Below, in pieces: positions 1-32,000 of a DNA stretch of 32,000 bases. The DNA is from Pyrobaculum islandicum DSM 4184 (GTDB lineage: Archaea > Thermoproteota > Thermoprotei > Thermoproteales > Thermoproteaceae), in contig NC_008701.1 in the NCBI RefSeq assembly GCF_000015205.1, forward strand, positions 777,436 through 809,435, read 5' to 3'. Below the pieces are notes generated by a model, which saw nothing but the letters and a program-made list of their open reading frames with translations, did not search any database and was not told where the DNA came from. Both the position numbers and the translations under genes were made by a program. Numbering within the stretch: position 1 is the first letter of the stretch; each line of letters begins with the position of its first letter.

Positions 1-674
1 TGGGCTCAGGAAAGACAACTCAGCTAAATCAACTTCTTTACTTAATTCCGCCGTGGTTTCAAGTGGTGGTAATAGAGAGAGGCGCCCGCGAGATTTGGGC
101 TCCGTTAGAAGGGCAGTTATTACATTTGTCTGTGCCAAACGAAGATAAGCTATGGGCGGCTTTAGACCAGGCTTTGAGATATGGCACTATACATACAATT
201 ATTGCGTTAGCCGAAGCTAGAACGCCGGCCGAACTAAAGACGTTGATTAATTATAAATTGACAGGCCACGGCGTTTTGACGACAATACACGCAGACACAG
301 TTAAAGACGCCGTGGTTCGTATTATAGAAGCTGAAGCTCCGCCTGAGGGTCTTGACGGCATATTAGTAATTCAACTGTCCGCAATAGCCGGCGCTAGATT
401 TGTAAAAGAGGCAAGGGCGGTGGCAGTAACCAAGGGGAGTGTTGAGGTAAGAGATGTTGCAGAGCTGACGCCTAAGATTTCGGCATATGTCAAAGAGATG
501 TATAAAACTGACTTAAAGAGCGAGCTTGCGTTGAGAGTAAAGGCTTTGTTAAAAGCGTCTGAAATAGACGATTTCCTTATTGCTAGAAAGACAATAGAGG
601 AGATGATATGGCTAAATCGTATTGATTTTAAAGCTTCGCTTTTTGAAGAGGCAAAACGTTTTGGCTATGTATAA
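1..674 (+). CDS. Secretion-superfamily ATPase (VirB11/FlaI/PilT-like), C-terminal part; 5' end lies outside the window
   Basis: The frame is open from nt 3. It reads GSGKTTQLNQLL (Walker A), ALRYGTIHTIIALAEAR (Walker B region, Glu retained) and TGHGVLTTIHA (His box). The Asp-box position reads VVVIERGAREI instead of IEDxxEL. Platform and pilin genes follow downstream. Confidence 0.75.
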   Translation, partial: GSGKTTQLNQLLYLIPPWFQVVVIERGAREIWAPLEGQLLHLSVPNEDKLWAALDQALRYGTIHTIIALAEARTPAELKTLINYKLTGHGVLTTIHADTVKDAVVRIIEAEAPPEGLDGILVIQLSAIAGARFVKEARAVAVTKGSVEVRDVAELTPKISAYVKEMYKTDLKSELALRVKALLKASEIDDFLIARKTIEEMIWLNRIDFKASLFEEAKRFGYV

Positions 675-684
675 ACTTTATCTC
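670..684 (+). promoter_or_regulatory. Stop-codon-embedded TATA-like box (gTATAAACTTTATC) for the 705 gene
   Basis: The TAA stop of the ATPase (672-674) lies inside an A/T box. The next ATG (705) is 33 nt after the T of that stop, the same geometry as five other junctions in this locus. Confidence 0.45.
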
Positions 685-704
685 GTAACTATACGGCGTG
701 ACAC

Positions 705-953
705 ATGATGTTAAAAAGAAAATCTTTGGCAGAAGCTATAGACTCTATTGTATATGGAGAAGGCGAAAATATAGAGACTAAAAGAGAGGAGAGTTGGCAA
801 GAATGTCTAGTCAAAGCGCTTGTAGAGATGCCTTCTGATATTGCAGATAAAGTCATATCGGCGCTACCGCCAGAAGTCTTGTTAAACATGTTGCAGAGCA
901 GAGAGGATCCATATATCAAACTAGCCCTACTCTTATTGAACAAGAGGAGATGA
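705..953 (+). CDS. Small soluble hypothetical protein (82 aa), pilus-like locus
   Basis: Same strand as the locus, promoter-like box 33 nt upstream, and an ATGA stop/start overlap with the next ORF at 950-953. The antisense ORF 689..943 is Ser/Leu-rich and was judged spurious. Confidence 0.5.
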   Translation: MMLKRKSLAEAIDSIVYGEGENIETKREESWQECLVKALVEMPSDIADKVISALPPEVLLNMLQSREDPYIKLALLLLNKRR

Positions 954-1282
954 TAGAAAAGAAAGCTATAAAGAAGGGGCTTACGGCTTCAACGGCCAGG
1001 TGGATATGTGAGTTGTCTAAAGAGCTAGGCGTAGATGAAAAACGATTTTTCAAAGCGGTATTAAAACTTGCAAAACATGGCATTTGGCTAGAGGAGGAAG
1101 ATTGGCGTATTATTGCCAAAGCGCTTGACTTATCGAAACATTTAGACATGGCTATAGACTATATCATACGTCGAGTGACATCAGGGGAGTCTCCTGAAAG
1201 AGTTGTGAAAGAAATGCCGAAGGCCGTAGAAAAGGCTGGAAAGCTAGCGCATATAAGAGAGGTGTTGTCAAATCTATTGTAA
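950..1282 (+). CDS. Small helical hypothetical protein (110 aa), possible helix-turn-helix
   Basis: Translationally coupled to the previous ORF (ATGA overlap). GLTASTARWICELSKELGVDEKRFFKAVLKL could be an HTH, but this is a guess from the sequence pattern only. Confidence 0.55.
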   Translation: MIEKKAIKKGLTASTARWICELSKELGVDEKRFFKAVLKLAKHGIWLEEEDWRIIAKALDLSKHLDMAIDYIIRRVTSGESPERVVKEMPKAVEKAGKLAHIREVLSNLL

Positions 1283-1295
1283 GTTTTTTCATCAC
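1280..1295 (+). promoter_or_regulatory. Stop-embedded promoter cassette TAAGTTTTTTCATCAC
   Basis: TAA stop at 1280-1282, a T6 run, and the next ATG at 1312 (32 nt after the stop T). Confidence 0.5.
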
Positions 1296-1311
1296 AAGCT
1301 TTGACACTTGT

Positions 1312-2508
1312 ATGCGTAGAGAAGATTTCTACATCTTGTCAGCGCCTATTTTTGCGACATATCTAGGCGCAGTCTCTGGTTCAGAAGCTTTAAAATATAC
1401 ATCTTTTAACGTAGCCGAACTTGATGAAAAAGAGTCGCGTCGGCTTTTCATATCCTCTCTAATGTCTTCGCCATCTTCTCTCTTTCTGGAGGATAAGGAG
1501 GATGTCGCTAGACAGGTTGGATACGCTTTAGCACAAGAAGAGGCTGGAGTAGACAGATCTACGATTGTACATTCGTTTTTAGAAAGCATGAAGGCGCTTG
1601 CGTCTTCAAAAATTGAGGCTAAAATGAGGTTGTATGAGTCTATCGCCTCTTCATTAGGTGCAGTATTCTTACTACCTCTTTTTCTTTTATTTCTCTGGGC
1701 AATAGGCATACTTGTCATAGATCCCCTCATCCTCTTGGCGTTAGTCTATGGCATAACTATGGCGTTGGGGACCATGGCGATTGTTATAACTCCGACAGAT
1801 TTAGACATATGGAAGACCTATGAATGGTCTATACCTTTAGGAATTGGTATTGCGACTATAGCCATGTTGTGGAATCTTCCCGTAGCTTTTCTAGCCTTTA
1901 GTTTAACAACATGGCTATGGCTAAAGATCAGAAATAGATTGTGGTGGTTTAACATAAGGAGGGAAGTTCCGCCGATGTTAAGATCTGTGGCCGCTATGCT
2001 TAAAGAGGGGGCGCCGCCTGAGCTTATATTAAGTAGACTAATGGGAGTTTTTAAAACAGCAGCCAAAATAGCATATGGCTATTATGTGCCTTCTCGTTAT
2101 TTTGTATTAGCTAAGGCGATGTATAAAGCCATAGTAGAGGCTGGGGGTTCAACAGCTATTAAATCAGTTGAATACATACAGTCGATAATTGACATAGAGA
2201 CTACATCTATTAGACGTATGGCAAGGCTATCTTCTGCATATTTCGCCTTATTTATTGTGGCAGTAATAATTCTCTCTATGGCTGTGTCATCTGCTGTAAA
2301 ACACTTGGCAAGTATAGACGTAAGTTACAACCCGTTTTTCCTCCCACCCCCCTACGACGAAGTAAGACAAGTATTGACAACTGCAATGTCTCTCATTGCC
2401 GCCAGCTACATCTCTGTGTTCTTACTGCCTCTTGGTATACACTATTCGACAATGTTGGGAGGCGCTGTAGGCGTCGTATTACAACATATCATAGCTCTCT
2501 TAATCTAA
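1312..2508 (+). CDS. Polytopic membrane platform protein, TadC/FlaJ/PilC-like
   Basis: 398 aa with two repeats of a cytoplasmic helical segment followed by hydrophobic helices. The second repeat begins RREVPPMLRSVAAMLKEGAPPELILSRL, which resembles the T2SF/TadC-domain signature. It sits next to the secretion ATPase, as in archaeal type IV pilus loci. Confidence 0.65.
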   Translation: MRREDFYILSAPIFATYLGAVSGSEALKYTSFNVAELDEKESRRLFISSLMSSPSSLFLEDKEDVARQVGYALAQEEAGVDRSTIVHSFLESMKALASSKIEAKMRLYESIASSLGAVFLLPLFLLFLWAIGILVIDPLILLALVYGITMALGTMAIVITPTDLDIWKTYEWSIPLGIGIATIAMLWNLPVAFLAFSLTTWLWLKIRNRLWWFNIRREVPPMLRSVAAMLKEGAPPELILSRLMGVFKTAAKIAYGYYVPSRYFVLAKAMYKAIVEAGGSTAIKSVEYIQSIIDIETTSIRRMARLSSAYFALFIVAVIILSMAVSSAVKHLASIDVSYNPFFLPPPYDEVRQVLTTAMSLIAASYISVFLLPLGIHYSTMLGGAVGVVLQHIIALLI

Positions 2509-2520
2509 AGTTTTTCCACT
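2505..2520 (+). promoter_or_regulatory. Stop-embedded promoter cassette CTAAAGTTTTTCCACT
   Basis: TAA stop at 2506-2508 and ATG at 2539 (33 nt). Nearly identical to the cassette at 2994-3009. Confidence 0.55.
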
Positions 2521-2538
2521 ATTGTCGCAAAGGTCTTT

Positions 2539-2997
2539 ATGCAAGCTAGAGGACTTACGACCGTTGAGTCTCTGCTTATCGCAGCCGCGTTTATAATCGT
2601 CGGCGTCATAGGCGTGTTGACATTTCAAGGTATAGGCAAATCTGCTGCCGAGTCGTTAAGAGCAAATGCCATTGTTACGGCAGACAGAGGGGGGTTTGAC
2701 GTAACAGTAGAAGTTCTTAACGGCAAAGTGTCTGCAGTATACGTTAGATATGGGCCCTCGGGCGGACAATTAAGCGCGCCTATCGTCGGCTCTTGTATTG
2801 TTGCACAAAACAGCCAAATACAAACAAATGTCCCCTCTACCAATTTGCTCCTAGTCGCAGGCCAATCGGCTACTTGTAGATTTACAGCTACGTTACAGTC
2901 AGGTGTCCAATATACATACGTGGTCTATGCAATAGATGCAAATAGCGGAAAATCTATCCAAATAGCTAAGGGAGTTGTAACAGTAGGAATATCCTAA
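2539..2997 (+). CDS. Type IV pilin-like protein with class III (prepilin) signal peptide
   Basis: The N-terminus MQARG/LTTVESLLIAAAFIIVGVIGVLTF has a short basic leader, Gly at -1, Glu at +5 and about 22 hydrophobic residues. The rest is beta-rich (152 aa). Confidence 0.75.
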   Translation: MQARGLTTVESLLIAAAFIIVGVIGVLTFQGIGKSAAESLRANAIVTADRGGFDVTVEVLNGKVSAVYVRYGPSGGQLSAPIVGSCIVAQNSQIQTNVPSTNLLLVAGQSATCRFTATLQSGVQYTYVVYAIDANSGKSIQIAKGVVTVGIS

Positions 2998-3009
2998 GGT
3001 TTTTCCACT
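2994..3009 (+). promoter_or_regulatory. Stop-embedded promoter cassette CTAAGGTTTTTCCACT
   Basis: TAA stop at 2995-2997 and ATG at 3028 (33 nt). Confidence 0.55.
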
Positions 3010-3027
3010 AACTTCCTCTCTTTTTTC

Positions 3028-3957
3028 ATGGACAAGATCTACATACTCTTGTTATTGACGGTAGCGACGTGGGGTCAGATAGTGAGTTGGCTTCCGCCTT
3101 ATGCACAATTAAGCCAAGCCTATGTTTACAACGCTACACACTTTCTAGTGTATTTAGATGGAGACACTATATATGTGACACAGATCGGCGTAGTTTTTAA
3201 TGGCACTAGCGCCGAGAGTAAAGCGGCTTATCAATACCTAATTGAACAGTGTAAATATATTGCTTTAGATGTAAGAAACGTCACTGCAAATGGAAAGCTA
3301 TGGCTAGCCGATGTCTATTGTTCTAAAGATGGCACTCTGTGGATGTGGCTAGGGTGGCTCCCACTGAGGTTTATGGCGTATAGAGGCTATGTCGAATTTA
3401 TGAATGCAGATAATATCACTGTTATAACGCCGGTTGGAACGTACGCCGGCTACATCCCGGCTGGGTGGTATTTAGATAGGAGGACGAAGACCGTTTTCAA
3501 ATTCCCCAGCTTCAACTTAACGTTAATTGAGGAGATATACAGACTTGACAAGATAATAGAGGAGATGAAAATACAACTTAGTCAATACTCAGTAAAATAT
3601 AACAAAACGAGTACTCTACTAGCTCAACTTGAGAACCAGATAGATGTATTAAGTATACAAAAACAAAAACTAGAGGAGTTGCTTAGACAGAGAGAAAACA
3701 TGGTAACAGCCCTATCTACAAATTTACAGATGTGTATTTCTGAAAATGAGATATTAAAGAGAAAATTGGCAGAACTAGAGGAGTTAAATAAAGCTCTTTC
3801 ATTAAAACTAACAAACTTAAGTAAAGCGTATCTTCAACTAAGTCAGAACACTCTAGAAAAACAAGAAGGGGGGAACTCCACAATCTATCTGCTTGTAATC
3901 GCGCTTACGGCAATAGTGATATTTCTCTTCATCTATAGGCGTCGTTTAGAGGGTTAA
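3028..3957 (+). CDS. Secreted, C-terminally anchored coiled-coil glycoprotein (309 aa)
   Basis: It has an N-terminal signal-like helix (IYILLLLTVATWG), an ectodomain of about 170 aa, and roughly 100 aa of heptad-rich sequence (LIEEIYRLDKIIEEMKIQL...LAELEELNKALSLKL). The C-terminus is a TM helix (IYLLVIALTAIVIFLFIY) followed by RRR. There are eight N-x-S/T sequons. Confidence 0.7.
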   Translation: MDKIYILLLLTVATWGQIVSWLPPYAQLSQAYVYNATHFLVYLDGDTIYVTQIGVVFNGTSAESKAAYQYLIEQCKYIALDVRNVTANGKLWLADVYCSKDGTLWMWLGWLPLRFMAYRGYVEFMNADNITVITPVGTYAGYIPAGWYLDRRTKTVFKFPSFNLTLIEEIYRLDKIIEEMKIQLSQYSVKYNKTSTLLAQLENQIDVLSIQKQKLEELLRQRENMVTALSTNLQMCISENEILKRKLAELEELNKALSLKLTNLSKAYLQLSQNTLEKQEGGNSTIYLLVIALTAIVIFLFIYRRRLEG

Positions 3958-3961
3958 GACT

Positions 3962-4399
3962 ATGGAAGATTTTATTGCCGCATACGTCTTTGTAATTGCC
4001 CTCTCTATATTAGTCGTGTATACGGCAGCGGTGCTAAAGCCGTTTATATTTACAAATGTCGTCGAAGTGCCAATAGCGCCGTCAAAAGAATTGCCGACGA
4101 GACATATCTACGTTTATAGCTCAGTCTCTGGACTATATGCGGTAGAGTATGAGGGGCTGGATGTAGAGGAATTTAGAAAAGCCATGGGTGTACCCGGCGC
4201 TCTAGTTGCAATATTTGAAGTATATCCTGGTGGATATCGTTGCGTAAATTATGCCAACTATACGGTTAAGCTTGGCCCAGACCCATATACGGGGCTTTGG
4301 TGTCCACCGCCTTTTAAAACAGAGACAAAGCCCTATTGTATACCAATAGGAATCACCTCACGCGGACGTTGGCTATTGGTACAATACCGTTGTCCATAA
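3962..4399 (+). CDS. Small N-terminally anchored protein (145 aa), pilin-like topology
   Basis: Single N-terminal hydrophobic helix FIAAYVFVIALSILVVYTAAV with no K/R-G cleavage motif. It starts 4 nt after the upstream stop and has one sequon (NYT). Confidence 0.6.
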   Translation: MEDFIAAYVFVIALSILVVYTAAVLKPFIFTNVVEVPIAPSKELPTRHIYVYSSVSGLYAVEYEGLDVEEFRKAMGVPGALVAIFEVYPGGYRCVNYANYTVKLGPDPYTGLWCPPPFKTETKPYCIPIGITSRGRWLLVQYRCP

Positions 4400-4400
4400 C

Positions 4401-4742
4401 ATGCATTTTGTAAGAGATGTCTTGGTTTTTGTAGGTCTTGCCGTCTTAACTACGGCAGTTATCTCGTCTCTCCTCCCTTTAAGAGAGGGCGTTGTTACAC
4501 TACCTGCCTGTTCTAGTTGTGAATTAAAGCTAAGGGGCGGGTATGTAATAGTTCAGGAGAATGACTCAGCTGTACTTTACTTAGGCACTAAAGCTGTTGT
4601 AAAATTTGGATGGGCTTATTACAGAGGAGAGCCTCTTGAAGTAGGACAAAAGATTGTGTGTGACCCAATGTATATCTATGTAGTGGGAGGAATTGTCTAC
4701 GTAAGTTGTGACGACGAAATGCCAAAGATAGGCAAGTGGTGA
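4401..4742 (+). CDS. Small N-terminally anchored protein (113 aa)
   Basis: N-terminal helix VLVFVGLAVLTTAVISSLL. It starts 1 nt after the upstream stop, in the same operon. Confidence 0.6.
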   Translation: MHFVRDVLVFVGLAVLTTAVISSLLPLREGVVTLPACSSCELKLRGGYVIVQENDSAVLYLGTKAVVKFGWAYYRGEPLEVGQKIVCDPMYIYVVGGIVYVSCDDEMPKIGKW

Positions 4743-4743
4743 T

Positions 4744-5427
4744 ATGTGGTCAACAGCTTTTGGAATAATTACGTCGGCTTTTGTGGTTTTTGCTATTGTA
4801 TATGCCACGCTACATGTGCCACATATATCTAATATAGATGTTATAGATCAACTATATAATGTAAAACTTTACCTCAATCAAAGCCTTAATTCATTAAATT
4901 ATACCCAAAATATAGAAATATTTAGAGAGTATGTAAATATTACAAGAGTTAGAGTAGTAAATATAACAGTTAGCTACAACGGGTCTGTTGTCAAATATCC
5001 ATTGTTGTTTCCACTTGGCCATAAGGTGTTAGGACGGGAGAGAAATGTGGTCTACCAACTATATGTAGATATCAAATGGTGTAGACCTACTCTCTTGCCA
5101 AGTGGCACATTGGCGTATCTGTACGAAATTAAAATAAGACATTCGATAGACATATTGCCTTGGCTAGAGACTAAGGCGCTTGTGCCAATTAGTGATAGTC
5201 TCTTCCGGCATTATTATGACGTGTGGAAATCTACTAACAAACCGCCTGTGTTAGGTCTCTCTCCGCCCCCAAATACGACATATGTTAGAGTAGCAAAGGC
5301 GTTAATTTACAGCACTAGAGAGGACGATGTAAAGCTCTACGTAGTAGCGCCATCTCCAGTGATATATATCATTGATTATCCGCTCGAACTCCCACTGGCT
5401 TGTCCCAACGCATTTTCCCAAAACTAA
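4744..5427 (+). CDS. N-terminally anchored glycoprotein (227 aa)
   Basis: N-terminal helix AFGIITSAFVVFAIVYATL and six N-x-S/T sequons (NQS, NYT, NIT x2, NGS, NTT). It starts 1 nt after the upstream stop. Confidence 0.6.
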   Translation: MWSTAFGIITSAFVVFAIVYATLHVPHISNIDVIDQLYNVKLYLNQSLNSLNYTQNIEIFREYVNITRVRVVNITVSYNGSVVKYPLLFPLGHKVLGRERNVVYQLYVDIKWCRPTLLPSGTLAYLYEIKIRHSIDILPWLETKALVPISDSLFRHYYDVWKSTNKPPVLGLSPPPNTTYVRVAKALIYSTREDDVKLYVVAPSPVIYIIDYPLELPLACPNAFSQN

Positions 5428-5440
5428 AGTTTTTCCTATC
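5424..5440 (+). promoter_or_regulatory. Stop-embedded promoter cassette CTAAAGTTTTTCCTATC
   Basis: TAA stop at 5425-5427 and ATG at 5457 (32 nt). This supports 5457 rather than 5400 as the true start of the large ORF. Confidence 0.55.
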
Positions 5441-5456
5441 TTCGATATTGTTTACT

Positions 5457-8456
5457 ATGCGTATTGTAATATTACTACTCCTCTCTATATTAGTATATTC
5501 GCAAGTTGTAACTTCTGTAACATGTAAGAAAGAGTTTGAATTTCAACTAGACACTTCCTCAGTTGTTACAATTTCTTTTTCATTTAGTGCGTTAGCTCCG
5601 CTTGGAATGGGAGGTCAGACTGTAGTTTTTACAGAGGGTCAACAATGGGTTGAAGTATGGGGAGAGAGGTTTCTCAACTTATCTAAGTTATTAGTCGCAT
5701 CTACTGCCACATCTGGACTATGGGATAGAGATCTGACCTACTCTCTCACTCTAGAATACTTTAAGCCGGGAGACAGTTGGGTTATTGGAGAGTACTTCTG
5801 TAAAGCTAGGTATGACAACGGCTTGGAGGTTATACAGATTTACTACAAGGTAGAGAAAGAGCCGGCGCGTGAAGTTAGACAAATATCATTCGTCGTGTTG
5901 CAGACACAAGTTCTATATAGAACAGAGGAGAGAATTTATGTCTCTCTACGCCCAGATGTCTACTACTCATGGCTTACGTCCCTTTGTAAAGAACTGCCAG
6001 ACAGTCTGACGTGGCCCCGGTGTACGCCCTACACGAGGGATAACTACGTAGTCAGCGCCTCCTCGCCTAGGGTTTGGAAGGCGTTAGAAATAAATAGTAA
6101 GAAGCCTGGCGAGATAGTCGTATTGAGAAATGTCTACGCCGTTGTTCCAAACCCGTGGCTGTATGGAGAGTGTTATCTAGGGAGATGCTCAGCGTCTATA
6201 TCTACAGACAGGGGGATTGTTGTCTATATAGGCGATGTATATAACATACCGTTTTCTAAGAGAGTAGACATCTCTATAATTGCAGCGCCTATTGGATGGG
6301 GCGAAATTGAGGTTAGGCCGCCGAGACAAATTCCGCTGTATGTCTCACGTGTAGTACAAATGGGGGGTTTTTCATGCAGACCGCCCGACTGCTTTGTAGT
6401 AGATGAAGTTGGCAATGCAACATGGATAGGCAAAAATTGGGTTTGGAACTGGACGTTGGCGTCTATCGCAGTTAAAACGCCGCACATCTTGGTGCCATAT
6501 GTAGCCGTGGGACTTGTCCAAGATGGACAATATTCTGCGATAGGTAGAGGCGTGTCGGTGTATATGCCTTTAGGCTCAGTCGCCGTTTTAAAAACTACAG
6601 TATTATGGCGTTTAGAGATGGGAAATAAGTCTGTTTGGATAGGCTCAACTCCTGGCACATACCTCCGCGTAGTAGATGATAGAGGCAATATCGTAGATTA
6701 TGAAGAAGCTGCCTCGCGTGGCAAATTAGAATATCGTGTGACGAATATGCCGCTTTCCAATACCAAATGGGCTGTCTTTGAGACTGCTGTAGATGAGACA
6801 TTTCGGAAAGTCTATACTGCATGGTATTCGCCACCAAATCCATGTAGCCAATGGCCTAGGCAGTTGCTCAACTGTGTACACCTACAACATGTATATACAA
6901 AAGTAAATGGCACTTTCCTAAGTTACACCAGGGTCGGGACAACAAATAAATGGCCGGTCACACACCTAGCGCTTATCGATTGGCTAATTCCAAAAATCCC
7001 ACGTATATGCGGACGTGACAGGTTTAGCGACTTTATGAGCTTAGTTGTAGGAGATCCAGCTCTGTACTTCTGGCATACATACCGACTTAGGACTTACGAA
7101 TTTAACCCGTCGACTGGTGATTGGGATATACCAAGAGAGTGTGAGTACCCACCGCCGCATCAAGTATCTATGTTAAGTTCAGTTTACAACACGGCCTCCT
7201 ACCGTAACACAACACGTGGATTTGAGAAGTTGTACTTCGAAACAGCTGAAGGAAACGGTACATTTTACAACTATGTTTTTGAAGGCGTAAATGGGTATGA
7301 ATACCCGGCGGGCTGGACCGACGTGTTGCCACTGGGGATACCGTCTATGACAACAAATACGACAAGTCCCTGGCTTGTGTTTCTAGTGCCAACTACGGCG
7401 TGCAGATCTATCATATGTACAAGCCTAGATGTAACTCTCTGGGGGCCTACGCCGGGGCCTACTCCAGATCTAGCTCTCCCTGGTGCTGGTTACTCTTTTC
7501 TAATTATATATACAGGCACTATTAAAAATATAACTATACGTATATTTATAGAAAAAGGATTTGTAGCATATATACAGAAAGGTGTGATATATAAACCAGT
7601 GGAAAACTATATGTTAACAGAGGTTAAAAAACTCTGGAAACCCTTGGACGGCGTATACGTAGGTCCAGGCTGGTGGACAGAGTATAAACCTCTTGTTTCA
7701 TGTCAATACTTATCGTTAGGTGAAAAGTCGATATATGTCACTCCAACAGATTGGGCGGGTCCCCTGATCTTGACGATTGAGGAGTTTTCAGAGGGCGCGT
7801 CTAAACGCTATAGTTACGTCTTCTTCATTTCTAACAACGTCTCGTATAGAATAGACGTAACTTCGACAACGCCGCAAAACTTCACCACGTTATACCTCAA
7901 CGTGTCGTTATCGCTATACGTAAACAGAATTCCCTATTTCCACGGCTATGTTGTAATAGGAGAGGGAGGGAGAGTCAGGCCATATATTTGTAAAACTGTA
8001 GATATATTGTCACATTCGTTTTTTGGCGGCGTTGGACAAACTTCGCAACTTACAACAAATGGTGAATTCTGGGGAGAAGTTGATATAGTGGACAGAATTA
8101 GGTTAGTCGATAAATTTGTTATACCGAGCTTTGAAATAGTATATTTTTCAAGAGGAGTTGTAAAAATAAACGCAGAGGGACCTGTCATAGGTTTTGCGTT
8201 CTACTTAATGCGTAATGGTATATGGACAAAAGTAGGAGAGGCGCTGGGGTCGTGCGTATTAATTAACGCTACTTTAATATATCCCTGGGATCCACTACTC
8301 GTATTGCCTATAGTTAAATACCACATAGAGGCACGGGCTGGAGATGTTGTAGTGCTATGGCGTCCAAAACCGTCGCTTTTCTTTAAAACTTGGGCTGACT
8401 CAATGGGATATTCTATTGGCGTGTCTAGTACATTAGAAGTACTAGGCAAATGTTAA
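5457..8456 (+). CDS. Large secreted glycoprotein (~999 aa), candidate tip adhesin or surface component
   Basis: It starts MRIVILLLLSILVYSQVVTS (signal peptide) and has no other TM segment. By eye it is beta-rich and rich in Cys, Trp and Tyr. At least 12 N-x-S/T sequons are present (NLS, NAT, NWT, NKS, NGT, NTT, NIT, NVS, NFT and others). I recognise no family motif. Confidence 0.7.
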   Translation: MRIVILLLLSILVYSQVVTSVTCKKEFEFQLDTSSVVTISFSFSALAPLGMGGQTVVFTEGQQWVEVWGERFLNLSKLLVASTATSGLWDRDLTYSLTLEYFKPGDSWVIGEYFCKARYDNGLEVIQIYYKVEKEPAREVRQISFVVLQTQVLYRTEERIYVSLRPDVYYSWLTSLCKELPDSLTWPRCTPYTRDNYVVSASSPRVWKALEINSKKPGEIVVLRNVYAVVPNPWLYGECYLGRCSASISTDRGIVVYIGDVYNIPFSKRVDISIIAAPIGWGEIEVRPPRQIPLYVSRVVQMGGFSCRPPDCFVVDEVGNATWIGKNWVWNWTLASIAVKTPHILVPYVAVGLVQDGQYSAIGRGVSVYMPLGSVAVLKTTVLWRLEMGNKSVWIGSTPGTYLRVVDDRGNIVDYEEAASRGKLEYRVTNMPLSNTKWAVFETAVDETFRKVYTAWYSPPNPCSQWPRQLLNCVHLQHVYTKVNGTFLSYTRVGTTNKWPVTHLALIDWLIPKIPRICGRDRFSDFMSLVVGDPALYFWHTYRLRTYEFNPSTGDWDIPRECEYPPPHQVSMLSSVYNTASYRNTTRGFEKLYFETAEGNGTFYNYVFEGVNGYEYPAGWTDVLPLGIPSMTTNTTSPWLVFLVPTTACRSIICTSLDVTLWGPTPGPTPDLALPGAGYSFLIIYTGTIKNITIRIFIEKGFVAYIQKGVIYKPVENYMLTEVKKLWKPLDGVYVGPGWWTEYKPLVSCQYLSLGEKSIYVTPTDWAGPLILTIEEFSEGASKRYSYVFFISNNVSYRIDVTSTTPQNFTTLYLNVSLSLYVNRIPYFHGYVVIGEGGRVRPYICKTVDILSHSFFGGVGQTSQLTTNGEFWGEVDIVDRIRLVDKFVIPSFEIVYFSRGVVKINAEGPVIGFAFYLMRNGIWTKVGEALGSCVLINATLIYPWDPLLVLPIVKYHIEARAGDVVVLWRPKPSLFFKTWADSMGYSIGVSSTLEVLGKC

Positions 8457-8950
8457 CGCTTAGGTATTTACTATCGCTTATAGCAGCTGTATTAGCCACA
8501 GCTATTGTGTCTCTTGTGGCGGCGTATGCGCTACAACATGCAGACCCCTTGATAAAGAGCGTTGCAACGTCGTTGGCAAGCGGGAAGTCTGCCAAGTCGG
8601 AAATTCCTATTTCGCTACGTAAATATAAGGTGGACTATACATATAGTGAAGGCCGCTGGGTTTTAACAAATAGAGGCGGCATACCGCTCTATGCAGTTGG
8701 CGTAGGCGTATGTCCAGACTCTATAAATGTCTTCTTTAACAAAACTTACAGCTCTACTAATAACACAGTACATATATCTAAGTGTTCTATTATCTTGCCG
8801 TCTATCGAAATGATACATAACTCAGTTGTATTTACACATGTAGTACCTCTCTGTCTCACAGGCACAGATTTTAAGACAGAGGTTGTAGAACAGAAATACA
8901 TCTATGCGAATTTCACAATTAGGGTCAGAGCCGTTGTGGTAAATTGCTAA
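8450..8950 (+). CDS. N-terminally anchored glycoprotein (166 aa)
   Basis: N-terminal helix YLLSLIAAVLATAIVSLVAAYAL. It overlaps the large ORF by 7 nt (ATGTTAA) and carries the sequons NKT, NNT and NFT. Confidence 0.6.
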   Translation: MLTLRYLLSLIAAVLATAIVSLVAAYALQHADPLIKSVATSLASGKSAKSEIPISLRKYKVDYTYSEGRWVLTNRGGIPLYAVGVGVCPDSINVFFNKTYSSTNNTVHISKCSIILPSIEMIHNSVVFTHVVPLCLTGTDFKTEVVEQKYIYANFTIRVRAVVVNC

Positions 8951-8963
8951 AGTTTTTCCCGAG
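8947..8963 (+). promoter_or_regulatory. Stop-embedded promoter cassette CTAAAGTTTTTCCCGAG
   Basis: TAA stop at 8948-8950 and ATG at 8980 (32 nt). This supports 8980 rather than 8944 as the start. Confidence 0.55.
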
Positions 8964-8979
8964 AGATAGAGACGGCTAT

Positions 8980-9249
8980 ATGCGGCTTGAATTAGCGTTA
9001 ATCCCTATCATATTTGCCTTGGCAACGGCCGCTCTGACATTTCTAAAACCTGTAGAATTTCACTCAATAGACTTGACATCGATATTTGTCTACTGGCCGG
9101 AGTCTCTATACTATGCAGAGAGGGGAGATCCAACAGCTATATATCGTATTACAGGGCTTGTTACATGTCTCTCTAAAGGCGTAATCGAGGCGCCTCCCGG
9201 CATTTCCTTTAAAGTACTCAAGCTTATCTGCCGCTTTAACACATGGTAG
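8980..9249 (+). CDS. Small N-terminally anchored protein (~89 aa)
   Basis: It starts MRLELALIPIIFALATAALTFL, 32 nt after the cassette. Confidence 0.55.
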   Translation: MRLELALIPIIFALATAALTFLKPVEFHSIDLTSIFVYWPESLYYAERGDPTAIYRITGLVTCLSKGVIEAPPGISFKVLKLICRFNTW

Positions 9250-9542
9250 AAGATATTCTAGAGGTTATAGCAGTTAACACTCTTGCCCTATTTACTCTAG
9301 CAATATTTTTAACACTCTATACATACTCTACGCCTAACGTATGTCAAGTAGCTGAGACAGTGTTAAAATTTCCCGGTTCTGAAATTCACGTCTATGGGCG
9401 TTTTAAGGTGTGGAACGATACAAAACACGTCTATTTATCGTGCGGCTTGGCGTTGTCTCGAGATAAAGTTCTCCAGATAAACAGAACAGAAGGCTTACTA
9501 AGAATAGGTAGTACGGCAGAAGGTAAGTTATATATATCTTAG
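9243..9542 (+). CDS. Small N-terminally anchored protein (99 aa), last gene of the locus
   Basis: N-terminal helix VIAVNTLALFTLAIFLTLYTY. It overlaps the previous ORF (ATGGTAG) and carries the sequons NDT and NRT. Confidence 0.55.
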   Translation: MVEDILEVIAVNTLALFTLAIFLTLYTYSTPNVCQVAETVLKFPGSEIHVYGRFKVWNDTKHVYLSCGLALSRDKVLQINRTEGLLRIGSTAEGKLYIS

Positions 9543-9758
9543 ATGTCAATAAGCTCTGGAAGTAATTCTTATGGTGTCTTTCTTTGGGATGTCATTTCTA
9601 TCCCAACCTCTCAAGTGGTAGTAGTTGAGCAAGGAGTTGACGGGACAAGAAGAACTCAAAGCTCACGACTGAAGAACTCAACGCTCTATCGACTAGAGAC
9701 AAGCGGGGGTTGGTGCACGAGGTAATCGAGGAGACATTTTAGAGATATTAATGTGTAT

Positions 9759-9955
9759 GGGGACGACGTCTTGATGGCGTGGGTGTGGGAGAGGTGTCGA
9801 GAGTTGGTAGAGAAGGTGTGACAAGCCGCCTCTCCGGCGGCCTCTCTACTACACATAAACGACGTCCAGCCCCCTAAGGCGGCAGACAGAGATAAAACAA
9901 TCAGACGTCCAACCCCACACAAGCCCCACCCCAAGACAGACCCCCAAACCCCCCA
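9759..9955 (+). ncRNA. Candidate structured GC-rich RNA of unknown class (strand and ends uncertain)
   Basis: A TATA-like TTTTAGAGATATTAA box (9737-9751) lies about 22-27 nt upstream of a G run at 9759. A terminal helix pairs GGGG-AC-GACGUC (9759-9770) with GACGUC-CAG-CCCC (9861-9874). A hairpin of about 47 nt spans 9805-9851, with the GCCGCC/GGCGGC stem at its tip. GUGUGGG (9784-9790) can pair with CCCACAC (9914-9920). The region is visibly more GC-rich than flanking DNA and has no convincing ORF. Confidence 0.3.
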
Positions 9956-10019
9956 AAAAGAGGCCAAGAAAGAGATAGGGGGACGTACCTAGAGTCTGTG
10001 TATTAGCTCTCTCTACTGT

Positions 10020-11180
10020 TTATGGTATTACGTTCTCAAGAGCTTGAGCTAAGTCGTTGATTATATCATTCACATCTTCAAGTCCTACGGAAAGTCTGAC
10101 TAGATCTTCTGTTATCCCTAGGATTTTTCTATCTTCTTCGGGAATAGGCGAGGCCGCGCTTGCCACAGGGTATGTGGCAATACTTTCCACGCCCCCAAGA
10201 CTCGGGCCTGGCGTTATTAATCTTAACGACTTAAAGAATTTAATAACTGTCTCCTTGCCGCCCTTTACCCTAAAGGAAACTACGGCGCCAAATTTATCGC
10301 CAAAAAGTTTTTTTGCGATAGCATGATCTGGATGGCTGGACAAGCCTGGGTATATAACTTCGCTTACCTTGCTATGCTCAGATAAAAACTCTGCGACTGC
10401 CTTTGCGGATCTACATTGCTGTTCAAATCTTACAAATAGCGTTTTAAGACCGCGTAGCGTGAGAAATGCCTCAAACGGCTGCATAATGCCGCCAAGCATA
10501 GCTCTCCAGACCCACAACTCCTCAAGTAGCTCTCGTTTAGATACCACAGCCACACCGCCTATTACATCGTTATGGCCAGCGATATATTTAGACGTAGAAT
10601 GTACAACAAAGTCCGCGCCGTGAGATATAGGCTGTATTAATACAGGCGTTGCAAAAGTGTTGTCAACAACTACGGTAGCCCCCAGATCTTTTGCTGCTTT
10701 AATAACTTCTGGAGTGTCTAAAACTCTCAACGTAGGATTTGTAATTGTTTCAAAAAATACAACATTCGGTCTGCTCTCCTTTAGAAATTCAATATATACG
10801 TCTGTGCTTGGATACGCCTTTTGCATCTTTACGCCAAATTTACTTAGAGAACTTAAAAGCCGTAATGTCGCGCCGTAGGCCTCCATCGTTACTAATATTT
10901 TTGCGTCTGAACGCAGTAGAGATAAAAACACAGAAGATAGGGCAGCCATGCCGCTATTAAAAGCAAGTGAGTCTACGCCTCCTTCAAGAGAAGCTAAAGC
11001 CTCTTCAAGAGGACGTAGAGTGGGATTTTCTTCTCTGCTATATTTGAGGTCAAATCCCCTGTCTGACTTCTGGGCCTCTCCCTCCATTCTAAATAATGCA
11101 GTCTGATAAATAGGAGGCTGAAGCGAGCCGTAAGGGTCGGAGTTTCTGTAACCCCTTACGGCTATAGTCGCCCTGCGCAT
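10020..11180 (-). CDS. Cys/Met-metabolism PLP-dependent enzyme (cystathionine gamma-synthase / beta-lyase / O-acetylhomoserine sulfhydrylase type)
   Basis: 386 aa with the PLP-lysine motif HSTSKYIAGHNDVIGG, plus NPTL and DNTFATP family blocks. Confidence 0.85.
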   Translation of the reverse strand: MRRATIAVRGYRNSDPYGSLQPPIYQTALFRMEGEAQKSDRGFDLKYSREENPTLRPLEEALASLEGGVDSLAFNSGMAALSSVFLSLLRSDAKILVTMEAYGATLRLLSSLSKFGVKMQKAYPSTDVYIEFLKESRPNVVFFETITNPTLRVLDTPEVIKAAKDLGATVVVDNTFATPVLIQPISHGADFVVHSTSKYIAGHNDVIGGVAVVSKRELLEELWVWRAMLGGIMQPFEAFLTLRGLKTLFVRFEQQCRSAKAVAEFLSEHSKVSEVIYPGLSSHPDHAIAKKLFGDKFGAVVSFRVKGGKETVIKFFKSLRLITPGPSLGGVESIATYPVASAASPIPEEDRKILGITEDLVRLSVGLEDVNDIINDLAQALENVIP

Positions 11181-11363
11181 TCTGTCTCTTTATCAATTTG
11201 CTATATAAATTTTTATAGCTCTATATCATCATTTTCAATGATCATATATAAAAACTAAGTATTTTCTTTTAGAATTCTATTGTAAGGACACTTAGATTGT
11301 TTATTGTTATTATACATATGTACTTAGGCTTAAAATCTATAAACCTTGTGTCATCAAGGTCAT

Positions 11364-11993
11364 GTGGTTAAAGAGGCATTAATACTAGATAGCAATGACG
11401 ACTTAGGCCCTCAATTAGCTAGAGTACTTGTAGAAAATGGGTATATAGTGAGAGTACTAGCGACACCAGAGCGAGGGAAAGCCTATGAGAGAGAACCGGT
11501 TTATATACACAACTTGACAGAAAACTACGAGAAAATAATCAGAGAGTTAGATTTTTCTCGTGTCGAAATAGCGATTTTTCCATCTCCAAATGATATGTTT
11601 AACCTAACATTTGCAAAAGTAGCTAAGTCCCAGGGAGTGCCTATCGTTGTTATAACCACTAGAAGTGACGCCATTGCAACAACAGCGGAAGAGGAGGGTA
11701 TAATTGCCATTGTTACATACCACTGCGTGTTATCTAGGCTATTTAGACTACTCAATCTAAAATTTGTAAGATTGCTACAAATCAGAGGAGATGTTGCTAT
11801 GTTAGAGATCTTAGTTACGTCAGATTCCAAGCTACTTGGAAAAACAATAGGCGAAATAGAAGAAGATACAGGGGCCAAGGTAGCGGTTATACGAGATGGC
11901 GAGTTTGTAGTTGCAAAAGATGCAGAGATACAAGAGGGTGATTATCTCATCGCAATAGGCCCGCGGGCGTATTTACAAGAACTCACAGAATAG
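11364..11993 (+). CDS. TrkA-C (RCK_C) domain protein, K+ transport/regulatory family
   Basis: The C-terminal block LEILVTSDSKLLGKTIGEIEEDTGAKVAVIRDGEFVVAKDAEIQEGDYLIAIG is a typical TrkA-C domain. The ORF track starts at TTG 11346. GTG 11364 fits better, about 30 nt after the TTAAAATCTATAAA box. Confidence 0.7.
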   Translation: MVKEALILDSNDDLGPQLARVLVENGYIVRVLATPERGKAYEREPVYIHNLTENYEKIIRELDFSRVEIAIFPSPNDMFNLTFAKVAKSQGVPIVVITTRSDAIATTAEEEGIIAIVTYHCVLSRLFRLLNLKFVRLLQIRGDVAMLEILVTSDSKLLGKTIGEIEEDTGAKVAVIRDGEFVVAKDAEIQEGDYLIAIGPRAYLQELTE

Positions 11994-12011
11994 AAAATTG
12001 CATCGTAAATA

Positions 12012-12728
12012 TCAACGTAGGCCTAACTCTGTATACACTCTATCTAGTATTGCATACTTTAGTTCATCCTCTTGTCGCGGATCTCTCAAAAGTCCTCGTA
12101 CAACTAAAACTATGCCCTTCACGCCTATTTTTTCGACATCTACACTCAGTCGCTCTAGTCCATACTCTTTAGCAACTTCGTTTACAAGTTCTCTAACTCT
12201 TTTCAACTCCTGCCGACGGGGTATAAATAGTCTTATTCTAACTTCATGACCCTCAGGAGCTTTTACACGTCTAAATGGCGTCTGTAATAACACTGTATAT
12301 GGTATGTAGACATACTCTCTTCGTGGATCTCTCAAAACTATATACACATCTTCAAGTGCAGTTATGTAACCGCGTATATTGTCGAGTTCTATATAGTCTC
12401 CGATATGAAGATCTAATACTTTGGCAATAAACAGCCCTGTAAGATATTGTTCTAATATACGCCTAGTTCCAAGAGTTAAAACTCCCATGGCAACTATAAA
12501 AACAACTAACACTAAGTAGAAAAGATAGTGTAATTGTGTCATTGGGGAAACAATTGCGAGAAAAAGCGAAATAGAAAATAAAACTATTAGAAATTTAACT
12601 AAATAAAACTGTTCACTTGAAATAACTTTTAGAAATAATCTCCTTATAGAATATAAAAGTAAGAAGAATGACAAAATAGTGACAATAGTTGCAGTCAATA
12701 AGGTAGTAATAGTAATTGAGAAATCCAT
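12012..12728 (-). CDS. Small-conductance mechanosensitive channel (MscS family)
   Basis: Three N-terminal TM helices followed by LHIGDYIELDNIRGYITALEDVYIVLRDPRREYVYIPYTVLL (MscS beta-domain pattern GD.I...G.V..I......dg..v.IP). Confidence 0.75.
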   Translation of the reverse strand: MDFSITITTLLTATIVTILSFFLLLYSIRRLFLKVISSEQFYLVKFLIVLFSISLFLAIVSPMTQLHYLFYLVLVVFIVAMGVLTLGTRRILEQYLTGLFIAKVLDLHIGDYIELDNIRGYITALEDVYIVLRDPRREYVYIPYTVLLQTPFRRVKAPEGHEVRIRLFIPRRQELKRVRELVNEVAKEYGLERLSVDVEKIGVKGIVLVVRGLLRDPRQEDELKYAILDRVYTELGLR

Positions 12729-12799
12729 GAGATAGAAAGCCGTTAATTATTTAAGCGTTGAAAAAGAAGCCATTGTTTTTATTTGTAATCCTAGTTGCT

Positions 12800-12860
12800 C
12801 ACTAGTGATGATAAATACGTGGGGCCTACGAAAGATGAGTAAGGTCTGGAGCTCTGAAGA
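12800..12860 (+). ncRNA. Candidate C/D box sRNA
   Basis: C box GUGAUGA (12805-12811), C'-like AGAUGAG (12833-12839) and D box CUGA (12854-12857) span 53 nt from C to D. A TTGTTTTTATTTG promoter-like box at 12773-12785 puts the predicted TSS just before the C box. Weak points are a degenerate D' (ACGA) and spacers of 14-16 nt rather than 12. Confidence 0.4.
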
Positions 12861-12870
12861 TTACGTTACT

Positions 12871-15243
12871 TTACTCTGCAACTCTAGAACTTTCCTCCTT
12901 AGTCACCATATATAGTCTTGCGTTTGGAACCGCGTCTTTTATCACATCTGCAAAATCGCCAGACTGTGTAGCTACTACGATCTGATAACGTGAAGAAAGA
13001 GATCTAACTAATTCTGCGAAAGCTCTCCTGATATTTACATCAACATATGGAATAGGTTCGTCAAATATTATAAAGCCAATTTGTATATTGGATATTTCCC
13101 TAAGCGCGAGAGCTAGGGCTAGAGCTATCGAAAGTCTTTGTCCATCGCTTAGCTTTGAAATACCGTATCTCTCGCCAGTGGGAGATATCGCATAGAAGTC
13201 GTAGTAGCCCTTACGTTGTTCTAGATCTACATTTACTTTTGAAATATCGCCATATCTATAGAGCGTTAGAAATACTTCGTTAAAGCGAGATTTTGCAATC
13301 TCCACTAACCGAGCTCTCGCGTTGACTTTGACAAGTTCAAACTTTGCCTTAACTTCTTGTAGCTTGCTATAGGCATAAAGCGTGTTATCTAGTGCCTTTT
13401 TCAAATTTTCCGCATCTCCCCCCACTTCTCTTACAATCTCTTCTAATACAGCCTTCTCTCTGTATAATTCTGCTAAACGGCTAGAAGTTCTCTCTAGCTC
13501 TTCGGTAATCTCCCTCCAGCGCATTTCCACATCTAAGATTTCTCTAACGACGCCGGCTTTGTTTAACATTTCCTCAAGCTCTTTAAGGCGGCGTTTTAGC
13601 TCTCGAACTCTAAGCATCTTTCCATATTTAGAAAGCGCATCTAAAATCGTGCGTTTGTCAACCCTAGTTATCAAAGAGTGTAATTTTTCAACACGTCTCT
13701 CTAGTTGTTTAAGTGCTTTTTCAGCCTGTATCATTTTCTTAATGATTTCTTCTCTCTCAAGTTTTAACTCCTCTAGTCTATTCTTTGTGGATAAATACTC
13801 TGCAACCTCGCCGCTTAATATTTCCATTTCGTCTACAGCTTTTTCATACTCTCTAATCCTCTCCTTTAGATTTTCTACTTCGTGTATTAACTCGCCAAAT
13901 TTGCTCTCTACCTCTCTAGCTATGTTTAACGCAACCTCCCGACTTATGGGAGAGCCGCATATAGGACATCTATTGACGCCTATTTCCGCAATATAGAGAG
14001 ATACCGTCTTAAGAGCCGAAATATATGCCATAGATTTCTCAGTTTCTTCGAGCCTCCTCTTCAACTCGTTGAGGGCAGCTTTAGCCGTTTCTAGAGATTG
14101 AAACGACTTCTGAAGCTCTTTAAACCGTATATATGACCTTTCAAGTCTCCTCAGTTTAGTCTCAACTTCTTTAATTTCGTCTTCAAGCTTCTTCACCCTA
14201 GCTAGATACTGTTCGTATGTCTTTCGTACTTCAGAAATCTGACTCTCTAAATCTTTTGATAATCTAACAAGGGCCTCATAAGCTTCAACCATGGCAGCCG
14301 ATAAAGATTCTAGGTCTCTAGTTGTGAGTTTTTCAAGAAGCTCATGCCCCAGTATATGTTCATACTCCTCTAAGGCCTCTTGCAGAGCGTCTCTAATTTT
14401 CTCAACGGCGTCTAAACCAACATCTTCGCCTGTAGTTGATTCCAAGATCTCTAATTCAGATCTCGTTTTGTAATACTCCAATAAAATGTTCTCGTTCTCT
14501 CTGATTTTCTCCAAATAGCCGGCTCTTCTCTTGGCTAACTCTTCTACTGTTTTAGTAAGATTTACCTCGCGCTCTTTTAACGCCGCCAGCTCACCTTCTA
14601 TAGTCTCTAACCTAGTTACAACGCCTTTATAGCCACCATATTTCTTAATTATATCTCTATATTTTTCATATGTAGAAAGTCTTTTTCTCAAATTTTCGGC
14701 TTTCTCCAACAGATATTTCTCTATAGATGACACAACTCTTAAAATGTTGTCAATTATGTCAATACCAAATAGACGGTCTACTGAAAGCGTTCTCTTTTGT
14801 GCTGTGCCGTATATAAAACCCTCTAGAGTCCTATGCGAAATATATACAAGTCGTTCATATATGTCTTCGTCGGCTCCTATGAGTTCAACTAGTCTTTCTT
14901 CAGCATCTCTATCTCTTAGTTTAATGCCGTTATAAAGTACAACAAGCTTCTCAGATCCCCGCCGCCCTAGTCTTCTTTCTATACGAAGTTTGTCGTTGCC
15001 TCTGCGTAATTCTAGCGCTACATTGGCTTCCTGAGCGTCTACATTAATCAGATCTACAAGTTTTGCTACTCTCTCTCTTACCTCAAGCTGTTTTCCAAAG
15101 AGGGCATATTCTATGGCATATAGGAGAGAGGTCTTCCCAGCCCCGATTCTTCCCAATAAAATTGTAACATCCCCTAGGCTTACCTCATGTCTCCCCTTGT
15201 ATGACCTGAAATTTTCTAGTTCAATCTTTTCTATCCTCCACAT
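12871..15243 (-). CDS. rkd-4: SMC/Rad50-like coiled-coil ATPase, arcadin-4 of the crenactin cluster
   Basis: 790 aa with Walker A GRIGAGKTS. A long heptad coiled coil is interrupted mid-way by RCPICGS (a CxxC hook). It also has the signature LSDGQRLSIALALALAL and Walker B FIIFDEP. It is the last gene of the crenactin operon and has no Mre11/HerA/NurA neighbours. Confidence 0.8.
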   Translation of the reverse strand: MWRIEKIELENFRSYKGRHEVSLGDVTILLGRIGAGKTSLLYAIEYALFGKQLEVRERVAKLVDLINVDAQEANVALELRRGNDKLRIERRLGRRGSEKLVVLYNGIKLRDRDAEERLVELIGADEDIYERLVYISHRTLEGFIYGTAQKRTLSVDRLFGIDIIDNILRVVSSIEKYLLEKAENLRKRLSTYEKYRDIIKKYGGYKGVVTRLETIEGELAALKEREVNLTKTVEELAKRRAGYLEKIRENENILLEYYKTRSELEILESTTGEDVGLDAVEKIRDALQEALEEYEHILGHELLEKLTTRDLESLSAAMVEAYEALVRLSKDLESQISEVRKTYEQYLARVKKLEDEIKEVETKLRRLERSYIRFKELQKSFQSLETAKAALNELKRRLEETEKSMAYISALKTVSLYIAEIGVNRCPICGSPISREVALNIAREVESKFGELIHEVENLKERIREYEKAVDEMEILSGEVAEYLSTKNRLEELKLEREEIIKKMIQAEKALKQLERRVEKLHSLITRVDKRTILDALSKYGKMLRVRELKRRLKELEEMLNKAGVVREILDVEMRWREITEELERTSSRLAELYREKAVLEEIVREVGGDAENLKKALDNTLYAYSKLQEVKAKFELVKVNARARLVEIAKSRFNEVFLTLYRYGDISKVNVDLEQRKGYYDFYAISPTGERYGISKLSDGQRLSIALALALALREISNIQIGFIIFDEPIPYVDVNIRRAFAELVRSLSSRYQIVVATQSGDFADVIKDAVPNARLYMVTKEESSRVAE

Positions 15244-15433
15244 CGATGCCTAATCTCCTGAGATATTCTACTAACGTGTTTTTAGCAGCTTTTACGCCGC
15301 CCTGCCTATACGCAACTATTAGAGACTCCGCAAGTCTCCCCTCTTCTGTATTTCCAAATACTCTTCTAACTTCTTCAAGCAGTACATCCACAGTATATAA
15401 TGCTATAAAGACACTTATATTATTAACTCCCAC
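15221..15433 (-). CDS. rkd-3: Small protein (70 aa) in the arcadin-3 position of the crenactin cluster
   Basis: It overlaps both neighbours (11 nt upstream, 23 nt downstream) on the same strand. The assignment is by position only; I do not recall the reference sequence. Confidence 0.45.
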   Translation of the reverse strand: MGVNNISVFIALYTVDVLLEEVRRVFGNTEEGRLAESLIVAYRQGGVKAAKNTLVEYLRRLGIDVEDRKD

Positions 15434-16016
15434 TCTTTCCTCTAGACCTTAAAATTCTAACCCACTCGTTCTCCACCACAGAACCTGGTGTAACTTGGGT
15501 CTCTCTAGGAGGTTGTCCACCGGTCTGTCGTCTTACTTCTTCGATTCTCTGATCTATATACCTCTTTAATTTTTCATAAAGCGTTTCCTCTAGTTTTTTC
15601 AATTGAGAATTTATATACTCAAGCATAGTCGACTTTAGAATTTCGAACTTGTTAGTATCAGCCACAGTAGTAGCTGTTAATCGCGGTTTTGCAAATATCT
15701 TAATCTCGACGCCCTCAAGCCCTCTAGATGGATCAACTACAACCACCCCAACTCCTTGGTTTTTAAAGTACCGTGGATCTATAAATAGAGTAGCCTCTGG
15801 CAGAATAGCAAGATATATCTTTGAGACCTCTTTTGTCAATAATTCGCCCACCCGCTTATATATCTCGGCCTCCTCATAGATCTCAGAGAAATAGACCCCT
15901 ACTGCCACTTTATTTAGTCCTTCTTCAAAAAGAAGAATCCACCCGCTTTCCCCAATATATTTCATCCCAAGAGTTTCAGAAAAGTATCTAATAACTAATA
16001 GTTTTGGAAACTCCAC
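15423..16016 (-). CDS. rkd-2: Arcadin-2-like protein (197 aa)
   Basis: It lies directly downstream of crenactin (GTG start 2 nt after the crenactin stop). Its size and position match arcadin-2, and its basic C-terminal tail ENEWVRILRSRGKSGS sits where the crenactin-binding peptide is described. Confidence 0.6.
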   Translation of the reverse strand: MEFPKLLVIRYFSETLGMKYIGESGWILLFEEGLNKVAVGVYFSEIYEEAEIYKRVGELLTKEVSKIYLAILPEATLFIDPRYFKNQGVGVVVVDPSRGLEGVEIKIFAKPRLTATTVADTNKFEILKSTMLEYINSQLKKLEETLYEKLKRYIDQRIEEVRRQTGGQPPRETQVTPGSVVENEWVRILRSRGKSGS

Positions 16017-16018
16017 AC

Positions 16019-17326
<1,308 letters not shown>

Positions 17327-17331
17327 CTATT

Positions 17332-17673
17332 TTAACTTTCTGGCTTTATCCTAATTTCCCCACCCTCTATAATTATTAAAACTATATCGCCGACATCAAC
17401 ATCTCCAAACATCTCAGCTTCATCATCTGCTAACCACAGCGTAACTCTCGGGACAGCAATTTTACCTCCGCCAAACGGGAGTGATCGCACTATCTGCGTT
17501 ACAAGAGGCATGACCTCTCGCATCAACTGCGCCGTTTGTTCGTCTTGTGTGGAAAAAGCCGCAACAGGCCCTGGTAGTTCTTTCTCTTCTATAATATCGA
17601 TTTTTATATACCTTGCACCAGTGGGGTCATAGACAAGTTGTTTAGAAATAACTACGCCCTTAATTGTGGCCAT
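17332..17673 (-). CDS. rkd-1: Arcadin-1-like protein (113 aa)
   Basis: First gene of the cluster, immediately upstream of crenactin. GAAAGTTTTTATATA promoter box about 31-36 nt upstream of its ATG. Confidence 0.6.
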
Positions 17674-17705
17674 ATCGCCTAGACCTATCCTATATATAAA
17701 AACTT

Positions 17706-18422
17706 TCAGATAAAGTCAAGTTCTTTAAGAAGCGTTTCTAATGTTGTACCACGGCTATCGAAATATCCGCCTCTCCCTGCATATTTAATCAATAGTCTTA
17801 GCCAATTGCCGCTCTTTGAGACTCTTGACATCTCTGTAAAAGCATTTTTTAACTCTGCCTCTGTATATCTCCTGTATTCATTTAGGTGAAACAACATGTC
17901 TAGTGGTAGACGAGGCCGCGGTGGTGGGTATTCGTCAGGAACGCCAATTACAAGCCCAAAGAGAGGATAGGTGAGTTTAGGTAAATTCAGAATTTTTATA
18001 AGCTCACGTGGTGCATTCTGTACAGCGCCGATGAAACAAGAGCCATATCCAAGCGCTGTCGCTGCTAAAGCCATGTTTTCAGCTGCTAACGCAGCGTCTA
18101 TAGCGGCGAAGACGAACAACGCAAGTCTATGTTCAACTATGTCGTTGCCTCGATACCTCAGAAGCTCCCCTAAGCGGTATAGATCCGCTAGAAATACGAA
18201 AAATTCCGCACCTTCCTCAACATGTGGCTGCTCTATTAAACGGGCTATCTCGGCCCTCTTTGTCTCATCTACTACCCTTATGGCGCTCCAGAGGTGGAGA
18301 GTGGCATCGGTAGGCGCGGCTCTACCGGCCTCCATGATTTTTACAACGTCTTCTTCTGGTATCTTAACCCTCTTAAACCTCCTAATTGATCTTCTCCTTT
18401 GGACAACTTCGAAAAAGTCCAC
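17706..18422 (-). CDS. Nitroreductase-family flavoprotein
   Basis: The N-terminus [38 protein letters not shown] is the classic nitroreductase signature (RRS.R.F). 238 aa. Confidence 0.8.
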
Positions 18423-18466
18423 GTCTTCTAAAGAAAATTATATATAAGGCTATCAACTCGGAGACT

Positions 18467-18688
18467 ATGGTCGCTCAAGAATTTCCCGAAGATTGGGAAT
18501 ATTCAGGAGGTGAACTTGAAAAGACTCTGAAAGTGAGAGTGACATGTCCATATTGTAAACACAAGTTTGAGATAGAGATAGGAGAGAGTTGGTATAATAT
18601 CGGCTTTAGTATTACATGTCCCAAATGCGGCCGTTCATTTCCGGTCAACGCGTACGGCGAAGTAATCGGCGTGGTGCAACCAAAATAA
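18467..18688 (+). CDS. Small zinc-ribbon protein (73 aa)
   Basis: Two CxxC pairs (CPYCKH ... CPKCGR). ATG 18467 lies about 30 nt after the AAAATTATATATAAGG box. The longer ORF from 18386 would overlap the divergent nitroreductase start. Confidence 0.6.
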   Translation: MVAQEFPEDWEYSGGELEKTLKVRVTCPYCKHKFEIEIGESWYNIGFSITCPKCGRSFPVNAYGEVIGVVQPK

Positions 18689-18709
18689 TTCGGATAATAC
18701 TAGGCTCTG

Positions 18710-18715
18710 TTTTTT
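18710..18715 (+). terminator. Oligo-T tract inside a short hairpin after the zinc-ribbon gene
   Basis: The sequence is CTAGGCTctgTTTTTTAGCTAGG. T6 lies 22 nt after the stop codon, and archaeal RNAP terminates at oligo-T. Confidence 0.35.
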
Positions 18716-18736
18716 AGCTAGGTGCGTTATTAATTT

Positions 18737-19120
18737 ATGGAGCCTGTCAAAAAAATCGAAGAGGGACTAAAAGAGTTATACGATACTAACGTCGGCAAAG
18801 TGGAGAGACAACCTGATGTAGACATATACGACTTAGGAGACAACATCGTCATATATGTCGATTTACCTGGGGTGAAGAAAGAAAACATAAAGGTGAGGAT
18901 ATATGATAGAGCAGTAGAAATAGTAGCCTCTCCGACACAAGACGGGGGAGGGAAGCCTGTAAGAAGAGAAAGAATTTCTAACTTTCCAGTATCTAGAAAA
19001 ATAGAGCTACCCTACAGACTAAGGGTAGACAGCGCGCGGGCCATCTACCGGGAGGGCGTTTTACAAATAGTAGTGACAAAAGCGGGAGAATACGGAGTAG
19101 CAGAATTAAAAATAGACTAA
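18737..19120 (+). CDS. hsp20: Small heat-shock protein (Hsp20/alpha-crystallin family)
   Basis: 127 aa. DIYDLGDNIVIYVDLPGVKKENIKV ... ELPYRLRVDSARAIYREGVLQIVVTK matches the alpha-crystallin domain pattern. Confidence 0.85.
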   Translation: MEPVKKIEEGLKELYDTNVGKVERQPDVDIYDLGDNIVIYVDLPGVKKENIKVRIYDRAVEIVASPTQDGGGKPVRRERISNFPVSRKIELPYRLRVDSARAIYREGVLQIVVTKAGEYGVAELKID

Positions 19121-19741
19121 TTATTCGGGCGGCGGCAGGCTTATCGACAGCAATTTTGCATGTTCTGAGGTAATATCAACCTCTCTATATTTTTCTAACT
19201 TTGCAACGTTACCCTCAATCTTCACCCTGTGGAAAAAGAACTTGCGGTTTGGAACGTCGGCTGTGAAGAGTCGTATCTCCTTTAGCGATGCGAGATAGTC
19301 TGCAAGCTTCTTATCTGCCAACACGGCGGACAATTGCTTGGTAGCTAGCCACACTCTCACGTGGATACCTATGGCGCCCTTATAGCCGGCTTGCGATAGA
19401 GCTGATAGAATCTTCTTCGTGATCTCGGCGACGTAGCTGAGCTTCTGCTCGCCTCCGAAAGATAGATATACTATATCCGGCTTGTAGTCTATTACCTTCT
19501 TAGCCACTTCAGCCTCCTTTCCGTCTTCGTATGTGAGGACGATTGCAACCTCGTCTCTGTAATTGTCTTTTGCAACATAAGACGTAATGAGTGCGGCAGC
19601 CATCGCGCTACATATCCTATCTGGATATGTTATCACTGCCACTCTCCTATACCCTTCCAACATATGTTGACCAACTAGATATCCTGTTAGAGACCTTAGG
19701 TATATTTCTTGTTCTAGTGCCGCTCTACTTGCCGTTATCAT
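19121..19741 (-). CDS. Conserved-looking hypothetical protein (~206 aa), Rossmann-like pattern
   Basis: Alternating beta-alpha pattern (RRVAVITYPD...AAALITSYV...EVAIVLTY...KPDIVYLSFGG). It lies downstream of endA on the same strand. ATG 19741 is preferred over the 19789 start, which overlaps endA. Confidence 0.5.
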   Translation of the reverse strand: MITASRAALEQEIYLRSLTGYLVGQHMLEGYRRVAVITYPDRICSAMAAALITSYVAKDNYRDEVAIVLTYEDGKEAEVAKKVIDYKPDIVYLSFGGEQKLSYVAEITKKILSALSQAGYKGAIGIHVRVWLATKQLSAVLADKKLADYLASLKEIRLFTADVPNRKFFFHRVKIEGNVAKLEKYREVDITSEHAKLLSISLPPPE

Positions 19742-19763
19742 GAACCAATTTCGAATTCCACTT

Positions 19764-20315
19764 TTAAAGTTTAGCCCAAGAGAAACCAAGTAGCACTACT
19801 TCTCCAGTTTGTTTAGACACTGTTGCTAGAGTAAAGGTCTTTTTAACACTATGGCTCAGCCTGCCCCCTCTTGTTATATCGGTGGCAGAAATCCCTCTGT
19901 CAGGTTCTAGAAACACTACAACCATAGGAGCGTGGTCTATGCCTGGGCCTCTCTCGTAGACGGAAAAGAGAGCGCCGAATTTAAGTCCACTTTTAACAAC
20001 ATATCCAAGATCTCGGAAATACTTATAGATCTTGTATATATCATCAAAATTTTTTATCTTCTCTCTGCCTAATTCTATTAATTTTTCCGGCAGTACTTCT
20101 GTGCCGTTTTTTGACACTACCTTTAGCTTACCTCTCTCAGCTAGATAAAGAGCTTCATACAGCGCCAATATCAAAGGAGCGGATATCTTGTCAACTTCCT
20201 CTCTTCTTACTTTATCATAACCTAAGAACCTGCCGTAGAAACCTTCTTTGTATAATTTCCTAGCAAATTCTACATCTTCTACTACTACTGCAAGCCCCTT
20301 TAGCACGCCCTTCAT
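19764..20315 (-). CDS. endA: tRNA-splicing endonuclease, catalytic subunit
   Basis: 183 aa. [26 protein letters not shown] and [13 protein letters not shown] match the EndA catalytic Tyr/His/Lys blocks. ATGA overlap with the upstream gene. Confidence 0.8.
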
Positions 20316-20662
20316 TTCTTCCTTATAGTTACCACAGTGCCATCGGCAACGCCAAGTGTCCTAAGAACGTCTATAGATATATGAACCTCGCCCTTTGGCA
20401 CTTTTTCGTCGTGAACAACTTTGAAAACTCTCTTTTTTTCATGTGCAGAACCCCCGGGCGCCACGATTTCAACCTCTTCTGGCCTGCCAAGCTCCTCGTA
20501 TACATCAGTAGGTAATTTAGCCACACCCTCCTCTACGCCCTCTGCCGCCTTTACTCTAACTCTACGTTCTCCCTTTTTCTGTTCCTTTTTCTCTTGTTGC
20601 GGCGTCAAATAAGGCGGTATAAGTAACCTCCTCCCTCTCTCTATATCTTTATTCTCTGCCAT
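20312..20662 (-). CDS. Small protein resembling a CDC48/VAT N-terminal double-psi barrel (116 aa)
   Basis: A basic N-terminal tail is followed by [24 protein letters not shown]...EVEIV...[26 protein letters not shown]. This resembles the VAT-N pattern (V.eA....G.arl......lg..gd.V.i ... irid...R.n.gv..gd.V.v). The inference is from pattern only. Confidence 0.45.
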
Positions 20663-20735
20663 AATAATAACTGTTTATAGCCTTTAAAACTCTTAATACC
20701 AGAAGTCTTATCTCTTAGACAGAGATATAGGGATA

Positions 20736-20781
20736 ACGGCTACAATAAGCCGTCTGTCCCTAGGCTATTGCGCCTAGGGAC
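20736..20781 (-). other. Two adjacent perfect hairpins with mutually complementary loops (possible IS right-end / omega-RNA-like structure)
   Basis: On the + strand, hairpin A is ACGGCT-acaata-AGCCGT (20736-20753) and hairpin B is GTCCCTAGG-ctattgcg-CCTAGGGAC (20756-20781). Loop A caata (20743-20747) is the exact complement of loop B tattg (20766-20770). Confidence 0.5.
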
Positions 20782-20800
20782 TTTCTCCTCGTCTGCACCT

Positions 20801-21186
20801 TCACCGGCGTCTAAGATACCTCGGATGTGGGGCCGGGTGGCCATCCTTGAGTGCCCGCCTTTCGATGTTTATGACGGCCGCCACGTCTCTCCCCCCACTC
20901 CCGCCCGCAGCGTGAGCACCGGCGGAGCCTCGGGGCGTTGCCCCTCACGAGTTTCTTCTCGCACCGTGGGCAGGGGGTGCCCCTCGGATTCACCTTCACA
21001 ACCAGAACGCCGTGTATTGGTCAACAGCTTTAACGGCGGCTTTTTTATGATACGATTGATATTTGGCATGATTGTCGCGTTAGCCCTCTTCACGGCCCTC
21101 GGCATTACTACGATGAAATCCGTTGTAGCGTCAGCGCTAGTTCTGGCGTCTATTTCTGCCTTAGGGCTGATGATTTCATAGAGATG
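20801..21186 (-). pseudogene. tnpB: Frameshifted, 5'-truncated relic of an IS200/IS605-family tnpB (orfB)
   Basis: Three minus-strand frames together give the C-terminal part of TnpB. The first (from 21186) reads ...NRIIKKPPLKLLTNT. The second (21019-20900) reads HGVLVVKVNPRGTPCPRCEKKLVRGNAPRLRRCSRCG, the zinc-ribbon block. The third (20899-20801) reads GRDVAAVINIERRAL, matching the DRDxNAAxNI RuvC-III block. By eye the stretch is GC-rich and uses mostly CGN arginine codons, unlike neighbouring genes. Confidence 0.55.
21047..21181 (+). CDS. Possible 44-aa hydrophobic peptide (antisense to the tnpB relic)
   Basis: MIRLIFGMIVALALFTALGITTMKSVVASALVLASISALGLMIS is almost entirely hydrophobic and its GC content resembles the host genome. 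There is no convincing promoter spacing, so it could be a chance ORF. Confidence 0.2.
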   Translation: MIRLIFGMIVALALFTALGITTMKSVVASALVLASISALGLMIS

Positions 21187-21533
21187 TCAAAATCGCCGTG
21201 TTGGTTTAGCCATCATAGCTGCCGACCTGCTGAAGAAGGCCGTCGCATGCGATTTAACGCCAATCGTGTGGCTTGGCATCTATATCACAACGTTTACTAT
21301 CGTTATGCCTGGCTTTCTAGCCGAAAGCCCCGCCCTATGGGGCGGGCGGACGTCTCCCAACAGACGCTGTGAGGAAAATGGATTGAATACAGACGCGTTT
21401 TGCGAATTGGAGTCTCAGGGGGCCGGGCTGTCAGTGAAAGCACAAGCAGGGAAAGACTTCGTCTCTAAGGGCGGCGCGTAAGTAGGCTTTAGTTATGCTT
21501 CTTCAAAATATCAACCTGCTTAATACCAAGCTG

Positions 21534-23297
21534 TTATACTGGGTGTGCTCCCAGCGTCTCTGCAACATCTTGAAATGTCATACCTCTTTTAACCATTGCG
21601 ACAAAAGTGGGAACTTTCTCCAATTTTATTCTTACTTGTCTCTTGGTATCGCGGTCGCGAATTGTAACTGTCTCATCAACTGGAGTTTTTTCATCTATAG
21701 TAACAGCCAAGGGGGTACCAATTTCATCACAATAGGCGTATCTACTGCCTATCGTACCCTCGTCTTCATATATGACTGTAAACCCCTCGTCTCCCAATCT
21801 CCGCATTAGCCTCCTCCCTATTTCAACATAGTCTGCCCTCTTTACAATGGGCAAGATACATACAGCCACTGGCGCTATGTCGGGAGGTAGCCTTAGATAT
21901 ACTCTTCCATTTTCTATAGCTACGGCGTGTTCTAAAACTACGTAGAGAATTCTGTCAAGACCAAAGGATGGCTCTACGACGTGTGGTACGAATTTCTCTA
22001 TATCTGTCTTTCTCTTCTCAATCTTTATGAAGACCATGTCACGTGTAATCACATACTGACCTAGGACAACCTCTTGTCTTCCTGTTCTAAAAGCCTCTAA
22101 TACCATATTTTCATTTTCTTTTAACGCTTTGATTACCTCGCCGGTCTTTTCACCATATTTCTCTCTTATTGCTACTGGATTTGGATAGAGCCGGGCTACT
22201 TCTACTTCTCTCGGCGTTGGAAGCCGTCTCTCCAAGACTAGCTCCTGTCCGCTGTATTTACTATGGCCAGAGAGGTCGTAGTCTGTACGGTAGGCGTGTC
22301 CTGACACTTCTATCCAGCCGAATCTCTCTGTGAGAACCATCTGGTCGTAAGACTTGGCTGAGTAGTGGGCTCGCTCGTGGGGTAGCTTGCCTAAGAACTT
22401 CTGTCTCTCTACCGGGACGCCTAATTCTTTTAGAAACTTTGTTGCAAGAGCCATGAAAAAGGCCATCCACTCGTTAGCGTAGCCGCGTTCTACTATCTGT
22501 TTTGCTGTGAGATATAGAGGCTCTGTACGGCCCTTAGCTACAAACTCCTCTGGAACAATTGGTACTTCTAGGTTTTCCACATCTGAAAAATAGGGACATT
22601 TAGGATTTTGTGGATCAAAGAATAGCTCTATCTCCATCTGTGTAAATTCTCTTAGTCTCACTAAGCCGCCTCTTGGCGATATTTCGTTTCTCGCCACTCT
22701 ACCAATTTGTGCAACTCCAAACGGGTGTCTACGACCAACGTATTCAGCCAGGCGTGGGAAAGCCACGAAAATTCCTTGTGCAGTCTCCGGCCTTAAATAT
22801 CCGACGTTTTCACTATAGGGACCTATAGTGGTTTTAAACAATAGGTTAAATCTCTCCACATGGCCTAGCGGCCCTCCACATGCCGGACACACGATCCTAT
22901 ACTCCTCTATTAGACGTTGTAGCTCGGGCGTAGAGAGGCCCTCGGTAGATATCTTTATTCCCTTTTTCGCCAGCTCCTCCTCTACTAAATGGTCAGCTCT
23001 ATACTTCCTGCCACATTTTGTACACGTCACTACATAGTCTGTAAAATGGTCTAAGTGTCCAGACGCCTTAAAAACAAGCTCGGGCATTATAATTGGCGTC
23101 TCTACTTCTATAATAAGGTCCTGATAAGGAGTGACAAAAGTCCTTCTCCACTTATCAATAATGTTACGTCTAAGTTGAACTGCGAGAGGGCCGTAGTCGT
23201 AAAATCCGCTGACGCCTCCATAGATTTCAGACGACGGCCAGTATAAAAGCCGCCTTTTTACTATTTCCTCTAGTATCTCAGCGTTGCGCATTAACAA
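21534..23297 (-). CDS. glyS: Glycyl-tRNA synthetase (archaeal/eukaryotic alpha2 type)
   Basis: 587 aa. The N-terminus IVKRRLLYWPSSEIYGGVSGFYDYGPLAVQLRRNIIDKWR is diagnostic of class II GlyRS. It also has FRNEISPRGGLVRLREF (motif 2 region) and a C-terminal anticodon-binding domain. Confidence 0.9.
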   Translation of the reverse strand: MLMRNAEILEEIVKRRLLYWPSSEIYGGVSGFYDYGPLAVQLRRNIIDKWRRTFVTPYQDLIIEVETPIIMPELVFKASGHLDHFTDYVVTCTKCGRKYRADHLVEEELAKKGIKISTEGLSTPELQRLIEEYRIVCPACGGPLGHVERFNLLFKTTIGPYSENVGYLRPETAQGIFVAFPRLAEYVGRRHPFGVAQIGRVARNEISPRGGLVRLREFTQMEIELFFDPQNPKCPYFSDVENLEVPIVPEEFVAKGRTEPLYLTAKQIVERGYANEWMAFFMALATKFLKELGVPVERQKFLGKLPHERAHYSAKSYDQMVLTERFGWIEVSGHAYRTDYDLSGHSKYSGQELVLERRLPTPREVEVARLYPNPVAIREKYGEKTGEVIKALKENENMVLEAFRTGRQEVVLGQYVITRDMVFIKIEKRKTDIEKFVPHVVEPSFGLDRILYVVLEHAVAIENGRVYLRLPPDIAPVAVCILPIVKRADYVEIGRRLMRRLGDEGFTVIYEDEGTIGSRYAYCDEIGTPLAVTIDEKTPVDETVTIRDRDTKRQVRIKLEKVPTFVAMVKRGMTFQDVAETLGAHPV

Positions 23298-23380
23298 GAG
23301 AAAAATCCGGTATTTTTAACTAGATTGGCGTTTAGACACAAGCAGGTGCCACATATATTAACACTCTCTGTAAAAACTTT

Positions 23381-24265
23381 GTGAGACCTTCCGTAAGGCT
23401 GTGGCTTGCATCTCTTTACCTCTTTATCATGGGCACCATCTCGTTGGCGTATACACTAGTGGAGTTGCTACTTGGCATAATGTACAGCAGTCTTTTAGTC
23501 ACTAGCGACGCTTTCCACGGCTTTATAGATGCCGCTATAGCATATGTTTCTGGCTTTGGACTTTACTACGCATCAAAAAGAGGAAGATCTTTCCCCTGGG
23601 AGATCTACCGGCTGGAAAGCTTGCTTACTCTACTCTCTGCGTTTGTAGTACTCGGCTTTTATACATATATGTTAGTCACCTCGATAAGATTCGACAGCGA
23701 GCCGACGCCGCTGTGGATGACCACCTTATTACTAATTGGGGGAGCTCTTACATACCTCATGTATCTATGGGAGAGGCGCAACTATGACATGCTCAAACTT
23801 GAAATACTCCGGGCAGATGCGCTTCACGCCAAAATAGATGCCGCGTTGTCTATTGCGTCAACTATAGCTGTAGTTATAAGCAATATGTTCCACCTCATAG
23901 TTGCTGAAGTTATAGCAATTATTGTGATATATGGATATGTGATCTATGAACTTGCTAGACTTTCAAAAGAGGCAATGTATGGAATCTTAGGCGCGTTGTA
24001 TAGAGACCCAGTCCTTGAGGAAAAAATCAGAGAAATACTCATAGAGTTGGGGAAGCCTCTCGTTGTAAAAATTAGGAGGGCAGGCAGTTTTCTCGTTGTA
24101 TATTCACTAGTTGCAGTAAGTTCTGACATGACTGTGGGGAAACTCCACATGTTGAGAACCAGAGCTATTAAGGCAATCTCGAGAACGCATCCGCTTATTG
24201 TCCATGTGGATGTAAAAATCGTGCCGAGGAGATATAAACGTATTGAGAAGAGTCGGTATGCTTAA
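23381..24265 (+). CDS. Cation diffusion facilitator (CDF) family metal transporter
   Basis: Six TM helices with SDAFHGFIDA and ADALHAKIDA metal-site motifs and a C-terminal cytoplasmic domain. GTG start. Confidence 0.8.
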   Translation: MRPSVRLWLASLYLFIMGTISLAYTLVELLLGIMYSSLLVTSDAFHGFIDAAIAYVSGFGLYYASKRGRSFPWEIYRLESLLTLLSAFVVLGFYTYMLVTSIRFDSEPTPLWMTTLLLIGGALTYLMYLWERRNYDMLKLEILRADALHAKIDAALSIASTIAVVISNMFHLIVAEVIAIIVIYGYVIYELARLSKEAMYGILGALYRDPVLEEKIREILIELGKPLVVKIRRAGSFLVVYSLVAVSSDMTVGKLHMLRTRAIKAISRTHPLIVHVDVKIVPRRYKRIEKSRYA

Positions 24266-25064
24266 AAACGTCTGTACGCCACGCGACGTTAAGCTATTTG
24301 GCGCACCTATGGAAGATACCGTAAGCTTTAGACCTGGAACGCGGTTTGCTCCCCAGAAAATACGTGTGATAATGCCATATCTAGAATACACCACAGTTTT
24401 TGGAAATATGGCAAAACCTATATGTGACTTAGGTGACGTGGAATTACTCCAGGGGGCCCCTGCGGAAAATATAGCGAGGATAGAACAGTTTATACAGAAG
24501 GTGGAGCCTCCGTTTATTATGCTCGGCGGAGAGCACACAGCCACGCTGGCTGTATTAAACGTAATAAGACCAGACACCTATGTCCATGTCGATGCACATT
24601 TTGATCTTAGAGACGAGTGGCCACCCGGCCAAAAGCTGTCGCACGCTACGTTTGTAAGAAGAGCACATGAGAAATTGGGTTTCTACGCTATATATATAGG
24701 CGTCCGGGCATATGACGACGAAGAGTATAAATACGCTGAAGAGACTCAGTCGTTTATAATAGAGGGGTCTGATTTTACTAGAAGCGACGTGGCTAATGCA
24801 ATATCTACAGCCTCTGGCAGAGTATACCTCAGCCTTGACATAGATGTATTAGATCCTTCCGAAGCGCCAGGCGTGGGAACTCCCGAGGCCGGGGGGTTGA
24901 GTTTTCGAAAACTCGAATATTTACTAGCCGACCTTATACTTACGTTAAAACCTGTGGCTGTCGACATAATGGAGTACTCTCCTCCCTATGATGTTTCAGA
25001 TGTCACCGCGGTTAAAGTTATACGACTTCTCATGCATATAGCAACGCTTTTGGGAAGAGAATAA
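24258..25064 (+). CDS. speB: Agmatinase (arginase/ureohydrolase family)
   Basis: Mn-binding blocks GGEH, HVDAHFDLR and SLDIDVLDPSEAPGVGTPEAGGL. ATG 24258 is preferred over TTG 24243. Confidence 0.8.
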   Translation: MLKNVCTPRDVKLFGAPMEDTVSFRPGTRFAPQKIRVIMPYLEYTTVFGNMAKPICDLGDVELLQGAPAENIARIEQFIQKVEPPFIMLGGEHTATLAVLNVIRPDTYVHVDAHFDLRDEWPPGQKLSHATFVRRAHEKLGFYAIYIGVRAYDDEEYKYAEETQSFIIEGSDFTRSDVANAISTASGRVYLSLDIDVLDPSEAPGVGTPEAGGLSFRKLEYLLADLILTLKPVAVDIMEYSPPYDVSDVTAVKVIRLLMHIATLLGRE

Positions 25065-25065
25065 A

Positions 25066-25118
25066 AATCAGCCAGTATGCCTCTCCTCATACTCAGCCGC
25101 GAGCTACTACATCACACA
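25066..25118 (-). ncRNA. C/D box sRNA (2'-O-methylation guide)
   Basis: The minus strand reads GUGAUGU(C)-agtagctcgcgg-CUGA(D')-gt-AUGAGGA(C')-gaggcatactgg-CUGA(D). Both spacers are exactly 12 nt. The boxes lie at 25115-25109, 25096-25093, 25090-25084 and 25071-25068. A T5 run follows the D box directly, and a TTTGTTTTTTAATC box lies about 27 nt upstream of the C box. Confidence 0.65.
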
Positions 25119-25133
25119 CTCATAGAAACCACA

Positions 25134-25146
25134 GATTAAAAAACAA
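25134..25146. promoter_or_regulatory. Shared bidirectional A/T box (GATTAAAAAACAA) for nadM (+) and the C/D sRNA (-)
   Basis: The A6/T6 run at 25138-25143 lies about 23-25 nt upstream of the nadM ATG (25161) on the + strand. On the - strand it lies about 27 nt upstream of the sRNA C box (25115). Confidence 0.45.
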
Positions 25147-25160
25147 ATCTTCTCTTAGCT

Positions 25161-25676
25161 ATGAGAGCTCTCTTCATAGGACGTTTTCAGCCGCTACACT
25201 GGGGGCATGTAAAAGTAGTAGAGTGGCTTTTGACACATTATGATGAAGTTATTGTGGCGGTTGGCTCGGCAGACAAGGCGTTTACCCAAGATAATCCATT
25301 TACGCCAGGGGAGAGACTTGAAATGTTTAGGAGACACTTCGGCGCAAATTGTAGACTCCTCTACTGTACAGTGCCAGACACCGGAGGTTCTTCCAGCCTG
25401 TGGGGGGCCTACTTACGCCACTGGTGTCCTCCGCACCATGTGGTATATTCAAACAACCCTTGGGTTGTCGCAACGCTAAAACACTGGAATATCGACGTCA
25501 GAAGCCACCCCCAGTTTGGGAATTACTCAGCTACTGTAGTTCGCCAGTTGATGTCTCAGGGAGATAAAAAGTGGAGAGATCTCGTCCCCCCAGCTGTGGC
25601 CGAGTATATAGATGAGATAGGTGGAGTTGAAAGAGTACAGCTTCTATATGGCAAAGTTTATAAAGATGGTCGTTAA
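25161..25676 (+). CDS. nadM: Nicotinamide-nucleotide adenylyltransferase (archaeal NMNAT)
   Basis: The N-terminus [20 protein letters not shown] is the GRFQPxHxGH nucleotidyltransferase motif typical of archaeal NMNAT. 171 aa. Confidence 0.85.
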
Positions 25677-25842
25677 AAACGCCGTGGCTGAAGAAAGAAA
25701 GATATACGTTTGTATGAGATGCGGCAGAGTGTTTTCTAAGTCTGAAATGGAGATCCTCCCTGGAATTAGATGCCCCTATTGCAACTTCAAAATTATCATG
25801 AAGGTCAGGAGCCCAATGGTTAAGAGAATCCCCGCTATCTGA
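25666..25842 (+). CDS. rpoP: DNA-directed RNA polymerase subunit P (Rpo12)
   Basis: [35 protein letters not shown] is the zinc-ribbon pattern of RpoP/Rpb12. The likely start is ATG 25666 (MVVKNAV...), which overlaps the nadM end by 11 nt. Confidence 0.75.
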
Positions 25843-26075
25843 TGGCGACGGACTTCTCACAGGCGGCAGAGCAGTTTAGAAAATCAAAGCTTGCAGAAGC
25901 GTTAAGAGTAGATGTAGTCGGAAATAGACTCATAGTCGACGTGGAGACAGGCAGAGTAAGAGGCTATATAATTGCCGTAAGAAAGGGGAGGGTAAGAATG
26001 AGGGTAGATGGCTATACCGTCGTGTGGGACCCCGAGACAGACACCGTTACGTGGGCCGGGGGTAGAGGGCTATAG
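25842..26075 (+). CDS. Hypothetical protein (77 aa)
   Basis: Its start overlaps the rpoP stop (TGATG) and it is beta-rich and basic. I recognise no motif. Confidence 0.45.
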   Translation: MATDFSQAAEQFRKSKLAEALRVDVVGNRLIVDVETGRVRGYIIAVRKGRVRMRVDGYTVVWDPETDTVTWAGGRGL

Positions 26076-26846
26076 CTCTGCTCCCCATTTCCCCACACGT
26101 CGGTATTTACTCAACGCAGATCTAGCCGCATAGATAGAAGACATATAAAATGTCGCAGTAATTAAAACGCCTACTAAAAGCATAAGAATCGGATCTAAAA
26201 GCCAAATCCCCGTGGCGGAGTATACAAGTGGCGCAACCACGTAGTGAAATGGAGAGTACAAGAACCAACGGGCGACCTCGGGAGACATCGCTGTGGGCGG
26301 GATCATGCCGCCAGAAAGCGGAATGCCCCACTGGATGACGTTAGCCGCCACAACTGGGTTTCTCAACTTAATAAAAAACAGAATTGATAGCGACGTTATA
26401 CATGCTGAGGCGAATATAAAGACGGCGAGAGATACGGCAAAATACATAGGTTGCGCAGGCAGTGGTATTTCTCCAAATACAAGGTAGTATACGGCATATT
26501 GAACTGTTATGCCAGGCGCCGCCGCGGCCGCCATAGCTACCGACGTCGAAATTAAAAAAACGTGAAGTCTCTCTGGGGTGACAGCCACGTAGTCCATAAT
26601 CCCGCTTCTGACATAGTTACTAAACATAGCCGCTCCCCATGTCTGTGTTGAAAACATCATCAATGCCAGAGACCCCCAGAACAAGAGACGTGCTGTCTCA
26701 ACTATACTCCCCCCGTACCAAGCCACAGCTAGTATAACAACCAGGAACCACATTGCATCTGCCACGGCGTTTGTGGCAAGGAAAAGCGGCGATTTAAAAT
26801 TGAAAAGGAAAACGCGCCAAAGTTCGTGTATTAAGCTACCAAACAT
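26070..26846 (-). CDS. ABC-2 type transporter permease
   Basis: 258 aa with about six TM helices. It overlaps the upstream permease and lies downstream of the ABC ATPase. Confidence 0.7.
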   Translation of the reverse strand: MFGSLIHELWRVFLFNFKSPLFLATNAVADAMWFLVVILAVAWYGGSIVETARLLFWGSLALMMFSTQTWGAAMFSNYVRSGIMDYVAVTPERLHVFLISTSVAMAAAAAPGITVQYAVYYLVFGEIPLPAQPMYFAVSLAVFIFASACITSLSILFFIKLRNPVVAANVIQWGIPLSGGMIPPTAMSPEVARWFLYSPFHYVVAPLVYSATGIWLLDPILMLLVGVLITATFYMSSIYAARSALSKYRRVGKWGAEL

Positions 26847-27600
26847 GGTAACGCCCAGACCTCTGAAGACTTCTGACGTAGAAGTTCCACACGACGACTC
26901 CTAGTGCAAAGTAGGCCATATAGCCTAACAATGGGCCGAGGAGACGTATAGGCAATTCAAGGGCCAGCGCTAAAGATCTAACGGCCTCGGCCCAAGTGGC
27001 GAAGGGAAGTAGATGAGATATAGCTTGGAGCGCCCCCGGGAGGATAGACGCTGGATATAACGCGCCGCCGAAAAACATCACAGCGGCATTCAAAACTGAA
27101 GAGAGGGGGCCAGGGTTCCGTACATATGGCAGTAGATACGTCAGCGCTAAGGCGATCCCGAGAAGTGGCAGTGAGAAGATTGCTGCTGTCAACACTGCAA
27201 GAGTCATGGCGGCGGCGTATACAGGCCCTTTAATCACAGCCAAAACAACAGCTGCAGTTACTGCAACCCCCAGCCCAAAAAACATAAACTGTGTGACATA
27301 GAAGGCCATTAACACCGCCAGAGGATAGGATGGCGAAGCTATTAAATACTCCAGTTGGCCGCCGGACATAAAGATATACAAATCCCAAAGCGCTTCACTT
27401 GTGGCTATCTGTGCAATTACCGCTATCACAACGCCGACAAGCTGATACACGAACTTCTCAATGTCCGCCTTCCCCCTTGACACTACCCAGCCTGCGGCGT
27501 AGAATAACAAGGCGAAAAAAGGCATAAGCAGAGAAACTGAGAGAGACAGCGCGTAGAGACGGAGGTAGAGCCTAACCGCTAGATATAAGCCGGCTCTCAT
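26836..27600 (-). CDS. ABC-2 type transporter permease
   Basis: 254 aa with about six TM helices. ATGA-type overlap with the ATPase gene stop. Confidence 0.7.
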   Translation of the reverse strand: MRAGLYLAVRLYLRLYALSLSVSLLMPFFALLFYAAGWVVSRGKADIEKFVYQLVGVVIAVIAQIATSEALWDLYIFMSGGQLEYLIASPSYPLAVLMAFYVTQFMFFGLGVAVTAAVVLAVIKGPVYAAAMTLAVLTAAIFSLPLLGIALALTYLLPYVRNPGPLSSVLNAAVMFFGGALYPASILPGALQAISHLLPFATWAEAVRSLALALELPIRLLGPLLGYMAYFALGVVVWNFYVRSLQRSGRYHVW

Positions 27601-28508
27601 GCCCCACCCAATGTCTTTACCAAGACCTCCTCTAGAGGAGGCTCATGAACTCTTGCCTCTACTACTTCGCAACCTTCATCGAGAACCTCCCTTATGAGGA
27701 TCCCAAGCTCTCTTCCGCCAGCGCTGTCTCTAATGAAAATTCTCTCTTCGCCGTTGCAAATCGCCTTTACGACAGCTACAGGTCGGAAGCCCAAGCGGCT
27801 TTTAAGTTCTATGGGAGTCCCCCTGGCTATTATTCGACCGTCTACAATCACAGCAACTTCGTCAGAAAGCTCTTCGACCTCGTAGAGGTTGTGTGAAGTG
27901 AGTAACACAGCCCTTCCCTCATTCTTCAAGCTCTTTATCACCTCTCTTATCTTCCTAGCGCCTACGGGGTCTATGCCCACCGTGGGCTCATCAAGTAGTA
28001 GGAACTCTGGGTTATTTATAAGCGCCTTTGCAAGACCTAGCCTCGCCTTCATCCCGGCGCTATACTCCTCGTAAGGCCTATCCCGCGCTTCCCAAAGACC
28101 CACTAGTTCAATAAGCTCAAGAGCGCGGCGGCGCGCCTCTCTTCTACTAAAGCCATACAACATTCCGTAGTACACTAGATTCTCCAAGCCGGACAGTCTG
28201 CCAAAGAAGCCCTTGTCTGGATAAAGCATTAGTCCTATAATCCGTCTTACCCTATGGGCATCTTTAACTACATCATAACCGCCTATATACACCTCACCTC
28301 TGTCAGGCACTAACAAAGTCGCAAATATACGAACCAACGTGGTTTTGCCAGCGCCGTTCGGCCCCACTAAAGAAAGAAGTCGCCCCCTATCTACAGCTAT
28401 ATCCACCCCTCTCAAGGCCTCTACTATCCTCCGTCTACTTCTAAGGAGGCCAAGACGTTCTCTTGTAATAAACCTTTTATATATGCCGACGCCAATAGCG
28501 AAGCTCAT
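27597..28508 (-). CDS. ABC transporter ATP-binding protein (ABC-2/DrrA-like exporter)
   Basis: Walker A GPNGAGKTT, signature YSAGMKARLGLA, Walker B LLLDEPTVGID and H-loop TSHN. ATG 28508 (MSFAIGV...) is preferred. The ORF track start at TTG 28547 abuts the TATA-like box. Confidence 0.85.
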   Translation of the reverse strand: MSFAIGVGIYKRFITRERLGLLRSRRRIVEALRGVDIAVDRGRLLSLVGPNGAGKTTLVRIFATLLVPDRGEVYIGGYDVVKDAHRVRRIIGLMLYPDKGFFGRLSGLENLVYYGMLYGFSRREARRRALELIELVGLWEARDRPYEEYSAGMKARLGLAKALINNPEFLLLDEPTVGIDPVGARKIREVIKSLKNEGRAVLLTSHNLYEVEELSDEVAVIVDGRIIARGTPIELKSRLGFRPVAVVKAICNGEERIFIRDSAGGRELGILIREVLDEGCEVVEARVHEPPLEEVLVKTLGGA

Positions 28509-28631
28509 GGCTAGCTCTTCGGCGTTAGATAAAAGTCTTCTTGTCAAACTCTCTATATATAAAGGGTGAACTTTGTAAAGTCTATTTTACATGGCGTCAA
28601 GTTTTTAAAACCCTTCTAAAAAGATGTGAGA

Positions 28632-28759
28632 GGGCCCGTAGTCTAGCGGTATGATGCCCGCCTTACAAGGCACACCCGCAACAGCCTAGGAGCGCGGGTG
28701 GTCCCGTCAACCCCCCGCCGGGGGGTTGGGATAAGGTTCGAATCCCGGCGGGCCCACCA
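28632..28759 (+). tRNA. tRNA-Val (anticodon UAC) with two introns; CCA encoded
   Basis: Removing about 28668/9-28692/3 (anticodon loop, about 25 nt) and 28707-28734 (inside the 5' strand of the T stem, 28 nt) yields a perfect 76-nt cloverleaf. That cloverleaf is GGGCCCG-UA-GUCU..UGAU-G-CCCGC-CUUACAA-GCGGG-UGGUC-CCGGG-UUCGAAU-CCCGG-CGGGCCC-A-CCA. Anticodon at 28664-28666. AAGTTTTTAAAA promoter about 28 nt upstream. Confidence 0.85.
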
Positions 28760-28829
28760 AATCTTTCGTCTATGTAAAATAGCGGAACCTCCCTAGAAAG
28801 CTTAAATATAGTGTCTAATAGTGGAAGTA

Positions 28830-28959
28830 GGGGCCGTAGTCTAGCCTGGTAGGATTGGGTCTCGCCCCCTGAGGCGTGGCTTGGGACCGATGTCGGCGAG
28901 AGCCCACGTGATCCCGGGTTCGCGGCGGAGCCGGCCTAAAAATCCCGGCGGCCCCACCA
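28830..28959 (+). tRNA. tRNA-Pro (anticodon UGG) with three introns; CCA encoded
   Basis: The cloverleaf closes only after removing three segments: about 28857-28874 (between the D arm and anticodon stem, 18 nt), about 28887-28903 (anticodon loop, 17 nt) and about 28923-28940 (T loop, 18 nt). The mature sequence is GGGGCCG-UA-GUCU-AGCCUGGUA-GGAU-U-CGUGG-CUUGGGA-CCACG-UGAUC-CCGGG-UUCGAAU-CCCGG-CGGCCCC-A-CCA. Anticodon at 28882-28884. Confidence 0.8.
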
Positions 28960-28991
28960 TTAGTTTTTAAAATCCACACCTTTACAACAAC

Positions 28992-29585
28992 ATGTATGTA
29001 TTTGACCTAGATGGGACGTTAGTTGAATCTGTCAACGCTCACATAGCCGCTTGGTTAGAAGCTCTTAAACTCCTTGGAGTTGAGAAGAGATATGAAGAGG
29101 TTAGGCCTCTGATGGGGTTGCCGGCGCGAGATATCGCCACCGCGCTTTTACCAAATCGCGCATTTGAGCTCGTGGCGTTAAAAAACAAACTCTTCTTGGA
29201 AAAGTATCTGTCTCTAGTGCGCCCTTACGACGATGTATACATTCTGGAGAAGTTGCCTAGACCTATAGCGATTGTTACTTCGTCAAGCGGCTATGTGGCA
29301 CGACGAGTGATAGAAGTAGTAGGTCTAGCACGTCTCATAGATTTTGTCCTAGGCGGCGATGAAGTTCCAAGAGGAAAACCCGCGCCAGATCCCCTCTATG
29401 TTATAAGTCGGCGTTTTTCTGTCGACACCAGAGATATAATCGTTATAGGAGACTCCGATTACGATATGGAGATGGCTAGGAGGGCAGGCGCCTATGGGGT
29501 CTGTATAGCAAGATATAATGTTTGCAACGGCGCAAGGAAAGTCATATACAGTCTTTACGAACTTCTTACACCTCTATCACTATAA
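28992..29585 (+). CDS. HAD-superfamily hydrolase (phosphoglycolate phosphatase / beta-phosphoglucomutase-like)
   Basis: Motif I MYVFDLDGTLVES, motif II IVTSSS, and motif III K...VIGDSDYD. TAGTTTTTAAAA promoter about 30 nt upstream of the ATG. Confidence 0.8.
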   Translation: MYVFDLDGTLVESVNAHIAAWLEALKLLGVEKRYEEVRPLMGLPARDIATALLPNRAFELVALKNKLFLEKYLSLVRPYDDVYILEKLPRPIAIVTSSSGYVARRVIEVVGLARLIDFVLGGDEVPRGKPAPDPLYVISRRFSVDTRDIIVIGDSDYDMEMARRAGAYGVCIARYNVCNGARKVIYSLYELLTPLSL

Positions 29586-29593
29586 GACGATAG

Positions 29594-29694
29594 TGGCGGG
29601 CCCGGTGGGATTCGAACCCACGACCTACGGGTTAAAAGCCTCGGCAGACCTAGCCGGGTCCTCCGCCGCTCTAACCGGGCTGAGCTACGGGCCC
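29594..29694 (-). tRNA. tRNA-Lys (anticodon UUU) with one non-canonical intron in the 5' strand of the anticodon stem; CCA encoded
   Basis: The minus strand reads GGGCCCG-UA-GCUC-AGCCCGGUUA-GAGC-G-GCG[23-nt intron, about 29640-29663]GG-CUUUUAA-CCCGU-AGGUC-GUGGG-UUCGAAU-CCCAC-CGGGCCC-G-CCA. Anticodon at 29634-29636. Confidence 0.8.
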
Positions 29695-29717
29695 CGCAAT
29701 GTTCTATGGCCAACTTT

Positions 29718-30437
29718 TTAAATTTTTTGCCGTTGATACAACAAGCGTTTAAACTCTACGGCGTCTTCATACATATATACATTGTTAAACATTATGTATA
29801 CGCTCTCTCCGCTTAAACGTCTCACTATGGTAGCGAGTCTCTCTAGATCTTCAGAACTGTATTTATACCGGTAATTAACCTCGCCCTTGCCGAGCCCATG
29901 TAGCCGAAAATAGTAAAAATGTCCATGTATAGGATCTCTCTTTAGGGGATCTACTGCAATTACAACTCCTAATTCTGCTATTTTTTGTATAAGCGCTAGG
30001 TCTTTATAGGTCTCTCCCCTAGGCTCCCATGCAATTTTCCACTTGCCAACTATAGAGGCGAAGAAATCGTAGATATACGGCTCCGGTTTTAAACTCGGTG
30101 GCGTTTGAACAACAAGTACCTCTGGCCTAAGCGGCGCTATAGCGTCTACAAACTGTTGCCACAGCTCTAGGTTTTCTTTCGTGGGTTTTAAAACGCCATG
30201 TTTATCAGTGGGTTTAAACCCCCTCGTTCTCTTAAAAGTTGGGCTATTTGGGGGATGCGTAATACCTTGGAACACCTTAGCTGTAAAGTGAAACTCGGGC
30301 GCCTCTTCCCGTAACTTCGCCATTTTCTCAGGGTCTGGCATATTGTAGAAAGTATCTTGTAGTTCTACCGCATCTAATGTGTTGTATATGTATCGTCTAG
30401 ATTTTGGAAATCCGCAAGTACCGACGAAAAATTGCAT
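29718..30437 (-). CDS. DUF72 (UPF0759) family protein
   Basis: The N-terminus MQFFVGTCGFPKSRRYIYNTLDAVELQDTFYNMP matches the DUF72 pattern (iGtsGw...Y..f..vEin.tFY..p). 239 aa. Confidence 0.7.
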   Translation of the reverse strand: MQFFVGTCGFPKSRRYIYNTLDAVELQDTFYNMPDPEKMAKLREEAPEFHFTAKVFQGITHPPNSPTFKRTRGFKPTDKHGVLKPTKENLELWQQFVDAIAPLRPEVLVVQTPPSLKPEPYIYDFFASIVGKWKIAWEPRGETYKDLALIQKIAELGVVIAVDPLKRDPIHGHFYYFRLHGLGKGEVNYRYKYSSEDLERLATIVRRLSGESVYIMFNNVYMYEDAVEFKRLLYQRQKI

Positions 30438-30472
30438 GTAATGAAGTTATAAGTCTATTAAAAATTGAGACT

Positions 30473-30826
30473 GTGGAGAAGAGATCGATATATTCAGGGC
30501 CGCAGAGCTGTTATGCTATTGCCGAGGGAATCTACGTAGAAGGCGGCAGAATGGATTTAGCGAAAGCCGCCGCGCACCTATACCTACATATGAGAGACTT
30601 GGAAAGGGGGTTCACCTACGATCACGAATGTAGACGTATAAAGATGACACCGGAGCTTTTTGAGGCGAGATCTAAGTTTCTAGTTAAACTCTGTAGAGAG
30701 CAAGGCGGCTCCGACTGTGACGAAATAGAGAAGTTGGTAAATTACGTATTGAAAAACTACGAACTACCGACGTGGGCGCTTGAACAAGCTAGAAGAAAAA
30801 TCGTTAAAGTAACTCGTCTAATGTAG
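30473..30826 (+). CDS. Hypothetical protein (start uncertain: GTG 30473 or ATG 30551)
   Basis: The maximal ORF from 30404 would overlap the divergent DUF72 start. It is helical and Cys-containing, and I recognise no motif. Confidence 0.45.
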   Translation: MEKRSIYSGPQSCYAIAEGIYVEGGRMDLAKAAAHLYLHMRDLERGFTYDHECRRIKMTPELFEARSKFLVKLCREQGGSDCDEIEKLVNYVLKNYELPTWALEQARRKIVKVTRLM

Positions 30827-30861
30827 TATAAACCTTTATATACTACGTCTCTAAGGCTGTA

Positions 30862-31071
30862 ATGGACGGAAAAGAGGAAAAGAGACAGGGCGTCGAAGAG
30901 CTTCTCCGCAGACTGCCTGTGGATTATAGAGAGGAGGAGGGCGAAATAGTGGTAAAAGTAGGCAAAGGTAAGAGGTTGCCGGAGTCGCAGTTTAGAGAGA
31001 CTATAAATGAGTTAAAGAAGATGGGATTTAAGTTTGATCCCGATACAAAAACCTGGAGGAAGAAGGTCTAG
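30862..31071 (+). CDS. Small charged hypothetical protein (69 aa)
   Basis: CCTTTATATAC box about 28 nt upstream of the ATG. Lys/Glu-rich, with no recognised motif. Confidence 0.45.
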   Translation: MDGKEEKRQGVEELLRRLPVDYREEEGEIVVKVGKGKRLPESQFRETINELKKMGFKFDPDTKTWRKKV

Positions 31072-31967
31072 AGGTCTACATAAATTTCACCTGGTTTTCC
31101 CCAGCCTCTCGCCATCGCCCTCGTATTATATGCATACGCTGGGTTGCCTCTAGCGTCTATCCCAATGATTCCCACAGTGCCAGAGCCGTAGATTTCGGTG
31201 GTTTGTTTTACAACATTCTCTACGGCCTTTGTTATATCGCCTGTTTTTATAAGCTCGTCTCGCGCTCTGAGACAAAGATGCGACATTATAATTACCTCGC
31301 CTATCCCCGTGGCGCTAAATGCCCCAACGCCGTTTTCAGCCCAATAACCAGCCCCAGGTATAGGGCTGTCTCCCACCCTGCCCGGCCACTTAAGCCATAC
31401 GCCACCTGTAGACGTCGCTGCCGCTAGATTGCCGTCTCTATCAAGTGCAACAGCGCCTACAGTATCGCCAAGAAGACTAAGTACTTTTTTATAAGGCCAC
31501 CTCCCCTGTCTAGCCTCGTTGATAACCTCTAGAAACCTTTTGTTTTTCTCCTCTGTATAGAACTTGTGCCGCGCCTCTAGTAGGCCCACTCTCGCTGCGA
31601 GAAGTCTAGCGCCCTCTCCTGCCAAAATTATGTGGTCAGTAAGCTCCATCACATAACGAGCTAATCTCACGGCACTTTTAACGCCTTCAACTGCAGCAAC
31701 GGCGCCGGCGCGTTTTGTCTTTCCGTCCATCACGCCAGCGTCTAAATATATACCTCCATCTATCGCATATGCGGCCCCATAGCCTGCATTAAAAACACCG
31801 CTACTCTCCATATATTCCACTGATACAATTACTGCATCTAGTGCAGAGCCTCTCTGCGCAGCGAGGATACCCTCCTCGATAGCCCCCCTGAGTGTCTTTT
31901 TTACTCTCTCTTTCTCGTCTTCGCCTATTTTCCAGAGACCGGCGCCGCCGTGTACTGCGACAATCAC
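31068..31967 (-). CDS. Isoaspartyl peptidase / plant-type L-asparaginase (Ntn hydrolase)
   Basis: HGGAG at the N-terminus and the autoprocessing block GDTVGAVALDRDGNLAAATSTGG. 299 aa. Confidence 0.85.
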   Translation of the reverse strand: MIVAVHGGAGLWKIGEDEKERVKKTLRGAIEEGILAAQRGSALDAVIVSVEYMESSGVFNAGYGAAYAIDGGIYLDAGVMDGKTKRAGAVAAVEGVKSAVRLARYVMELTDHIILAGEGARLLAARVGLLEARHKFYTEEKNKRFLEVINEARQGRWPYKKVLSLLGDTVGAVALDRDGNLAAATSTGGVWLKWPGRVGDSPIPGAGYWAENGVGAFSATGIGEVIIMSHLCLRARDELIKTGDITKAVENVVKQTTEIYGSGTVGIIGIDARGNPAYAYNTRAMARGWGKPGEIYVDL

Positions 31968-32000
31968 TCTATTAACGTAATTTTGTCTTCTAAATCTCGT

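What the first reader, a model, noticed from the sequence alone, without database searches (positions are those of the whole stretch)
1..9542. Uncharacterised type IV pilus-like surface-filament locus (ATPase, platform, one true prepilin, nine further secreted or anchored proteins)
Thirteen co-directional genes are tightly packed or overlapping. The locus begins with a VirB11/FlaI-like ATPase (cut by the window edge), two small soluble proteins and a TadC/FlaJ-like platform protein. Only one protein has a textbook class III signal peptide (MQARG/LTTVE...). The remaining genes encode a tail-anchored coiled-coil ectoprotein, seven small proteins with a single N-terminal helix, and a signal-peptide protein of about 999 aa. 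Nearly all predicted ectodomains carry N-x-S/T sequons, as expected for crenarchaeal surface proteins. The core resembles archaeal T4P machinery. However, I recognise none of the accessory genes as archaellum (FlaB/F/G/H), Aap, Ups or bindosome components, and no domain signature is visible in about 6 kb of coding sequence. This is the most likely undescribed system in the window: an adhesion filament, or another extracellular assembly built on a T4P motor.
Basis: partly seen in the sequence, partly recalled or inferred. Interest (0 to 1): 0.8.

Follow-up and report, generated by a model that had tools for sequence, protein, structure and literature searches.

The report
Catalogued Pyrobaculum type IV pilus-like locus
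This is a real, tightly packed gene cluster for a type IV pilus-like surface filament in the hyperthermophile Pyrobaculum islandicum. A 2016 census of archaeal pili already described it gene by gene as "subclade 4G", so it is not a new system, although nobody has yet shown what it does.

Summary
Window 1..9542 carries 13 co-directional genes, Pisl_0868 to Pisl_0880 of Pyrobaculum islandicum DSM 4184. They encode:
- a T2SSE-family ATPase, cut at its Walker A motif by the window edge;
- two small cytoplasmic proteins;
- a 398-aa polytopic protein;
- one pilin with a textbook class III signal peptide (MQARG|LTTVE);
- a protein with a signal peptide, a coiled coil and a C-terminal anchor;
- six (not seven) small proteins with one N-terminal hydrophobic helix;
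- a 999-aa all-beta secreted protein.

The locus continues upstream of the window with three cytoplasmic proteins and a MinD/FleN-like ATPase. Gene order is conserved across Pyrobaculum.

The claim that it is undescribed does not hold. P. islandicum was in their data set.

It remains experimentally uncharacterised. I found no paper naming these genes and no solved structure. The two solved Pyrobaculum type IV pili come from other genes.

New details from this work:
- Conserved TAAnnTTTTTC elements lie 29-31 nt before six start codons.
- N-glycosylation sequons are strongly enriched in the exported proteins but not in the major pilin.
- Several pilin-like N-termini have no leader peptide.
- I could not verify the TadC assignment.

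The parts
1..674 (+). C-terminal 223 codons of the secretion ATPase (Pisl_0868 by accession order, arCOG05609). The window begins at Walker A, GSGKTT.
   Evidence: PF00437 T2SSE E=4e-7. The full-length 510-aa copy in L002 is 100% identical over the overlap and scores T2SSE E=9.6e-12. Its best PDB relatives are A. fulgidus GspE 2OAP (6.5e-10), FlaI 4II7 and CpaF.
672..704 (+). Stop codon plus a 30-nt spacer carrying the variant element TAAACTTTATC.
   Evidence: The equivalent P. neutrophilum spacer carries TAACCTTTTTC.
705..953 (+). g02, an 82-aa small cytoplasmic protein (arCOG07479 by position).
   Evidence: No hydrophobic segment, no sequons and no Pfam hit. Conserved at this position in Pyrobaculum loci. 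Makarova describes it as a small alpha-helical cytoplasmic protein.
950..1282 (+). g03, a 110-aa small cytoplasmic protein (arCOG05610, ABL88046).
   Evidence: 58-71% identical across loci. Its profile gives only weak HTH-like PDB matches (sigma-28, E=0.068).
1280..1311 (+). Stop codon plus a 29-nt spacer with TAAGTTTTTTC.
1312..2508 (+). g04, a 398-aa polytopic membrane protein (Pisl_0871, arCOG05611, 'diverged TadC'). Presumed platform.
   Evidence: It follows the ATPase in every locus, directly so in the distant relative L018. The AF2 model is all-alpha (pLDDT 69.7), and a hydropathy scan finds at least five strongly hydrophobic segments. T2SSF homology was not confirmed.
2506..2538 (+). 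Stop codon plus a 30-nt spacer with TAAAGTTTTTCC.
2539..2997 (+). g05, a 152-aa prepilin and the predicted major pilin (Pisl_0872, arCOG05612).
   Evidence: [KR]G|[LM]T[TS][VI]E followed by about 20 hydrophobic residues is conserved in 11 orthologues that have leaders of varying length. 57-74% identity. No PDB sequence relative.
2995..3027 (+). Stop codon plus a 30-nt spacer with TAAGGTTTTTCC.
3028..3957 (+). g06, a 309-aa type I membrane protein: Sec signal, glycosylated head, a coiled coil of about 110 aa, and a C-terminal TM followed by RRR (Pisl_0873, arCOG05613).
   Evidence: Coiled-coil families match residues 165-280 weakly, and there are 8 sequons. The motif VSW.PP.A is conserved just after the signal peptide. 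A homologue sits next to the TadC-like gene and the pilin in the distant relative L018.
3962..4399 (+). g07, a 145-aa pilin-like protein that starts MED followed by a hydrophobic helix, with 4 conserved Cys (Pisl_0874, arCOG05614).
   Evidence: The P. oguniense orthologues can start upstream, which would give the leader ...LRG|VED.
4401..4742 (+). g08, a 113-aa protein with an N-terminal helix and 4 conserved Cys (Pisl_0875).
   Evidence: Orthologues range from 106 to 373 aa because of C-terminal extensions.
4744..5427 (+). g09, a 227-aa protein with an N-terminal helix and 6 sequons (Pisl_0876).
   Evidence: It is among the most divergent components (31-48% identity).
5425..5456 (+). Stop codon plus a 29-nt spacer with TAAAGTTTTTCC.
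5457..8456 (+). g10, a 999-aa secreted all-beta multidomain protein with 13 sequons, 12 conserved Cys and a conserved C-terminal Cys (Pisl_0877, arCOG05616).
   Evidence: 100% identical to the P. islandicum protein P0121. Sec-type signal peptide. AF2 pLDDT 74.3, almost all strands. Only weak Ig-like, adhesin or S-layer matches in the PDB.
8450..8950 (+). g11, a 166-aa protein with an N-terminal helix and 4 conserved Cys. It overlaps g10 by 7 nt (Pisl_0878).
8948..8979 (+). Stop codon plus a 29-nt spacer with TAAAGTTTTTCC.
8980..9249 (+). g12, an 89-aa protein that starts MRLE followed by a hydrophobic helix, with 2 conserved Cys (Pisl_0879, arCOG05618).
   Evidence: The TTG at 8944 lies inside the conserved spacer element and is not the start.
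9243..9542 (+). g13, a 99-aa protein that starts MVED followed by a hydrophobic helix, with 2 conserved Cys. It is the last gene of the locus (Pisl_0880, arCOG05619).
   Evidence: The downstream flank differs between P. islandicum and P. neutrophilum.

Best explanation
This is the P. islandicum copy of the Pyrobaculum/Thermoproteus 'subclade 4G' type IV pilus-like system. It is an 18-gene locus, and the window holds the last 13 genes.

Shown:
- a T2SSE-family ATPase;
- an adjacent polytopic membrane protein;
- one prepilin with a conserved class III signal peptide;
- eight further proteins with export signals or N-terminal hydrophobic helices, seven of which carry N-glycosylation sequons;
- strict conservation of gene order across the genus;
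- a MinD/FleN-like ATPase and three more cytoplasmic proteins upstream of the window.

Inferred mechanism:
- A PibD-type prepilin peptidase encoded elsewhere removes MQARG from g05.
- The ATPase hexamer, docked on g04, lifts mature g05 out of the membrane and polymerises it into a filament.
- g07, g08, g09, g11, g12 and g13 insert through their N-terminal helices. They act as minor pilins or as a base or tip complex. Four of them have a conserved acidic residue 2-6 positions from an uncleaved N-terminus, which mimics Glu5 of a mature pilin.
- The Sec-exported 999-aa beta-rich g10 is displayed as an adhesin, probably together with g11, whose gene overlaps it.
- g06 is a stalk anchored in the membrane. 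Its coiled coil spans the wide space beneath the S-layer and holds or guides the machine.
- The MinD/FleN-like ATPase sets the number or position of machines.
- Conserved TAAnnTTTTTC elements 29-31 nt before six start codons act as internal promoters for leaderless mRNAs, as oligo-T terminators, or as both. This would let the pilin be expressed independently of the other genes.

The most likely role is adhesion or cell-surface interaction.
For: Identity of the locus:
- The window proteins are 100% identical to P. islandicum DSM 4184 proteins.
- Synteny is gene for gene with P. neutrophilum and eight other Pyrobaculum loci.
- Gene lengths and order match the P. calidifontis arCOG list in Makarova 2016. 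The text description matches, and the P. islandicum ATPase is in their 4G clade.

ATPase:
- T2SSE Pfam hit, with closest PDB relatives afGspE, FlaI and CpaF.

Pilin:
- The RG|LTTVE motif is conserved.

Export of the accessory proteins:
- Sequon density averaged over orthologues is 0.7-2.1 per 100 aa, against 0-0.14 for the cytoplasmic and membrane components.
- The exported proteins diverge faster (30-66% identity) than the ATPase, the MinD-like protein, the TadC-like protein and the pilin (53-83%).
- g07 has a class III-like leader in P. oguniense.

Core module:
- ATPase, TadC-like gene, g06-like gene and pilin also occur together in a distant relative.

Spacer elements:
- 5 exact matches against 0.61 expected, all at gene boundaries.
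- Conserved at the same boundaries in other species.
- They resemble the A/T-rich boxes at about -30 of other genes in the window.
- Pyrobaculum mRNAs are leaderless (abstract of PMC2151090).
Against: - The platform assignment is unverified. There is no Pfam T2SSF hit for any family member.
- A profile search of 1.84 billion representatives found only 10 proteins, and the five full-length ones scanned have no T2SSF hit.
- Foldseek against the PDB gave nothing.
- hhalign against a 114-sequence T2SSF profile gives colinear alignments, but they are not significant (P 0.02-0.12).
- No profile similarity links the small proteins to the pilin or to each other, and I could not model their structures.
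- No prepilin peptidase gene lies in the window.
- No filament made of g05 has been seen. The two solved Pyrobaculum T4P are built from other pilins.
- The roles given to g06, g10, the MinD-like protein and the spacers are inference only.
Confidence: 0.75

Rival explanations
1. The machine is a short pseudopilus or assembly system that works like a type II secretion system or the Sulfolobus bindosome. The T4P motor and the pilin-like proteins would not build a long pilus. They would push or organise g10, g06 and other glycoproteins into the cell envelope or through the S-layer.
For: The ratio of accessory exported proteins to pilins is unusually high: eight to one. A large Sec-exported protein with no anchor of its own lies inside the operon. 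No filament of g05 has been reported, although Pyrobaculum filaments have been surveyed by cryo-EM several times. Makarova called the large proteins S-layer-like or adhesin-like.
Against: g05 has the conserved sequence and size of a filament-forming archaeal pilin and is highly conserved (57-74%). NCBIfam scores the ATPase fragment far below the bindosome BasE cut-off (20 bits against 1000). No secreted substrate is known.
Confidence: 0.12
2. The locus encodes the unidentified motility organelle of Pyrobaculum. This would be a rotating or retracting filament that takes the place of the missing archaellum. The MinD/FleN-like ATPase and the five extra cytoplasmic proteins would act as motor or switch parts, and the membrane-anchored small proteins as stator-like elements.
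For: Motility has been reported for P. aerophilum and P. calidifontis, yet they lack arl/fla genes. Reviews state that the responsible structure is unknown (clade_3 = 0 for all Pyrobaculum). This is the most complex T4P-like locus in these genomes. It carries a FlhG/FleN-type ATPase. It is present in P. aerophilum, P. calidifontis and P. islandicum.
Against: No homologues of the FlaH, FlaX, FlaCDE, FlaF or FlaG families were detected. The ATPase is not in the FlaI clade (21.9 bits against a cut-off of 550; clade 4G). Kreutzberger et al. saw no supercoiled filaments on about 300 P. calidifontis cells and favour twitching or gliding. The locus is also present in Thermoproteus species. There is no second, retraction ATPase in the locus.
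Confidence: 0.08
3. The cluster is not one machine. A T4P core (ATPase, g04, g05) merely sits next to unrelated envelope glycoprotein genes.
For: Internal promoter-like elements could uncouple the gene groups. No sequence similarity ties the small proteins to pilins. One related MAG (L003) has different genes after the pilin.
Against: Order, spacing and overlaps of all 13 genes are conserved in nine Pyrobaculum loci, while the flanking genes differ. P. oguniense duplicated most of the block, from the MinD-like gene through g13. The g06-like gene stays with the core in a distant relative.
Confidence: 0.05

Closest known systems
T4P subclade 4G of Pyrobaculum/Thermoproteus (Makarova, Koonin and Albers 2016, Front Microbiol 7:667; arCOG05605-05619, 07478, 07479)
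   Same: It is the same system. The gene order and lengths match, and the set of components is the same: a FleN-like ATPase, a diverged ATPase, two small alpha-helical cytoplasmic proteins, a diverged TadC, a PilA-family major pilin, a large protein with a C-terminal TM, a large secreted protein, and several Cys-rich predicted minor pilins. The P. islandicum genome was part of their data set.
   Different: Nothing differs at the level of the system. That description is purely computational. This work adds the spacer elements, the sequon contrast, the leaderless N-termini, the AF2 models, and the failure to verify TadC homology.
Bacterial Tad/Flp pilus (TadZ/CpaE, TadA/CpaF, TadB/TadC, Flp, TadE/TadF)
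   Same: Both have a MinD/ParA-like ATPase next to a CpaF/FlaI-type ATPase, a membrane platform, one small major pilin and several pilin-like accessory proteins. CpaF is among the best PDB relatives of the ATPase.
   Different: This locus has no secretin or outer-membrane parts, which is expected for an archaeon. Its pilin is larger and has a beta domain. No peptidase is encoded in the locus. The platform is not recognisably T2SSF. The accessory proteins are unrelated in sequence.
Sulfolobales Aap and Ups pili, bindosome and archaellum
   Same: They share the T4P-type ATPase, platform and class III pilin logic, and dependence on a PibD peptidase encoded elsewhere (established knowledge).
   Different: NCBIfam scores of the ATPase fragment are far below the FlaI (21.9 against 550) and BasE (20 against 1000) cut-offs. 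No FlaH, FlaX, FlaF, FlaG, AapX or UpsX families were detected. The ATPase lies in a different clade in the ATPase tree.
Solved Pyrobaculum filaments: P. arsenaticum T4P (6W8U), P. calidifontis flagellar-like T4P (8FK7), bundling pili and Ted conjugation pili
   Same: Same genus. Two of them are T4P with class III pilins that are glycosylated and disulfide-bonded.
   Different: They come from different genes and loci. Neither g05 nor g07-g13 has a PDB sequence match, even at E<=10. The 8FK7 locus lies elsewhere in the P. calidifontis genome and carries a KaiC-like gene. P. arsenaticum DSM 13514 is not in the 4G ATPase group.
SlaB, the S-layer stalk protein of Sulfolobales (comparison for g06 only, recalled from the literature and not tested)
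   Same: The architecture is the same: Sec signal, glycosylated extracellular domain, long coiled coil, C-terminal TM anchor.
   Different: I found no sequence similarity. g06 is shorter and is encoded inside a T4P locus. Its oligomeric state is unknown.

Membership tests
Type IV filament (T4P-like) system | Secretion ATPase of the T2SSE/VirB11/FlaI family with Walker A and His box | tested here: met
   PF00437 E=4e-7 on the fragment and 9.6e-12 on the full length. PDB relatives are afGspE 6.5e-10, FlaI 6.6e-7 and CpaF 4e-5. GSGKTT and LTGHGVLTTIHA are visible in the sequence.
Type IV filament (T4P-like) system | Polytopic platform protein of the T2SSF (TadC/PilC/FlaJ) family | tested here: inconclusive
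   A polytopic 398-aa protein follows the ATPase in every locus. No PF00482 hit in any family member. HMMER profile search found no link. Foldseek against the PDB found nothing. hhalign against a 114-sequence T2SSF domain profile is colinear over residues 214-332 and 58-115, but only at P 0.02-0.12, against 0.3-0.6 for a reversed-template control. Makarova 2016 calls it a diverged TadC.
Type IV filament (T4P-like) system | Pilin with a class III signal peptide: short basic leader, Gly at -1, Glu at +5, hydrophobic helix | tested here: met
   In g05, MQARG|LTTVESLLIAAAFIIVGVIGVL is conserved in 11 orthologues whose leaders vary in length.
Type IV filament (T4P-like) system | Prepilin peptidase (A24 family, PibD/FlaK) | not testable with these tools
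   None in the 32-kb window or in the Pfam annotation of the P. neutrophilum locus. Crenarchaeal pibD is normally unlinked. The whole genome was not available to scan.
Makarova subclade 4G locus (arCOG05605-05619) | Gene content and order: FleN-like ATPase, ATPase, two small cytoplasmic proteins, TadC-like, pilin, C-terminal-TM protein, predicted pilins, large secreted protein, predicted pilins | tested here: met
   The lengths 234/510/82/110/398/152/309/145/113/227/999/166/89/99 can be compared with the P. calidifontis entries listed: 234/-/-/112/398/148/318/159/-/-/979/-/88/100. All 18 genes are colinear in nine Pyrobaculum loci.
Makarova subclade 4G locus (arCOG05605-05619) | ATPase belongs to the arCOG05609 clade | tested here: met
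   The P. islandicum ATPase GI 119872380 groups with the P. calidifontis, P. aerophilum and Thermoproteus 4G ATPases in the published tree. The window ATPase is 69-74% identical to the ATPases of the syntenic loci. That this GI is the window gene is inferred, not checked.
Archaellum (arl/fla) | FlaI equivalog, FlaJ, FlaH (KaiC-like), FlaF/FlaG and archaellins | tested here: not met
   NCBIfam FlaI scores 21.9 bits against a cut-off of 550. No FlaH, FlaF, FlaG or archaellin families appear in any gene of the locus. Makarova Table S3 lists no clade-3 ATPase in P. islandicum.
Sulfolobus bindosome | BasE-type ATPase | tested here: not met
   NF053672 BasE scores 20 bits against a cut-off of 1000.
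Structurally solved Pyrobaculum T4P (6W8U, 8FK7) | Pilin sequence related to the solved pilin | tested here: not met
   phmmer of g05, and of g07-g13 concatenated, against all PDB chains gave no pilin hit at E<=10.

The most novel reading that the evidence does not exclude
The subclade 4G machine is the long-sought motility apparatus of Pyrobaculum. Motility has been reported for species such as P. aerophilum and P. calidifontis, yet they have no archaellum genes, and reviews say the responsible structure has not been identified. The locus carries a FlhG/FleN-like ATPase, five extra cytoplasmic proteins and a set of uncleaved, membrane-anchored pilin-like proteins. Together these could form a motor and stator that evolved independently of FlaH, FlaX, FlaF and FlaG.
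Probability: 0.08. Interest if true: 0.85.

Novelty: already known. Interest (0 to 1): 0.3.

Why it matters
As a discovery it adds little. The system and the predicted role of each gene were published in 2016, and this exact genome was in that census.

It still marks a real gap. The most elaborate T4P-like machine of the Thermoproteales has no known filament, structure, phenotype or verified platform protein. The host genus has unexplained reports of motility and an unusually wide space beneath its S-layer.

Three details found here give concrete starting points for experiments:
- internal promoter/terminator-like punctuation between gene groups;
- a major pilin almost free of glycosylation sites, set among heavily sequon-rich partners;
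- pilin-like proteins that begin where a processed pilin would begin.

Tried and rejected
- **Pfam and NCBIfam scans of all 13 proteins and the 5 upstream ones.** Only T2SSE and CbiA/MinD hit; everything else was empty.
- **T2SSF membership of g04.**
  - Per-member Pfam at E<=10 gave nothing.
  - An exhaustive HMMER profile search found only 10 proteins, and the five full-length ones scanned lack T2SSF.
  - A profile search against PDB sequences gave nothing.
  - The AF2 model searched with Foldseek against the PDB gave nothing.
  - hhalign against haloarchaeal and Chlorobium T2SSF was not significant.
  - A deep 114-sequence T2SSF profile gave nothing with hmmsearch and only marginal hhalign P-values.
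  - An internal-repeat test was not significant.
- **Fold of g10.** The AF2 model is confident in two large beta-rich regions, but Foldseek against the PDB returned only generic Ig-like, adhesin or S-layer matches with TM<0.1.
- **Hypothesis that the solved P. arsenaticum or P. calidifontis pili come from this locus.** Rejected. There are no PDB hits, the locus coordinates and content differ, and the leader length differs.
- **Hypothesis that the small proteins are paralogues of the pilin.** No hhalign support.
- **tblastn of the ATPase against plasmids.** No hit at 1e-5, and only weak hits to haloarchaeal and CpaF ATPases at E<=1.
- **Profiles of g03, u1 and u2 against the PDB.** Nothing significant.
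- **Literature search by locus tag.** No papers.
- **Phenotype table for Pyrobaculum motility.** The paper is not held and the search was uninformative.

Full report
**What is there.** Window 1..9542 holds 13 co-directional + strand ORFs. Their lengths equal the GenBank calls for Pyrobaculum islandicum DSM 4184. The 999-aa protein is 100% identical to a P. islandicum protein. Ten of the others are found as exact sequences under accessions ABL88046-ABL88056, and one of them is named Pisl_0876. By accession order the window therefore carries Pisl_0868 (cut) to Pisl_0880. GenBank calls all of them 'conserved hypothetical'.

Junctions between genes fall into two classes. One class is overlaps or gaps of 1-4 nt. 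The other is spacers of 29-30 nt.

**The motor.** The first ORF begins at the Walker A motif GSGKTT and matches PF00437 T2SSE. A Logan contig (L002) is 98-100% identical to the window gene by gene and supplies the full 510-aa ATPase. That protein scores T2SSE E=9.6e-12. Its closest solved relatives are A. fulgidus GspE (2OAP), FlaI and CpaF. It is a divergent member of the family. NCBIfam scores of the window fragment are far below the FlaI and BasE cut-offs, and tblastn against 72,556 plasmids finds nothing at 1e-5.

**The locus is bigger than the window and is conserved.** The P. neutrophilum genome (L001) and L002 show four more genes directly upstream: 219, 198 and 99 aa with no Pfam hit, and a 234-aa CbiA/MinD-like ATPase. 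A scan of species-representative genomes returned ten loci. In nine Pyrobaculum loci essentially all 18 genes are colinear. One locus lacks a detectable g06, and one of the two P. oguniense copies lacks the three upstream genes. P. oguniense therefore has two copies of most of the block.

The components differ in how well they are conserved:
- MinD-like, ATPase, TadC-like and pilin: 53-83% identity.
- g03: 58-71%.
- g02: 36-64%.
- The other exported proteins: 30-66%.

The flanks differ between P. islandicum and P. neutrophilum, so the block behaves as a unit that ends at g13.

**It is already described.** Makarova, Koonin and Albers (2016, PMC4858521) describe T4P 'subclade 4G' of the Pyrobaculum-Thermoproteus group. 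Their list of components is:
- a distinct diverged ATPase (arCOG05609);
- a diverged TadC (arCOG05611);
- a single recognisable PilA-family major pilin (arCOG05612);
- two large proteins, one with a C-terminal TM ('S-layer-like') and one with a signal peptide ('adhesin or minor pilin');
- diverse small predicted minor pilins rich in conserved cysteines;
- a FleN/MinD ATPase (arCOG05608);
- two small alpha-helical intracellular proteins specific to this group.

Their supplementary tables list the P. calidifontis genes with lengths 234, 112, 398, 148, 318, 159, 979, 88 and 100 aa, in consecutive GI order. These match the window genes one for one. Their ATPase tree places the P. islandicum protein GI 119872380 with the P. 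calidifontis and P. aerophilum 4G ATPases on a very long branch, sister to Vulcanisaeta and Caldivirga.

**It is not experimentally characterised.** No paper in the library names Pisl_0868-0877. Neither the pilin nor the six small proteins has any sequence relative in the PDB, even at E<=10.

The solved P. arsenaticum pilus (6W8U, gene HC235_07175) has a 7-residue leader. The g05 orthologue in the closely related P. oguniense has an 11-residue leader. P. arsenaticum DSM 13514 is absent from the 4G ATPase group. The P. calidifontis 'flagellar-like' pilus (8FK7) is encoded at NC_009073:1259287-1264747, in a 5.5-kb locus with a KaiC-like gene. That is a different system.

**The platform protein is the weak point.** g04 always follows the ATPase, and does so directly in a distant metagenomic relative. 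A hydropathy scan finds at least five strongly hydrophobic segments. The AF2 model is all-helical (pLDDT 69.7). However, no test linked it to T2SSF:
- Pfam is silent for every family member, even at E<=10.
- A profile search of 1.84 billion representatives finds only ten proteins.
- Sequence and fold searches against the PDB are empty.
- I built a 114-sequence T2SSF domain profile from bona fide FlaJ, TadC and PilC proteins. With it, hmmsearch finds nothing.
- hhalign aligns residues 214-332 colinearly to the whole domain and residues 58-115 to its first third, at P of about 0.02-0.12. A reversed-template control gives P 0.3-0.6.

This is suggestive, not proof. I score membership as inconclusive and rely on gene context and on the 2016 assignment.

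**The exported proteins.**
- *g05* has the only textbook class III signal. The pattern is a basic residue, then Gly, then the cleavage site, then L/M-T-T/S-V/I-E and about 20 hydrophobic residues. It is conserved in eleven orthologues.
- *g06 and g10* have Sec-type signal peptides.
- *g06* also has about 110 residues that match coiled-coil families weakly, and a C-terminal TM followed by RRR. A g06-like gene accompanies the ATPase, the TadC-like gene and the pilin in a distant relative, so it belongs to the conserved core. Its architecture recalls the S-layer stalk SlaB. That comparison is from memory and was not tested.
- *g10* models as an almost purely beta, multidomain protein (pLDDT 74.3). 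It has only generic Ig-like, adhesin or S-layer matches. Its last residue is a conserved Cys, and its gene overlaps g11 by 7 nt.
- *The six small proteins* each have one N-terminal hydrophobic helix and two or four conserved cysteines.

Sequon density averaged over orthologues separates the two groups sharply. It is 0-0.14 per 100 aa for the cytoplasmic and membrane components and 0.7-2.1 for g06-g13. The major pilin has essentially none.

The small proteins show no profile similarity to the pilin or to each other. 'Pilin-like' therefore rests on their N-termini alone. Four of them have a conserved acidic residue 2-6 positions from the initiator Met: MED (g07), MxED (g13), MRxE (g12) and MxxxRD (g08). 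This is roughly the position of Glu5 in a processed pilin. In P. oguniense the g07 reading frame extends upstream to an ATG and encodes ...LRG|VEDV, a class III-like leader. In P. islandicum a stop codon 4 nt upstream forces the start at MED. I read these as pilin-like proteins that mostly lack a leader. This is inference.

g08 carries C-terminal extensions of up to 260 aa in other species. That is typical of modular tip or adhesin subunits.

**Punctuation.** Six spacers of 29-30 nt each begin with TAAnnTTTTTC(C) immediately at the stop codon. There are five exact matches in the window against 0.61 expected. All are on the + strand and all lie at boundaries of this cluster. The element sits at the same boundaries in P. 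neutrophilum, a much more GC-rich genome, and in other species. Other genes in the window carry similar A/T-rich boxes at about -30 to -22, and Pyrobaculum mRNAs are reported to be leaderless (abstract of PMC2151090).

The simplest reading is that these are internal BRE/TATA-like promoters placing the transcription start at the ATG. The T-run may double as a terminator. That would split the locus into units [..ATPase][g02-g03][g04][g05][g06-g09][g10-g11][g12-g13]. This has not been tested.

**Mechanism and rivals.** The best-supported model is a T4P-like filament of g05. It would be assembled by the ATPase on g04, with accessory pilin-like proteins, an adhesin-like g10, a periplasm-spanning g06 and a MinD-like positioning ATPase. 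Its probable role is adhesion (confidence 0.75 for the identity and the general mechanism, lower for the individual roles).

The rivals are:
- a non-filamentous pseudopilus or assembly machine (0.12);
- the unidentified motility organelle of Pyrobaculum (0.08);
- a chance juxtaposition of a T4P core with unrelated envelope genes (0.05).

The motility reading rests on reports of motility in P. aerophilum and P. calidifontis without arl genes.

**Verdict.** The novelty claim is refuted by a prior computational description of this very locus. Interest is modest (0.3). It comes from the fact that the system remains a functional blank and from the few new anatomical details found here.

Noticed in passing
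window 12871..17673 (- strand): A crenactin cytoskeleton cluster. It holds arcadin-1 (17332..17673, PF18653 E=1e-42), crenactin (16019..17308, Actin E=3.5e-8), a 197-aa protein with no Pfam hit (15423..16016, possibly arcadin-2) and a 790-aa SMC/Rad50-like ATPase (12871..15243, possibly arcadin-4). This is a known Thermoproteales feature.
   Followed up: partly
window 1280, 2506, 2995, 5425, 8948 (variant at 672); L001 9366, 9969, 11195, 11685, 14067, 17567: The element TAAnnTTTTTC(C) starts at the stop codon and lies 29-31 nt before the next ATG. There are 5 matches against 0.61 expected, and the element is conserved across species at the same gene boundaries. It is probably an internal promoter for leaderless mRNAs, an oligo-T terminator, or both.
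   Followed up: partly
L005 and L007 (Pyrobaculum oguniense TE7, CP003316.1 around 488-509 kb and 615-636 kb): There are two paralogous copies of the locus in one genome. One copy (L005) lacks the three upstream cytoplasmic genes. In both copies g07 can be read from an upstream ATG, which gives a class III-like leader ...LRG|VED.
   Followed up: partly
L011 12822..13979 (Pyrobaculum sp. WP30); L004, L005, L007 and L011 g08 orthologues: WP30 has an extra 385-aa gene between g06 and g07 that carries the g06-like W.PPHA motif, so it is probably a g06 paralogue. g08 grows from 113 aa to 263-373 aa in four loci.
   Followed up: no
L003 11738..16307 (Thermoproteaceae MAG JAJHRB010000019.1): The ATPase, the TadC-like gene (67% identity) and the pilin are conserved. 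About 4.5 kb of different genes then follow before a g06-like start at the contig end. This may be a variant accessory set.
   Followed up: no
L018 (ENA metagenome contig, GC 66%): A distant relative (TadC-like protein about 25% identical) has the order ATPase, TadC-like, g06-like, pilin. It lacks the two small cytoplasmic genes, and g05 and g06 are swapped.
   Followed up: partly
window 28632..28756 (+) and 29597..29694 (-): Two tRNA matches in Rfam. ARAGORN calls only the second one (tRNA-Thr GGT). The first spans 125 nt and scores just above the Rfam threshold, so it may be an intron-containing tRNA. A tRNA-intron endonuclease gene lies at 19764..20315.
   Followed up: no
window 2539..2997: The predicted major pilin has no N-x-S/T sequon, and its orthologues have almost none (0.06 per 100 aa). 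Every other exported protein family of the locus is sequon-rich. Both solved Pyrobaculum pilins carry an N-glycan.
   Followed up: partly

Follow-up and report, generated by a model that had tools for sequence, protein, structure and literature searches.

Gene organization of the pilus locus

The window analysed here is a stretch of 32,000 nucleotides of the Pyrobaculum islandicum DSM 4184 genome (contig NC_008701.1, positions 777,436 to 809,435), which opens on a type IV pilus locus read on the forward strand. The first gene, g01 (3–674), is truncated by the start of the window and codes for the C-terminal part of a secretion ATPase (Pfam T2SSE, E 4e-7). In contigs L011 and L007, the first unit consists of five coupled genes, u1, u2, u3, a MinD-like gene and the ATPase gene, so that g01 is the last of them. 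The genes g02 (705–953) and g03 (950–1282) overlap by 4 nt and code for small cytoplasmic proteins; the fold of g03 is modelled as all-helical (AF2 model, pLDDT 87.8). The platform protein g04 (1312–2508) is polytopic and TadC-like, and forms a one-gene unit; it has 162 homologues, one of which, P0002 from P. neutrophilum, bears the UniRef name "Type II secretion system protein". The pilin g05 (2539–2997), another one-gene unit, has a prepilin-type N-terminal hydrophobic helix (MQARGLTTVESLLIAAAFIIVGV...). Its orthologues are syntenic in every locus compared, and a search of PDB sequences with g05 returned no match.

Four coupled genes follow, g06 to g09 (3028–5427), separated by 4, 1 and 1 nt; g06 combines a coiled coil with a C-terminal transmembrane segment, and g07 to g09 have N-terminal hydrophobic helices. 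Then come g10 and g11 (5457–8950), which overlap by 7 nt: g10 is a protein of 999 amino acids with a signal-peptide-like N-terminus, and g11 lies at 8450–8950. The last coupled pair, g12 (8980–9249) and g13 (9243–9542), codes for two proteins with N-terminal hydrophobic helices.

This gene content matches that described for type IV pilus subclade 4G of the Pyrobaculum–Thermoproteus group (Makarova et al. 2016, PMC4858521): a diverged ATPase, a TadC-like platform, a PilA-type pilin, a MinD/FleN ATPase, two small helical cytoplasmic proteins, several minor-pilin-like proteins, a large protein with a C-terminal transmembrane segment and a large signal-peptide protein. The available part of that account deals with protein content only, and mentions neither promoter architecture nor the class of boxes described below.

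Six junctions with a fixed geometry

The gaps between the genes of the locus are bimodal, since six spacers measure 29–30 nt and the other seven junctions are coupled, with gaps of −7 to +4 nt. The initial annotation had pointed out that at the six spaced junctions the upstream stop codon opens a T-rich box and lies 32–33 nt before the next ATG. Recomputing the distances from the T of the stop to the A of the ATG confirms this at all six positions (33, 32, 33, 33, 32 and 32 nt, in order).

Cassette 3 (2506–2541, TAAAGTTTTTCCACTA, ATG at 2539, 33 nt), whose T-run starts 28 nt before the ATG, cassette 4 (2995–3030, TAAGGTTTTTCCACTA, ATG at 3028, 33 nt), cassette 5 (5425–5459, TAAAGTTTTTCCTATC, ATG at 5457, 32 nt) and cassette 6 (8948–8982, TAAAGTTTTTCCCGAG, ATG at 8980, 32 nt) do have the common 12-mer that had been assigned to four of the junctions: TAARGTTTTTCC matches exactly at 2506, 2995, 5425 and 8948, against 0.04 matches expected, and none of 100 shuffled sequences reached four. 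The looser motif GTTTTTCC is found six times (1.1 expected). The two other cassettes carry weaker versions of the box. Cassette 1 (672–707) has its TAA stop at 672–674, the degenerate box TAAACTTTATC and its ATG at 705, a distance of 33 nt; cassette 2 (1280–1314) has a TAA stop, TAAGTTTTTTCA (T6 then CA) and its ATG at 1312, a distance of 32 nt. In other species, the orthologues of these two junctions mostly have a full T5-6 C(C) box, which for cassette 1 reads TAA(R)NTTTTTCC or T6CG at an unchanged distance.

Conservation of the box in orthologous loci

We compared 48 junctions from ten syntenic orthologous loci, including those of P. oguniense TE7 (present twice) and Pyrobaculum sp. WP30. 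The consensus Y-A-A-R-N-T5-C-C is kept at the six corresponding junctions. From the first T of the run to the ATG there are 27 or 28 nt in 42 of the 48 cases and 27–30 nt in every case, a regularity that may be slightly favoured by the assignment of orthologous start codons from homology and the nearest ATG. The two bases of the AA pair, 3–4 nt before the T-run, are present in 43 and 41 junctions, respectively; the base after the T-run is C in 43, and a second C follows in 39. The information content reaches 1.0–2.0 bits at AA, T5 and CC, whereas no other position, spacers included, exceeds 0.65 bits.

The position of the stop codon, on the contrary, is free. It lies 31–34 nt from the ATG, inside the box, in 28 of the 48 junctions, and 40–178 nt away, upstream of the box, in the other 20; in two more junctions (L004 g03>g04 and L008 g04>g05) the box is within the upstream reading frame and the stop is downstream of it. 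Since the box stays put in all these cases, the stop codon is, on this comparison, not intrinsic to the element, and stop-embedding is a packing state.

The base before the start codon is a pyrimidine in 47/47 promoter-preceded starts, but it discriminates weakly, since the same holds for 36/44 coupled starts (82%). SD-like 4-mers are found at 5/47 promoter-preceded and 11/44 coupled starts.

The constant spacing relative to the start codon is also what a signal in the mRNA would produce: GUUUUUCC would then be a conserved motif of the 5'-UTR or of intercistronic RNA, some 20 nt ahead of each start, that serves processing or translation. We consider this very unlikely: the motif has no anti-SD complementarity, neither structure nor sequence is conserved from the box to the ATG (at most 0.45 bits), hairpin-type signals were looked for at the junctions and none was found, canonical DNA promoters in the window occupy the equivalent position (−29 to −21), and the mapped Pyrobaculum mRNAs are leaderless (PMC2151090, PMC2699501).

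A probable promoter class distinct from the canonical one

Neighbouring genes and tRNAs have TTTTTAAA, TTTATATA or TATAAATA at the equivalent position, and the promoter that opens the locus is itself TTTTTAAA, without T5-CC. The proposal that outside the locus the core continues as TTTTTAWA (upstream of 17673, 28632 and 28992) was roughly right; the sites actually read AAAGTTTTTATATA at 17673 and AGTTTTTAAAA at 28632 and 28992, so that only AGTTTTT is common to these sites and the cassettes. The first of them belongs to the arcadin-1 gene at 17673, outside the locus and on the reverse strand, whose promoter (17671–17708, cTGAAAGTTTTTATATA) is canonical and stop-embedded, with a T-run that starts 29 nt before the ATG.

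Among T-run promoters at equivalent spacing, 37 are of the CC type and one of the A/T type in the locus core, against one and nine outside it, a contrast for which the Fisher p-value is only indicative because orthologous junctions are not independent observations. The sole CC-type case outside the core is the MinD-like gene of the pilus locus itself. We take T5-CC to be a distinct promoter class rather than the general one; the variant is conserved genus-wide.

As a TATA box, TTTTTCC is poor, with A or T at only five of eight positions.

Leaderless promoters at such a distance are already known in Pyrobaculum; the T5-CC variant is the new part. All ten transcripts mapped experimentally in P. 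aerophilum are leaderless (Slupska 2001, J Mol Biol 309:347, as cited in PMC2151090 and PMC2699501), and their promoters resemble the cassettes: a box about 26–28 nt upstream of the start codon (PMC2151090, PMC2699501, PMC6028130), transcription starting at the ATG (which we only infer here), no SD sequence, and occurrence also in tightly packed gene arrays. The difference is that the general P. aerophilum box is an A/T-rich element of 8 bp (TTTTTAAA, TTTATATA), whereas in the cassettes the 3' half is the invariant CC, and that the T5-CC variant is confined to particular loci.

Terminators or promoters?

In vitro, efficient termination by an archaeal RNA polymerase at 90 °C requires a run of at least five T (work on the hpyA1 gene of P. 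furiosus, PMC2253867), and the T5 run of the boxes equals this minimum. It could therefore be supposed that the locus is one long operon in which T5-CC boxes are terminators or attenuators that set stoichiometry, the downstream genes being translated from a polycistronic RNA. There is a precedent in the P. furiosus archaellum (arl) operon, where intergenic terminators attenuate a single EarA-dependent transcript (PMC10665913); in both cases oligo-T signals lie between type IV filament genes and are proposed to tune how strongly the modules are expressed relative to one another. T-runs followed by C are also found directly after stops in the expanded junctions of the pilus locus.

We nevertheless find this model improbable. 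The position of a terminator would be expected to follow that of the upstream stop, but the boxes keep 27–30 nt to the ATG while the stop is 9–178 nt away, and unlike in arl each T-run belongs to a promoter-like box whose spacing to the following ATG is fixed. Moreover, expanded junctions have, besides the box, a separate run of at least four T after the stop (11 of 20), a terminator would have no use for the conserved AA pair before the T-run, and the genes after boxes rarely have the SD-like motifs mentioned above.

A terminator role of the T5 run in addition to a promoter role is plausible: its length suffices for intrinsic termination or attenuation of transcription coming from the upstream unit, and the extra T-runs after the stop in 11 of 20 expanded junctions fit such a role. 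The CC is not obviously a terminator feature, since GC-rich sequence after oligo-T gave no better termination in vitro, AT-rich downstream sequence being the one that improves it. At hpyA1, termination and re-initiation, which are linked, are both influenced by the sequence that immediately follows the T-run (Spitalny & Thomm 2008, PMC2253867). There, polymerase is recycled to the promoter of its own gene, while the cassettes would require a hand-over to the overlapping downstream promoter.

Sharing with the Ted DNA-import locus

A metagenome scan for TAAGGTTTTTCC-N20/21-ATG returned at least 120 stretches; among the matches listed, 11 are orthologues of the pilus locus, one belongs to a tedC locus, and the remaining stretches look like chance hits. 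The box lies 27–28 nt before tedC in each of seven distinct tedC contigs from Pyrobaculum, and it also precedes the giant downstream PaRep2b gene in all six tedC contigs that reach that far. The idea that TTTTTCC is specific to the pilus locus thus holds with respect to the surrounding genes, from which it is absent, but not with respect to tedC and the PaRep2b gene. Among the matches listed, T5-CC in Pyrobaculum is a mark of two loci, the pilus locus of subclade 4G and that of the Ted DNA-import pilus, though the class may have further carriers.

Cassettes 3 and 4, which flank the pilin gene, share a 16-mer with one mismatch, as might be expected if the repeats were functionless products of chance, compositional bias or local duplication. 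This reading is effectively refuted by the enrichment of TAARGTTTTTCC, by the retention of the box, but not of the adjoining spacers, at corresponding junctions of genomes of 44–65% GC, and by the 723 kb of unrelated scan stretches, in which no further class match was found.

Proposed mechanism and regulation

Taking together the sequence evidence (geometry, conservation, class contrast and sharing with Ted), we think it likely that the cassettes are compact core promoters for leaderless mRNAs that start at the ATG, and that the T5-CC class is under common control. They are best read as BRE/TATA-type elements, because the spacing between box and ATG is fixed and the position of the stop is free. 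Each cassette would consist of a BRE-like purine element (Y-A-A-R), a T5 "half TATA box" and the invariant CC, and RNA polymerase would start at, or within 1–2 bases of, the A of the next ATG. The 32–33 nt geometry would result from a fixed promoter-to-start distance and an intergenic spacer that has shrunk to its minimum; the upstream stop would be absorbed into the box because the BRE-like part already reads TAA. Of the initial view of the cassette as stop, terminator and BRE/TATA in one, the core-promoter part is thus retained (fixed box–ATG distance, AA pair at the BRE place, −1 pyrimidine), the terminator part is plausible, and the stop is dropped as an intrinsic part.

Regarding regulation, a comparison can be made with the ups pilus cluster of Sulfolobus acidocaldarius, which also has several promoters with a common T-rich, C-terminated motif: upsX, upsE and upsA require the class-specific cis motif A(N)TTTC (PMC5817253). 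The ups genes are described as part of a TFB3-dependent Ups/Ced DNA-damage regulon (PMC5817253, PMC6101591, PMC9905601). There, a DNA-import system is co-regulated with the pilus; in Pyrobaculum, the two loci share the T5-CC box in their sequences. Ted and Ced components are without sequence similarity (PMC9905601). In Sulfolobus the motif occupies −44 to −39 and is followed by a distinct BRE/TATA, whereas T5-CC falls on the BRE/TATA position itself (−33 to −22 from the ATG).

It may be, then, that the 12-mer serves chiefly as operator for a sequence-specific regulator (an occluding repressor, or an activator that compensates for a weak TATA) rather than as a variant TATA/BRE for general factors. 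We regard this as possible but less probable than the core-promoter reading, with which it overlaps and which it does not exclude. The ups precedent speaks for an operator, as do the conservation of CC and YAAR far beyond the needs of canonical promoters in the same genomes, the restriction of the class to two appendage loci (among the matches listed) and the pair of small HTH genes that immediately precedes the tedC unit in Ted loci. On the other hand, the motif is exactly at the required BRE/TATA place and no other A/T-rich element precedes the ATG, so that general factors must also use it. No regulator came to light in the pilus locus (a fold search with the g03 model gave nothing significant, with a best E of 0.5, and HTH matches of g03 were sub-threshold).

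The shared box most likely reflects common control by a dedicated factor, whose existence we infer, and the conservation of T5-CC together with its sharing with Ted hints at a dedicated regulon. The pilus locus would comprise one unit with a canonical promoter (u1–u3, the MinD-like gene and the ATPase gene) and six T5-CC units (g02–g03; platform; pilin; g06–g09; g10–g11; g12–g13). The seven-unit split first suggested is kept across species as a partition into modules, except that the ATPase gene shares the first unit with four others (L011, L007). We predict that these modules are separately tunable units. Last, stop-embedding is a packing habit general to this genome, of which the arcadin-1 promoter is an example.

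The pilus locus and its orthologues

The first 9.5 kb of the window hold 13 co-directional genes (g01 to g13, 3 to 9542, + strand). At the window start, g01 codes for a secretion ATPase (Pfam T2SSE), of which the C-terminal part is present. It is followed by two small proteins (g02 and g03), a polytopic platform protein of 398 aa (g04), whose nearest named homologue is found in Pyrobaculum neutrophilum (71% identity), a pilin of 152 aa with an N-terminus of the prepilin type (g05), and eight more proteins, most of which have a hydrophobic N-terminal helix and one of which is 999 aa long. L011, a near-identical contig, and L007, an orthologous locus, show that the window opens inside the first unit, which consists of five coupled genes encoding u1, u2, u3, a MinD-like ATPase (a weak CbiA/MinD match in L011) and the secretion ATPase.

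The synteny of the 13 genes is kept across 10 loci detected in a protein-anchored scan, including P. oguniense TE7 (two copies), Pyrobaculum sp. WP30 (CP012158.1, 1.133–1.154 Mb) and several MAGs of 49–65% GC. Makarova et al. described a complex type IV pilus system, "subclade 4G", in the Pyrobaculum–Thermoproteus group (PMC4858521). The locus appears to match this subclade by gene content and order: the secretion ATPase, the TadC-like platform, the PilA-type pilin, MinD/FleN, two small helical proteins and two large proteins are found here in one syntenic cluster. The identification of g05 as the flagellar-like type IV pilin of P. calidifontis is not demonstrable, and g05 gave no match to solved structures.

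A conserved box at a fixed distance from the start codon

The initial annotation had pointed to six junctions at which the T of the upstream TAA lies 32 or 33 nt ahead of the A of the next ATG, and this spacing is confirmed: it is 33, 32, 33, 33, 32 and 32 nt for the spacers that start at 672, 1280, 2506, 2995, 5425 and 8948, respectively. At the remaining junctions of the cluster, the genes are −7 to +4 nt apart. The motif TAARGTTTTTCC has four coding-strand matches for 0.04 expected, and none of 100 shuffles gave four. Weaker variants are found at 672 and 1280, where most of the orthologous junctions have the full box. Beyond the box of 12–16 nt, the spacers of the window are unrelated to one another.

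We aligned the junctions on the downstream start and tabulated 48 of them from the ten syntenic loci. The T-run starts 27, 28, 29 or 30 nt ahead of the ATG in 22, 20, 4 and 2 junctions, respectively; it is exactly five T long in 37 and exactly six in 6. C is the first base after the T-run in 43 of the 48 junctions and the second in 39. Positions −4 and −3 relative to the T-run are AA (43 and 41 junctions), followed by a purine and preceded by T in 31 junctions or C in 12. The information content is 1.0–2.0 bits at the AA, the T5 and the CC, and at most 0.65 bits elsewhere, including the 20 nt that lead to the ATG. The conserved motif, Y-A-A-R-N-T5-C-C (hereafter the T5-CC box), thus lies at about −33 to −22 relative to the ATG, over the position of the BRE/TATA, and nothing is conserved further upstream. 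The AA and purine ahead of the T-run agree with the BRE rule quoted in PMC5817253. The T5, at −28 to −24, is placed where the canonical, A/T-rich TATA-type boxes of the window are, while the 3′ half is CC, so that about 5 of 8 positions are A/T.

Both copies of the pilus locus in P. oguniense TE7 (CP003316.1; L003 at 487.6–508.8 kb and L005 at 615.2–636.4 kb) hold the full set of 13 genes and have T5-CC boxes. A further TTAAAGTTTTTCC-N20-ATG occurs at position 21099 of L003, about 1.1 kb past g13.

A probable promoter for leaderless mRNA

The distance from box to ATG is 27–30 nt in 48 of 48 junctions, irrespective of the upstream gene. Since this distance is fixed and that from the stop to the box is not, the element fits a leaderless core promoter rather than a terminator or a stop-linked signal. 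The ten P. aerophilum transcripts that have been mapped by experiment are all leaderless (Slupska et al. 2001, cited in PMC2151090 and PMC2699501), and in archaea the promoter box of leaderless genes is placed about 26 nt ahead of the start (PMC6028130). For Pyrobaculum, neither the geometry nor the leaderless reading is new. SD-like 4-mers, present ahead of 5 of 47 promoter-preceded starts and 11 of 44 coupled starts, are rarer at the former; a pyrimidine at −1, found at 47 of 47 promoter-preceded starts versus 36 of 44 coupled starts, discriminates only weakly. A scan for bacterial-type signals (sigma-70 promoters and hairpin terminators), which are not expected in an archaeon, was blank at the six junctions.

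The proposal that the cassettes are promoters which divide the locus into modules was largely right; it overstated the stop codon as a component and the restriction to this locus. The six T5-CC core promoters would start leaderless mRNAs for g02–g03, the platform protein, the pilin, g06–g09, g10–g11 and g12–g13, and upstream of them lies the unit for the cytoplasmic components, with its canonical promoter.

The stop codon and the packing of the promoter

Making the stop codon part of the element overstated its role, since the stop lies anywhere from 31 to 178 nt from the ATG while the box stays at 27–30 nt. In 28 of the 48 junctions the stop is 31–34 nt from the ATG, that is, inside the box (compact junctions), and in the other 20 it is 40–178 nt away (expanded junctions). 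In two further junctions the stop is even downstream of the box, which is then in the upstream reading frame: g03>g04 of L004 (aaaCTTTTTC, 5440–5494) and g04>g05 of L008 (aaaCTTTATCC, 11150–11198), both of which keep the box-to-start distance of 27 nt. In eight of the 20 expanded junctions, the YAAR position is still occupied by TAA (seven) or TAG (one), which does not act as the stop there. When its first base is T, YAAR begins with TAA, and this can be taken as the stop of the upstream gene when the spacer is reduced to promoter length.

The same arrangement is found with a canonical promoter. On the − strand, at 17671–17708, the TGA of a nitroreductase-family gene leads straight into AAAGTTTTTATATA (cTGAAAGTTTTTATATA), whose T-run is 29 nt before the ATG of arcadin-1, which shows that packing of a stop into the BRE is general in this genome. 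We regard stop-embedding as a packing state of the promoter; a stop in the BRE and the 32–33 nt geometry are, taken alone, ordinary for Pyrobaculum.

A class distinct from the general promoter

A de novo logo of the regions upstream of ORFs (100 aa or longer) from outside the locus was blurred by shadow ORFs and start-codon errors, and we replaced it with box-anchored counts, in which a T-run has to start 26–30 nt ahead of the ATG of a reading frame of 60 codons or more. Inside the cores of the pilus loci, 37 promoters are of the CC type and 1 is of the A/T type, versus 1 and 9 outside; in the window alone the numbers are 4 and 0 inside versus 0 and 6 outside (p = 1/210, Fisher exact test by hand), these statistics being indicative only, as orthologues are not independent. 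Outside, the sole CC case belongs to the MinD-like gene in copy L003 of P. oguniense, where a T5-CC promoter replaces the upstream coupled genes. The genes and tRNAs around the loci have TTTTTAAA, TTTATATA, TATAAATA or TTAAAAAT at the equivalent position, and the first promoter of the pilus locus, which follows a tRNA gene immediately, has a canonical box too (TTTTTAAA or the like). This placement of the locus right after a tRNA gene (…GGTTCGAATCCCGGCCGG…), with TTTTTAAA as first promoter, is seen in several species: in L006 (about 200–260), in L004 (about 1060–1119) and at the equivalent places in L008 and L009.

The CC is kept in genomes of 44–65% GC beside spacers that are not conserved, which argues for selection. 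We consider the T5-CC box to be a class distinct from the general promoter. A literature search for TTTTTCC returned primer sequences only, and the literature searched gave no description of the T5-CC class or of its joint presence in the 4G pilus locus and the Ted locus; as far as these searches show, this is the new part of the present analysis.

The box is shared with the Ted DNA-import locus

Scanning metagenomes for TAAGGTTTTTCC-N20/21-ATG returned at least 120 stretches, which are a sample. Among the matches listed, 11 stretches are orthologues of the pilus locus (tblastn) and about 105 resemble chance matches (short ORFs, unrelated GC content); 723 kb of those unrelated stretches yielded no additional match of the T5-CC class. 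In one stretch of 60% GC (L098), the box is ahead of a 174-aa protein that matches PDB 8DFT (E 6e-6), which is TedC of P. calidifontis, a conjugation-type pilin (PMC9905601) of the Pyrobaculum DNA-import system Ted. A polytopic TedA-like gene comes next after tedC, and the homologues of this TedC protein are exclusively from Pyrobaculum.

Seven distinct contigs have [C/T]AAGGTTTTTCC ahead of tedC, with a T-run that starts 27–28 nt from the ATG; the upstream stop is embedded at 32–33 nt in three of them. The giant PaRep2b-containing gene past tedA has AAAATTTTTCC or TAAGGTTTTTCC 29–30 nt from its start, and a Rad51/KaiC-like unit of the Ted contigs has a variant, TAAARTATTTCC. Canonical boxes (ATTTAAGTAA) are found at other genes of these contigs, for example the one that precedes tedC. 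Some tedC promoters have, as spacer from box to ATG, a G/C hairpin and then a T-run (CCCCCGGGTGGGGGTTTT(T)C) that ends at the ATG (L133, 7974–8003; L137, 4320–4350).

The TTTTTCC ending had been taken as specific to the pilus locus; its presence at tedC and at the giant PaRep2b gene means that "class-specific" should replace "locus-specific". Judging from these sequences, the appendage loci marked by the T5-CC box number at least two: that of the 4G pilus and that of the Ted DNA-import system.

The T5 run as a possible terminator

The P. furiosus RNA polymerase, at 90 °C, needs a run of at least five T for more than 80% termination (PMC2253867), and in five of the six cassettes of the window a T5 or T6 that reaches this minimum begins 1–2 nt past the stop. 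Extra runs of at least four T between the stop and the box are found in 11 of the 20 expanded junctions, when about one such run is expected over all expanded spacers together (a rough estimate from base composition alone); by this surplus, the units appear to be terminated at the junctions. In compact junctions, the sole T-run available is the T5 of the box. In vitro, AT-rich downstream DNA raised termination and GC-rich DNA did not; a part in termination is not evident for the CC. A role of the T5 as terminator is plausible, and the run probably attenuates incoming transcription.

A proposed dedicated factor and common regulon

The nearest functional analogue of the T5-CC loci is the ups operon of Sulfolobus acidocaldarius, where three promoters share the motif A(N)TTTC (PMC5817253) and whose expression is co-regulated with that of the Ced DNA importer via TFB3 (PMC9905601). 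Like the A(N)TTTC class of Sulfolobales, the T5-CC box is common to several type IV pilus promoters (the six junctions) and to DNA-import genes (tedC and the giant gene). Unlike A(N)TTTC, which sits at −44 to −39, ahead of a separate BRE/TATA, the T5-CC box overlaps the BRE/TATA (−33 to −22), which places it outside the A(N)TTTC class; by analogy, it may serve the same end. Oligo-T signals are also used in P. furiosus, where they are intergenic and tune a type IV filament operon (PMC10665913).

The deviant box would most likely reflect a common control of the pilus units and Ted, by a factor that accepts the CC or depends on it: either an alternative TFB/TBP, or an activator that offsets the weak TATA. 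In its most complete form, the proposal is that a dedicated pathway (an alternative TFB/TBP paralogue or a small activator) reads the box and co-regulates the 4G pilus, in an adhesion or aggregation role, and Ted, in a DNA-import role, and that the T5 also terminates the incoming polymerase, which re-initiates about 22 nt downstream. We advance this combination tentatively and think it rather improbable as a whole. It would make the pathway the Thermoproteales counterpart of the TFB3–Ups/Ced DNA-exchange regulon of Sulfolobales, and the hand-over at each box would turn the co-directional gene array into a series of leaderless mRNAs.

A candidate for the factor, which is absent from the window, is a Pyrobaculum-specific TFIIB paralogue reported as linked to a type IV pilus-like ATPase (PMC4858521). 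In Ted loci, two adjacent small HTH genes lie just ahead of the tedC unit (L132, 4304–4959; L135, 2467–3110; L138, 4525–5141; L139, 800–1470); one product is HTH_5/MarR-like (about 132 aa) and the other HTH_23/Sigma70_r4_2-like (74–92 aa), and they are candidate T5-CC regulators.

A regulator encoded in the pilus locus itself was also considered. Orthologues of g03 (950–1282) include P0137 and P0140, and JGI names many of these orthologues "DNA-binding Lrp family transcriptional regulator" or "biotin operon repressor". All Pfam HTH matches of g03 are sub-threshold (E 0.01–0.1) and its all-helical AF2 model (pLDDT 87.8) has no significant fold match in the PDB (best E 0.5, TM 0.39), so that neither Pfam nor the fold search supports g03 as a DNA-binding protein.

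Other features of the window

A cytoskeleton-type cluster (12871–17673, − strand) adjoins the pilus locus. It comprises an SMC-like protein of 790 aa (12871–15243), a 197-aa protein, an actin-family, crenactin-like protein (16019–17308, Pfam Actin) and arcadin-1 (17332–17673, Pfam Arcadin_1, E 1e-42), all on the − strand. The SMC-like protein resembles Rad50 at first sight, and we rejected it as a Ted-linked recombinase, as its gene clusters with those of the actin-family protein and arcadin-1.

A tRNA gene of 125 nt (28632–28756, + strand) is barely above the Rfam threshold. A tRNA-like stretch on the same strand (GGGGCCGTAGTCTAGCC...GGCGGCCCCACCA, about 28832–28960), missed by ARAGORN and Rfam, probably holds several introns. 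A tRNA-Thr (29597–29694) and a tRNA-intron endonuclease gene (19764–20315) are on the − strand. Last, the region 20750–21500 is rich in GC (up to 66%, against 44% for the window) and devoid of any convincing ORF; this island gave no credible Rfam match (best E 0.9) and may be an uncatalogued structured RNA.

Significance

YAARN-T5-CC, located 22–23 nt ahead of a leaderless ATG, is a short and easily scored variant of the core promoter. It is conserved genus-wide, absent from the neighbouring genes, whose functions are housekeeping or unknown, and common to the 4G and Ted loci. The box offers a natural system to ask how the archaeal pre-initiation complex uses half a TATA box, and whether one T5 run can be terminator and promoter together. 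Its sharing leads to a concrete and testable regulon hypothesis, which would give the 4G pilus a functional tie to DNA exchange, comparable to that of Ups to Ced in Sulfolobus.
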